A stretch of DNA of 64,000 bases from Octopus vulgaris. Lineage: Eukaryota. The number at the start of each line of letters is the position of its first letter. The first letter of the stretch is position 1. Shown piece after piece: positions 1-64,000 of the stretch. The position numbers were made by a program, and so were the translations under genes. The notes under the pieces are model-generated. The model did no database searches. It saw only the letters and a list, made by a program, of their open reading frames with translations, and was not told where the DNA came from. The stretch lies in assembly GCA_951406725.2 (NCBI GenBank), contig OX597840.1, forward strand, positions 22,816,001 through 22,880,000, in the 5' to 3' direction.

Positions 1-939
1 TGTGATATAGTGTGGGTGGCGGCGGCGGTCCTGCACAGTGTGGAGCGGGAGGTTTCGATTCTGCAGATGAGAGGGAGGGAGGAGGTGCGCTGGAGGGGAC
101 GGACGCTGGAGCTCCTCGTTCGGGCGGGGAACAAGATGTTGGGGAGCCTGCCCGATGGGATGTTTGACGAGGATGGAACGTCCATGGGAGTGTCAGTGGA
201 GGGGCGCGGACCTGGATGTTTTAAATGTGGCGAGAGGGGTCACGTCCGCTCGAACTGCTTGCGGAAGGGGAAAACCAACGAGGCCCCTCCTCAAAGTGCT
301 TCAAGCACTGGAGGGGAGAGGGCGGGAAGGGATAGCGGGACGACGACGGGCAGGGGAGCAGAGGCGGAGGATTGTATCGAACGGGTGGATTGCGCACGGG
401 TGACACACAGGGGAAGGGAGGACAGCGCCCTGGACTCCCCTCCCCAAACAAGGAGGGGATCGGCGGGCACCGCAGACATACACGCAAAGCAGGTTCCCCA
501 GCCCTACCCCCATGGCACTGTGTTCATTGGGAAGCAGTTCGCCGGGCCCCTCCCCATAGAACAGGATGTGAGGGGGTCTTTGAAAGAGAATGATAAGATC
601 GTTGCTTTTGATGAGGGAAGCGAGAGGGTGTGTAAATACTATAAATTTTCAAAATTTAAACTATTTAGCAGGGCTACAGACGTAAAAGCGGCCACTCGCT
701 TCGCAGAGATAGGGGAGGACGAGTGGAGGGAGGAAATACTACAAGAACATCTAAAGAATAGACTGATTAGAGATGTAACAAAAGAAGTACTGGAGGGTAA
801 ACTTGTTATAACCCCGGCAACCACACCTACCCAGAGCCCGGTGGCAACGCCGGTTAAGAGCCCTGCAGCTACGACCACAAGGGAGGAAGAAGGGGAAGCG
901 GGCAGATTTAAACTGTCATGCTCCCTTTCTCAACCGTAA
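1..939 (+). CDS. LINE ORF1 (gag-like, CX2CX4HX4C knuckle), 5'-incomplete, A->G hypermutated
   Basis: CFKCGERGHVRSNC; open frame to TAA at 937-939; collinear with copy B ORF1. Confidence 0.85.
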   Translation, partial: CDIVWVAAAVLHSVEREVSILQMRGREEVRWRGRTLELLVRAGNKMLGSLPDGMFDEDGTSMGVSVEGRGPGCFKCGERGHVRSNCLRKGKTNEAPPQSASSTGGERAGRDSGTTTGRGAEAEDCIERVDCARVTHRGREDSALDSPPQTRRGSAGTADIHAKQVPQPYPHGTVFIGKQFAGPLPIEQDVRGSLKENDKIVAFDEGSERVCKYYKFSKFKLFSRATDVKAATRFAEIGEDEWREEILQEHLKNRLIRDVTKEVLEGKLVITPATTPTQSPVATPVKSPAATTTREEEGEAGRFKLSCSLSQP

Positions 940-966
940 GTTCATTTATTTTTTCTCTCACCGACA

Positions 967-3900
967 ATGGCTAAGCTGGGTTGTGTGAATGTACGTGGAA
1001 TGGGGACGAAATGGAAACAAATTTGTTTCCTGAACGACCTCACGACACATGGAGTAGACATAGCTATTGCAACCGAGTCCAAGATGAACGAGGCCCAAGC
1101 GTTCTCGCCTCTTCTAAATGGGTTCGATAAATTTATTTCTCCTAGCCGAGGAAGAGGCAGAGGCGTGGCAGTCCTTATCAGGAAGAGCTTGGACTTGCAG
1201 GTAAGTACTGTCTTTCTGGAACCAGAAGGCAGGCTGGTTGTTCTGGATGTGACCCACGTAAGTAAACAGTCCTTCAGGTTGGTAGCTGTCTACGCTCCGA
1301 ACGAGGGTAGACAGACGGGTTTTTTCGGAACCTGGAGCCCTTTTTAGCGACGTCGAAAACGGTAATCCTAGTAGGGGACTTTAACACTGTCCTTGAAGCG
1401 CGGGTCGACAGTGTTGGCTCAACCAATAGGAAGGGGAACCCTAGCCTCAAGAGTCTACTAGAGAGCTTTGATCTAGTGGACCGTTACCGACTGGATGAGC
1501 CGAGCGTTCCACAGTGGACGTGGAGTAACAACGACGGCTCACACAGATCGTATTTAGATAGGATATTTATTAAGAAAAGAGATAAGGATACGTTTAGTTG
1601 TCCACAGTTTCACATTGTGCCTTACACGGATCACAAATTTGTGACGTGTAGGATGCAATTAGACAAGTGTCATAGACAGGGACCCGGGTACTGGAAGCTG
1701 AACAAGGCTATTTTGAATTGTGAAGACTTCCGTACCCGGATTAAGGTGTTAGTACAGAGGGCATTGTGTGGCACCATCATTAACAATAGATGGTGGCACT
1801 CCCTCAAAAGAGCCATTCGTTCAGAGTCCATTAGATTTAGCAATCAGCTAAGGTTAGATAGGTCTAGGATAGAGGACGATTTAGTTAAGAATCTAAACGA
1901 GGCAATGGAAGCTGGCTCTGCATCCGGAGTGATGGCGGCAAGGACGGTATTGTACCGTCACCTTAACTCCAAACACGAAGGTTGCAGAGTCAGAGCTAAG
2001 CTACGCGCTGGGAAACGAGAAGGTATTAACGTTGCCGGATGGGCCCGTCGAGTGGAGAGTCAGAGAGGTAACAAAGCCTCAATCAAGTCTTTAACTGACG
2101 AACAGGGACAAAAGATCTATGGACAGGAGGAGATGCAAAAGTTTCTTCACCAGCATTTCGCCCGCGTGTTCGGGGGTGGTGTGGCGCCGGAGCGGGGAGG
2201 ACCTTAAAGGACTTCCTGGCCGGCGGACCGCGGCTCTCGGGGCGTGAGGTGGAGTGCTGTGAAGAAGCGATCACTCCCGCGGAGATAGAGGGGATACTGG
2301 CCGGATGCGCCGGGGTTGGATGGGCTGCCCTACGAGTTTTACCAAAGTATGCCGGACTTGTTCGGGGGAATATTGGCAGGCGTCTACACGAACTGGCAGC
2401 AGAATGGGAGAATTCCCAGTTCTGTAAGCCGGGGAGTGGTGACGCTAATCCAGAAAGACCCGAGCAAGGGGGATAACATTAGTAACTACAGGCCCATAAC
2501 TCTACTTAATGTAGAGTTAAAGATTTTGGCCAAGGTGTTGGCAAAAAGGTTGACGGTTGTCGTGGAGAAACTTGTAGGGAGAGCACAGACATGTGCAATT
2601 CCAGGCAGGTCGATCCAGGACAATTTTCACCTTATACGCTACACCTTAGATAGGGTGGGTAAATTAACCGGCAAGGGCGGGGTAATGGTCCATTTAGACC
2701 AAAGTAAAGCGTTCGATAGGGTAGACCATGAGTACCTGGCGACGGTCCTCGAAGCGGCTGGACTGGGCCCTGAATTTCGCGGGTGGATCTCCGCTATGTA
2801 TAGCGGCATCAAGTCCACCGTCCAGATAAACGGTTACCTAACGGAACCGTTTTCGATCGAATGTTCAGTTCGTCAAGGGTGCCCCTTGTCACCACTTTTG
2901 TACGTGTTGGCTCTTGAGCCATTGCTGCGAAAGTTGGAGAGGCTGGGAAGTAACTCGGATGAGATCGGAGGTGGGAGGACGGTTACTGCTTATGCGGATG
3001 ACGTCACCCTCATCGTGTCCAATGAGGCCCAGCTACCTTGTGTGGAAGAGGCTATCAGAGGATACGAGGCGGTGGCAGGAGCAAAGGTTAACAAGGACAA
3101 GTCGGTTGGCTTGCGCCTCGGCACCTGGAGGAGCAAGTCGATATCGTCCAGTGTCGTGGGACACTGGACGGATGGCCCTGTTAAGTTGCTAGGAGTTTGG
3201 TTTGGGCCAGACTCCCAAACGGAGAGGAACTGGAGTGAGGTGACGAGCAAGGTGGAGGCCAAAGTACGGACCTGGTCCGGAAGGTTTCTGTCCTTGAAAG
3301 GAAGGGTGGAGGTGGTACAGATGTTCATTGCATCTGTAATCACTTACCGCCTGACCGTTGTCCCTTGCCCCGATTCATGGCTTAGCAAGTTGGAGCGAAT
3401 CCTTTTCCGCTTTTTGTGGAAGGGAGGAAAGCCACTTGTGAGGCGCTCCGTTTGCTGCCAGGAACCGTTAAAGGGTGGGTTAGGAATGCCTTGGTTGATG
3501 ATGCGCAGACATGCGTTGAGGCTGAAGCATCTCTGGCACCACCTGGAGGGTGATAAGGTGTGGAGTCCGCTGGCAGGGGAATTTTTCCCGAGACCGGCCT
3601 CCTTAGTGAATTTTAAACCCGGTCGCATCAAAAGATGGAAACTGACTTTATGGCAAAAGGAGTGCCGACAGGCACTCACGCTGATCCACAAGGCGGGCAA
3701 GGCCGGCTGCGGAAATACCACCTCGGTATTTTATAGAAGGCTGGTAGAGGCAAAGAACGACGACGTCCTAGGAGGGGCTCTGGGGTTTGACGAAGACCAG
3801 CTTACCAACCTGTTTAAAAAGACTTTCAGGACGGGGTATTTGGATAATTTCCAAAGATCCCTGACCTGGCAGTGCTATAGGAATGCTTTACCTGTTCGCG

Positions 3901-4339
3901 AGAAGTTATCGCGGCACGGAATCTCAGTGCCACCGACGTGTCCAAGGTGCGAGTTGGACGATGAAACCGTCCAGCACGCTTTTGTACACTGTCGGAAGTT
4001 GTCCGACTTGATAAGTTACGCAGAACACGTGTTATCGCATCTGGGACGAGTACAGCTGTCGGCTGAGTCTATGATTAAGATGATACCGCCAACTGGACTC
4101 TCGAAGGAAGGTGAGGCATGTTTTCACTGCACGGTTGCAGTAGTAAAAGAATGCATGTGGCGTACAAGAATGGAAGGAGTCGCGATAGGATCCTTTGTCT
4201 CGGGCCCCGGCTTGCTCACTTACTTCAGATATCATCTGAAGAGCAAAATGGGGCTGGAAAAGAGGATCTTACCACGGGGTGGTATGAGAAAAGATGGAAG
4301 GAAGTGGAAAAAAAGGTGGGTGTCAGAAACCCAGCTTAA
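967..4339 (+). pseudogene. LINE ORF2 (APE endonuclease-RT-zinc domain), frameshifted
   Basis: NVRG, ATESK, VYAPN, GDFN, YLDRIF and TDH (APE); YRPITLLN, DQSKAFD, VRQGCPLSP and YADD (RT). Frame breaks near 1325, 2200, 2311 and 4281. Confidence 0.92.
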
Positions 4340-4596
4340 CTATGGAGGGAGGAGAGGAAACAAAAGCTGCGGGGCCTTATAAATTGCCGGGGTTTAAAAC
4401 TTCGGTAAGATCGAAAGTTTATGAAATGTTATAATATTCTATTGGTCATGTAAAGGACAATTTACAGACGAATTTTTATAATGAATAATCCAAATGTTAT
4501 GGAAAATTTTTAATCGAACCTCTTAACTGTTTTTTGCATGTATGTCCTGTATTTGTCCTTCTATGTAACGATTGTATAATCATAATAAAGAAATAT

Positions 4597-4908
4597 AGAG
4601 TTAGTTCCCCTTGTCAACTCTTCCTAATTTTCTTTATTTCTTGTTCTTGTTTCTCACGCACCTTCATTGTTTGATCAGTTCCACTTGACAACTGATATTT
4701 AAGAGAAAATCCAATCAAATATACACAAATGATTGGTAATTAACTGTCTAAAGAAGCAGATACAGCATTTTCGATTATGTGGACCTGAAAAATATTAATT
4801 AACGTTTGTTGTAGAAACCTAGAAATTCTCTTGAAGCTGTCGTTGTCCACTCTGACTCCAGTTCTCACATCTTCCTCCTTCACTCTTTCTCTCCATATCT
4901 ATTACTAT
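4597..4908 (+). promoter_or_regulatory. Putative promoter and non-coding exon 1 of ZF gene 1
   Basis: GAGTTAGTTCCCCTTG motif, CCAAT (4711) and ATTGG (4732), a pyrimidine-rich exon-like tract, and donor GTAAGT at 4909. The block recurs upstream of ZF genes 2, 3 and 4. Matching acceptor TTCTTTCAG ends at 8394. Confidence 0.6.
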
Positions 4909-5574
4909 GTAAGTATTTATTTAAACATTTCTATTATATATGTGTCGTATTATGTACATTTATTTGTTTCGATGTGTTGAGAAAGTTGAAAGAAAAAAAT
5001 CTCACTAAGACGAAATTATACGAAAGGCTGTAATTTTGATACTTTCATTGTGTTGTCGTTTTCTTTTAGACATTTCATTGCACTTTTGGTTATTTTCTAA
5101 ATTATTTGTAAAAACGTCGGATCAATCCCTTGTTTAGATAACATTTATCTTTCTTTCTAACGTGTAAATTTGACAATTTCGTTAAATGCGGGAAAATTAC
5201 GATGTAAATAGTAAGAAATGGGGAATGTATAAAAATGCGAGTGTGCACTTGAAATACTGAAACGAAAAGCAAATATCGTATCGAGAGGAAATGGATCGGC
5301 TTTTATTTGAGAGATAGGAAGTCTTTATTTCTGGTGGTTCTTCTGCATCATTAAAAGTTAGAATTAATATGGTTTTCTAATTCATTTAATTTTTGTGTGT
5401 GTGGAGTGCTGCTTTAAGCACCTAATATAATCCCTCGTCACATATTTTTATTTGGGGGAATTTTCAGAAATTTTTGCCTTCGAGAATTCGTTCGGTCATG
5501 CAACCAAAAAAAAGAAAAAAATCAACTGTGATTTATGAGCTATTTAGCTGTTATTTTTCGCACATCTCACGACT

Positions 5575-5760
5575 AGTATGGTAATAATTCTCTGCTTAAG
5601 TTCCTCTGGGCTTGCAGGAAGAGGGGAGACATAGACTAGGCCCTCCCTAAGAAAGAAATGGCAAGGTGTCAGCTCAGGTGAACGTAGCGGCCATTTCAAC
5701 AGCACATTGCCTTCTTCAGGACGCACCAAACTCTTTGGAGGAATCTGGCTTTCATTCTCC
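5575..5760 (-). mobile_element. Tc1-like transposase C-terminal remnant in intron 1 (paralogous copies ~44030-44190 and ~52170-52320)
   Basis: WPLRSPELTPCHFFL...LVYVSPLPASPEELKQRI resembles the WPxxSPDL motif region. Confidence 0.6.
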
Positions 5761-5935
5761 ACATCAACCAATAATTTTTCCTACGTTAAAATTTCCCCAC
5801 TAAGGATTTTGATGCTGTTAGTGAGACATCAATATTATTTACTGACATTTATTCATCTTTTATGCTCAACAAAATAATACCATTCAGCTAACCGTATATA
5901 TATACTTTCATATATATATATATATATATATATAT

Positions 5936-6258
5936 CATCATCATCATCGTTTAACGTCCGCTTTCCATGCTAGCATGGGTTGGACGGTTCAACTGGGGTC
6001 TGGCAAGTGCGAAGGCTGCACCAGGCCAGTCAGATCTGGCAGTGTTTCTACAGCTGGATGCCCTTCCTAACGCCAACCACTCCGAGAGTGTAGTAGGTGA
6101 TTTTATGTGCCACCGACACAGGTGCCAGATGAGGCTGTCAGACGGCCACGCTCGGATGGTGTTTTTTATGTGCCACCGACACAGGTGCCAGACGAGGCTG
6201 GCAGACGGCCACGCTCGGATGGTGTTTTCTTATGTGTCACCGACACAGGTGCCAGACG
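5936..6258 (-). repeat. RTE-related SINE-like repeat with (GAT)n tail, inserted in (TA)n
   Basis: CATCATCATCGTTTAACGTCCG...CAGCTGGATGCCCTTCCTAACGCCAACC. The same family occurs at ~23205-23625, ~24650-25070, ~7770-8067, ~43560-43860 and ~51700-51995. Confidence 0.65.
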
Positions 6259-6274
6259 ATATATATATATATAT

Positions 6275-6579
6275 ACAAAATAAGAAAATGGAGAAATACA
6301 TCTAAATCAATTATCAACTACCAGATAATACCCAATGACATACTACATAAGAACATTAAGGTCAAACATAATAATATAGAACAAAACAGTGTACATGAAG
6401 GAGTAATATGATAAAATAAGTACAATATGTATAAGAGGATATGAACAAATATAAATAAGCCAATACATAGAAATGAAATTAATTAAAAAAATATATAAAT
6501 AATATAAAATATAAAATTCCAAATTAAAATATTTAAATTATAGTTAAAATTTTTTTAAATTATTTAAACTTATAAATTT

Positions 6580-6618
<39 letters not shown>

Positions 6619-7730
6619 ATTATTTTATTTTTTATTTATTTATTATTATTTTTTATTATATGACTATCAAAAAGTATTAAAAGTTTAATATAAGATAAAA
6701 ACACTACGATCGTTTCATGACTGTAGCCAATTCGAATAACAATAATTTAAATTCAATTAATAATTCGAATTAGGGTTACAGTCAATCTTCAGGTTAATTG
6801 TAATATTTTAATAAATATTCAAAAATATTTAAACAATATTTTTAAGAAATAAATAATATAATGATTTTACTCATAAAAACTCTGTTATCAAACTAGAAAC
6901 TTAACGATTATGATTATATCAAAACATCGATTATAATGTTAAGTATTAATTTTAATTTTTAAGATAAGAACCCACCAATAATATCAGTAATAGTCAATAT
7001 CTAATTACATAAAAATTTTACAAAAAAATCACTATTATATTATTAAAAATATAAAATTTAAATAGTATATAAATTATCAATGAAAATATATAAATGTATA
7101 TAAATATTATAATTAAGATCTAAAATAATCTCTATAAATAAATATATATGCTCATATAATAAAGACCTAATAAATTAATTTTTCATATTTAAAGATGAAA
7201 TAGCTAATTTCAAAATACAAACAAACAATCTTAAACGATCGCTATAGCAAATTAACTATCTTTATATGTCGTTGGCTAAATAATAACTATCAGAAATCAT
7301 ATATTTAAAATACTTAAAGAAATAATCAATTTGTAGTTATATAGTATCAAATAAATACTATAAATATATTTATCAATGGGAATAAAAAAACTAGCTAATA
7401 TCAATTTTAAAAGACAATATATAAGTTAAGATAATAATTATAAGAAATTTAAAACTACAATTAATGCTATTAATACATGTATATACATAAACCTATCTTT
7501 AAACAACTCGTATACTTGCTATCAAACAACATATCCCTCGCTAAGTAAATTCTTACGAATAAATTTAAAGTTAATATCTAATATTTATATAGAAAATTAC
7601 GATAATTAGATCATTACATAAACAACGATATTTACATAAAAAACAATATTATTACACCATAAGTCTTATAAAGTATTAAAATTTAAAGATCTTAAATATA
7701 AATATATACTTAGCGATGTTTTGTGATGAA
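6275..7730 (-). mobile_element. Highly decayed, very AT-rich Penelope-like element remnant
   Basis: Insertion in a (TA)n tract, absent from the paralogous introns (~43860-43900, ~52010-52030). Carries a PLE-type hammerhead motif. No intact ORF. Confidence 0.45.
6703..6794 (-). ncRNA. Minimal (Penelope-type) hammerhead ribozyme motif
   Basis: Minus strand reads CUGAAGA (6792-6786), a long stem II (UGACUGUA..AAUUCGAAU / AUUCGAAUU..UACAGUCA), GAAA (6716-6713), then C-GAUC-G-UA. Stem I is eroded. Confidence 0.6.
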
Positions 7731-8825
7731 CTCATATATATATATATATGTATGTATTTGTATATATGGCTCCCATGCAGGTGGCATGTAAAAAGTACCA
7801 TTCGAGCATGATTGATGCTAGTGCTGCCTGACTTGCACCCATGCCGGTGGCACATACATAGCACCATTCAAGCATGGTCGATGCCAATGCTACCTGACTG
7901 GCTCCGTGGCACATAAAAGGCAACCGCTACACGCTCAAACAGCATCCAGCTGTAGAAATCTTGCCTGATAAGATTGAAACCTTGTTCAGCCTCATGGCTT
8001 GCCAATCCTCAGTCAAACCTCACAAACCATGCCAGCGTGGAAGGCAGATGTTAAACGATGATGATGAAGGTAGAGAAAGAGCGATGTCTGTTTTAGCAAA
8101 CAAAGATACACGACTGCAATGAAAACGTCAGAAATCTAGTGTCATTTATATGTATATTGGTGTGTGTGGAAGTGTGTCTATGACAGACTTTATATTCCAG
8201 GAGTTGGTATTATAATAGATGTGTCTACTCTATGATATAAACATTTTGGTAATGCAGAAATTGGATAAATTCAATGGTTCAGATAAAGAATTACTTCTAC
8301 AATTTATGAAAACAGAAATGTCTTAAATTTGCACTTTAGAATATCTGCCTTTTAAACATACTTGATGTCTTATATTATTTTCGTATTCTTTCAGAAAATC
8401 ATATGAATTTGGCTAAAAAGTATTTTTTACTTTTAAAGAATCATCAATATGTATCATGTTTGAAAGACTCTGCAAAGATATTCTACAAACGTATACTCCT
8501 GCTTCTATAAAACATTGCTGAGTTACAGTAAAATATTTCCTCTGAGAGAGAGAAAGCATTTCTTTACTTCTGTGTCTGAAATGTGCAAGAGATAATTTCC
8601 TCTTTTAAATATACTTTGATAGATTTCCAAAGGGTATTTGCAACATTTTTAAATATTGGCATTGATCACGTTTAGAAGAAATATAAGAGAAGTGATATTT
8701 GTTTGGAATAAACTATAAAAGCAAAAAGAAGCAAAATATCCATAAATTTTGGTGAGAGGAGAAATATTTATGAAAAGTTGTTAATCTGTACAACTTGAAT
8801 GTTCAGTTTTATTTTTCTTGAAGAG

Positions 8826-9860
8826 ATGTCGGAAGAATTAAGAAAATCATCATATGACTGTGACATCTGCAAAGAGTCATTCTTAGAAGAAAGTAAATTC
8901 AATCAACACAAACAGATTCATACAGGAGAGAAACCATATCACTGTGATATCTGTGGTAAATCATTCTCTCAAAGCGATAGCTTAACTAAGCACAAACGTA
9001 TTCATACAGGGGAGAAACCATATCACTGTGATATCTGTGGTAAATCATTCTCTCATGGCAGTAGCTTATCGAAACACAAACGTATTCATACAGGAGAGAA
9101 ACCATATCACTGTGATATCTGTGGTAAATCATTCTCTGTTGGCAGTAACTTAACTCAACACACACGTACCCATACAGGGGAGAAACCGTATCACTGTGAT
9201 ATCTGTGGTATAACATTCTCTCAAAGCAGCCGCTTAACTCAGCACAAACGTATTCATACAGGGGAGAAACCATATCACTGTAATATCTGTGGTAAATCAT
9301 TCTCTGAAAGCAGCAGCTTAACTCAACACACACGTACCCATACAGGAGAGAAACCATATTCCTGTGATATCTGTGGTAAATCATTCTCTGATGGCAGTAA
9401 CTTAACTGAACACACACGTACCCATACAGGGGAGAAACCATATCACTGTGATATCTGTGGTAAATCATTCTCTGAAAGCAGCAGCTTAACTCAACACACA
9501 CGTACCCATACAGGAGAGAAACCATATTCCTGTGATATCTGTGGTAAATCATTCTCTCATAGTGGTAGCATAACTACTCACAAATGGGTTCATACAGGGG
9601 AGAAACCATATCACTGTAATATCTGTGGTAAATCATTCTCTGTTGGCAGTAACTTAACTAAACACAAGCGTATTCATACAGGGGAGAAACCATATCACTG
9701 TGATATCTGTGGAAGATCATTCTCTGAAAGCAGCAGCTTAGCTAAACACAAGCGTATTCATACAGGGGAGAAACCATATACCTGTGATATCTGTGGTAAA
9801 TCATTCTCTCATAGCAGTAGCTTATCTAACCACAAGCGTATTCATACAGGGGCGGAATGA
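8826..9860 (+). CDS. C2H2 zinc-finger protein (ZF gene 1), 12 fingers, no recognisable effector domain
   Basis: Start [15 protein letters not shown] is shared with paralogs; repeated CDICGKSF...H...HTGEKPY; ORF track 8799-9860. Confidence 0.9.
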
Positions 9861-9938
9861 TAACCTTGTAATATCTGTGGTAAATCATTCTCTCAGGATA
9901 GTGGCTTAACTCAACACAAATGTATTCATACAGGGTAA

Positions 9939-10073
<135 letters not shown>

Positions 10074-11989
10074 TGATTTAAACAGAAGTCTTTCCTTATG
10101 AAATGGGTCCATAACACAGTGATATTTGTTGTATAACATTTCCTCAGAAGGACAAAGGACGTATCTCATAAAGACAGCCACAGAATATAGAAACTATATG
10201 AATGTGACATCTATAGTAAATCTTTGACATGAAATCATCCATTATTGAATCAAAACCGAGCATTGACCGAGGAAGGAAAACATATCACTGTGATGTTAAA
10301 CCTGAATCATTCTTTCAAAATGGTGAATTGTTTGTACACAGTCCTATTAATATGAAAGATATAACTGTAACTTAAGCTATTTGTGCTAAATCAATCTATG
10401 AAAATGGATCAATTATTGAAATGTAAATACATTGATACAGAAGAGGAACCATGATGATGATGATCCTCATCATTGAACATTCTCCTATTCATGCTTCTGT
10501 GGATCAGATGGAATTCATTGATGCAGATTTTCTACATCTGGGTACCTTTCTTATGACTAATCCTCACCTGTTTCCTAGCAAGGAAATACTTTCCATGGTG
10601 AGACATATTTTACGCAGAGGACTGGAAGTGAACAACTGCACAAGTATGACGGTCATGATGGCCCGTTACAGACATCACATAATATCTGGACAAGGGCAAA
10701 TACACACACACTCACATAAACTGTTGTGTGTCTCAAGAATTTCTCATGGGAAATATATGTTACATGTTTTCTACACATCTAAAAGCTTGTGATTCCTATT
10801 AGGAAATGAAACACATGTAATGCTGAATAAATAATACCAAACTTTTCTCCGGTCTCCTTATGTGATTTGTAATTACCTTGCAAAAAATATTATCCAAACC
10901 TCCCACAAAAATAATGTACGTGTATATATGTAATCACAAGCTTGTTTGTTCAACTGGTGTATTTATGTTAGTTAGAGTAGTGGGGTGAGTGGGAGGGAAA
11001 AGTAAAGGAAGGTGGTCTTATAATAATTCTGCTTGTCATTACGTTACTTAGGTCATCAGTAACACTTTCATGTGATTGGAGAGAAAGGATAAGGCCATGA
11101 GTGGGACGGGAAGAGAGAGAAGCGTGCATGACGTGATGGGGGGACATATTTAGTTGAAGGTTGAGATATAGAGGAGAGTTAGGAATATAATTTTAGAAGG
11201 TGGGTGATGTTCTGATGGAGAGATTAAAGAAAGGTAGAGAGAGAAAGATGATGGTGGTGGTTGTGGTGGTGAATACAGAGTGTAAATAATTTTTTTTTTT
11301 TTTTTACTTGAACTAAGTTTTTTTACAACACCTACAAATTGAAATGTGTATTGGCTCTCTGACCCATCACCTTGGCTTACAAGTTACCACTGATGTGGAT
11401 TTCAGAGTAAGCCATGTTACATTAAATTGTGACCCCTATATTTTACATATAAGGTAATTTTTTTAGTATACACTTCTCATGTTTTAGATAAGAAATTGTG
11501 CCCATGTAAATTTTAAAATGTAATTTTTTTCTGTTCATGAGAAAACTGGAAAAATATGAGCGAATATTTATTTTATGAGTGCTGTGTCTATAAAATTGTG
11601 CATAAAGTGTATTAAGTAATTACCGTATTCCAATTTCCTTCAGTTTTCAGTGAATAACAGATGAGTGACTATCTTTTGATGCAGACACAATACAGGCTCC
11701 ATTTTAGAGTGTTTTGGTTTCAGGAATAACCCAATCCATTGCCTCACTAGACACCGAGGCCATGACTAGTGACCGGGACCTTTTGTTTTTGGATAATGGA
11801 TAAACAGCTAAAAGATTATATAAATATATATTTATAAAATTAAAGACTTAAATCTGAACAAGATGCAAAGCAAAAAGAGAAGAATTCAATTAAGAATGCA
11901 TCGGGTGAAAGAATATTGGTTTAAAAAACATACGACATAAAAATGATAACAATGAAGACTATAAGGAATATGAGGGAGATAGGGTGAAT

Positions 11990-12370
11990 CCTTTCTTTTT
12001 GACAATGGCTGGGCATTGTCTTGTTGGAAGACTAATTCTTTTCTGTTCTTTGATATATTTTGGTTCAAATTAGCCAGTTGACGACAGAACACATCAGAAT
12101 TAATGGTCTGGTTTTATGGGAGAAGGTCATAATAAACAATGCCTTTATGATCCCACCAAACACAAAGCACAGGTGTGTTGCCATGGATATTCATCTTTGG
12201 TTGCTTGGGGGATATTTCTGCAAACTCCAGGATCAGTTTTGCACAACATTAAACATGCAATCCATTTTTCATCTCCAGTCACAATTCGTTTCCAAAAGAG
12301 GGCATGCTTTCTTGCCAATTCAAAAGCATATCCCAAACGGAATACTGGTCCCAGCAATTCTTTTCTGAGA
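11990..12370 (-). mobile_element. Mariner transposase remnant (inverted paralog ~36790-37185)
   Basis: KRIVTGDEKWI and VFQQDNA motifs, fragmented. Confidence 0.75.
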
Positions 12371-13027
12371 GTTTCAAGCACCCATATATTAAAGCAAAGA
12401 GTAAGATAGAAAGAGGGACAGAGAGAAGCATACATGATATGTGATAGAGGGGAACATAATATTTATTACATGATTAAAAAAGTTAGTTGAAGTTGATGAT
12501 ATAGAGAAGTTAGCAATATAATTTTAGCAGAGTGGTGATGTTCTGATGGTGAGATTTGAGGCACAAAGAGAGAGAGAGAGATGATGGTTGTGGTGGAGGA
12601 AATGGTGATAAACAGTGCATAGTTAAAAGTAATTTGATTTTTAATTGAACAAAGGTTTTTCTATCACGTATTTGCAGAATTGTATAAATTACCGTGTAAA
12701 AAGTACAAAATCACAATAATTTGATATTTCTCCCCCTTTTTTTACTTGAACAGCTTCCAAATATTGTTTTCTAAATGGGAAAGAATGATCAAACTTTAAA
12801 CCACAGTAACTTTTTAAAAAATTCTTTTGTGGAAGAAGCAAATTAACTGATGGAATTCAGCGTGGAAAATTATGGGGATACCTCAAATACGGAAATTTTC
12901 ACTACACTCGAACATTTCCACATGTGGCCGCAAAACGGAAAAGGGTTGGTGATAATAATAATTGTGATGAAGCCGAATATTGAAGAAATCTCTTTCACAA
13001 AATACCAAATCTATAAAGTAGAGCCGC

Positions 13028-13099
13028 GTGCGTGTTTGGAATGCGTCCCCGCTTTTGGTATTATTTTATAAGTATTACTACGCTGTGTCTAAAGTTATA
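13028..13099 (+). mobile_element. Fragment of the Gypsy LTR (U3 part)
   Basis: Matches 21198-21270 (GCGTGCGTG...CCCCGCTTTTGG...CTAAAGTTATA). Confidence 0.75.
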
Positions 13100-13321
13100 T
13101 AAGTTAGTTAATTTGGCTCAAAAGCAAATAGCAAGGCCATGTAGGGGGACATGGAGTTGAGTACAGGGTGGTGTTCATGTAAAGAGTTCAGGCCACTTGA
13201 GGTCCAGGGAGGCTTTGAACAAAGCGGTCGTCTGCATCTTCACCATCTCGTCTGGCAGCTTGTTCCACGGATCTGCAACCCGGACGGAGAAAGCTCCTCT
13301 CCTTCGATTGAGATGAAATCG

Positions 13322-16000
13322 TCACAGGTAGAGCTTTTCGGAATGACCCCGCAGCCGACGCTCTGGAGCAGGAGTGAAGAACAGCTCTTTCGAGAGGTTA
13401 CACTTTCCGCTTATGATGTTGTGGGCGAGAATGAGATCGCCACGCCGGCGGCGTTTTTCAAGAGAATAAAGGTCGAGCGTCCTCAGCCTTTCTTCGTAGG
13501 ACAAATTTTTGAGACCATGAACCATGCGGGTAGCCAGCTTCTGGACTCTTTCGAGATGCTGTATGTCTTTGAGGAGATAAGGAGAAGAGGCTTGAATCCC
13601 ATACTCCAATATGGGTCTCACCAGCGTGACATAGAGTGGTAGGAATATGGCTGCTGTGAGCATTCCGAATGACCGTCGAATCAAGAACAGAATTCCGCAT
13701 GCTTTGTTGGCAGCATGGACGCACTGGGCCGAAGGCGAAAAGGAGGAATCCACCAAGATACCCAGGTCCTTTACCTGATCGGTCCTCTCCAGCAGCAGAC
13801 GACCCGGCTCGAAATCAAGTTGAGTTGCAGGAGTAGAGCCGACAGGCAGATGACAGCACTTTGACACGTTCAGACACAGGTCCCAATCGTTAGACCACTT
13901 CCAAATTTGGTGGAGGCATCGACGAAGATCCTCTATATTACCGTGAGGAGCGACCAGTTTGATATCGTCGGCAAATAGAAGGGTGTGTTGCGTGAGGTCG
14001 TCGGGCAAGTCATTTATGAAGACTAAGAACAACAAGGGCCCAAGCACTGAACCTTGAGGCACGCCACTGCTCGCACTGGAGACGTCAGACTGCGAACCAT
14101 TAACTTGGACTTGGAAGGAGCGATCTGAGAGGAAGGCACCAACCCATTGTATAATATCCGGATGGAAACTATATGCTTGAAGCTTGACAAGTAATAGGCG
14201 GTGGTTTACCGAGTCAAAAGCTTTGGCAAAGTCCAATAAAACGATGTCAACAGCATCACTATCATCGAGAATGCGCGTCACCAATTCTTCCATTACTAGT
14301 AAGTTGGTCAAGCATGATCTCTTCGGCACGAAGCCGTGTTGGGAATCAGAGATAGAGGCTGTGTTTAGGAGGTGGAGCATCATACTTTTCTTAAGGATGG
14401 TTTCGAACATCTTGCTGATTATTGATGTAAGGGAAACCGGTCGGTAGTTAAGCGGGTCTTCGCGGCTCCCTTTCTTGAAAATTGGGCAGATTATCGCTGT
14501 TCTCCAGTCTGCAGGTATAACACCCGTCGCCAATGACATATTGAATAGTCGTGTTAAGGGCTCGCAGATGACCGGAGCCAACGCTTTGATAACCCGTGGG
14601 TGTATGCCGTCAGGGCCATGACCCTTGTTGACATCGAGGCCTTGAATAACACGTTTGACTTCGTCCCGCGTGATGACCAATCGAAGCATTGGAGGTACCG
14701 ATCTATCAAATGGAGGGGGTTCACGACCATCATCTTGTTTGAAAATAGTTGAAAAAGCCTCGGCAAATAATTGACTGTTGATAAGGGTCCTCAATCGATA
14801 CGCCTGTTGAGTCTACCAACGTTGCAATCTGGTTGTTCAAGCGGGAATACCGCTGGACATGGGCAAAGAAGGTTTTTGGATTGCTACTGGCATTTGCCGC
14901 GATTTTGTATTCATAACTGAAGCGTTCTTTCTTTTCAATTTTCACGGCTCGGTCTCGTTGAGTTTTGTACACCTCAAAAGCTGCAGTCGAATCCAGATTT
15001 TTGAATTCAGCCCAAGCAATATCTCTGAGTCGACGTTCTTGTTTAACCTTCTTCGTCACCCAGGGCTTGTGTTTCTTCTTCTTGGGAAGCCCAACGGGAA
15101 CTGCCTGGTCAGTCAAACAGATTACATATGCTTTGAGGGATGACCATAGTTCGTCAACAGAGGACAACGTCATCAGGGATCGCCAGTCCAGAAGCGCGGA
15201 AGCCTCGGTTAGAATTTCAAGATTAATTGCAGAGAAGACTCTACGTGGCAGCGAAGTAGTCGTGGGCGTAGAAAAAGTTGTGTGCATGACGAACTTCAGG
15301 ACCGCATGATCACTCTTGGCAAGAGGGGTGCACACAGATACGTCTGACACTGATCTTGGATAGCGGGAGAATACCAGATCTAGCATAGATGGCTGCTGCC
15401 CAGACCGATGCCTTGTCGGATATTCAACATGTTGCGATAGAAAACAGTCTTCAGTCACGTCAAGAAGGGCCTGGCCGAAACGGGAAGATGTTGTACAAAT
15501 TGATGTGGGCCAATCAATCGTGGGAGCGTTGAAGTCTCCTAGTACCAAACAGTCATGCGAAGCTGAAACGAATCTTATCGCTTCGAGTAAATGAGCATCG
15601 TCCTGGGGGTTGGCAAGAGGCGGCCTGTAGACAGCCAACACGGGCAGGCAAAACTCAGATAGGCTCAGCTTGCAATAGACGGCATCGAATTTTGTTGTAG
15701 GTTGAGCATTAGTGGGTAGAATACCGCTGGACGGTTTGTGCTCAGACTTAACATACACAGCAACACCTCCACCTCGCCTTTTTCCTCTGTCACATCTGAA
15801 AACGACGTAGCCCTGCAGGTGGATTTCTGAGTCCTTTACTGCTGGAGTCAGCCAAGTCTCGGTGATAGCTATCACATCAGGGGAGTCACGTATGGCCAGT
15901 GTAAATAGTTCACTGAACTTTGGGAATAAGGAGCACGAGTTGGTGTAGACGATGCTGAGCTGTGAAGTCTGAGGGGCGGGAGTTGGGGAACAAGCAGAAT
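13322..16000 (-). pseudogene. CR1 LINE ORF2 (APE-RT), frameshift near 14790
   Basis: APE motifs in ORF 14730-16682; RT motifs in ORF 13322-14794. Confidence 0.88.
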
Positions 16001-16621
16001 AAGGGGTATCAGAGATAGCATCGTTGATGGGGGTATCGACTTCACTTCGATTTGCCCTCACATCACTTTCCCTGTCAGCACTACAGCATGGGACCAGAGG
16101 TAGGACTTGATTATCTGTCCATCTTGGATTCGTAAACCCTTCTCTCGCATTTGTTTCCTCATCTTTAGTTCGGATATTAGGTTTCTCTGGCGAATTCTCT
16201 CTCTTAGTGAGTATTCCTCGCGAAAACCCATATTGGGGTCCTCCCAGGCATGCGTCTGAGCTCTGTTCAGAAAGACTGAAGCCTCCCGATCGGAGGAGAA
16301 GATTACCCTTATTGGTATCTGAGGTTGGGTTCGCTTGGAATCTTCCTAGCCGAGCGACCTTATGGACACTGACATTTTCGTTCACAGAGAACAATTTTCC
16401 AACTAAAATGGAAACAAAATTAATGTCATCTTTTAGGCAGTTTATGCCTGTATCACAGGTGGATTCAGCTTTACCATAAATTATTGCTGATCTTGAGTGG
16501 GCAAAATGTTCTCTACTATGAGCTGCGGTATTCGATTCTTCATTGGAAGATTTCGAAAGGGTGGTTTCATAGCCATTGGACTTAGGTCGGCCTGTGGGGT
16601 CGATCGGAATGGGTTTAGTGG

Positions 16622-17491
16622 TCATAATTTTCCCGCCTGGTTTGGAACTGCACTGCCTCTTCTTCGGTTTGGGGAGCACCACTCCCCAGATGAACTCACA
16701 TCGAGATCGTTCAGAATTGGTTGAGCAATGGCATTAATGGGAAGGACAAGTGAGGGAGAATCCAAACAGATTTTATCGTGATCAGGTTTCATAGCTAAAT
16801 CTGCCCCACTGGAGTTTTGACTACGTTTCTTCTTTTGGGGAGAATAACGGTCCTCAGGTGGGTTTGAGTCTACGCTCCTCAAATTAGGTTGGGGAACCTC
16901 CGGGACCGAAAAGGCAGATGAGGAAGAATCCGCACAGGAACGATCATGTGCAGAAATGACCGCCGGTTCCTTCGCCTTCTTTGGCCGCTTCGATTTTGTT
17001 CCCTTCGGTTTGGACGTCTCCAGGGAAGAAATCAAGGGTGACTCTGCGTCAACAGGAGACTGTTTATTGTGGTCAGGTTTCATAGCTAAATCTGCCCCAC
17101 TGGAGTTTTGACTACGTTTCTTCTTTTGGGGAGAACAACGGTCCTCAGGTGGGTTTGAGTCTACGCTCCTCAAATTAGGTTGGGGAACCTCCGGGACCGA
17201 AAAGGCAGATGAGGAAGAATCCGCACAGGAACAATCATGTGCAGAAACGACCGCCGGTTCCTTCGCCATCTTTGGCCGCTTCGATTTTGTTGTCTCCAGG
17301 GAAGAAATCAAGGGTGACTCTGCGTCAACAGGAGACTGTTTATTCAGTAAGAGAGCAACAACAGACTTTAGGTGCTCGACCTCTTGTTTGAGCAACAGCA
17401 ACTGCTCGTTGAGCTGACTGTTGGTAGGACCATCATCTTGATGAGAAGCCCTACTTGCAGATCTCAGTTTCGATGCGTAGGTAGCTGACAT
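16622..17491 (-). CDS. CR1 LINE ORF1 (coiled coil plus duplicated low-complexity segment), C-terminus frameshifted
   Basis: ORF track; an internal ~90-aa tandem duplication. Confidence 0.65.
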   Translation of the reverse strand: MSATYASKLRSASRASHQDDGPTNSQLNEQLLLLKQEVEHLKSVVALLLNKQSPVDAESPLISSLETTKSKRPKMAKEPAVVSAHDCSCADSSSSAFSVPEVPQPNLRSVDSNPPEDRCSPQKKKRSQNSSGADLAMKPDHNKQSPVDAESPLISSLETSKPKGTKSKRPKKAKEPAVISAHDRSCADSSSSAFSVPEVPQPNLRSVDSNPPEDRYSPQKKKRSQNSSGADLAMKPDHDKICLDSPSLVLPINAIAQPILNDLDVSSSGEWCSPNRRRGSAVPNQAGKL

Positions 17492-17994
17492 GATGGATGG
17501 TTGACTAAAAACAATCTTCTATGGGCTCTAGGACAAATCGGAGTTAAATCAGGAACAAAAAACAGGTGCAATCCTTGTAGGAGTAGGCAGCAGCAGACAA
17601 AATCTGAGAGAGTTTGGGCTGAGCCGAATCACAATCCAAGATTGAAAGCAGACGGTGCAACAAGTCGGGAACCCTTCCTAATTGTCTGAAGCAGCTTTAG
17701 GATAAGGGATAGTATGTCCAACTTTAGAATATTGATATACATGTAAAATGTTCCACACGATTAAATATCATTTGACGTGCCATTTAGTACTTCAATAATT
17801 GCATCTGCGCGTGTTTGTATATGTGTGAATAACGTGTTTATGTGCGAGAAGGCACATGTTTTTATCTATCGTTAAGTGTCGCTGCGCTGAATGTAGTCCA
17901 GTTCTTGTAACATGAAAAAGTAAATAAACACGTAAACGATAACAATGGCTTCATATTGGTTGTCTATCCCATTAGAAGGAAACAACACATAACA

Positions 17995-18012
17995 TGGTGG
18001 CAGCGGTGGGAT
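17995..18012 (+). other. Primer-binding site, tRNA-Leu type
   Basis: TGGTGGCAGCGGTGGGAT directly follows the LTR and is complementary to the ...AUCCCACCGCUGCCACCA 3' end of metazoan tRNA-Leu. Confidence 0.8.
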
Positions 18013-18119
18013 AATTAATCGGAAACTGTGCCTTTACAACAAAACAGAAACACAACGAACCAGAAATTAACAAACAAAACATCGCTTCGTCTTCGGACAC
18101 ACATACACGAGGATCCAAA

Positions 18120-20760
18120 ATGGCGACCCCCGTCACCATACAGATGAATCTACATCCGATCATGAACTGGGACTCCAATGATATCGTGGAAGCGTTCAAG
18201 AAATTCAAAACTCAACTAGCTTTCAAAAGTTTCCTGAAAGGCACGACTGAAGATGAAAAGGTAAGCTATATCCTTTTATGGACGGGAGAAAAAGGCCTAG
18301 ACTTATTCAATAGCTGGGACATGTCAGAATCGGATTGCAATAACCCAGACACACTTTTAGAGAAATTTGAAAGGCACCTAGAGCCCAGATCACACCATAG
18401 AATTCATAGATACGAATTCCAGGGCCTGAAACAAGACCCACAAGAAACGATTGACAATTTCCTGTCCAGACTAAAGAATGTTGCCAAAAATTGCAAATTC
18501 AAAGATAAGGACAAAAGAATTGTTGATCAATTAATATGGGGGTGTGCTCATAAAGAAGTCCAGAAATCCCTCATAGGTAAGGACGCTCTCCAGTTGATAG
18601 AAGCAGTAGACACTGCAAGAGCATCCGAAGCCACTACCAAACAAATGGCCTCACTTACCTTACAAACAAGCTCACTAGGCAGCAGTGTAGATATTGTATC
18701 TAGGCACAGGACGAAACGTACCCGCAAACAAAGAACATGCCAGTACTGTGGTACAGAGCATGAGTTCGACAACCAGAAGAAATGTCCTGCATTCGGTACA
18801 CACTGCAAAGCATGTGGAAAACCTAACCACTGGAAAAAAATGTGTAGGTTGACAAAATCCCAGAAATACATGCCCCAATTTTCAAAGAGAAGACAAAGAG
18901 ATATACATGCACAACTACATGAACAAAACACCTCAGAGGAGGAATTCTTGGCAGTCGGCACAATAAATGTGCATGAGATGGGAAATGACGACCAGAGAAA
19001 AAATGAGGCATACACAACAATAAGAATACAAAAGAAGTCTGGCAAGAAACGAATAAACATTGACTTAAGGCTGATGATTGACACTGGAGCCCAGAGTGAT
19101 ATCTTGCCTGTCAACCTCCACAAAAAGTTGTTCCCAGAACACATGACACAAGAGGATAAAATCAAAGAAGGAATCCTCACACCAAGTGATGTAATCCTCA
19201 CTGCGTACGGAGGTACCAGGATTCCACAACTGGGTAAAACAACAATCACAGGGACACACAAAGGAAAAACAATCAATTCTTGGACTCAATACCTGCAAAA
19301 AGCTAAATATTGTGTCAATCAATGGTGAAGTGAAGGCAACTCCGAGCAGGATTGACAGAGATATGCCTATCAAAGACCGACCACCATTAACAAACAAAGA
19401 GGAACTGATAAGCATGTACTCTGAATGCTTTGACAATACAGTCGGGTGCTTTGTGAAATGTCGATACCATATAACAGTCGACCCCAATATCAAACCAATT
19501 GTTCACCCACCTCGCCGCGTCCCTCTAGAACTAAAAGAGAAGCTGAAGACAGAGTTGGACAGAATGGAAAAAAAGAAATAATCACCAAAGTGACACGACC
19601 AACAGACTGGGTGAATTCAATTGTAATCAAGGAAAAACCCAATGGTACCCTACGGATATGCCTCGACCGAAGGGATCTGAACAAAGCATTAAAAAGAGAG
19701 TACCATCCAATTCCAACCCTTGAAGAAATCACACCATCATTGGCTGGATCCAAATTATTCAGCAAACTGGATGCCAGCAATGGGTACTGGAATGTAAAGA
19801 TGGACAAAGAGTCATCCATGCTCACTACCTTCAACACACCATTTCGCAGATATCGATTCAACCGACTCCCATTTGGATTGAAGATGAGCCAAGATGTTTT
19901 CCAGCGCCGAATAGATGAGACCTACCAAGGCTGCAAGGGAGCAATTGGAATAGCAGATGACATCCAAGTGCATGGCAAGGATGAGACCACACATGACTTC
20001 AATTTACATGAAGCTATGGAGAAAACCCGACAAGCAGGCATCAAACTCAATGCGGACAAGTGTGTGATAAGAGAAATGGAGTGCAAATTCTTTGGAATTA
20101 TATACTCTGCAGAGGGAGTGAAACCAGACCCCGCTAAAGTGGAAGCCATCAGAGACATTAAAGAACCTAAAGACAAGAAGGAACTCAGGAGCTTCCTGGG
20201 ACTCATCCACTACATGGGAGCCTTCATACCCAAGCTGGCCGATCACACTGCAAATCTCCGAGAACTAAACAAAGATGACGTAGAGTTTGATTGGTGTGCT
20301 TCACACACACAGTATTTCAAAGCAATCAAAAAGCTCATCAGTAAGGAGACAACTCTGCAATACTATGACAGACGCAAACCAGTAACACTCCAAGTCGATG
20401 CTTCTATGAGAGGAGTTGGTGCAGCACTGATACAGGAAGGTAAACCCATTGCATATGCCTCGAAAGCTCTCTCGCCCACAGAGACAAGGTACGCAAATAT
20501 TGAAAGGGAACTCCTGACAGTAGTATATGGATGTGAATAGTTCCATACATACCTGTATGGAAGATATTTCAATAGTGAAACAGACCATCGCCCGCTAGAA
20601 CAAATACATAGAAAAAAACCTGACAAAAGCACCAGCCAGACTGCAAAGATTACTGTTAAGGCTTCAAACATACAACTATGATATCAGGTACAAGCCAGGA
20701 AAAGACCTGATATTGGCAGATGTTCTTTCCAGACTATCCTCACATGATAAATAGGAGATG
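18120..20760 (+). pseudogene. Gypsy gag-pro-pol, frameshifted and truncated
   Basis: Double knuckle CQYCGTEH...CPAFGTHCKACGKPNHWKKMC; protease IDTGA; RT LPFGL and IADDI; RNase H VDAS and YANIERELL. Confidence 0.88.
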
Positions 20761-21469
20761 GAAGGACTAAGCATAAAGGTCCACCACATTATAAATGTAA
20801 CAACCACCCATCAGCAGACAACGTGTACAACACCTGCTGCATCAGTGACAACACCCACAGAATCATCATCCCAATGGGCACCAACCACTCACATACACCC
20901 ACCAGATGGAGAAAGAACATCCTGCCACCGGTTCGATACCGTTAAAGAAAAAATATTTTCTCTTTTTATTCATGATAAAGTGTTTTCAAAAAAAAAAATT
21001 AAATTAAAAGATAAATAACTAATTCTGCTCGATTACAAAGCAGAGGCAGAATAATCTCACGGTTTCTGCTGCAGGATGGCCACCTCACGCTGACAATCCA
21101 TTAGAGTAAGGGAGACTACTATATTTGTCTTCATTGCCAAAAGACCCCTTTTTTTTCAAGAAGAAAAGATGTTACACATTCATATATATGCGTGGGCGTG
21201 CGTGTGTGGAATACGTCCCCGCTTTTGGCACTATTTTATAAGTATTACTACGCTGTGTCTAAAGTTATAAGTGTCGCTGCGCTGAATGTAGTCCAGTTCT
21301 TGTAACATGAAAAAGTAAATAAACACGTAAAAGAATAACTATGCTTCGTATTAAGTTGGTTATCCCGTTGGAACGAAACTACACATAACAGTGATGAAGC
21401 CGAGTATTGAAGAAATCTCTTTCACAAAATACCAAATCTATTAAAGTAAAGCCGCAATTCTTTAAAGAC

Positions 21470-21792
21470 TGGAGTTAGTTCCCTTTGTTCATTGTCAAAA
21501 CTCTTCCTAATTAAGTGTATTTCTTGTTCTTGTTTCTCACGCACCTTGATTGTTTGATCAGTTCCACTTGACAACTGATATTTAAGAGGAAAACCCAATC
21601 AAATATATACAAATGATTGGTAATTAACTGTCTAAACAAACAGATACAGCATTTACGATTATGTGGACCTGAAAAATATTAATTAACGTTTGTTGTAGAA
21701 ATCTAGAAATTCTCTTGAAGCTGTCGTTGTCCACTCTGACTCCAGTTCTCACATCTTCCTCCTTCACTCTTTCTCTCCATATCTATTACTAT
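21470..21792 (+). promoter_or_regulatory. Putative promoter and exon 1 of ZF gene 2 (no Tx1 insertion)
   Basis: GGAGTTAGTTCCCTTTG, CCAAT boxes and donor GTAAGT at 21793; acceptor CTTTCAG ends at 26372. Confidence 0.6.
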
Positions 21793-22462
21793 GTAAGTAT
21801 TTATTTAAACATTTCTATTATATATGTGTCGTATTATGTACATTTATTTGTTTCGATGTGTTGAGAAAGTTAAAAGGAAAAAAAATCTCACTAAGACGAA
21901 ATTATACGAAAGGCTGTAATTTTAATACTTTCATTGTGTTGTCGTTTTCTTTTAGACATTTCATTGCACTTTTGGTTATTTTCTAAATTATTTGTAAAAA
22001 CGTCGGATCAATCCCTTGTTTAGATAACATTTATCTTACTTTCTAACGTGTAAATTTGACAATTTCGTTAAAAGCGGGAAAATTACGATGTAATTAGTAA
22101 GAAATGGGGAATGTATAAAAATACGAGTGTGCACTTGAAATACTAAAACGAAAAGCAAATATCGTATCGAGAGGAAATGGCTTTTATTTGAGACATAGGA
22201 AGTCTTTATTTCTGGTGGTTCTTCTGCATCATTACAACTTACAATTAATATCTGGGATTTGTTTTGTTTTTTTTCAGAATTTTCAGAAAATCTTTGCAAA
22301 TACATATTCTACAAACGAGAATTCAACAAACAAGCAAAAACTATGTGCTTTAAGAGCTATTTAGCTGTTATTTTTCGCACATCTCACGACCACCTGATAC
22401 CTCCCTTGTTTCCTTGTCACTCTGATGTGCTGACGTTTTTCAGTATTTTTCTCCATATAAAA

Positions 22463-22635
22463 CCGGCGAGCTGGTAGAATCGTTAGCACGTGAGTTCAAA
22501 TTCCGTCGAGGTCGACTTTGCCTTTCATCCTTTCGAGGTCGATAAATTTAGTACCAGTTGCGTACTGGGGTCTATCTAATCCACTGGGCCCCCTCTCGCA
22601 AAATTTCTGGCCTTGTGCCTAGAGTAGAAAAGATA
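22463..22635 (+). repeat. Octopus-type tRNA-derived SINE (copies ~47355-47570 - and ~62472-62647 -)
   Basis: GGCGAGCTGG..GAATCGTTAGC...GAGTTCAAATTCCG..GAGGTCGACTTTGCCTTTCATCCTTTC; A/B-box-like head. Confidence 0.65.
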
Positions 22636-22736
22636 TCCTTCTCCACATAAACACGTCGTTGGGATTTAAGTAAACAAAGTTCTAGAGTGGCAATTTTTTA
22701 AAAAATGGGAAAAATTGAAAAAACAATTTTTTTCAT

Positions 22737-25506
22737 GGTACTTGTCTATTGTCGTGGTCCCGGTTTCGCACACGCGAATTCGCGCGCACGCGCGCCAGAC
22801 GTAGGTACTCGATACTCGAGATCCTACGAGGTGACTTGCGCATGCGCGTTAACACCCCCCCCCTAAAAAAAAGGTGTTGGATTTCACTAAAAATATATGT
22901 GTGTGTGTGTGTATATATAACATTTTCAATTTTACACAAAAAAATTACATAGTCGCTTTCCTCGCGGATTTACAGATAAATGAATTAATTACTATTTTAC
23001 AGAATAAAATTAATGAATTAATTATATAAATTAAATAATTCTTGAAAATTAATTAATATTAATAATATTTTTTGAACAAAGTAAATAATTTATAAAACTT
23101 GGTTAATAATTTCTTTTACACAAACGCGAACGTATATAATTTGTGAAACTTTTTTTTTTTACAGACGTATATAATTTGGTAAACTTAATGAATTAATTTC
23201 TTCTCATCATCATCATCGTTTAACGTCCGTTCTCCATGCCAGCATGGGTTGGACGGTTCGACCGGGGATCTGGGAAGCCAGAAGGCTGCACCAGACTCCA
23301 GTCTTATCTGGCAATGTTTCTACAGCTGGATGCCCTCCCTAACGCCAACCACTCCGAGAGTGTAGTGTGTGCTTTTTACATGCCACCCGCACAGGTGCCA
23401 GGCGAGGCTGGCACGGCCACGGTCGGATTGGTGCCAGTCGAGCGGCTCTGGCATCGGCCACGATTCAGATAGTGCTTTTTACGTACCACCAGTCCAGGGG
23501 TCCTGGCATTTGCCGGGTGCCACACTTGCCCCAACATGTCTTCGCAAGCAAAGGGGGTTGGCATGGGTGCCTGTCGTGGGATGAGGTTCGATATCAACTT
23601 CGCTTGCCTCAACAGGTCTTTGTGTATAAATGTATAAATTTTTCGCACTAAATTCTTTCCGTAGAATTTATCAAAAAACGCGCAAAATTATTCCGTAGAA
23701 TTTATCAAATTAAAAAACGCAAAATTAATATATTTTTTGAAATTGCAAATTATTTAGAATATAAAACAAATGAAGTTAAATTTTAAAAATAAATGTCATA
23801 TACTTATACTCTGTAAGGTGCTGTGTTCACACTTCAATTTACTATTTTCTAGAAATGTTGCTTTTCTAATTGAAACAATTTTTCTCAATCTCCATTTAAA
23901 AGTCCACCATGCCTCTTGAGCCATATCAAAATGAACTTTGAATTACGCGGCGGCGGTGGTGGTGTGAGGTTCTAATTTTTTTTTTCTGATCTCTCTTTGC
24001 CCCCCTAGATGGAGGTGTGGTGGGGAGACAGATGAAAGATGTTTCATTCTCTGCTATATATGTATATATATATATATATATATTTCTTAAACCTACACGA
24101 TATAGTCTATAAATTTGGGATGTTTTTGAAAGATAATATATTTTGTCATCAGAATATATATACTTTCTCACACTACAATTAAGATATATTTATTTTAAAT
24201 CGTTCATCTTTTCCCGCGACAACAAAAATTGGGCGCGAAAATTTTTCTAAATATTAGCGGAATGAACAACTGAGATAAAGAGAGATCAGAAAAAAAAATT
24301 AGAACCTCACACCACCACCGCCGCCGCGTAATTCAAAGTTCATTTTGATATGGCTCAAGAGGCATGGTGGACTTTTAAATGGAGATTGAGAAAAATTGTT
24401 TCAATTAGAAAAGCAACATTTCTAGAAAATAGTAAATTGAAGTGTGAACACAGCACCTTACAGAGTATAAGTATATGACATTTATTTTTAAAATTTAACT
24501 TCATTTGTTTTATATTCTAAATAATTTGCAATTTCAAAAAATATATTAATTTTGCGTTTTTTAATTTGATAAATTCTACGGAATAATTTTGCGCGTTTTT
24601 TGATAAATTCTACGGAAAGAATTTAGTGCGAAAAATTTATACATTTATACACAAAGACCTGTTGAGGCAAGCGAAGTTGATATCGAACCTCATCCCACGA
24701 CAGGCACCCATGCCAACCCCCTTTGCTTGCGAAGACATGTTGGGGCAAGTGTGGCACCCGGCAAATGCCAGGACCCCTGGACTGGTGGTACGTAAAAAGC
24801 ACTATCCGAATCGTGGCCGATGCCAGAGCCGCCTCGACTGGCACCAATCCGACCGTGGCCGTTGCCAGCCTCGCCTGGCACCTGTGCGGGTGGCATGTAA
24901 AAAGCACACACTACACTCTCGGAGTGGTTGGCGTTAGGGAGGGCATCCAGCTGTAGAAACATTGCCAGATAAGACTGGAGTCTGGTGCAGCCTTCTGGCT
25001 TCCCAGATCCCCGGTCGAACCGTCCAACCCATGCTGGCATGGAGAACGGACGTTAAACGATGATGATGATGAGAAGAAATTAATTCATTAAGTTTACCAA
25101 ATTATATATGTCTGTAAAAAAAAAAAAAGTTTCACAAATTATATACGTTCGCGTTTGTGTAAAAAAAATTATTAATATTAATTAATTTTCAAGAATTATT
25201 TAATTTATATAATTAATTCATTAATTTTATTCTGTAAAATAGTAATTAATTCATTTATCTGTAAATCCGCGAGGAAAGCGACTATGTAATTTTTTTGTGT
25301 AAAATTGAAAATGTTATATATACTCACACACACACACACATATATTTTTAGTGAAATCCAACACCTTTTTTTTGGGGGGGGGGGGGTTAACGCGCATGCG
25401 CGAATTCTGCACTGCGCATGCGCAAGTCACCTCGTAGGATCTCGAGTATCGAGTACCTACGTCTGGCGCGTGCGCGAAACCGGGACCACGACAATAGACA
25501 AGTACC
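22737..25506. mobile_element. Foldback-type non-autonomous DNA transposon, probably Merlin-family
   Basis: Inverted arms 22737-23998 and 24277-25506 begin GGTACTTGTCTATTGTCGTGGTCCCG. A 9-bp TSD TTTTTTCAT lies at 22728-22736 and 25507-25515. Confidence 0.88.
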
Positions 25507-26797
25507 TTTTTTCATAATGGAGGTCAAAAATTTTCCGAAAATTCCACAGAAAAATGGGGGAAAAAAATTTAAGGAGCTATATATTGTTTAAAGCGGAATT
25601 GCACCCTTTTTTTGATGTTATTTTCAATTAATTATGCAAGTTATCCTTTTCTTTGTAATGCGTACATATTTAATATGAATATATTTTTCACTCATCCAGA
25701 TAAACAATATTTCGTTTTGAAGCAACAAGGAAGAGAAACATTAATTATAATGTGTAAGAATTTATAATTAAAAGGAAAAACAAGAATGGTTAAATTTTAA
25801 TACTATGTGCATAACAATGAAAAGAAATTATAGTTTTTCCGTAAAATAAGGATAGACTTCATTGAAGCCTCTGCCATTTGCCCCATGGAGAAGGATTGTC
25901 ACCAATTTCATCAACCAACAATTTTTCTTAACATCAAAAGTTCCCCACAAGAGATTTTGATGCTGCAAGTCAGACATCAATATTATTTACTGACTTTTAT
26001 GCATCTTTTATGCTCAACAAAATGTTAACATTAAGCTAACCACATATATATATTTGTATATTTATGCATATACAGAAAGAGGCAGAGGAGGAGTGATATC
26101 TATGTTATAAAACAAACCTGTGTTGATACAATAGAACACTGAGGTGAAAACATCAGATATCTACTGTCATTGACATGTATATTGGTGTGTCTGGGAGTTG
26201 TTATTATAACACATGTGTCCACTCTATGATATAAACTTCTTAAAAATGATGAGATTGGATAAGTTTAATACTTCTACAGTTTAGCAGAATAGAAGTGTTA
26301 TAAATTTGCACTTTTGAATATCTACCTTTTAAACATATTCTATGTCTTATATTACTTTTTTCTTTTCTTTCAGAAAATCACATGAAATTGGCTAAAAAGT
26401 ATTTTTTACTTTTAAAGAATCATCAATATGTATCATGTTTGAAAGACTCTGCAAAGATACAAACATATAATCCTGCTTCTATAAAACATTGCTGAATTAC
26501 AGTAAAATATTTCCTCTGAGAGAGAAAGCATTTCTTTACTTCTGTGTCTGAAATGTGCAGAAGATAATTTTCTCTTTTAAATATACTTTGATAGATTTCC
26601 AAAGAGTATTTGCAACATTTTTAAATATTGGCATTGATCACATTTAGAAGAAATATAAGAGAAGTGATATTTGTTTGGAATAAACTACAAAAGCAAAAAG
26701 AAGCAAAATATCCATAAATTTTGGTGAGAGGAGAAATATTTTTGAAAAGTTGTTGATCTGTACAACTTGAAGGTTCAGGTTTATTTTTCTTGGAGAG

Positions 26798-28255
26798 ATG
26801 TCGGAAGAATTAAAAGAATCATCATATGACTGTGACATTTGCAAAGAGTCATTCTTAGAAGAAAGTAAATTAAATCAACACAAACAAATTCATGCAGGGG
26901 ACAAACCATATCCCTGTGATATCTGTGGTAAATCATTGTCTGACAGGAATAGCTTAACTCAACACAAACGTATTCATACAGGAGAGAAACCATATTGCTG
27001 TGATATCTGTGGTAAATCATTCTCTGATAGCGTTAGCTTAACTCAACACACACGTATCCATACAGGAGAGAAACCATATACCTGTGAAATCTGTGGTAAA
27101 TCATTCTTAAGTAGCAGTCAATTAACACGACACATACGTACTCATATAGGAGAGAAACCATATCACTGTGATATCTGTGGTAAATCATTTTCTGATGATA
27201 GTAGTTTAACCAAACATAAACGTATTCATACAGGTGAGAAACCATACCATTGTGATATCTGTGGTAAATCATTCTCTAATGGCAGTCACTTAACAGACCA
27301 TAAACGTATTCACACGGGGGAGAAACCATATCACTGTGATATCTGTGGTAAATCATTCTCTGTTGGCAGTAGCTTAACTACTCACAAACGTGTTCATACA
27401 GGTGAGAAACCATACCACTGTGATATCTGTGATAAATCATTCAGTCGAACAGGTAGTTTAGCTACTCACAAACAGGTTCATACAGGGGAGAAACCCTATC
27501 ACTGTAATATCTGTGGTAAATCATTCTCTGATGGCCGTAGCTTAACTAAGCACAAACGTATTCATACAGGAGAGAAACCATATCACTGTGATATCTGTGG
27601 TAAATCATTCTCTGATAGCGTTAGCTTAACTCAACACACGCGTATCCATACAGGAGAGAAACCATATACCTGTGATATCTGTGGTAAATCATTCTTAAGT
27701 AGCAGTCAATTAACACGACACATACGTACTCATACAGGAGAGAAACCATATCACTGTGATATCTGTGGTAAATCATTTTCTGATGATAGTAGTTTAACCA
27801 GACATAAACGTATTCATACAGGTGAGAAACCATATCACTGTGATATCTGTGGTAAATCATTCTCTGATGGCAGTCACTTAACAGACCACAAACGTATTCA
27901 CACGGGGGAGAAACCATATCACTGTGATATCTGTGGTAAATCATTCTCTGTTGGCAGTAGCTTAACTACTCACAAACGTGTTCATACAGGTGAGAAACCA
28001 TACCACTGTGATATCTGTGATAAATCATTCAGTCGAACAGGTAGTTTAGCTACTCACAAACAGGTTCATACAGGAGGGAAACCATATCACTGTAATGTCT
28101 GTGGTAAATCATTTTCTGATGATAGTAGTTTAACCAAACATAAACGTATTCATACAGGTGAGAAACCTTACCACTGTGATATCTGTGGTAAATCATTTTC
28201 TGAAAGTCGGCATTTAACTAGACATAAGTTTATTCATTCTGTAAAAAAATCCTAA
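26798..28255 (+). CDS. C2H2 zinc-finger protein (ZF gene 2), 17 fingers
   Basis: [15 protein letters not shown] start; intact 485-aa ORF with TGEKPY linkers. Confidence 0.92.
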
Positions 28256-29929
28256 TCACTGTGATATGTGTGGTAAATAATTCTCACAAAATCCTTGCTT
28301 AGTTAAACACAAGTGCATTCCTTATGAAGTGGATCCGTAACACTGATATTTGTTTATAACATCTCAAAAGGACAAGCTCGTATCTCATAAGCACATCCAC
28401 AGAAAATAGAAACTATATTACTGGGATATCTATAGTAAATCTTTCACTTGAAACGATCCATTAACGAATCGAAGGAATAATGACAGACAAGAGAAATCGT
28501 ATCACTGTGATATCAGTGCTTAATCATTCTTTGAAAATGGTGAATTAATTATGCAGTCATATTAATATGAAAGATGTAATATTTTTCATATTACTATGAC
28601 TGTGTATAATTAATTCACCCTCCTCTGTCAATGCTCTTGCTAAGTCAATCTATGAAAATGATCAATTATGAAAACATAAACGCATTCATACAGAAGAGGA
28701 ACCATATCACTACAATGATGATAATCATCATCATTTAATGTTCACTTTTCCATGCTTCTGTCCATCAGATGGAATTCATTGATGGAGATTTTCTTCAGCT
28801 GGATGCCTTTCCTGTCTCCAATCCTCACCTGATTCCAAGCAAGGAAATATTTTACAAAGAAGACTGGAAATGAACAACTGCATTTGCATAATGGTCTTTT
28901 ACAAGCATCACATAATATTTGGACAAGGGTACACACACAAACACACGCATTTGTGTGTATGTTTGAAAAATTTGTTATAGGAGAATATTTTAATATTTTC
29001 TGTACGTGTAAAAGTTTGTATTTCCTATTAGGAAATGAAACACATGTAATGCTGAATAAATAATATCAAACTTTTTCTCCACTCTCCTTATGCGATATGT
29101 AATTACTCTGCAAAAAATATTGTCCAAACCTTACAGAAATAATATACATCTATATATAATAAACAGCTTGTTTGTTCAGCTGTTATGCTTTTGTTAGTTA
29201 GAGAAGTAGAGTAATAGAGGAAAGGAGGGAAGAATGAAGAAAAGCGAGGGAGAAGTAGAGAAAGGTGATCTTATAATAATTCTGCTTGTCGTTACATTAC
29301 TTAACCTGTTGGTAATACTTTCACTTGATTAGAGGAAAAGAAAGAGAGGGAAGAGGATAAGGCGAATATTGAGGCAAATAGAGAAGTGTGCAGGATGTGT
29401 GATAGGAGGAATGTAATGTTTATTACATGGTTTAAAAAGTTAATTAAAGCTAGTTGTATAGAAGAGAGTTAGGAATATGATTGTAGCAGATGGGTGATGT
29501 TCTGATCACAAGATTAAAGAGAGAGAGTTGGTGGTGCTGGTGGGTGCATAGGGCAAAGTAATTATTTTAATTAAACAAGATTTGTATATTTCCTACAAAT
29601 TAAAATGTGACTCGTTGCCTTGGCTTATAAGTTACCAATGATGTGGTTTTCAATGTATGCCATGTTGCGTTCAAGTTTTACACATATGAAATTGTGACCC
29701 CTATATTTTACATAGAGAATAATGTATTTACTATACAATTTTTGTTTTTTAGATAAAAAATTGTGACCGTGTAAATTTTCTTCTGTTTATAGGAGAAATG
29801 AAAAATAAGAGTGAATATTTTATGATTGCTGTGTATTAAGTCTATAAAAGTGTGTATAAAGTATATAAATTTGTATATAAAATACATTAAGTGATCATCG
29901 TTTCCCAAATTCTTTCACTTTTCAATGGA

Positions 29930-30581
29930 TAACTTTTCATCTCCAGTCACAAGTCGTTTCAAAAAAGGCAGGCTTTCATTCCATTTCAAAAACATATCAC
30001 AAACAGAATACTGCTCCGAGCAATTCTTTTCTGAGAGTTTGTGAGGGACCCATTACATTATAGCAAGAAATGTATCCTAGCTTCACAAGGTGTTCATCAG
30101 CCATACTTTGAAGAACTTTCAACTCCTCTGCAAGATCTTTAGTCTTGATATTGGATTTTCTTCGATTTTTGCCTTCAAAACATCCACGTCCAATTTTGAA
30201 GATCTTCCACTGCGACTGTTGTCTTCCAAGCTAAACTCTCCAGTTTTAAATTTCGCAAACCAGCTTCGAACAGTTGATTCACCTGCAGCATCATCACAAA
30301 CTTTACAAATGTTTTTGAAAATGTTTGCAGCATTTTCACATTTTTTTTTTTAAGAAAAGCATTACAAAGTGAATATAAAATTTTTGGTTATCCATTTCAA
30401 ATATCATTAAAGGGTAACCAGAACGAAAGATAAACGGATTTTTGGTGAGGAACAAAGACGAGATGCACTACCACTTCGAGCAACGCCAAAGTTTTAACTC
30501 TGTTACGTTTCTGGTGTATTCAATGAAGCATTGAAAAATTTTGCTTCAAAAAGACACTCAGACCTTTCTGGACAACTTAAT
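29930..30581 (-). mobile_element. Mariner element 5' remnant
   Basis: Minus strand gives ESTVRSWFAKFKTGEFSLEDNSRSGR (HTH) and LKRLVTGDEK; a TIR-like TATTAAGTTGTCCAGAAAG lies at the right end. Confidence 0.7.
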
Positions 30582-30747
30582 ACGAGTGTTCATATGGCGT
30601 ACGTAAAGAAGAATCCCGTAAATATTTCGTTTGTTTTCAGTTCACTTCATGTGGTGTCACGCACAAAAGGACAGCTTCCAAATCCCGTTTTCTGAATGGG
30701 TAAAACTGATCAAACTTTAAACCTCTGTAATTAATATATATATATAT

Positions 30748-31113
30748 AGGAGTGGCTGTGTCGTAAGTAGCTTGCTAACCAACCACATGGTTCCGGGTTC
30801 AGTCCCACTGTGTGGCATCTTGTGCAAGTGTCTTCTGCTATAGCCCCGGGCCAACCAATGCCTTGTGAGTAGATTTTGTAAACGGAAACTGAAAGAAGCC
30901 TGTCGTATATATTTATGTGTCTGTGTTTGTACCCCTAGCATTGCTTGACATCCGATGCTGGTGTGTTTAACCTCCCCGTCACTTAGCGGTTCAGCAAAAG
31001 TGACCGATAGAATAAATACTGGGCTTACAAAGAATAAGTCCCGAGGTCGATTTGTTCGACTAAAGGCGGTGCTCCAGCATGGCCACAGTCAAATGACTGA
31101 AACAAGTAAAAGA
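30748..31113 (+). repeat. Second octopus-type SINE family (inverted paralog ~45160-45578)
   Basis: GGAGTGGCTGTG..GTAAGTAGCTTGC...GGTTCAGTCCCACTG head; ...CAAATGACTGAAACAAGTAAAAGA tail. Confidence 0.65.
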
Positions 31114-31729
31114 GTATATATATATATATGTGTATGTGTGAATTATCAAAAATTTCCACACTTGCAGTCAAACAGAAAAGGTTCGGCAGGATTGGTAATA
31201 ATGACAATAATTTATGAGACAGAATTATCAAAGAAACATCCTTCACAAAATACCAAATCTATAAAGTAGAGCCACAATTTTTTAAAGACTGGAAAAGACT
31301 GTCCCCATAAAATTCTAGGTAATCTGAATGTATGCCAAAAGAAATGCATTTCCATAAAATTTCAATGAAGAAAACCCAAATTTTTCTTAAAGGTACGAGG
31401 GAAACGCTCGCATCTTGTGAATTTATATATGTCTGTGTAAAAAAAAAAATAATTAAGTTTAAGAAATTATATATGTTTGCATAAAAAAAAAATTATTTAC
31501 TTTGTTCAAAAAATATTATTAATTTTGATTAATTTTTCTGTGAAATAGTATTTTATGTTGATCGCAAAATAAAGTTTCAGACATTATAGTTTGTGATACA
31601 TTTGTGTAAAAAAAAATTATTTTCTAAGTTTAAAAGATTATTTACTTTGTTCAAAAAATATTAATATTAATTTTCAAGAATTATTTAATTTATATAATTA
31701 ATTCGTTTATTTTAATCTGTAAAATAGTA

Positions 31730-32154
31730 TTTTATGTTGATCGCAAACAAACATGTATCGCGCATGTGCGATGCAAGTGTATATTGCGCATGCGCCAATC
31801 AGCTCGTAGGATCGACTACCTACATCTGGCTAGCGTGGACGTGCGACTGCGCAAACCGGGTCCAGTCTACGCGACTAGTACCAAAAACTTATATACTTTG
31901 TTCAAAAAATATTAACATAAATTAATTTTCAAGAATTATTTAATTGCGTTTTATTTAATTTGTGTAAAAAAATTTATTTATTTTGTTCATAAACAGGTAA
32001 CGCGCACTGTAAAAAAATTATTTTATTTAGTTCGTAAAAAGGTAATGTGCATGTGCAAATGAACTCATTTGCATAAACCCAAGTCGCAGTGTCGACCACG
32101 TACGACTAGCTTGCACGTCGCCGCGCAACAAGACCAGCATGTGCTAGTAGTACC
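31730..32154. mobile_element. Stacked Merlin-like terminal fragments
   Basis: Ends ...GACTAGTACC (31882) and ...CTAGTAGTACC (32154), with GCGCATGCGC subterminal motifs as in the foldback arms. Confidence 0.5.
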
Positions 32155-32790
32155 ATAATACTTTGCCTTGAGAATTGTTTACCTTGAAAGTGAAAAAACA
32201 AGACCAACATATACAACAGGTATGTAAAACATACCTGTTGTATATGTAAAGCATTTTATAAAAAAAAAACATTCTTGAATTTTAAACTAGACAGTATAAT
32301 ACTGCCTAACGCATCTTATAAAATTCATAAAAGCAGTCTCTGTTTTATCATCACCAACTAAACTTGAACAGATATGTTGAAAATAACACACCTGATTATT
32401 GATTGGAAAAGAAAAAAAAAAAAACCCAAAAAAAGTTAGAAATTAGGAAGAAACAGAAAGAGATTTAAAATTTATAAAATGTGGATTTTTGCATATCAGA
32501 ATCTCCATCATAGAAAACTCAGTTCCGGAAGGCTGACTCCACTAGTTCCACCTAGTAACTTAAGGTGTATTGATCGCAGCAGGCATGGAACACTACTTAT
32601 TAGTTCCTGAAATATTGGTAACTATCATTAACATACGAAATATAATCTGATAGCAGCAAATAGAATGGTTTTTCACTACTCAGACTTCACTCAAAAATGC
32701 TTCTTGCTTTCTCACTCTTCCCCAAAACGCCAATCAAAATACTCATCATCAGAATTGCAAACAAAAAATGTGGTGCAGACAAATTCTGTC

Positions 32791-34580
32791 GATACAACTA
32801 GCGAACAGCGGTCCCGATGCGCGCACACGCACAGTCACGCATAAAGCCGTGAGAGAGTCTATTGAAAAGAATTCATATCGGGGAAAACTCTAAATTAAAA
32901 CTACGGGACTTTATCCTCGTTACATATTTATGGTCCCACAACACACCTATTTATACATCGATTGAAATGGCACAAAGTACTTGTTATTCAATGGTACCAC
33001 CAATACATCAGAGACATTTGCAGTAATCATCTTGTGAATAACCCATACCAAATTGGTGGGGTTGGGCACATCGTGGAAATAGATGAATCCATGATATGCA
33101 GGAGGAAACACAACAGAGGTAGGATGCCACAGGAGAGCTGTGGGTACAAGTCGCGTAGACTGGACCTGATCCTACAGTGACTTGCTTATGCAAATGAGCT
33201 GATTGGCAGATTAGTAGCAGAAATGTTGTGTGATTTATATACTATTGTTCAAGACTTTGATGCGACGTATTCGTTCCTAAAGGAGAAGAAAGTTCTCAAA
33301 CATCTCTAATAATATGGAATTAGCCCCTAAAAGCTAACCAATCAGAACATTCAGTTCTAAAATCTAACCAATCAGAGCTAACTGAATTCTTACCACGTGG
33401 TCTTGTAGATTTTATTGTCCCTTTACAATTCCATATTATTGAACCTTTCATTTGAGAAGCAGATTCGTAGCAGAAATGTTGTGCAATTTGTATACTATCG
33501 TTCAAGACTTTGATGCGACGTATTCGTTCCTAAAGGAGAAGAAAGTTCTCAATGTTTGTCCCCATTGTGTGCAATGCCAGAAAGAAATGAGTCTTATAAA
33601 ATACAATGATGAAAAAATATTTCGCTGCCCGACGCACAAAGGTGAGAAAGTTTCTATTAGGAAGAAATCGTGCCTTGAAAAGTCCAAACTAAGGCTATGG
33701 GACTTTATCCTAATAACATATTTATGGAGTCATAACACACCAGTTTCTACAACAATGAAACTGACTGGATTGGTTCAAAGCACCGTAATCCAATGGTACC
33801 AATACATCAAAGACATTTGCAGTCACCATCTTGTGAATAATCCATACCAAATTGGTGGGGTTGGGCATATCATGGAAATAGATGAATCCATGACGTGCAA
33901 GAGGAAGTACAACAGAGGTAGAATGCCACAGGAGAGATGGGTTTTCTCGTCTTCGTACCTGACCGGTCCTCCAAAACTCTGCTACCAATCATAAAAAAAT
34001 TCATAAGACCAGGCACTACAATTCATTTGGATTGTTGGGTGCTTACAATGGGATTGCTGAAATGAATGTGACACCTAAATACATCCATCTCACAGTCAAC
34101 CATTCCCAGAATTTCGTAGATCCAGTGACACTTGTACACACAAATTCTGTGGAATGTTACTGGAAGAATGCGAAAAGATGATTTAAGACAATGATGTGGG
34201 GACACTCCAACATGGTGGCGTCGTACTTAGACGAATTTCTTTGGAAGGAGCAATATGGGAAGTGTGGAAAGGAATGTTTTGAAAACATTCTGAGGCACCT
34301 TTCCGAATGGTTCACATTCAAGTGAATCAAATGAACTGCAAGAACTGAAATATTCTACTTTTCATTTGCTGTTTGCTTTTTATTTACTTTAATTAATTTG
34401 TGTAAAAAAATTATATACATTAAAAAAAAAAAATTTATTTACTTAAAAAATTTATATACTTTGTTTCCAAACATGTATCGCGCGTGCGCGAATCTATTCA
34501 TTAGCATATGCGCAAGTTGTAGGATCGATTACTTACGACCAGCTAACGCGGATGCGGGACCACTGTTCGCTAGTAGTACC
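32791..34580 (+). mobile_element. Merlin/ISXO2-like DNA transposon with a disrupted transposase (main copy ~33476-34324, partial duplicates upstream)
   Basis: TIRs GATACAACTAGCGAACAGCGGTCCCG and CGGGACCACTGTTCGCTAGTAGTACC; motifs IGGVGHIMEIDES, KRKYNRGR and [10 protein letters not shown]...HTNSVE. No TSD found. Confidence 0.85.
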
Positions 34581-34592
34581 GAAATGCTTTGT

Positions 34593-34595
<3 letters not shown>

Positions 34596-34637
<42 letters not shown>

Positions 34638-34660
34638 ATATATATTTATATATATTAAAA

Positions 34661-34691
<31 letters not shown>
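34596..34691. repeat. (TA)n microsatellite
   Basis: Long interrupted TA runs. Confidence 0.9.
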
Positions 34692-34697
<6 letters not shown>

Positions 34698-34729
34698 ATC
34701 GCCCTCCAAGAATATATACAATCAAGATT

Positions 34730-35597
34730 TTAAAATCTTGCAATCCCCTCTATCAGTTTTTCGAAAAGATCGCAACCTTTGTACCTTCTGCGCCACATAA
34801 TTTCACAGAGACCAGAGTCAATCATAGAACTCTGCTTAACACAGGCCCAAGGGCCTTCCATCCGTGGCGACTTTGACTTAGACTGAGCGCCGTGCTTCGA
34901 CGCTTTATGGCGAAATTGATAACCCTCGATCTCCGGAATATGAGAGTAAGATCTCCACAGATCACTAACGACCGTGGTTCCGGGGAGAACCGAATGGCGG
35001 ATGCATTCTTCGAGTGTGTCGCGATCCCGACATGTTACTGCATAGAAAAAACTTGCTTGGCCTTGCGACACACTCCTTTATAGACCCACTGGTGGGGCGG
35101 CCGACCACCATGTCTATGTTTCCTCCTCGAGAAGACTGTCTCGTCTATCTCGACAATCTTCCCAGGACCACCTATCTGAACTGGGTTGAGGAGTAAGTCC
35201 TCTGCACAGACTTCTCTTACACAGCTGAACTGTGACTCACACCCAGCTCTTCATAACAATAACGTATTGTGGTCAGCTTCTTGACCCAAGAATATAAGAA
35301 AAGGTGGATAGTTCGCAGAGGAAGCGTAGTGCCTTCCAGCCATGTACCTTTCCTAACAGATACAGACTGGTCACAGCCTTTCCGTGCGCAGCGCCAGCGA
35401 ACCTTCCCCCCGCCCACTTTCTGTTTCATGAAATGTTGAACTCTACATTTTTTCTTCGGAGGTATTATACCCTTCTCTGTAAGGAAAGCTACCGCATCCA
35501 CTTCGGTCCTAATCGTGTTGTACAAATCCATGAGGCCATACGATTTAGTTGCAGCCACAGCCATACTTCCCCAATACAACTGTGGGGGAAAATGCAA
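34730..35597 (-). pseudogene. Second Merlin/ISXO2-like transposase, disrupted
   Basis: N-terminal WRCARKGC..SVRKGTW zinc ribbon; IGGPGKIVEIDE near 35170-35135; VLPGTTVVSDLWRSY. Confidence 0.8.
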
Positions 35598-36059
35598 ATG
35601 TGCAAAAGAGGCGATCGAAAAAAAAAAAAAAAAACGTAGTATGTAACACAGACAGCAAACAGAAATAAAATATTAGCAGATTGGGGGGGGGGGAATAATC
35701 ACAAAATTAACACGGGAAAATGTACAAAAAGGGCGATCAAAAAGCAAGAAAAAATGAGGGAAAAAAAAGCGTAAAAAAATTAAATAGAACAGTGTTGGAA
35801 ATAATTACAGGTAGTGAGTAAAAATATCCACAGATAAGTTTTAAAAAATACAGTCAAGTTAAAGAACACACCAGAATAATTAATGTACACGTGGTCGTGT
35901 TGCTCCTAGATTACTATCGCAAACAGTAAGATTCTTCATGCGACAACGTGGAATAAAAAAATATACATGAACTTTCAAAAAACTGCTGTGATTAATTTAA
36001 TTATACTCAATTTGGTTTTCATTGCGTGAATGCATTTGTGGATGACACAAGAGATATAT

Positions 36060-36181
36060 AGGTGTCGCAGCGCTGTAAGTAGCGCAGTTCGTGTAACATG
36101 GAAAAGTAAATAAACACGTAAAAGAATAACTATGCTTCGTATTGAGTTGTCTATCCCATAAGAACGAAATAACACATAACA
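36060..36181 (+). mobile_element. LTR 3' part (R/U5), related to the Gypsy LTRs
   Basis: GTGTCGC.GCGCTG...AAGTAAATAAACACGTAAAAGAATAACTATGCTTCG...CACATAACA, similar to 21270-21390. Confidence 0.75.
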
Positions 36182-38921
36182 ATCACTATTATTGTTATCA
36201 GCATCAACCCTACCAGATCTTTTCCGTTTGCGGCCACGTGTGGAAATGTTCGAGTGTAGTGAAAGTTTCAGTATTTGAGGTATCCCTATAATTTTCCGTA
36301 CTGAATTCCATCATTTAATTTGCTTCTTCCACAAAAAGTTTTTTAAAGTTACTGTGGTTTAAAGTTTAATCATTCTTACCCATTTAGAAAACAATATTTG
36401 GAAGCTGTCATTTTGTTCATGTAAAAAAAGGGGTGTGAAATATCAAATTATTGTGATTTTGTACTTTTTACATGGAAATTCATACGATTCTGCAAATATG
36501 TGATATAAAATCTTTGTTCAATTAAAAGGCAAATTACTTTTAACTATGCACTGTCCATCACCATTTCCTCCACCACAACCATCATCATCTCTCTCTCTCT
36601 GTGCCTCAAATCTCACCATCAGAACATCACCACTCTGCTAAAATTATATTGCTAACTTCTCTATATCATCAACTTCAACTAACTTTTTTACCATGTAATA
36701 AATATTATGTTCCCCCTATCACATATCATGTACGCTTCTCTCTGTCCCTCTTTCTATCTTACTCTTTGCTCTAATATATGGGTGCTTGAAACTCTCAGAA
36801 AAGATTTGCTGGGACCAGTATTCCGTTTGGGATATGCTTTTGAAATGGAAAGAAAGCATGCCCTTTTTTGGAAACGAATTGTGACTGGAGATGAAAAATG
36901 GATTGCATGTTTAATGTTGTGCAAAACTGATCCTGGAGTTTGAAGAAATATCCCCCAAGCAACCACAGATGAATATCCATGGCAACACACCTGTGCTTTG
37001 TGTTTGGTGGGATCATAAAGGCATTGTTTATTATGACCTTCTCCCATAAAACCAGACCATTAATTCTGATGTGTTCTGTCATCAAATGGCTAATTTGAAC
37101 CAAAATATATCAAAGAACTGCGGCTGGAGATTACCAACAGAAAAGCATTAGTCTTCCAACAAGACAATGCCCGACCATTGTCAAATAGAAAGGATTCACC
37201 CTATCTCCCTCATATTCCTTATAGTCTTCATTGTTATCATTTTTATGTCGTATGTTTTTTAAACCAATATTCTTTCACCAGATGCATTCTTTTCTTTTTG
37301 CTTTGCATCTTGTACAGATTTAAGTCTTTAATTTTATAAATATATATTTATATAATCTTTTAGCTGTTTATCCATTATCCAAAAACAAAAGGTCCCGGTC
37401 ACTAGTCAGGGCCTCGGTGTCTAGTGAGGCAATGGATTGGGTTATTCCTGAATCCAAAACACTCTAAAGTGTAGCCTGTATTGTGTCTGCATCAAAAGAT
37501 AGTCGCTCATCTGCTATTCACTGAAAACTGAAGGAAATTGGAATACGGTAATTACTTAATACACTTTATGCACAATTTTATAGACACAGAACTCATAAAA
37601 TAAATATTTGCTCATATTTTTCCAGTTTTCTCATAAACAGAAAAAAATTACATTTTAAAATTTACATGGGCACAATTTCTTATCTAAAACATGAGAAGTG
37701 TATACTAAAAAAATTACCTTATATTTAGAATATAGGGGTCACAATTTAATGTAACATGGCTTACTCTGAAAACCACATCAGTGGTAACTTGTAAGCCAAG
37801 GTGATGGGTCAGAGAGCCAATACACATTTCAATTTGTGGGTGTTGTAAAAAACTTAGTTCAAGTAAAAAAAAAACAAAAATTACTTTTCACTCTGTATTC
37901 ACCATCACAACCACCACCATCATCTGTCTCTCTCTCTACCTTTCTTTAATCTCTCCATCAGAACATCACCCACCTTCTAGAATTATATTTCTAACTCTCC
38001 TCTATATCTCAACCTTCAACTAAATATGTCCCCCCATCACATCATGCACGCTTCTCTCTCTTCCCGTCCCACTCATGGCCTTATCCTTTCTCTCCAATCA
38101 CATGAAAGTGTTACTGACGACCTAAGTAACGTAATGACAAGCAGAATTATTATAAGACCACCTTCCTTTACTTTTCCCTCCCCCTCACCCCACTACTCTA
38201 ACTAACATAAATACACCAGTTGAACAAACAAGCTTGTGATTACATATATACACGTACATTATTTTTGTGGGAGGTTTGGATAATATTTTTTGCAAGGTAA
38301 TTACAAATCACATAAGGAGACCGGAGAAAAGTTTGGTATTATTTATTCAGCATTACATGTGTTTCATTTCCTAATAGGAATCAAAAACTTTTAGATGTGT
38401 AGAAAACATGTAACATATATTTCCCATGAGAAATTCTTCAGACATACAATAGTTTATGTGAGTGTGTGTGTATGTACCCTTGTCCAGATATTATGTGATG
38501 TTCGTAAAGGGCCATCATGACCGTCATACTTGTGCAGTTGTTCACTTCCAGTCCTCTGCGTCAAATATATCCTTGCTTGGAAACAGGTGAAGATTGGTCA
38601 CAAGAAAGGTACCCAGATGTAGAAAATCGCCATCAATGAATTCCATCTGATCCACAGAAGCATGAATAGGAGAATGTTAAATGATGAGGATCATCATCAT
38701 CGTGGTTCCTCTTCTGTATGAATGTATTTACATTTCAATAATTGATCATTTTCATAGATTGATTTAGCATGAATAGCTTAGGTTACAGTTATATCTTTCA
38801 TATTAATAGGACTGTGTACAAACAATTCACCATTTTGATAGAATGATTCAGGTTTAACATCACAGTCATATGTTTTACGTCCTCTGTCAATGTTCTTTTG
38901 ATTCAATAATGGATAATTTCA
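36182..38921 (-). repeat. Inverted segmental duplicate of the ZF gene 1 3' region (~10230-12968), with the finger exon deleted
   Basis: Long reverse-complement match including the mariner remnant; at 38921 it jumps to intron-1 sequence. Confidence 0.88.
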
Positions 38922-39199
38922 AATTCTCGAACGCAAAAATTTCTAAAAATTCCCCCAAATAAAAATATGTGACGAGGGATTATATTAGGTGCTTAAAGCA
39001 GCACTCCACACACACAAAAATTAAATAAATTAGAAAAACATATTAATTCTAAATTTTAATGATGCAGAAGAACCACCAGAAATAAAGACTTCCCATTTCT
39101 CAAATAGAAGCCGTTCCATTTCCTCTAGTTACGATATTTGCTTTTCGTTTCAGTATTTCAAGTGCACACTCGTATTTTTATACATTCCCCATTTCTTAT

Positions 39200-39335
39200 A
39201 AAGACAAGACTTAGTTCCCCTTGTTCACAGTGAATCCTTGCTAATCTTGTTGCTCCGTATGCATTGCTTGCTCAGTTCCACTTTACAACTGATATTTAAG
39301 AGAAAATCTAATTAAATAGACACGTGATTGGTAAT
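39200..39335 (+). promoter_or_regulatory. Orphan, diverged copy of the ZF promoter (empty Tx1 site)
   Basis: AAGACAAGACTTAGTTCCCCTTGTT...CAGTTCCACTTTACAACTGATATTTAAGAGAAAA...TGATTGGTAATT. Confidence 0.5.
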
Positions 39336-39750
39336 TGAATTCAGCTGGTGTGTGTGGAAATGAAGCCTTACGGCAGAGATACAGAACTTTCACAAACACA
39401 CGGAAGAATATCGATGTTGCACTGACCATGGTCGGACGCAAAAAGAGGGCTAACAGTCTGGCCTATTGGTCACGTGGGGAGAGAAAAAGAGGAACAAAAG
39501 AATTAAGGAGGGGAAAGAGAAGAGAGTGAGTTGTAGATTTGTTTGACTAAAAGCGGTGCTCCAGCATGGCCGCAGTCGAATGACTGAAACAAAAGTAAAA
39601 GTACCCTATGAATTACCGTGTGAAGAATACAGATTCACAAATATCTGACAACACGTGTTGCCATGCTCAAAATGATAGCTTCCAAACCCTGTTTTGTGAA
39701 TGAGTAAACATAATCGAACTTTAAGCCATTGTAACTTAAAAACAACTTTT

Positions 39751-40161
39751 GTATCTTTTCGGTTTGAACAGCAGTTTTTTCTAGCAGTGTCATATGAAAT
39801 TGTCACCCATAATTATGACCCTAGTATCAATCTATTGCATTCCAATCTGTTTTAGGGTTGGGGTTAGGGGGAAAGGGTATCTTTTTTCTTCACAAATGTA
39901 AATAAACCCAATCTGTTTCTTAAACGAGGGACATATTCATACGGCAGAGAATGTTTTCACCTCAATAGACGTCATTGATTGGTTGAAATTGCAGAAATTG
40001 AAGGAAAAAAACAACAAATATCTTACAAACTATAGAATTTTCTCAATAAAGCCAAGAGAAAAAGATGTTTTATAAACACATTCTACCAGTATACGAAGTT
40101 TAAAAGTGTTTAGTTACCTAGAAATTATTTTAAAAAATTGCCGTTCAAACCGAAAAGATCC
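39751..40161. mobile_element. MITE, probably Merlin-type
   Basis: TIR G(T/G)ATCTTTTCGGTTTGAAC; 8-bp TSD CAACTTTT / CAACTTTC. Confidence 0.8.
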
Positions 40162-40354
40162 CAACTTTCTGTGGAAGAAGCAAATTAACTGATGAAATTC
40201 TGCATAGAAAATTATATGAATACCTGAAATATCAAAATTGTCAGAGATTTTTGGTTTGAATGGCTGTTTTTTAACATAATTTCTAGGTAAATAAAAAATT
40301 TTAAACTTCGTATACTAGTAGAATGTGTTTATAAAACATCATTTTCTCTTTCTA

Positions 40355-40620
40355 CATGGATCCACCTTACTCACCAACACTTCTCCTTCCACCCCACTCA
40401 CTATCACCTTTCTCTCCCCAAGGTTTACCTTCAAACCCTTGCTTTCAAATGCCTCCTTCCATTTCCAAAACTTCTCTCTCATCAGAACAAGGTCATCTGC
40501 ATACAGTATCTCCATTTACAGTCTCTTTCTTGCACTTTCCTTCTCCACATCAACCACTATTGCAAACAACAATGGTGACAACACAGATCCCTGATGCACA
40601 CCAACTTTCACCATAAACAA
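40355..40620 (-). mobile_element. RTE-clade LINE RT fragment
   Basis: VKVGVHQGSVLSPLLFAIV followed by YADDLVL. Confidence 0.7.
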
Positions 40621-40647
40621 GCTGGTTACTATATATATATATATATA

Positions 40648-41108
40648 CTGTAAATCCTCGAGTATAGTCCACACTTGAGTATAACACCTAAACCTAAACC
40701 TTGTGTATAATACACATCCCTTCTCTAACTTGAATCGTGTGTAATTAAGCCAGCAGCACCTAGTCAAACAAACACTTCCACGCATGCGTAATACAATAAT
40801 GGTGATGTTTTTAACTGTAAATAGGTTTGCAAATTGTTTTTGTTACATGTTATTCTGTGTTCTGAATACTTTTATTTTAATAAATGTTGCTTATTGCAAG
40901 TTATGGATGATTATTTTATGACTTCATTGCTTTCAGGCTTAGCTTAAGGTATTTTTGCACCTGAATAAACATTGCCGGACAGCAAAATAGAGACTCGGAC
41001 ATTGCTTAGAAAATATTTTTCATTTTTAACCTCGTATATAGTACGCACTAGGGATTTTGACCGATAAATTTTAGGAAAAAAATACAGATTATACTCAAGG
41101 ATTTACGG
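40648..41108. mobile_element. Tc1/mariner-pogo-type MITE
   Basis: TIR C(T/C)GTAAATCCT(C/T)GAGTATA, flanked by TA on both sides. Confidence 0.75.
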
Positions 41109-41937
41109 TATACATATATATTATTTTTGTGGGCGGTTTGGCTGCTATTTTTTGCAGAGTAATTACATAACACATAAGGACAGTGGAGAAAAGTTTGATA
41201 TTATTTATTCAGCATTACATGTGTTTCATTCCCTAATAGGAATTATAAACTATTAGATGTGTAGAGAACATGTAAGATATTTCCTATAAGAAAATCTTCA
41301 GACATACATAGGTGTGTGTGTGTGTACCCTCGTCCAGATATTATGTGGTGTTCATAAATGGCCATCATGACCGTCATACTTCTGTAGTTGTTCATTTGCA
41401 GTCTTCTGTGTAAAATATGTCTCACCAGGGAAAATATTTCCTTGCTTGGAAACAGGGAAGGTATCAATGAATTCAATCTGATCCATAGAAGAATGTAAAA
41501 GTGAATGTTAAATGATGAGGATCATCATCATCGTAGTGATATGGTTCCTCTTCTGTTTGAATCCATTTATATTATAACTGATCATTAACAGATATCTTAG
41601 GGTATGGCTATTCTTCATATTAACAGGACTGTGTATAATTAATTCACCATTTTGAAAGAAAGATTCAGGTTTAACATCACAGTGATATGTTTTCCTTCCT
41701 CTGTCAATGCTCTTTTGATTCAATAATGGATGATTTCATGTCAAAGATTTACCATAAATGTCACATTCATAGTTTCTATATTCTGTGGATGTCTTTATAA
41801 GATACGTCCTTTGTCCTTCTGAGGAAATGTTATACAACAAATATCACTGTGTTATGGACCCACTTCATAAGAAAAGACTTCTGTTTAAATCAGAAATGAT
41901 TTTGTGTAAATGATATGCCACAGATATCACTGTGAAT

Positions 41938-42804
41938 TTATTTTTCTTGAGTGTGAATGCATTTGTGTATAGTTAAGTGACTGTTTCCAGAGAACGTTTT
42001 ACCACAGATATCACAGGGGTATGGTTTGTCCCCTGTATGAATACGCTTGTGTTTAGTTAAGCTGCTGTGAACAGAGAATGATCTTCCACAGATAGTACAG
42101 GTATATGGTTTCTCACCTGTATGAACACGTATGTGAGTAGTTAATTTGCCTCCTCGAGAAAATGATTTACCACAGATATCACAGTGATATGGTTTGTCCC
42201 CTCCATGAACCCGTCTGTGAGTAGTTAAGTTACTTCCCTGATAGAATGATTTACCACAGATATCACAGTGATATGGTTTCTCACCTGTATGAATACGCTT
42301 GTGAGCAGTCAAGCTACTGCTAACAGAGAATGATTTACCACAGATATCACAGGAATAAGGCTTCTCTCCTGTATGAACCCGTTTGTGTTGAGTTAAGTTA
42401 CCTTCTTGATAGAATGATTTACCACAGATATCACAGTGGTATTGTTTGTCCGCTGTATGAATACGTATGTGAATAGCTAAGAAATCATAACGAGAGAATG
42501 ATTTACCACAGATATCACAGTGATGTGGTTTCTCCCCTGTATGAATACGTTTATGTTTCGTTAAGTTACTGCTTTGAGAGAATGATTTACCACAGATATC
42601 ACAGTGATATGGTTTCTTCCCTGTATGAATATGCTTGTGTTTTGTTAAGTTCCTGCCATGATGGAATGATTTACCACAGATATCACAGGGATATTGTTGT
42701 TCCCCTGCATGGATTTGTTTGTGTTGATTGAATTTACTTTCTTCTAAGAATGACTCTTTGCAGATGTCACAGTCATATGATGATTCTCTTAATTCTTCCG
42801 ACAT
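41938..42804 (-). CDS. C2H2 zinc-finger protein (ZF gene 3), 10 fingers
   Basis: [15 protein letters not shown] start; intact 288-aa ORF. Confidence 0.9.
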
Positions 42805-44629
42805 CTCTTTAAGAAAAATAAAACTGAACCTTCAAGTTGTACAGATCAACAACTTTTCAAAAATATTTCTTCTCTCACCAAAATATATGGATATTTTGCT
42901 TCTTTTTACTTTAATAGTTAATTCGAAACAAATATCACTTCTTTTATATTTCTTCTAAATGTGATCAATGCCAATATTCAAAAATGCCGCAAATACTCTT
43001 TGTAAATCTATCAAAGTATATTTAAAAAAGAAAATTATCTCTTGCACATTTCAGACACAGAAGTAAAGAAATGCTTTCTCTCTCTGAGGAAATATTTTAC
43101 TGTAATTCAGCAATGTTTTATAGAAGCAGGATTCTACGTTTGTAGAATATCTTTGCAGAGTCTTTCAAACATGATACATATTGATGATTCTTTAAAAGTA
43201 AAAAATACTTTTTAGCCAATTTCATATGATTTTCTGAAAGAATAGAAAAAGTAATATAAGACATCAAGTATGTTTAAAAGGCAGATATTCAAAAGTGCAA
43301 ATTTACGAAATTTCTGTTTTCATAAATTGTAGAAGTAATTCTTTATCTGAACTATGAAATTTATCCAATTTCTGCATTACCAAAATGTTTATATCATAGA
43401 GTAGACACATCTATTATAATACCAACTCCTGGAATATAAAGTCTGTCATAGATACACTTCCACACACACCAATATACATATAAATGACACTAGATTTCTG
43501 ATGTTTTCATTGCAGTCTTGTATCTTTGTTTGCTAAAACAGACATCGCTCTTTCTCTACCTTCATCATCATCGTTTAACATCTGCCTTCCACGCTGGCAT
43601 GGGTTGTGAGGTTTGACTGAGGACTGGCAAGCCATGAGGCTGAACAAGGTTTCAATCCTATCAGGCAAGATTTCTACAGCTGGATGCTGTTTGAGCATGT
43701 AGCGGTTGCCTTTTATGTGCCACGGAGCCAGTCAGGTAGCATTGGCATCGACCATGCTTGAAAGGAGCTTCGTATGTGCCACCGGCATGGGTGCAAGTCA
43801 GGCAGCACTAGCATCAATCATGCTCGAATGGTACTTTTTACATGCTACCTGCATGGAAGGCATATATACAAATACACACACACATATATATATATACGGT
43901 TAGCTCAACGTTAATATTTTGTTGAGAATAAAAGATGAATAAATGTCAGTAAATAATATTGATGACTCACTAACAGCATCAAAATCCTTAGTGGGGAAAT
44001 TTTAATGTAGGAAAAATTATTGGTTGATGGGGAGAATGAAAGCCAGATTCCTCCAAAGAGTTTGGCGCGTCCTGAAGAAGGCAATGTGCTGTTGAAATGG
44101 CTGCCACCTTGCCGTTTCTTTCTCAGGGAGGGCCTAGTCTATGTCTCCCCTCTTCCTGCAAGCCCAGAGGAACTTAAGCAGAGATTTATTACCATACTGG
44201 TCGTGAGATGTGCGAAAAATAACAGCTAAATAACTCATAAATCACAGTTGATTGTTTTCTTTTTTTGGTTGCATGACCGAACGAATTCTCGTACGCAAAA
44301 ATTTTTATACATTCCCCATTTCTTACTAATTGCATCGTAATTTTCCCGCATTTAACGAAATCGTCGAATTTACACGTTAGAAAGAAAGATAAATGTTATC
44401 TAAACAAGGGATTGATCCGACGTTTTTACAAATAATTTAGAAAATAACCAAAAGTGCAATGAAATGTCTAAAAGAAAACGACAACACAATGAAAGTATTA
44501 AAATTACAGCCTTTCGTATAATTTCGTCTTAGTGAGATTTTTTTCCTTTTAACTTTCTCAACACATCGAAACAAATAAATGTACATAATACGACACATAT
44601 ATAATAGAAATGTTTAAATAAATACTTAC

Positions 44630-44945
44630 ATAGTAATAGATATGGAGAGAAAGAGTGAAGGAGGAAGATGTGAGAACTGGAGTCAGAGTGGACAACGACA
44701 GCTTCAAGAGAATTTCTAGATTTCTACAACAAACGTTAATTAATATTTTTCAGGTCCACATAATCGTAAAGGCTGTATCTGTTTGTTTAGACAGTTAATT
44801 ACCAATCATTTGTATATATTTGATTGGGTTCTCCTCTTAAATATCAGTTGTCAAGTGGAACTGATCAAACAATGAAGGTGCGTGAGAAACAAGAAATACA
44901 CTTAATGAGGAGAAGTTTTTACAATGAACAACGGGAGCTAACTCC
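44630..44945 (-). promoter_or_regulatory. Putative promoter and exon 1 of ZF gene 3 (no Tx1 insertion)
   Basis: Minus-strand GGAGTTAGCTCCCGTTG, CCAAT boxes, donor at 44629. Confidence 0.6.
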
Positions 44946-45346
44946 ACTCTTTAAAGAATTGCGGCTCTACTTTTATAGATTTGGGATTTTGTGAAAGATG
45001 TTTCTTTGATAATTTTGTCTCATAAATTATTATTATTGTCATTATTACCAATCCTGCCGAATCTTTTCTGTTTGGCTGCACATATGGAAATTTTTAATAA
45101 TTCACATATATATATATATATTATAATTATATATATATTTATGTATCTATATATATACTCTTTTATTCTTTTACTTGTTTCAGTCATTTGACTGCGGCCA
45201 TGCTGGAGCACCGCCTTTAGTCGAGCAAATCGACTCCGGGACTTATTCTTTGTAAGCCCAGTACTTATTCTATCGGTCTCTTTTGCCGAACCGCTAAGTG
45301 CCAGGGACGTAAACACACCAGCATGCAATGCTAGCGGGACAAACAC

Positions 45347-45404
<58 letters not shown>

Positions 45405-48400
45405 GTATATTCATATATACGACAGGCTTCCTTCTGTTTCCGTCTACCAAATCCACTCACAAGGCTTTGGTCGGCACGGGGCTATAGAAGAAGACGCTTG
45501 CCCAAGATTCCACGCAGTGGGACTGAACCCAGAAACCATGTGGTTAGTAAGCAAGCTACTTACCACACAGCCACTCCTGTGCCTTTGCTAGAGAAAGATA
45601 AGCTGGTGAAAGTTGTATGTATCATGGCTGTCTCTGGTCATCTCATTTCACCAACTAGCTTTTGCTTTACGAAATTCTAGTATTTTATAAGTGCAATATA
45701 GCGAGAAAGAGAGGCATATTGCCGAGAACAATGGGGAAACTGATGGGGAATCCACTATTTTACTTCCCAAGGAAAAGACTTTCATAACAATATGTGTGTA
45801 TATATATATATATATGCCCCTCCTTAATTCTTCTGTTCATCTGCTTCTACAACTCTCTCTCTTCTCTTTCGCCTCCTTAATTCTTTTGTTCCTCTTTTTC
45901 TCTCTCTTCTCTTCCCACGTGACCGATAGGCCAGACAGCTAACCCTCTTTTTGTGTCTGACCACAGTCAGTGCAACATCGATATTCTTCCATGTTTGTGA
46001 AAGTTCCGTATCTCTGCCGTAAGGCTTCATTTCCACACACACCAGCTGAATTCAATTCGTCCCCAGTCGAAAGACACCTGTTGTTATGTCCTGTTATTAT
46101 TATTAATATTTTTATTGTATTTTGTATCTATATTTGTGTTACATCGTCTGTTTTTCCGTCCTTATTTTCGTATACATTCCATGCTTTCTTCCAAAGAATC
46201 TGATGCTCTTAGCTTACTTTTTCCTTGGGACTGGCCAGATTGGAGCAATCTCAAGATTAATCAGCCGAAATTGCGAGGACGACCTGGTTCTTTACAGGAG
46301 ACAGAAAGCTTCGAATGACCCGTCCTTTCTTTTTCATAAAGGACCCGTTTGTACTTTGGTGTGAAATAATTTTTTCCACACGTTTTTTTTAGTGCATTCA
46401 ACGATGCTCAGTCCAAACCCACCAGCCGCCACATTCTTCCAGAAAAGAAAGGGGGAGGGGTGGTGGGGGGACCTTGGAGTTTCCCCACCAACAGAATTTA
46501 AATAGCTATTTTGAGTCCTTTATCGTAAATAGCTGTTGTATGGTAACAGGGCATGCTAGATATAGCAACCGAATCTTTTGGAGATGAGATACATTGAATG
46601 CACTTGAATAAAACCTATGGAATGAATTTATTTCACAGTGAGGTTATGAACAGGTCTTTTACGAAATATTTACAGTATTTGTAAAGCCATCTTCACTTTA
46701 AAATATTTTTTAAATATGCCAAAACAATATTCGTAATGGTATTCAATTGAAAATAATAAAAAAATAAATAAAATTGTCTGTTTAAAGAAAGCTAAAATAT
46801 AGATACAAAAAAGCAAAAATAGAAACATTTCCTGTAAAAACAACTTTTTTGTTGGCAAGTTAGTCATAATGTGTCTACCGAAAGGCTAGAAATTCTTCCT
46901 TTTCAGGGTTAAGTTATTTTTGGTGTATTTTCTCAATATGCACTGTTTTGGGTATTTATACCCACCAAAACTCCTAATATCTCAAGAACCAGTTGTCCAA
47001 TTCATGCGAAACTTGTTTTATTCCGTTTGTATTCACATCTCAGGAAAGTCTTAATTCTTAGTATTTTCCCCATTATGTGCCATTTTGGCTATGTAACATT
47101 GGAAGCAAGATTGAAGTTCAATTTTAATGTAATATATGTGTGTGTGTGTATAGGTCTGCCTACTTACAACTGCAATACAAGTATTTAGTTGTGAATAAAC
47201 CATTATACTTGGCACTTGTTGCCCTGGAGAAAGGCTTTGATAGAATTCCTCAGTTGGCCACACACCAAGGTTCAACAGAACCTACTGAAGCAAGCCAAAG
47301 TGCTTCTGGCATTATCACAGCCAAGAGCAAGAAGTCGACATCAAAGTTCGTACTGTTTTCAAATTTTGGCACAAAGCTAGCAATTCCACGGGTGTGTGTT
47401 AAGTTGAATATGTCGATTCCAGTGCTCAACCATTGCTTATTTCCACCAACCCCCAAAAGGACAAAAGACAAAGTCCACCTTGGCAGAATTTAAATGTAAA
47501 TGTCATGTCAGAAGAACCACAGCTAAGCATTTTCCCCAATGTGCTAACGACCCTGCCAGTTCGCCACCTTAGTTTATTATTAATTACTAGTGGGACCCAT
47601 GTAAATTCTACAGAATGAAAAAAATTAAGAGGACCTATTTAAGAAAGAGAGGATGATTTGCATTTTTATAGCATTCATAGTTTTAGCTTTCTTTGAATAT
47701 ACTTGGCATCTGTCTACATCCAATTCCTCACAACACCATCGGTGCCATCTTTTTTATTATATCTTCTTAGTGTTCCATGCTCTAGATCTGTGCATCTTTT
47801 CTCAGGCAGCTTGCAACTGTGTCTCTTGTGAATCCATAGTTTAGGCTAAATTAATCCTTAGAAACAAATATCAATCTCTTAAGTGAGAAGACAATAAATA
47901 ATTGCACAGAAGTGCAAGTGTTGAGTGATGGTCTCTATAAAAAAAAGAAAATTCCTTTTCACTATCAACACACCACCACCATCATCTCTCTCTCTCTGCC
48001 TTTCTTTAATCTCACCATCAGAACATCACCCCTCTGCTAAGATTATATTTCTAACTCTTCTCTATATCACAACATTCAGCTAGCTTTTTTAACCATAAAA
48101 TAACTATTACATTCCCCCTATCACATGTCATACTTGCTTCTTTCTTAGTCTTTTGTCTCTCCCTTTTCTTTCTTTCTCTATTTGCCTCTCTCTTTGTCTT
48201 ATAATCTCTTCTCTCTCTACCCCCTTTTCTCTAATAACATGAAAGTGTTACTGACGAGCTAAGTAATAGAATGAGAAGCAGAATTATTATAAGATCACCT
48301 TACTCTATTTCTCCACTTCTGTCCCCACCCCTCATTTATTCCACTAATCTAATGAAAGCATAACAGCTGTACAAACAAGCTGGTTCTTATATATATACAT

Positions 48401-49223
48401 AAATATCATTTTTGTCTGAGGTTTGGATAATATTTTTTGCAGAGTAATTACATATCACATAAGGAGACTGGAAAACAGTTTGATAGTATTTATTCAGCAT
48501 TACATGTGTTTCATTACCTAATAGGAATTACAAACTTTTAGACAAAGAGAAAACATGTAAAATATCTCCTATAAGAAATTCTTCATACATACATATACAC
48601 ACGTGTGTGTGTGTGTGTGTGTGTATGCATAAGTGAGTGTAGCCTTGTCCAGATATTATGTGATGTCCGTAAATGGCCATCATGACCGTCATACTTGTGC
48701 AGTTCTTCATTTCCAGTCCTCTGCGTAAAATATGTCTCACCAGGGAAAATATTTCCTTGCTTGGAAACAGGTGAGGATTGGTAACAAGAAAGGGTTCCCA
48801 GCTCAGGAAAATCTCCATCAATGAATTCCATCTGATCCATTGAAGCATGGAAAAGCGAATTTTAAATTATGATGATTATCATCATTGTAGTGATATGGTT
48901 CCTCTTCTGTATGAATGCAGTTATGTTTTAATAATTGATCATTTTCATAGATTGACTTAGTACGAATGTCTTAGGTATGGTTTTATCTTTTATATTAATA
49001 TGACTGTGTATAATTCTCCATTTTGATAGAATGATTAAGCACTGCTATCACAGTGATATGTTTTCCTTCCTCTGTCAATGCTCTTTTGATTCATTAATGG
49101 ATTATTTCAAATGAAAGGCTTACCATTGATATCACATTCATATAGTTTCTTTCTTGTGTAGAGGGTTTTATGAGATACAAACTTGTCCTTCTGAAGGAAT
49201 GTTATACAACCAATGTCACTGTG

Positions 49224-50933
<1,710 letters not shown>

Positions 50934-52993
50934 CTCTTCAAGAAAAAATAAAATCGATCCTTCAAGTTGTACAGATCAACAACTTTTCAATAATATTTCT
51001 TCTCTCACCAAAATATATGGATATTTTGCATCTTTTTGCTTTTATAGTTTATTCCAAACAAATATCACTTCTCTTATATTTGTTCTAAATGTGATCAATG
51101 CCAATATTTAAAAATGTTGCAAATACTCTTTGGAAATCCATCAAAGTATATTTAAAAGAGAAAATTATCTCTTGCACATTTCAGACACAGAAGTAAAGAA
51201 ATGCTTTCTCTCTCAGAGGAAATATTTTACTGTAACTCAGCAATGTTGTATAGAAGCAGGATTATACGTTTGTAGAATATCTTTGCAGAGTCTTTCAAAC
51301 ATGATACATATTGATGATTCTTTAAAAGTAAAAAATACTTTTTAGCCAATTTCATGTGATTTTCTGAAAGAATAGAAAAAATAATATAAGACATCAAGTA
51401 TGTTTAAAAGGCAGATATTCAAAAGTGCAAATTTACGACATTTCTGTTTTCATAAATTGTAGAAGTAATTCTTTATCTGAAGTATTAAATTCATCCAATT
51501 TCTGCATTACCAAAATGTTTATATCATAGAGTAGACACATCTATAATAATACCAACTCCTGGAATATAAAGTCTGTCATAGACACACTTCAACACACACA
51601 CACACACACACACACCAATATACATATAAATGACACTAGATTTCTGATGTTTTCTTGTATCTTTGTTTGCTAAAATAGATATCGCTCTTTCTCTACCTTT
51701 ATCATCATCGTTTAACGTCTGCTTTCCACACTGGCATGGGTTGTGAGGTTTGACTGAGGACTGGCAAGCCATGAGGCTGAACAAGGTTCAATCTTATCAG
51801 GCAAGATTTCTACAGCTGGATGCTGTTTGAGCGTGTAGTGGTTGCCTTTTATGTGCCACAGAGCCAGTCAGGTAGCATTGGCATCGACCATGCTTGAATG
51901 GTGCTTTGTATGTGCCACCGGCATGGGTGCAAGTCAGGCATCACTAGCATCAATCATGCTCGAATGGTACTTTTTACATGCCACCTGCATGGGAGCCATA
52001 TACACAAATGCATATATATATATATATACGGTTAGCTCAACGTTAATATTTTGTTGAGCATAAAAGATGAATAAATGTCAGTAAATAATATTGATGTCTC
52101 TATAACAGCATCAAAATCATTAGTGTGGAAATTTTAATGTAGGAAAAATTATTGGTTGATGTGGAGAATGAAAGCCAGATTCCTCCAAAGAGTTTGGCAC
52201 GTCCTGAAGAAGGCAACGTGCTGTTCAAATGACACCTTGCCATTTCTTTCTCAGGGAGGGCCTAGTCTATGTCTCCCCTCGTCCTGCAAGCCCAGAGGAA
52301 CTTAAGCAGAGAATTATTACCATACTGGTCGTGAGATGTGCGAAAAATAACAGCTAAATAGCTCATAAATCACAGTTGATTGTTTTCTTTTTTTGGTTGC
52401 ATGACCGAACGAATTCTCGTACGCAAAAATTTCTGAAAATACCCCAAAATAAAAATATGTGACGAGGGATTATAGTAGGTGCTTAAAGCAGCACTCCACA
52501 CACACAAAAATTAAATAAATTAGAAAAACATATTAATTCTAACTTTTAATGATGTAGAAAAACCACCGGAAATAAAGACTTCCTATGTTTCAAATAAAAG
52601 CTGTTCCATTTCCTCTCGATACGATATTTGCTTTTCGTTTCAGTATTTCAAGTGCACACTCGTATTTTTATACATTCCCCATTTCTTACTAATTGCATCG
52701 TAATTTTCCCGCATTTAACGAAATTGTCGAATTTACACGTTAGAAAGAAAGATAAATGTTATCTAAACAAGGGATTGATCCGACGTTTTTACAAATAATT
52801 TAGAAAATAACCAAAAGTGCAATGAAATGTCTAAAAGAAAACGACAACACAATGAAAGTATTAAAATTACAGCCTTTCGTATAATTTCGTCTTAGTGAGA
52901 TTTTTTTTCCTTTTAACTTTCTCAACACATCGAAACAAATAAATGTACATAATACGACACATATATAATAGAAATGTTTAAATAAATACTTAC

Positions 52994-53299
52994 ATAGTAA
53001 TAGATATGGAGAGAAAGAGTGAAGGAGGAAGATGTGAGAACTGGAGTCAAAGTGGACAACGACAGCTTCAAGAGAATTTCTAGGTTTCTACAACAAACGT
53101 TAATTAATATTTTTCAGGTCCACATAATCGTAAATGCTGTATCTGTTTCTTTAGACAGTTAATTACCAATCATTTGTATATATTTGATTGGGTTTTCTCT
53201 TAAATATCAGTTGTCAAGTGGAACTGATCAAACAATGAAGGTGCGTGAGAAACAACAAGAAATACACTTAATTAGGAAGACTCAACAAGGGGAACTAAC
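52994..53299 (-). promoter_or_regulatory. Putative promoter and exon 1 of ZF gene 4
   Basis: Reverse complement of 4597-4908; donor at 52993. Confidence 0.6.
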
Positions 53300-53559
53300 T
53301 CCATATTTCTTTATTATGATTATACAATCGTTACATAGAAGGACAAATACTGGACATACATGCAAAAAACAGTTAAGAGGTTCGATTAAAAATTTTCCAT
53401 AACATTTGGATTATTCATTATAAAAATTCGTCTGTAAATTGTCCTTTACATGACCAATAGAATATTATAACATTTCATAAACTTTCGATCTTACCGAAGT
53501 TTTAAACCCCGGCAATTTATAAGGCCCCGCAGCTTTTGTTTCCTCTCCTCCCTCCATAG

Positions 53560-56500
53560 TTAAGCTGGGTTTCTGACACCCACCTTTTTTTCCACTTCCT
53601 TCCATCTTTTCTCATACACACCCCGTGGTAAGATCCTCTTTTCCAGCCCCATTTTGCTCTTCAGATGATATCTGAAGTAAGTGAGCAAGCCGGGGCCCGA
53701 GACAAAGGATCCTATCGCGACTCCTTCCATTCTTGTACGCCACATGCATTCTTTTACTACTGCAACCGTGCAGTGAAAACATGCCTCACCTTCCTTCGAG
53801 AGTCCAGTTGGCGGTATCATCTTAATCATAGACTCAGCCGACAGCTGTACTCGTCCCAGATGCGATAACACGTGTTCTGCGTAACTTATCAAGTCGGACA
53901 ACTTCCGACAGTGTACAAAAGCGTGCTGGACGGTTTCATCGTCCAACTCGCACCTTGGACACGTCGGTGGCACTGAGATTCCGTGCCGCGATAACTTCTC
54001 GCGAACAGGTAAAGCATTCCTATAGCACTGCCAGGTCAGGGATCTTTGGAAATTATCCAAATACCCCGTCCTGAAAGTCTTTTTAAACAGGTTGGTAAGC
54101 TGGTCTTCGTCAAACCCCAGAGCCCCTCCTAGGACGTCGTCGTTCTTTGCCTCTACCAGCCTTCTATAAAATACCGAGGTGGTATTTCCGCAGCCGGCCT
54201 TGCCCGCCTTGTGGATCAGCGTGAGTGCCTGTCGGCACTCCTTTTGCCATAAAGTCAGTTTCCATCTTTTGATGCGACCGGGTTTAAAATTCACTAAGGA
54301 GGCCGGTCTCGGGAAAAATTCCCCTGCCAGCGGACTCCACACCTTATCACCCTCCAGGTGGTGCCAGAGATGCTTCAGCCTCAACGCATGTCTGCGCATC
54401 ATCAGCCAAGGCATTCCTAACCCACCCTTTAACGGTTCCTGGCAGCAAACGGAGCGCCTCACAAGTGGCTTTCCTCCCTTCCACAAAAAGCGGAAAAGGA
54501 TTCGCTCCAACTTGCTAAGCCATGAATCGGGGCAAGGGACAACGGTCAGGCGGTAAGTGATTACAGATGCAATGAACATCTGTACCACCTCCGCCCTTCC
54601 TTTCAAGGACAGAAACCTTCCGGACCAGGTCCGTACTATGGCCTCCACCTTGCTCGTCACCTCACTCCAGTTCCTCTCCGTTTGGGAGTCTGGCCCAAAC
54701 CAAACTCCTAGCAACTTAACAGGGCCATCCGTCCAGTGTCCCACGACACTGGACGATATCGACTTGCTCCTCCAGGTGCCGAGGCGCAAGCCAACCGACT
54801 TGTCCTTGTTAACCTTTGCTCCTGCCACCGCCTCGTATCCTCTGATAGCCTCTTCCACACAAGGTAGCTGGGCCTCATTGGACACGATGAGGGTGACGTC
54901 ATCCGCATAAGCAGTAACCGTTCTCCCACCTCCGATCTCATCCGAGTTACTTCCCAGCCTCTCCAACTTTCGCAGCAATGGCTCAAGAGGCAACACGTAC
55001 AAAAGTGGTGACAAGGGGCACCCTTGACGAACTGAACATTCGATCGAAAACGGTTCCGTTAGGTAACCGTTTATCTGGACGGTGGACTTGATGCCGCTAT
55101 ACATAGCGGAGATCCACCCGCGAAATTCAGGGCCCAGTCCAGCCGCTTCGAGGACTGTCGCCAGGTACTCATGGTCTACCCTATCGAACGCTTTACTTTG
55201 GTCTAAATGGACCATTACCCCGCCCTTGCCGGTTAATTTACCCACCCTATCTAAGGTGTAGCGTATAAGGTGAAGATTGTCCTGGATCGACCTGCCTGGA
55301 ATTGCACATGTCTGTGCTCTCCCTATAAGTTTCTCCACGACAACCGTCAACCTTTTTGCCAACACCTTGGCCAAAATCTTTAACTCTACATTAAGTAGAG
55401 TTATGGGCCTGTAGTTACTAATGTTATCCCCCTTGCTCGGGTCTTTCTGGATTAGCGTCACCACTCCCCGGCTTACAGAACTGGGAATTCTCCCATTCTG
55501 CTGCCAGTTCGTGTAGACGCCTGCCAATATTCCCCCGAACAAGTCCGGCATACTTTGGTAAAACTCGTAGGGCAGACCATCCAACCCCGGCGCATCCGGC
55601 CAGTATCCCCTCTATCTCCGCGGGAGTGATCGCTTCTTCACAGCACTCCACCTCACGCCCCGAGAGCCGCGGTCCGCCGGCTAGGAAGTCCTTTAAGGTC
55701 CTCCCCCGCTCCGGCGCCACACCACCCCCGAACACGCGGGCGAAATGCTGGTGAAGAAACTTTTGCATCTCCTCCTGTCCATAGATCTTTTGTCCCTGTT
55801 CGTCAGTTAAAGACTTGATTGAGGCTTTGTTACCTCTCTGACTCTCCGCTCGACGGGCCCATCCGGCAACGTTAATACCTTCTCGTTTCGCAGCGCGTAG
55901 CTTAGCTCTGACTCTGCAACCTTCGTGTTTGGAGTTAAGGTGACGGTACAATACCGTTCTTGCCGCCATCACTCCGGATGCAGAGCCAGCTTCCATTGCC
56001 TCGTTTAGATTCTTAACTAAATTGTCCTCTATCCTATTCCTATCTAACCTTAGCTGATTGCTAATTCTAATGGACTCTGAACGAATGGCTCTTTTGAGGG
56101 AGTGCCACCATCTATTGTTAATGATGGTGCCACACAATGCCCTCTGTACTAACACCTTAATCCGGGTACGGAAGTCTTCACAATTCAAAATAGCCTTGTT
56201 CAGCTTGCAGTACCCGGGTCCCTGTCTATGACACTTATCTAATTGCATCCTACACGTCACAAATTTGTGATCCGTGTAAGGCACAATGTGAAACTGTGGA
56301 CAACTAAACGTATCCTTATCTCTTTTCTTAATAAATATCCTATCTAAATACGATCTGTGTGAGCCGTCGTTGTTACTCCACATCCACTGTGGAACGCTCG
56401 GCTCATCCAGTCGGTAACGGTCCACTAGATCAAAGCTCTCTAGTAGACCCTTGAGGCTAGGGTTCCCCTTCCTATTGGTTGAGCCAACACTGTCGACCCG

Positions 56501-56935
56501 CGCTTCAAGGACAGTGTTAAAGTCCCCTACTAGGATTACCGTTTTCGACATCGCTAAAAAGGGCTCCAGGTTCCGAAAAAAACCCGTCTGCCTACACTCA
56601 TTCGGAGCGTAGACAGCTACCAACCTGAAGGACTGTTTACTTACGTGGGTCACATCCAGAACAACCAGCCTGCCTTCTGGGTCCAGAAAGACAGTACTTA
56701 CCTGCAAGTCCAAGCTCTTCCTGATAAGGACTGATACGCCTCTGCCTCTTCCTCGGCTAGGAGAAATAAATTTCTCGAACCCATTTAGAAGAGGCGAGAA
56801 CGCTTGGGCCTCGTTCATCTTGGACTCGGTTGCAATAGCTATGTCCACTCCATGTGTCGTGAGGTCGTTCAGGAAACAAATTTGTTTCCATTTCGACCCC
56901 ATTCCACGTACATTCACACAACCCAGCTTAGCCAT
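53560..56935 (-). pseudogene. LINE ORF2 (APE-RT-zinc domain), one frameshift near 55590
   Basis: ORFs 55424-56935 and 53560-55584. Confidence 0.92.
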
Positions 56936-56962
56936 TGTCGGTGAGAGAAAAAATAAATGAAC

Positions 56963-58398
56963 TTACGGTTGAGAAAGGGAGCATGACAGTTTAAATCTGC
57001 CCGCTTCCCCTTCTTCCTCCCTTGTGGTCGTAGCTGCAGGGCTCTTAACCGGCGTTGCCACCGGGCTCTGGGTAGGTGTGGTTGCCGGGGTTATAACAAG
57101 TTTACCCTCCAGTACTTCCTTTGTTACGTCTCTTATCAGTTTATTCTTTAGATGTTCTTGTAGTATTTCCTCCTTCCACTCGTCTTCCTTTATTTTTGCG
57201 AAGCGAGTGGTTGCTTTTATGTCTGTAGCCTTGCTAAATAGTTTAAATTTTGAAAATTTATAGTATTTATATACCCTCCCGTTTTTTTCATCAAATGCTA
57301 TGATCTTATCATTTTTTTAAAAAGACTTTTTCACATCTTGTTTTATGGGGAGGGGCTTGGCGAACTGTTTTCCAATGAATACAGTGCCGTGGGGGTAGGG
57401 CTGGGGAATTTGCTTTGTGTGTATGTCTGCGGTGCTTGCTGATTTTTTCCTTGTTTGGGGAGGGGAGTCCAGGGTGTTGTCTTTTTTTCTTTTGTGTGTC
57501 ACCTGTGTGTAATCCATTTGTTCGATACAATCCTCCGTTTCTGTTTCTTTGCTTGTCGTCGTCTTGTTTTCTTTTTCCGCCTTCTCCCCTTCAGTGTTTG
57601 AAGCACTTTGAGGAGGGGCTTCGTTGGTTTTCTTTTTTTTTAAGCAGTTCGAGCGGACGTGACCCTTCTCGCCACATTTAAAGCACCTAGGTCTGCGTCC
57701 CTCCACTGACACTCTCATGGACGTTCCATCCTCGTTAAATATCCTATCGGGCAGGTTCTCCAATATCTTGTTTTCTGCCTGAACGAGGAATTCCAGCGTC
57801 TGTCCCTTCCAGCGTACCTCCTCTTTCCTTCTCATCTGCAGAATCGAAACTTCCCGCTCTACATTGTGCAGGACCGCCGCTGCTACCCACATTATATCAT
57901 ACCCTCTCGGTATGTCCTCTACCAGCAGTTTAGCTGTTCTTTTTCCCATATACGAGGGTAGCAACATGATATCATCATTTTTCAGGGTCATTGATGACAC
58001 CTCTCTTGCTACCTCAGCCGAGTCAAAATGTGCTTCAACAGTAGCGCTGCGAGCACCTCGAACGACATGGCGAATTTTGTCCCACACCGGGACAAGCACT
58101 TTTCGACTATCTCGTTTCTAACGTCCATAATTTTTTTTTCTTTGTAGCTATACACTTTGTATATAACTGTCTTTTCCTTTATTTCTTGTACCTTCGCTTG
58201 CGGCGGTACAAGTTTGATTTCGTTTCCTTCCATTTTTACAAAGTTCCGAAATTCGAATAGTTGTTCGATCTTGAATTCAACGTCCATCATGGTTCCGCCT
58301 ACCGCGGCCGAAAAAGACTGTTTTTTTACTTCAGTGTCCTTTAATTCACTTGTTCCCATCGCGGGAAAATCATTCTTCGACGCCAAGTCGAAATCCAT
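56963..58398 (-). pseudogene. LINE ORF1 (CCHC), frameshift in an A-run near 58135 and TAA at 57317
   Basis: MDFDLASKNDF start; VEGRRPRCFKCGEKGHVRSNC. Confidence 0.85.
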
Positions 58399-58650
58399 TT
58401 CTCAAAAATGTTTCAAAAATTACCTCGAAGGTAATAACAATTTTAAACACAGAATTTTCTGACCCGTAGGGCGAAAATTACCGTTACACAACGGGCACTG
58501 TTCAATTAACAATTAACAACAAACAACGATGAGCAAAAAGTCGAACTCTCTCAACAAAAGGCAGCAAATTTCTCAAAACGCAGATGAAAGTTAACAAGGG
58601 GAACTAACCCTTGTCTTGAAATGTTAACGGCTTTACTGATATATATTTGA

Positions 58651-59812
58651 GTAGCAATATAACCCAGCGTTGCTCGGTATTAAAACCGGATCATTAAGTG
58701 ATGAAGTGATTTATTTCAAACCAAAATAAGTGACAAGGACATCACATTCGTGCGAAATCTGCTGAAATTAGGATCGCAGGCAATTTGATTGGGAAATACC
58801 ATAAGGAATAAGTTTATCGAATATTTCTACTAATGGTTTTTTATTTTATTTTTTTTTGAGAACATAAAGCATTCAAAGATCCTACGAGTTCTAAGTAGTG
58901 CTGGTATCGAGTTTGAGCAAAATATGTCAAAATTGGTAAAAGTTATGGCTGAAAATGGGGTGTAGCCAATTTTAGCAGAAATCCTATAAGGAATTAGTTT
59001 ATCAATTATTTATCCTCATTGAATGGAAAACCCCAAATCGATGGTGTTTGGCCTTGGGACTTATTGATGGACATGGTGAAGCATGGTCTCACCGGACATT
59101 GCAATCTGCAGAACTTCACCGGCATGTCTGACCGTGGGGGATAAAGCTGCATCCTTGAAATGAAAACATTTTCACCCCTCCTGCACCCTGTTACAATGGT
59201 GGCCTCAGTCAAGTGGGGCGTCAGGGACTTGATTACTAAGTGGGTCCTGTTGCACTGTTTAGGCAGAAGTAAGTTTCTGATTAGCCTAATTGGGCATCCA
59301 ACCCTTAGCCTAACGATGTGAGATGGAAGCCTAGCTGGCTCCAATGAGTTGAGAAACTTGTTAGGGTAAATGACAATGCCTTGGGTGTCAGACGTCCGGT
59401 CAATTGATTTGTAGATGTACTCCTCACCCGGAATTTGTCATATGAGCTGGTCATTGATAGCACTGACACCTACGTTTTGTGGGGCCAGGATGGTTCTTTC
59501 ACTGAGCCAATTGATGTCTGCATAATTACTTTCCAGATTGGGGAACACTGTTTCCAAAAGACCGGAAGAGTTGTTCATGGAGTTGCACAGTTCATAGACT
59601 GATATGTTGCCCCTATCACTCCTAGGGACCTTGCCTTCTCCAAGGGCTAAAATTTCTTCAGCAAATGCTGCTGACATTCTATCACCAAGCAAGTGTGCAT
59701 GCATGTTTGTGCTTAGGCTTAAGGTCTTAACCTGGGGCCACAACATGGATGACTTAAGGCATGCGTGCACTTCATCAGCCCTGCTCCCTTTAGGAAAGAC
59801 AGGAAGGATTTG
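58651..59812 (-). mobile_element. Helitron 3' remnant with PIF1-like helicase C-terminus
   Basis: QILPV, ILAPQN, LRVGCPIRLIRNL and MSINKSQGQT; 3' hairpin CCGAGCAACGCTGGG followed by CTAC|T (a CTRR-like end). Confidence 0.85.
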
Positions 59813-60754
59813 CACACTTCTTTCTGAGTCTTTTCTTCCTCTTCCCACCTCATTCCTAACCTTATCTTCTTTTCTTTCTCCCACTTTTTCTCTAATAGCT
59901 GAAAGTGTTATTGACAGGCAAAGTAACATAATGACATGCAGAATTATTATAAGATCACCTTTCTCTACTTCTTCTTCACTCCCCCATCCCTATCATGCCT
60001 ACTCTACATATCAAAAGTATACCAGTTGGAGAGAGAGAAGCTGGTTATATATATACAGGGAGAATTTACGGAAAAAACAAACAGATGTATTAGTATAGTG
60101 CTCAGGAATAGAAAAAGTCTTTTACGTTTCGAGCCTTTGCTCTTCTACAGAAAGGAACACAGAAAAAACGAGGATATATACACATATTATTTTTGCATTA
60201 AGTTTGGTTATTTTTTTTTACAGAGTAATTAAATATCACATAAGGAGACTGGATAAAAGTTTGATATCATTTATTCAGCATTACATGTGTTTCATTTCCT
60301 AATAGGAATCACAAACTTTTAGATGAAGAGAAAACATGTAAAATATTTCCTATAAGAAATTCTCCAGACATACATATGTGTGTGTGTACGCTTGTCCAGA
60401 TGTGATGTTTGTAAATGACCGTCATACAAATGCAGTTGGTCATTTCCAGTCTTCTGTGTCGAATACGTCTCACCATGGAAAACGTTTCCTTGCTTGGAAA
60501 CATTTGGGGATTGGCAACAGGAAAGGTACCCGGGTGAAGAGAATCTCCATCAATGAAGTCCGTGTGATAGACAGAAGCATGAATAACTGAATTTTAAAGG
60601 ATGATCATTCACCACAGATACGACAGTGATTTGGTTTCTCCAGTGTATGAATACGCTTTTGTTTAGTTAGGCAACTACTAAGAGAATGATTTACCATACA
60701 TGGCACAGTGGTATTCTTTGTCTCCTGTATGGATATATTTCTGAATATCTAAGC

Positions 60755-60973
60755 CAGTGCTTTTCAACCTTTTTGCTGGAGTGGAAGTCCAAGGAAACAT
60801 TCCAATGGCTCGAGGAACCCCTGTGCAATAATTTAATTGTCTTATGCACACATATCTGCACAGGAGAATTAAAAATTACTGTCGATTTTAGCATTTTTGT
60901 AACTTCTTGCGGAACCCCTGGACCGTACTGGCGGAACCCTTAGGTTCCACGGAACTCTGGTTGAAAACCACTG
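60755..60973. mobile_element. hAT (Charlie-like) MITE
   Basis: TIR CAGTG(C/G)TTTTCAACC; perfect 8-bp TSD ATCTAAGC (60747-60754 and 60974-60981). Confidence 0.9.
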
Positions 60974-61096
60974 ATCTAAGCAGTAAGTACAAGAGAATGA
61001 TCTACTACAGACATGACATTGATATGGTTTCTCCTCTGTATGAACCCATGTTGAGTAGTTAAGTTACTTCTTTGATAGAATGATTTGCCACTGATA

Positions 61097-61636
61097 TCAC
61101 GGGGAGGTTTTCTCCACTGCATGAATACGCTTGTGTCTAGTTAGGCAACTGCTAACAGAGAATGATTTATCACAGATGTCACAGTGATATGGCTTCTCCC
61201 CTGTATGAACCCTTGAGTGAGTAGTAAAGTTACCTCTGTGATAGAATGATTCACCACAGACACCACATTGATAGGGTTTCTCCCCTGTATGAATACGTTT
61301 GTGTTGAGCTAAGCTACCGTTTTCAGAGAAAGATTTACCACATAAATCACAGTGATCTGGTTTCTCTCCTGTATGGATACATTTATGACGAGTTAAGCTA
61401 CTGCCAACAGAGAATGATTTACCACAGATATCACACTGATGGGGTTTCTTCCCTGTATGAAGCTGTTTGTGAGTAGCTAAGCTACCTCTTCGACTGAATG
61501 ATTTACCACAGATATCACATTTGTATGGTTGTTCCCCTGTATGAATTTGTTTGTGTTGACTGAATTTACTTTCTTCTAGGAATGACTCTTTGCAGATGTC
61601 ACAGTCATACGATGATTTTCTTAATTCTTCAGACAT
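61097..61636 (-). CDS. C2H2 zinc-finger protein (ZF gene 5), 6 fingers, truncated by a frameshift
   Basis: [15 protein letters not shown] start; degenerate fingers continue to ~60620. Confidence 0.78.
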   Translation of the reverse strand: MSEELRKSSYDCDICKESFLEESKFSQHKQIHTGEQPYKCDICGKSFSRRGSLATHKQLHTGKKPHQCDICGKSFSVGSSLTRHKCIHTGEKPDHCDLCGKSFSENGSLAQHKRIHTGEKPYQCGVCGESFYHRGNFTTHSRVHTGEKPYHCDICDKSFSVSSCLTRHKRIHAVEKTSP

Positions 61637-64000
61637 CTCTTCAAGAAAAATAAAATGAATCCTTAAAGTTTTACACTTCAATAAATTTTCAAAAATATTT
61701 CTCCTCCCACCAAAATATATTGATATTTTTCTTTTTGTTTTTATAGTTTATTCCAAACAAATATCACTTTTCTTTTAAATGTGATCTTAATATTTAGAAA
61801 TGCTACAAATACCTTTGTAAATCTATCAAAGTATATTTAAAAGAGAAAATTATCTCTTGCACATTTCAGAAGTAAAGAAATGCTTTCTCTCTCAGAGGAA
61901 ATATTTTACTGTAACTCAGCAATGTTTTCTAGAAGCAGGATTATACGTTTGTAGAATATCTTTGCAGAGTCTTTCAAACATGATACATATTGATGATTCG
62001 TTAAAAGTAAAAGATACATTTTAGCCAATTTCATGTGATTTTTCTGAAAGAATAGAAAAAATAATATAAGACATCAAGTAAGTTTAAAAGGCAGATATTC
62101 AAAAGTGCAAATTTACGACATTTCTGTTTTCATAAATTGTAGAATTAATTCTTTATCTGAACTATTAAATTTATCCCATCTCTCTATTTTCAAGAGGTTT
62201 ATATCACAGACATATCTATCGTAATAACACCTCCTGGACATTGTGTCTGTCCTAGACACACACCAATATACATGTCAATGACAGTAGATATTTGATGGTT
62301 TCATCTCAGTCATGTGTCGTATCAACACAGCTTTGTTTGGTAACACAGACATCACTCCTCCTCTGCCTCATTCTGTACATTCGTAAATACACAAATACAT
62401 AGATACGGGCAGCTTGATGTCAAAATTCTGTGGAGCTTGAAACATGGAGAAAAGTCAGTAAAGAATCAACATTCTTTTCTACTCTAAGGCACAAAGCTCG
62501 AAGTTTTTGAGGAAGGGCCAGTCAATTAGATTGATCCCAGTACACAACTCGTACTTAACTTATCGACCCCGAAAGGATGAAGGGCAAAATCGACCTTGGC
62601 GGAATTTGAACTGAGAACGTAAAGACAGACAAAATACTGCTAAGCACGTTATTTTGTATTTTTATCCGTGCTATCTTTATTGTTTTTACGTATTTTCGAA
62701 ATTTTTTTTCGAGTGACATCGTCCGTTTTTCCGTCACCGTGTTGTATACTTTCGAGGTTTTCTTCCAAGGAATCTAATGCAATTGGCTTAGATTTTCCTT
62801 GGCGGGCTGCCCAGATTGGAGCAATCTCAAGATTAATCAGCCGAAATTGTGAAGATGATCTGGTTCTTGACTGATGACTGAGAGCTTCGAAAGTCCCGTC
62901 TGTGTGTTTTTTTGTCGTCTTCAAAATGTTTCACGTTCTTGTCCCAGTTTGTGTTTTTTTAACGTTTACCTATATATGTATATATATATATATATATATA
63001 CATATATAAACACGGTAGAAGTAAAGACCTGAACCCTTCGAAGGGATGTTTAGCATCGAAGTTCCTGAGGAAAATCCTAATTTGTAATTTCAAAAGGATT
63101 ATATTTTCCTCAAAGTTACGAGGGAAAAACTCGGATCTTGTGAATTATCCGACGTCCTCTCCCCACCCCCTTGGAAAAGGTTTTCCCCACAAATTTCTAT
63201 ATAATCTTAATCTATACCGTCTGAATGGTATTTATATAAAATTTCATTTTTAAAAACTCATTTTGAAGGTATGAGGGAAAAGCATTGGATCTTGTGAATT
63301 TTCCGAAGGCCTCACCCCACCCCCGTTGCTTTCTGGGCCTTTTTGTTCTCATATTCGTTCCCTACCCTCTTTTTTTTTACACCGGTTCCCCTTTTTTCTT
63401 TCCATTTCGTTCCCGGGTAATAATGTCAACATACAAGGATGTATATAAAGCTAATTCCGTAAAAATCTATGTGTATATGTTTATATATATATATTGTATG
63501 TATTTATACATGCATAAGTTTCGAAAGATATTAGAATAACGAAATAAAAGTCAGTCATAATAACAGATCTCCCCCAAATCTATTTCCTTAATTTTTAACG
63601 GCGATAGTAAAGAATATGTACACCCGGTCTTTAGGGTTGGTTTTAGTTAGGCCGAAAACGGGTGGTGGACTCGTTCTTTACCTCCGACATTTTTAAACCG
63701 TTTCTAGCACGCATAAAAATTTCGGCCCATATTTTGGCAATTTGGATTTTGAAGTATTTAAAACAAGGTAAAAAAGAAATGAATTCAACTCCTTCGTTTG
63801 CAAATTTTGGGGCGCTGTGGAACCCCACCAAAGACTATTGAGGCACAGCAGCAAGGTTACAGCGTTATAACGGGTGGTGCGCTGAAACAAACCAAGCACC
63901 CTCATGAGGTTCACCAGTTAAAACTACGAATTAAAAAAGAAAAACAGTGGAAAGTTTTGGAATTAAGATGGAGGGAGTTGGTTAAAAAATTTTCTGTTAT

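What the first reader, a model, noticed from the sequence alone, without database searches (positions are those of the whole stretch)
1..785. ADAR-type A-to-I hyper-editing apparently written back into genomic DNA in a LINE ORF1
Seen: aligning 1-785 by hand with the reverse complement of copy B (57901-57117) gives about 109 positions where B has A and A has G, against about 14 other differences. The bias stops near 760, and the rest of the element shows only scattered, unbiased differences. An A directly 3' of G is usually spared while the following As change (GGAAAAAATC->GGAGGGGATC, GTGAAAAAG->GTGAGGGGG, GGAAAG->GGAGGG). Copy B looks ancestral: it keeps all Trp codons in the tract and has GRRPRC and HKRKK, where copy A has GRGPGC and HRGRE. 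Established: ADARs disfavour a 5' G, reverse transcriptases read inosine as G, and coleoid cephalopods edit heavily. Inference: a hyper-edited transcript was reverse-transcribed and fixed, by retrotransposition or cDNA-mediated conversion. That would make RNA editing a heritable germline mutagen or anti-transposon defence. The ORF stays open because A->G cannot create stop codons.
Basis: partly seen in the sequence, partly recalled or inferred. Interest (0 to 1): 0.93.

Follow-up and report, generated by a model that had tools for sequence, protein, structure and literature searches.

The report
ADAR-edited octopus LINE copies in DNA
Several copies of one octopus jumping gene carry a long, one-stranded run of A-to-G changes with the signature of the RNA-editing enzyme ADAR, which means edited RNA was most likely copied into the inherited genome more than once.

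Summary
Confirmed, and larger than first read. Copy A is a full-length 5.3-kb L1/Tx1-like LINE with a perfect 19-bp target-site duplication. It carries 206 A>G changes over element positions 20-1412 (42% of As, 9 other changes) and 0 at the 1,040 As beyond. G is the derived base: 105 of 108 sites are A in most of 32 other copies. Neighbour preferences match ADAR (5' U 0.61, A 0.57, C 0.32, G 0.07; 3' G highest). DNA contigs from two studies hold the G allele. Seven of 21 young copies are edited, in three patterns ending at 941, 1104 and 1412; one origin for all seven is rejected (p-AU 0.022). A diverged copy carries a further, patchy event. All tracts stop before ORF2. Best reading (0.85): sense RNA hyper-edited on a 5' duplex, then reverse-transcribed at insertion. 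The partner strand and germline timing are inferred; no RNA editing was observed. A>G hyper-editing is published for exogenous proviruses. Six searches found no germline LINE case, but this scan noted it before in L1 copies of other genomes. Unproven (0.3): an edited ORF1 patch founded an active 22-copy lineage.

The parts
1..728 (+). In-window part of the A>G tract of LINE copy A. The whole tract spans element positions 20-1412, that is about 670 bp upstream of the window to window 728: 206 of 495 As changed, 9 other changes.
1..939 (+). 3' part of ORF1 of copy A (zinc knuckle; Pfam zf-CCHC 20.4 bits, just under the 20.8 cut-off, against 22.4 in B). Frame open, start codon changed ATG>GTG upstream of the window, about 108 of 478 residues differ from the family majority.
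967..4382 (+). ORF2 of copy A (endonuclease, RT, zf-RVT as typed on copy B), broken by frameshifts; no A>G change against the family majority.
4595..4613 (+). 3' copy of the 19-bp target-site duplication; the identical 5' copy lies upstream of the window (L061:9290-9308). The element ends at 4594 with no poly(A) tail.
53304..58588 (-). Copy B: full-length, unedited member of the same young subfamily, at a paralogous target site; ORF1 and ORF2 broken.
57117..57899 (-). Stretch of B matching window 3-785 (A-rich, ancestral state at 105 of 108 sites).
8799..9860 (+). C2H2 zinc-finger coding exon downstream of copy A, same strand; the LINE target motif lies 2-4 kb upstream of such exons.
49797..50915 (-). 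C2H2 zinc-finger coding exon downstream of copy B, same strand as B.

Best explanation
The sense RNA of a young, target-preferring L1/Tx1-like LINE was paired over its first 0.9-1.45 kb (5' UTR and ORF1) with a complementary RNA and was hyper-edited by ADAR. The element's own RT then copied the full-length RNA into a new germline site, reading inosine as G. This happened at least twice, probably three times, in the young subfamily, and once more in a diverged copy. Shown: direction, strand, context, density, boundaries, TSD, presence in DNA, more than one origin. Inferred: ADAR as the enzyme, editing before insertion, germline timing, and the partner strand. The likeliest partner is an antisense transcript that starts late in ORF1 (about 0.45). 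The alternative is antisense RNA from other copies, with only ORF2-spared RNAs able to insert because ORF2 protein acts in cis (about 0.4).
For: Purity: 206 A>G and 9 other changes in the tract; 0 A>G at 1,040 As and 12 other changes beyond it. Polarity: 105 of 108 sites are A in the majority of 32 other copies. Context pooled over three patterns: 5' U 96/157, A 270/477, C 57/178, G 21/308; 3' G 134/242, C 82/196, A 159/476, U 69/206. This is the order given for human ADAR1/2, 5' U>A>C>G with 3' G first (PMC3113232, passages), and for metazoans in general (PMC9989829, passages). The edited share, 0.37-0.42, is under the 50-60% ceiling for long dsRNA. All tracts are A>G on the sense strand; no T>C tract was flagged in 61 family alignments. 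Full length with a 19-bp TSD; the 5' flank is unbiased against paralog L009, 10 A>G of 62 differences. A and unedited L009 differ 4.2% in the 5' flank but 0.6% in the body, so they are separate insertions. The C2 copies sit on a different backbone, with markers interleaved through the tract; one clade for all 7 edited copies is rejected, p-AU 0.022. DNA runs X1 (570-nt contig, 0 differences) and X2 (597-nt contig, 1 difference; 219-nt contig, 0) hold the G allele. The deaminase domain PF02137 is present at 4 loci of the genome.
Against: No edited RNA and no antisense RNA was seen; the one RNA-type run laid gave one unedited contig. No partner was found: the element has no long internal inverted repeat (best 35 bp) and the one 5'-only fragment (positions 4-847) is shorter than every young tract. 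Site sharing is high (65 sites in all three patterns against 36 expected from nearest neighbours), and A plus C27x/y as one origin is not rejected (p-AU 0.37). In human cells no editing was found in more than 2.5 kb of L1 RNA (PMC5224506, passages). The run type 'DNA' is a guess of the tool, and X1 or X2 may be the assembly's own sample. Run X6 (76% read) had no cover in most dense bins.
Confidence: 0.85

Rival explanations
1. ADAR made the edits, but they reached this locus after insertion, by conversion from an edited cDNA or from another edited genomic copy.
For: Conversion or unequal exchange does act on these arrays: the C2b-d units are closer to empty units (7-10 differences in about 1,190 bp upstream) than to the filled C2a unit (20-21), yet share C2a's edit pattern. 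Copy X is patchy.
Against: No donor with A's pattern was found among the 40 best matches of two searches with the edited sequence. The tract reaches the element's 5' end and stops there, with an unchanged TSD and an unbiased flank. A genomic donor only moves the question back to a first reverse-transcribed copy.
Confidence: 0.07
2. A mutator other than ADAR: an error-prone polymerase of the pol eta kind (WA hotspot, recalled), RT infidelity under nucleotide imbalance, or an adenine deaminase acting on single-stranded DNA or on the RNA:DNA hybrid.
For: The 5' U/A preference overlaps the WA motif (recalled). ADARs can edit DNA in RNA:DNA hybrids in vitro (PMC12925331, passage).
Against: 206 of 215 tract changes are A>G, with only 2 A>T and 1 A>C; pol eta gives many transversions at far lower density (recalled). 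Editing of first-strand cDNA would read as T>C on the sense strand, which is not seen. The 3'-G preference (p 4e-4 in A) is an ADAR feature.
Confidence: 0.05
3. Assembly or polishing artefact, for example long-read purine confusion or edited RNA reads used in polishing.
For: The stretch is a repeat, and no single contig spans it from the unique flank through the tract.
Against: Contigs of 570 and 597 nt from two studies match the G allele with 0 and 1 differences. Duplicated copies keep the same pattern (C2b-d, 133-134 shared sites; C27x/y, 101).
Confidence: 0.015
4. A is ancestral and B is a G>A (C>T) deaminated copy.
For: None found beyond the symmetry of a two-copy comparison.
Against: Most of 32 other copies, including diverged subfamilies, have A at 105 of 108 sites.
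Confidence: 0.005

Closest known systems
ADAR-type A-to-G hypermutation of retroviral RNA recorded in proviral DNA (Rous-associated virus U3 and avian leukosis virus inverted repeat, as reviewed in PMC12925331; BLV 3' LTR clusters, PMC8025556; passages read)
   Same: Clustered one-strand A>G changes, up to nearly 50% of As, fixed in DNA by reverse transcription.
   Different: Those are exogenous viruses in somatic cells, with short tracts (about 70 bp in BLV). Here it is a non-LTR element in the inherited genome, with tracts of 0.85-1.4 kb, repeated in one subfamily and confined to the part 5' of ORF2.
APOBEC 'DNA editing' footprints in germline LTR retroelements (PMC4866542, passages)
   Same: A host deaminase leaves a hypermutated retroelement copy in the genome; it is found by comparing copies of one subfamily.
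   Different: That is G>A from C-to-U on cDNA, in vertebrate LTR elements, with invertebrates used as negative controls. Here it is A>G with ADAR context in an invertebrate LINE, and it cannot make stop codons.
ADAR1 restriction of human L1 (PMC5224506, passages; PMC4982230, passages)
   Same: ADAR meets LINE RNA.
   Different: That work found no editing of L1 RNA and an editing-independent block; the review calls suppression by mutation 'not yet determined' (said of Alu). The copies here point to catalytic editing that survives into new insertions.
Mouse L1 antisense promoter in ORF1 (PMC3985663, passages)
   Same: It would give a duplex over the 5' UTR and ORF1, the region edited here.
   Different: No antisense promoter is shown in this element, and the passages read report no A>G copies.
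Tx1-clade non-LTR retrotransposons (PMC4494074, passages)
   Same: Endonuclease-RT-zinc-binding ORF2, zinc-knuckle ORF1, preference for a repeated target.
   Different: The target here is a motif upstream of tandem C2H2 zinc-finger genes; clade membership was not tested on an RT tree with named references.

Membership tests
ADAR hyper-editing footprint | Changes are A>G from an A ancestor, on one strand | tested here: met
   105 of 108 sites polarised; 206 of 215 tract changes; no T>C tract flagged in 61 alignments
ADAR hyper-editing footprint | 5' neighbour U>A>C>G | tested here: met
   0.61, 0.57, 0.32, 0.07 pooled; each of three patterns p<1e-13 for 5' G depletion; reference order from PMC3113232
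ADAR hyper-editing footprint | Weaker 3' preference for G | tested here: met
   G 0.55 against 0.33-0.42; p 4e-4, 4e-3, 1e-3. Not seen in copy X (11/32 against 39/108)
ADAR hyper-editing footprint | Dense cluster, up to 50-60% of As, with sharp limits | tested here: met
   0.37-0.42 of As; per-100-bp counts fall to 0-2 past each end
ADAR hyper-editing footprint | A dsRNA partner covering the tract | tested here: inconclusive
   No internal inverted repeat over 35 bp and no adjacent inverted 5' fragment in the regions fetched; no stranded RNA available
ADAR hyper-editing footprint | ADAR present and active in the cells concerned | tested here: inconclusive
   PF02137 at 4 loci (the family also holds ADAT1, recalled); editing of repeats is widespread in coleoids (PMC9068888, passages); germline activity not tested
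ADAR hyper-editing footprint | Inosine in the RNA, dependent on catalytic ADAR | not testable with these tools
   needs raw stranded RNA reads or an assay
New insertion by target-primed reverse transcription | Target-site duplication around the element | tested here: met
   19 of 19 bases identical on both sides; an empty paralogous site has one copy
New insertion by target-primed reverse transcription | Changes confined to the element, not the flank | tested here: met
   5' flank against L009: 10 A>G, 11 G>A, 11 T>C of 62
L1/Tx1-like non-LTR retrotransposon | ORF1 zinc knuckle; ORF2 AP endonuclease, RT, zf-RVT; no LTRs | tested here: met
   Pfam PF00098, PF03372, PF00078, PF13966; ends mapped
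Tx1 clade | Target-sequence preference | tested here: met
   12 of 21 young copies sit at the same motif in zinc-finger units; the other 9 are at unrelated sites, so preference, not strict specificity
Tx1 clade | RT groups with named Tx1 elements | not tested
   no named references in hand; the atlas search gave only generic RT names
APOBEC DNA-editing footprint | G>A on the sense strand against the family | tested here: not met
   A has 4 G>A and B 15 over the whole element

The most novel reading that the evidence does not exclude
ADAR editing is a recurring, inherited mutagen of this LINE that is filtered by ORF2 function, and one edited ORF1 patch (element 1325-1473; 15 A>G against 4 other group-fixed differences; none with a 5' G; 6 of 11 sites shared with copy A's edits) was fixed in a master element that went on to give at least 22 copies on many chromosomes. 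Host RNA editing would then have recoded the ORF1 protein of an active retrotransposon lineage. For: the G group is one side of a 100/99 branch in the ORF1 tree and sits above a grade of A-type copies in the rooted ORF2 tree. Against: sister families have V-G at two of the recoded residues, as the G group does, and the G group is not one clade in the ORF2 tree, so recombination with an unsampled lineage or reversion is possible.
Probability: 0.3. Interest if true: 0.9.

Novelty: new variant of a known kind. Interest (0 to 1): 0.76.

Why it matters
It is a route from RNA editing to inherited DNA change in the animal group best known for heavy editing. It bears on a question that a 2016 review left open, whether ADAR mutates retrotransposons (PMC4982230), and runs against the finding that L1 RNA is not edited in human cells (PMC5224506). 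Each copy is a record of one edited RNA molecule from the germline or early embryo, so enzyme preference, duplex extent and frequency can be read from a genome alone. The absence of tracts in ORF2 gives a direct test of cis preference or of an antisense promoter. A scan for sense-strand A>G clusters, the mirror of the published G>A scans, is simple to run on any genome.

Tried and rejected
B as a G>A copy: rejected. Assembly artefact: rejected. One shared edited ancestor for all seven young copies: rejected at p-AU 0.022, but not for A plus C27x/y. Fold-back inside the element: best inverted match 35 bp. B as the partner strand: it is inverted but 52 kb away and would pair over the whole length; nothing ties it to the tract. 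My first reading that the zinc-finger genes run antisense into the LINE was a misread strand column; they are on the same strand. 5'-only fragment at C27:23.01 Mb as partner: ends at 847, short of all three young tracts. An initiator-like hexamer (pattern recalled) on the antisense strand at element 1453: one hit in 2 kb, about what chance gives, not used. Generality: 0 of 30 copies of the window's second LINE family (at most 4 A>G per 300 bp) and 0 of 30 sister-family loci show a tract (one search was partly cut and that part was re-run); these were the best-scoring 30 of 210 and of 82 scored candidates, which biases against edited copies. RNA: no RNA holder was on record; run X7 gave one unedited contig; run X6 left most dense bins uncovered, which proves nothing. 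Outgroup for the G patch: mixed. Literature: six searches for a published germline LINE case and one on octopus listed none; the library lacks most subscription papers, and no supplements were read (those of PMC4866542 could bear on A>G control counts). The scan's own notes held nothing for this genome or this sequence.

Full report
Observation. Copy A (window start, + strand) and copy B (57899 downwards, - strand) align over 5.9 kb at 96%. In window 1-785 there are 108 positions with A in B and G in A, and 14 other differences; from 786 on, 15 of 87 differences are A>G. At that background the chance is 2e-66.

Setting. The window is G000:C27:22816001-22880000 of a 2.8-Gb genome with tandem C2H2 zinc-finger genes. 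A sister-family ORF1 is 99% identical to a protein named from Octopus sinensis, so this is an octopus of that group. The element is 5.3 kb: ORF1 (zinc knuckle) from position 190, ORF2 (endonuclease, RT, zf-RVT) from 1651. Copy A is full length, starts about 690 bp upstream of the window, ends at 4594, and has a 19-bp target-site duplication identical on both sides. The A-B likeness past 4594 is shared flank. Twelve of 21 young copies sit at one motif upstream of zinc-finger exons. That resembles the Tx1 clade (PMC4494074, passages), but clade membership was not tested.

Direction. Among 32 other copies, A is the majority base at 105 of the 108 sites; the other three are private to B. Against the majority of 14 unedited young copies, A has 206 A>G and 9 other changes in element positions 20-1412 (42% of 495 As), and 0 A>G at 1,040 As with 12 other changes after it. 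The tract ends at window 728. It changed ORF1's ATG to GTG and about 108 of 478 residues but left the frame open. The 5' flank is unbiased.

Signature. Edited share by 5' neighbour, pooled over three patterns: U 96/157, A 270/477, C 57/178, G 21/308. By 3' neighbour: G 134/242, C 82/196, A 159/476, U 69/206. Human ADAR1 and ADAR2 prefer 5' U>A>C>G with 3' G first, and stop at 50-60% of As on long dsRNA (PMC3113232, abstract and passages). The same 5' rule is reported for all metazoans surveyed (PMC9989829, passages and section 11). The deaminase family PF02137 is at four loci, and coleoid editing targets repeats in all tissues (PMC9068888, passages). The patterns share sites, so the pooled counts are not fully independent; each pattern alone gives p below 1e-13 for 5' G.

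Real DNA. At 95% likeness, run X1 gives a 570-nt contig with 0 differences over window 93-662; run X2, of another study and year, gives 597 nt with 1 difference and 219 nt with 0. Unedited copies are about 85% alike there and cannot supply these. X2's one difference suggests a second haplotype. Limits: run types are guessed, one run may be the assembly's sample, no contig joins flank and tract, and X6 (76% read) lacks cover in most dense bins.

Recurrence. Two searches with the edited sequence ranked six more edited copies first: four on C2 (tract to 1104; 135-138 sites) and two on C27 at 26.2 Mb (89-941; 100 sites). That is 7 of 21 young full-length or near-full-length copies, or 7 of 39 copies in the first set. 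The C2 copies carry backbone markers of the B/L010/L015 type spread through the tract. With the edited columns removed, one clade for all seven is rejected (p-AU 0.022); A plus C27x/y is not (p-AU 0.37). Sharing between A and C27x (76) is no higher than between A and the independent C2a (83), so three events are likely and two are the floor. Sharing in all three (65) exceeds a nearest-neighbour null (36); I read this as site-specific rates on the same duplex, which is inference. A diverged copy, X, has further patches at 374-631 and 1301-1456. No tract lies in ORF2 in any alignment examined. Controls: 0 of 30 copies of a second LINE family and 0 of 30 sister-family loci; these were top-scoring hits and so are biased against edited copies.

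Mechanism. Shown: derived, sense-strand, ADAR-context, saturating A>G tracts inside TSD-bounded insertions, arising more than once. Inferred: a duplex over the 5' 0.9-1.45 kb, editing by ADAR, then target-primed reverse transcription reading inosine as G (established RT behaviour, stated in PMC5224506), in germline or early embryo. The partner is unknown. No fold-back or adjacent inverted fragment fits. An antisense promoter late in ORF1, as in mouse L1 (PMC3985663, passages), would explain tracts that reach the 5' end and stop at 941-1456. Alternatively duplexes form anywhere and only RNAs with an intact ORF2 insert, if ORF2 protein acts in cis (recalled for L1); ORF1 would then be dispensable, supplied in trans, or made before editing. 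The two are not exclusive. Whether this is defence is open: A's ORF1 is heavily recoded, yet the RNA still inserted.

Possible edited founder. A G-rich patch at 1325-1473 marks 22 copies. It has 15 A>G against 4 other group-fixed differences, while positions 1-1300 are balanced (13 A>G, 11 G>A). None of the 15 has a 5' G (p 0.03) and 6 of 11 coincide with A's edits (p 0.008). A tree rooted on sister families puts A-type copies as a basal grade. But sister families share V-G with the G group at two residues, and the group is not one clade in ORF2. I give it 0.3.

Comparison and novelty. ADAR-type A>G fixed in DNA is known for exogenous proviruses (PMC12925331 and PMC8025556, passages), and APOBEC G>A footprints for germline LTR elements (PMC4866542, passages). 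For LINEs, human L1 RNA was reported unedited, and a review left mutation by ADAR open (PMC4982230, passages). PMC8586724 (passages) does not mention retrotransposition. Six searches and one on octopus listed no germline LINE case; the library is partial and no supplements were read. This scan has noted the same pattern in L1 copies and a provirus of other genomes (e1-8045164, e1-8045548, e1-7810917, e1-8036428); those are unchecked notes, seen after my reading was formed, and are not counted as support.

Verdict. It is a new variant of a known kind: confidence 0.85 in ADAR editing followed by retrotransposition, interest 0.76.

Noticed in passing
window 4595-4613 and 53285-53303; G000:C2:14.652-14.736 Mb; C27:23.21-23.24 Mb: The LINE prefers one motif that recurs once per unit in tandem C2H2 zinc-finger gene arrays, 2-4 kb upstream of the coding exon and on the same strand. 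In the C2 array 4 units are filled and 4 are empty. The motif may be the gene's start site; not tested.
   Followed up: partly
G000:C2:14661394 (C2a) and 14700159-14726054 (C2b-d): The edited element in C2a and C2b-d differs by 0.8%, but their host units differ by 1.7-2.1%, and C2b-d units are closer to empty units. The edited copy seems to have moved between units by conversion, unequal exchange or re-mobilisation in trans. C2b-d share a 1.65-kb internal deletion.
   Followed up: partly
G000:C3:97878738-97883994 (-), L129: Diverged copy X with patchy A>G against its two nearest relatives: 17 sites at 374-631, 3 at 904-960, 25 at 1301-1456; 48 A>G in the first 3 kb.
   Followed up: yes
L130-L132, L137-L145, L147-L154, L157, L158; element 1325-1473: A G-rich ORF1 patch shared by 22 copies recodes the motif YYKFSKFK...KIKEDEW to CCKFSRF...KVGEDEW; its direction is not settled.
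   Followed up: partly
G000:C1:77.364-77.380 Mb; C20:23.146-23.158 Mb; C3:97.871-97.884 Mb; C27:22.946-22.954 Mb: Head-to-tail arrays of the LINE, each copy separated by a repeat of the target site, and most copies lacking a poly(A) tail.
   Followed up: no
G000:C27:22.9336-22.9545 Mb (L010, L012): Two full-length copies lie head to head about 10 kb apart and belong to the two 5' backbone types on which the edited copies sit; the pairwise distances give no sign that they are the sources.
   Followed up: partly
L013, G000:C17:1.4797 Mb: A copy at an unrelated site carries a few target-like bases after its 3' end, a possible trace of a read-through template.
   Followed up: no
window 13145-17518 (-): A second young LINE family with a 290-bp tandem repeat in ORF1; 30 copies show no A>G tract.
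   Followed up: partly
window 18015-20540 (+): Gag-, protease- and RT-like ORFs of an LTR-type retrotransposon (by eye); not examined.
   Followed up: no
window 22737-25506: Two adjacent 1.25-kb inverted arms, 92% alike, able to form a long hairpin; not examined.
   Followed up: no
window 10230-12968 and 36182-38921: A 2.7-kb inverted duplication, 93% alike; not examined.
   Followed up: no
G000:C23:43310386-43311861: A sister-family ORF1 is 99% identical to a protein that its source names as an Octopus sinensis gene, so the genome is of that species group, and a LINE ORF1 is annotated there as a host gene.
   Followed up: no

Follow-up and report, generated by a model that had tools for sequence, protein, structure and literature searches.

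An L1/Tx1-type LINE at zinc-finger gene promoters of Octopus vulgaris and the TATA-like boxes upstream of its insertion sites

The 64,000-nt stretch of Octopus vulgaris DNA analysed here (the window; contig OX597840.1, positions 22,816,001 to 22,880,000) contains a LINE that lies exactly at a conserved 16-nt motif in the promoter of a C2H2 zinc-finger (ZF) gene, and the motif is found on both sides of the element. This arrangement raises the question of what the element recognises when it lands. A preliminary description of the window proposed that the family targets the motif itself; we considered this together with the remaining members of the family and their flanks.

The LINE and the zinc-finger promoter in the window

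Copy B (53300..58592, minus strand) is a full-length, 5.3-kb L1/Tx1-type LINE with both ORFs broken. It is bounded by an exact 16-nt target-site duplication, as first described, with the 5' copy at 58593..58608 and the 3' copy, which remains before the ZF gene, at 53284..53299 (both minus strand and both exact matches to the motif); the 5 nt preceding the duplication are unlike on its two sides. The proposal that the host keeps one copy of the motif and the LINE gains one is supported, and the element is indeed co-oriented with the gene and ends without poly(A). A TATA-like box with one mismatch (58638..58645, minus strand), read from the sequence, lies ~33 nt upstream of the insertion point and is now upstream of the LINE; the same flank type was also scored in L139/L141/L142. 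Within the element, ~190 nt of 5' UTR precede the ATG of an interrupted ORF1 (57317..58398, minus strand), with a zinc knuckle in its 266-aa C-terminal piece. Reading frames and domain searches place an APE-type endonuclease in a first piece of ORF2 (55424..56935) and the reverse transcriptase (RT) and zf-RVT domains in a second (53560..55611, both minus strand), the two being mutually out of frame because 14 nt were lost between short direct repeats.

The family has the features of the L1/Tx1 group, with an ORF2 that combines APE endonuclease, RT and a C-terminal zinc-binding domain, and a separate ORF1. The closest solved RT is that of human L1 ORF2 (E 4e-45), ahead of R2 (3e-24). ORF2 has the same domain order as its homolog BAC82613.1, and the best named homologs, from lancelet, fish and cnidarian, are 30-42% identical; none of these carries a Tx1 label, and searches did not link BAC82613.1 to a named family. 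A zinc-knuckle ORF1 and the lack of a poly(A) tail are features of the Tx1 clade, and both are present here. A partner element of 1691 nt has a single ORF of 333 aa, in which visual inspection shows a CCHC pattern (a Pfam search of this ORF gave no match), a LINE-like tail, duplications and no RT, and in its sequence it corresponds to a HAL1-like ORF1-only element, HAL1 being a single-ORF element moved in trans. The site in the ZF cluster has been used by an older LINE lineage and by this partner too.

On the host side, the promoter-proximal region and non-coding exon 1 (52994..53283, minus strand) are defined by sequence and contigs. Contigs in 4/4 runs, whose RNA nature is a presumption, join the exon-1 donor at 52993 to 51363 across a GT..AG intron (51364..52993, minus strand), and a C2H2 zinc-finger coding frame, found by reading frame and domain search, follows at 49797..50915 (minus strand). 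The donor lies 291 nt from the motif, in agreement with the ~300 bp given previously. The two CCAAT boxes described as an upstream promoter landmark are both inside contig-covered stretches and are therefore not established as upstream promoter elements; a second initiator-like hexamer is present at ~53221-53226. We dropped a step in contig depth downstream of the motif as a marker of the start site because the RNA nature of the runs is only guessed. Among these contigs, presumed to be RNA, one runs from the 3' end of the LINE into the motif, and another connects the promoter with a LINE 5' end.

The motif has six matches in the window (two exact, four with 1-2 mismatches), against 0.65 expected, a number reached by 0/100 shuffles; the inexact matches are at 4600-4615, 21474-21489, 39210-39225 and 44927-44942. 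LINE-free motifs had been described at a common promoter position. This holds for two empty promoters, one on the plus strand (21439..21489) with a TATA-like box at 21439, insertion point at 21470 and motif at 21474-21489, and one on the minus strand (44927..44977) with a consensus TATA box from 44977, again 31 nt before the insertion point, and the motif at 44927-44942. It does not hold for the third, a diverged promoter fragment (39197..39225, plus strand) whose TATA-like box is just 13 nt before the motif. At the empty 21474 promoter, contigs from two studies cross both TATA box and motif, so that these molecules (or DNA) start further upstream than the predicted position.

Copy A (1..4594, plus strand) has its 5' end left of the window (L052) and was said to end at the same motif, at 4599-4614. 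A 1-2-mismatch match does lie there, but A's own target-site duplication is 19 nt, with its 3' copy at 4595..4613 (plus strand) and its 5' copy just left of the window (L052). The suggestion that A and B derive from one insertion plus a duplication is largely excluded, since identity is 52% between their 5' flanks and 82-88% over the first 1.3 kb of the LINEs. Their 3' halves are 99-100% alike and have the 14-nt deletion in common; we rejected this deletion as proof of duplication, as it is also found in L145, L118 and L144, a recurrence across three lineages. The short promoter deletion cited for the same suggestion is shared by A and B, but it is also present in empty promoters (L079 and the C2 array).

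Targets of the family

The ZF promoter site has been struck repeatedly, as ~10 junction types show, and also by the 1.7-kb ORF1-only partner; six or more distinct 5' end points occur in ZF promoters. Of 40 sampled ZF promoter copies, 20 are occupied, and five were chosen for the sample because they carry a LINE. Across the family, 19 of 62 3' ends are at ZF promoters, a share above the 20% of flanks in one target class used as a threshold in PMC4494074, and the other 43 fall outside the C27 and C2 ZF promoters, mostly in unrelated sequence. What stands of the proposed targeting is repeated, independent, sense-oriented insertion at one promoter point; sequence specificity for this motif is not supported, and the 43 ends in other flanks are in part the outcome named beforehand as contrary to it. 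These other targets comprise a retrozyme-like repeat with a putative hammerhead, which accounts for 11/62 ends, a satellite, further repeats and isolated sites of unrelated sequence. Target-site duplications are mostly 10-24 nt, 5' truncation produces many 5' end points, and tandem arrays occupy single sites in C1, C3, C6, C20 and C27. Rfam found no family in seven target loci, and its search of L233 gave simple-repeat noise only. A splice-donor reading of the L104 flank was dropped, the flank being ORF2 of another LINE.

We scored each site for a match to a TATA consensus with at most one mismatch, starting 26-35 nt upstream of the duplication. With this window, picked after the first sites had been seen, 9 of 22 non-redundant classes pass, compared with 122/1540 control windows (7.9%) and 0/22 antisense, and the profile of box starts peaks at -32 to -29. 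The count omits 11 fetched copies without a recognisable duplication and two inner tandem copies; a twelfth such copy, L149, was re-included, and L150, whose AT-rich box falls below the threshold and which also has two CCAAT boxes, was scored as a miss. Two added classes bring the result to 10/24, with 8/14 for full-length copies, and held-out classes give a modest 4/15 (p=0.026). The 5'-truncated singletons show no excess (1/10; Fisher p=0.033 versus full-length), seven of the ten belonging to one single lineage. The ORF1-only partner passes in one of four classes, with one further miss that has no duplication, and sites of a SINE with the LINE's tail show no excess (1/8).

Two further sets of sites bear on this pattern. 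In L144, a ZF promoter that is a paralog of the 39197..39225 type, in which TATA box and motif are uncoupled, the LINE lies at TATA+30 and off the motif. In a later-found subfamily, 31 of 32 copies are at one aligned point of a diverged retrozyme-like repeat, the remaining one being a tandem copy, and 20 of the 31 sites pass the TATA test. Median identities in this class are 96.6% for the LINE 3' ends and 74% for the flanks, and the insertions are therefore independent. The repeat resembles the metazoan non-LTR retrozymes described in PMC7229834 in being a few hundred nt long with a type I hammerhead core, here a candidate core that matches a descriptor at 16/29 sites, with varying stems and no hammerhead match in Rfam; it differs in serving as a LINE target, which is absent from that account in the parts considered here. 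The 16-nt motif is more plausibly just whatever sequence lies at ~TATA+31, and what the target sites have in common is likely their position behind a TATA-like box, the boxes at single-copy sites marking candidate promoters.

Lineages and target prefixes

The first bases of the target track the lineage of the LINE and not the locus. Clades with support of 100/100, 100/100 and 99/91 have common first target bases at unrelated loci, and extra bases at 3' junctions fit the lineage prefix, not the local base, in L101, L125, L148, L150, L092 and B, as well as in L195, L198 and L191. By eye, the parent's target duplication is recognisable at the 5' end of four dispersed daughters (L103, L109, L118, L104). 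For the SINE sharing the LINE tail, present in ~22,000 copies, 15 of the 20 copies sampled show a 5-nt prefix particular to the SINE.

Identity among the endonucleases is 91-98% across 35 of 37 copies, the other two being broken. Of five lineages that differ in their targets, four have the same endonuclease hairpin loop; at other positions of the domain there are lineage-specific residues. In the parts of PMC4494074 considered here, each Tx1-clade LINE family has one sequence target, set mainly by its endonuclease. Judged from the sequences, a single endonuclease-set target does not appear to apply to the five prefix lineages of this family.

Mechanism of site choice and relation to known systems

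The reading that we hold with somewhat more belief than doubt is that of a young L1/Tx1-type LINE whose full-length copies lie mostly in sense orientation ~30 nt behind TATA-like boxes, and which likely relies on the promoter of the host instead of one of its own. The exact landing sequence is likely selected when the last few read-through bases of its RNA pair with the nicked target. Through the 10-24-nt duplication left by insertion, the host retains the sequence of its start region and the LINE gains a copy of it along with the upstream TATA box. Transcription would begin near the 5' duplication, so that a daughter would carry the duplication of its parent at the front, as a 5' head of the kind seen in the four dispersed copies. 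Without poly(A), the RNA would extend by a few bases into the 3' duplication before ending, and pairing of these bases with the next target would make the prefix heritable by lineage, in keeping with the observed pattern. Nicking may favour open TATA-promoter DNA, so that lineages would shift to new promoter 'homes'; the ZF cluster would be one multicopy home, where the ORF1-only partner is also found. A more specific proposal, which we offer tentatively and think rather improbable as it stands, is that TBP/TFIID or the open complex anchors the integration complex, which then nicks the template strand at +1. This would be the first LINE position-specific for Pol II core promoters, one that captures a TATA promoter, returns a duplicate start sequence to the host gene and, by way of read-through RNA ends, gives its daughters a sequence 'memory' of the home it occupied last.

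It is possible, though we doubt it, that there is no start-site bias and that microhomology of RNA ends alone guides insertion, with rare promoter-start landers being transcribed, founding lineages and homing to paralogs of the founder site. Such an account is favoured by the background TATA scores of truncated singletons and SINE sites, by the multicopy or tandem home of every lineage and by a SINE that picks its prefix without a TATA box. However, with one founder allowed per lineage, ~5 unrelated TATA sites are left (L092, L109, L144, one of L147/L148, and one of L102/L112), and at least five lineages within ~10% divergence each reached a TATA+30 home. Specific recognition of the motif by the endonuclease, as Keno has for U2 and as initially proposed, we consider quite unlikely. 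The ~10 junction types at one motif, the location of 50 of 54 exact motif matches within two ZF clusters, a private substitution of the ZF lineage near the endonuclease N-terminus and three dispersed ZF-lineage copies that start with motif-like bases (L092, L116, L146) would fit it, but 43/62 3' ends are elsewhere, near-identical endonucleases serve five different prefixes, L144 inserted off the motif, and an older lineage and the ORF1-only partner are at the same site. That a few insertions were multiplied within the ZF cluster through segmental duplication and gene conversion, and otherwise travelled along with host repeats, is largely refuted and very improbable, for although clear duplicates exist (three C2 copies, L011/L017, L145/L015) and the 3' halves of A and B are nearly identical, the ZF promoter inserts differ in their 5' end points, the 14-nt deletion recurs, and LINEs are more alike than flanks, both in the retrozyme class and for B versus L141 (98% versus 94%).

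Tx1-clade LINEs with known preferences include Keno (U2), Kibi and Koshi (microsatellites), Tx1 (Tx1D) and Tx1-Mar (Mariner-N4), and transcription from the flank has been raised for them as a possibility (PMC4494074). The present family resembles those described there in its APE, RT and zf-RVT ORF2, zinc-knuckle ORF1, multicopy targets, tandem insertion and partner SINE, and differs as one young family with at least five unrelated targets that have a TATA-like box at ~-30, one of them before protein-coding genes. Insertion that keeps a set distance to a promoter landmark, whatever the sequence at the site, is suggested here by 10/24 classes and 8/14 full-length copies but not by truncated singletons (1/10). 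It is known from Dictyostelium TRE5/TRE3/NLTR-A and yeast Ty3, whose targets are tRNA genes transcribed by Pol III; among them TRE5, an APE-type LINE, has an ORF1 that contacts TFIIIB (PMC5006619). In contrast to these, the landmark here is a TATA-like box, recognised from its sequence, of ZF genes and other repeats; Pol III gene targeting is not borne out, as the ZF targets are spliced protein-coding genes and the seven loci searched match no Rfam family. The proposed mechanism also resembles that of R2 in 28S rDNA, which depends on co-transcription with its target and gains specificity from flanking target RNA (PMC4494074). R2 cuts a single fixed site with a restriction-like endonuclease, whereas the endonuclease here is APE-type and the preferred prefix varies between lineages. 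Head-to-tail arrays and an upstream-supplied promoter, the latter inferred here, recall the telomeric HeT-A of Drosophila, whose promoter comes from the 3' UTR of the upstream neighbour (PMC5537684), but the 1.7-kb partner is at host promoter sites and has the LINE's tail.

Known target-specific LINEs occupy rDNA, snRNA and tRNA genes, microsatellites and other transposons. If the present reading is true, a LINE at TATA+30 of protein-coding genes would add Pol II promoters to the Pol III promoters at which position-specific insertion is known. A heritable lineage prefix, together with a SINE that has the same tail and a different prefix, provides a natural test of RNA 3'-end pairing versus the endonuclease in site choice, a question that bears on reprogrammable retrotransposon insertion. 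In about half of the sampled ZF promoters, inserts of 1.7-7 kb separate the promoter from its TATA box, a concrete link between transposons and how a recently expanded ZF cluster is regulated, and, should the Pol II core-promoter reading hold, the LINE would repeatedly rewire the promoters of this C2H2 cluster.

Copy B and the insertion sites of its family

Copy B is a minus-strand LINE (53300-58592) in a window (G000:C27:22816001-22880000) where C2H2 zinc-finger (ZF) genes are clustered. It encodes an APE endonuclease, a reverse transcriptase (RT), a zf-RVT domain and a zinc-knuckle ORF1, with both ORFs interrupted; its RT has L1 ORF2 as nearest solved relative, and it likely belongs to Tx1 proper. 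The LINE's 5' UTR is ~190 nt long. As the preliminary description had noted, the 3' end has no poly(A), and identical copies of a 16-nt promoter motif bound the element (53284-53299 and 58593-58608). With 1-2 mismatches the motif recurs at four further sites in the window (6 matches in all vs 0.65 expected). Across the genome searched (2.8 Gb in 227 contigs), this motif version has 54 exact matches (control 0), 50 of them in the window's contig, C27, and one array on contig C2. The two CCAAT boxes reported ~100 bp downstream of the motif lie inside contig-covered stretches. Contigs from 4/4 sequencing runs, presumed to be RNA, join 52994 to 51363 across a GT..AG intron.

The ZF cluster also holds a minus-strand LINE of another type at 13322-17518, with endonuclease and RT frames, which appears CR1/L2-like by eye. 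An LTR retrotransposon with broken gag, protease and RT frames (18015-20540) is flanked by a short repeat also found near 36060-36180, and a 1.3-kb inverted repeat with arms 92% identical (22737-25506) lies within the first intron of the gene downstream of the promoter at 21474.

The family had been proposed to target the ZF-promoter motif, but only 19 of the 62 places returned by a genome-wide 3'-end pattern search are at ZF promoters (C27 and C2); a second repeat accounts for 11, and the others are at single sites or lie within tandem arrays or a 500-bp satellite. Sixty regions were fetched and 53 copies searched for target-site duplications, which were credible in 41; with two inner tandem copies set aside and the 12 without a duplication omitted, 39 copies form 22 classes. 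Loci L112, L267, L102/L246 and L120 represent the satellite, which is tandemly repeated and has a consensus TATA box, and two further repeats that resemble it downstream; all three host LINE copies or arrays. The second repeat (flanks of L091, L096 and L231-L264) is dispersed and combines a TATA-like box, an upstream block that is conserved, and a putative type I hammerhead core. In its diverged version this core matches ~25 nt downstream in 16 of 29 reconstructed sites, and an Rfam search of the repeat gave no hammerhead match. The repeat resembles the metazoan retrozymes described in excerpts of PMC7229834 and looks like a retrozyme with an snRNA-type promoter.

Insertion position relative to TATA boxes

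We lean, with modest confidence, toward a reading in which the LINE would borrow a host promoter, with transcripts starting at ~TATA+30, the read-through RNA end would home by pairing with the next target, and insertion would be biased to TATA-promoter DNA. A distinctly less probable alternative combines RNA-end homing with selection of sources and has no start-site bias; promoter borrowing and RNA-end homing belong to both, which differ only in the insertion bias. A TATA-like box (consensus with ≤1 mismatch) starting 26-35 nt upstream of the duplication was found in 9/22 classes vs 122/1540 control windows and 0/22 antisense, with box starts peaking at -32 to -29. The empty ZF promoters at 21474 and 44927 have a box that starts 31 nt upstream of the point of insertion. 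The ZF promoter type at L144 has its box just 13 nt before the motif and the LINE 30 nt after the box, which no more than suggests that insertion tracks the box rather than the motif, the local sequence there also being motif-like.

The TATA idea arose from the first sites inspected, so later sites serve as a held-out test. A 5'-end pattern search returned 80 places, among them 32 new copies from a different subfamily. One of these is a tandem copy; the other 31 share a single aligned position in a diverged version of the second repeat. These 31 insertions, 20 of them with a box in range, are independent, since the LINE 3' ends are 96.6% alike and the flanks 74% (medians, 22 copies); they were scored as one class. 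Loci L247/L265 form one new class, with a box at -31. In the final totals 10/24 classes have the box, as do 8/14 full-length and 4/15 held-out classes (p=0.026). Truncated singletons have it in 1/10 (Fisher p=0.033 vs full-length), which counts against the TATA reading, as do the low counts at SINE sites and for the partner element given below; seven of these ten singletons belong to one lineage, so truncation is confounded with lineage.

Inherited target prefixes and the endonuclease

The prefix, the first target bases after the LINE 3' end, tracks LINE lineage across unrelated loci as well, judging from a tree built on 60 3' ends (clade support 100/100, 100/100 and 99/91). Because related copies share labels, this match speaks to inheritance rather than to cause. 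Where junction and local target disagree, the extra bases fit the lineage prefix (L101, L125, L148, L150, L092, copy B, L191, L195, L198). The LINE's 3' tail is shared by a ~230-bp tRNA-like SINE with 22,023 pattern matches genome-wide; 15/20 sampled copies (L211-L230) carry the SINE's own 5-nt prefix, whose first base takes precedence over the local one at several single-copy sites, and 1/8 SINE sites have the TATA-like box. The SINE also occurs as 184-bp tandem arrays and frequently inserts into its own copies. From these junctions we infer RNAs that reach a few bases into the 3' duplication before ending, and that these last bases pair with the next target.

An endonuclease specific for the ZF motif is improbable given the 3' ends in other targets. 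The endonucleases are 91-98% identical in 35/37 copies, and their hairpin loop, which aligns with the targeting loop of L1, does not differ among four of the five lineages; the few lineage-specific residues lie outside it.

Repeated insertion and proposed promoter borrowing

Duplication alone is very improbable: the suggestion that copies A and B are one duplicated insertion agrees with their 3' halves (99-100% identical) but not with their unrelated 5' flanks (52% identity). Their first 1.3 kb are 82-88% identical, and copy A (plus strand, 1-4594), whose 5' end is just left of the window, has a clean 19-nt duplication. The 14-nt deletion common to both sits between short direct repeats and also occurs in L145, L118 and L144, giving 5 of 29 distinct copies compared. 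LINE copies at ZF promoters derive from three lineages (tree of 3' ends) and begin at no fewer than six different positions (full length, 1935, 3978, 4820, 5142, 5221). About ten junction types were counted at these promoters, and true duplicates include three C2 copies, L011/L017 and L145/L015. The same point is also taken by a 1691-nt ORF1-only partner element with the LINE's tail, in three cases as a tandem with the LINE; 1/4 of its classes have the TATA-like box, with one further miss. The LINE 3' end directly precedes 16/40 promoter copies and the partner 4/40, an occupancy (20/40) that is a high estimate because five loci entered the sample as LINE-bearing.

The 1.7-kb partner family (L181, G000:C27:22931927-22933619; L182-L210) has a 333-aa ORF with a CCHC pattern and no Pfam match, and is found both as tandem arrays and as insertions at the ZF site or in other repeats. 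On contig C9, L146 (G000:C9:48067000-48074500) has a ~130-nt ZF-promoter fragment, possibly a transduced promoter piece, joined immediately past the second initiator-like hexamer to an ORF1-only-like element. Unrelated insertions at L011 and L017 (C27) and L117 (contig C18) share a truncation at ~3978, which suggests either that truncation tends to recur at this position or that the source was already truncated. At the ZF promoters L165, L167 and L172 (C27), the upstream flank gives way to other sequence at precisely the point where the LINE inserts elsewhere.

By-eye comparison shows that the dispersed copies L103, L109 and L118 start with the duplication of an array on contig C3 (L265/L098), and L104 with the satellite's target. 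Since daughters' 5' ends carry the parent duplication, transcription of the parent likely begins at this duplication or immediately upstream of it, ~TATA+30. A run X7 contig joins a LINE 3' end to the motif. Contigs of runs X1 and X5, however, extend through the box as well as the motif of the empty promoter; contigs carry no start-site information, so the TATA+30 start is a predicted one. In an X5 contig the promoter sequence passes at 21507 into the 5' end of a LINE, ~18 nt past the usual junction; this junction, without match among the G000 assembly copies fetched, is possibly a polymorphic insertion.

Excerpts of PMC4494074 describe Tx1 families favoring U2, microsatellites or other transposons and propose transcription driven from the flank; those of PMC5006619 describe position-specific LINEs at tRNA genes, and of PMC5537684 a HeT-A promoter supplied from upstream. 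The Octopus vulgaris repeat annotation in PMC13282606 lists 13 L1-Tx1 families with recent activity; the excerpts describe no targets for them, and the supplements may bear on this. PMC12513265 mentions neither 'promoter' nor 'Tx1', excerpts of PMC4758252, PMC3747384 and PMC4889948 add nothing, and bioRxiv 10.64898/2026.07.22.740005, with no term match, adds nothing. The literature covered, mostly outside subscription journals and Repbase Reports, yielded no description of a LINE at TATA+30 of Pol II genes.

Tethering of LINE integration to the Pol II core promoter is a tentative and rather doubtful proposal. The preliminary observation is confirmed; its interpretation, partly supported, is recast here as a preference for promoter position together with a choice of sequence that would be inherited through the RNA.
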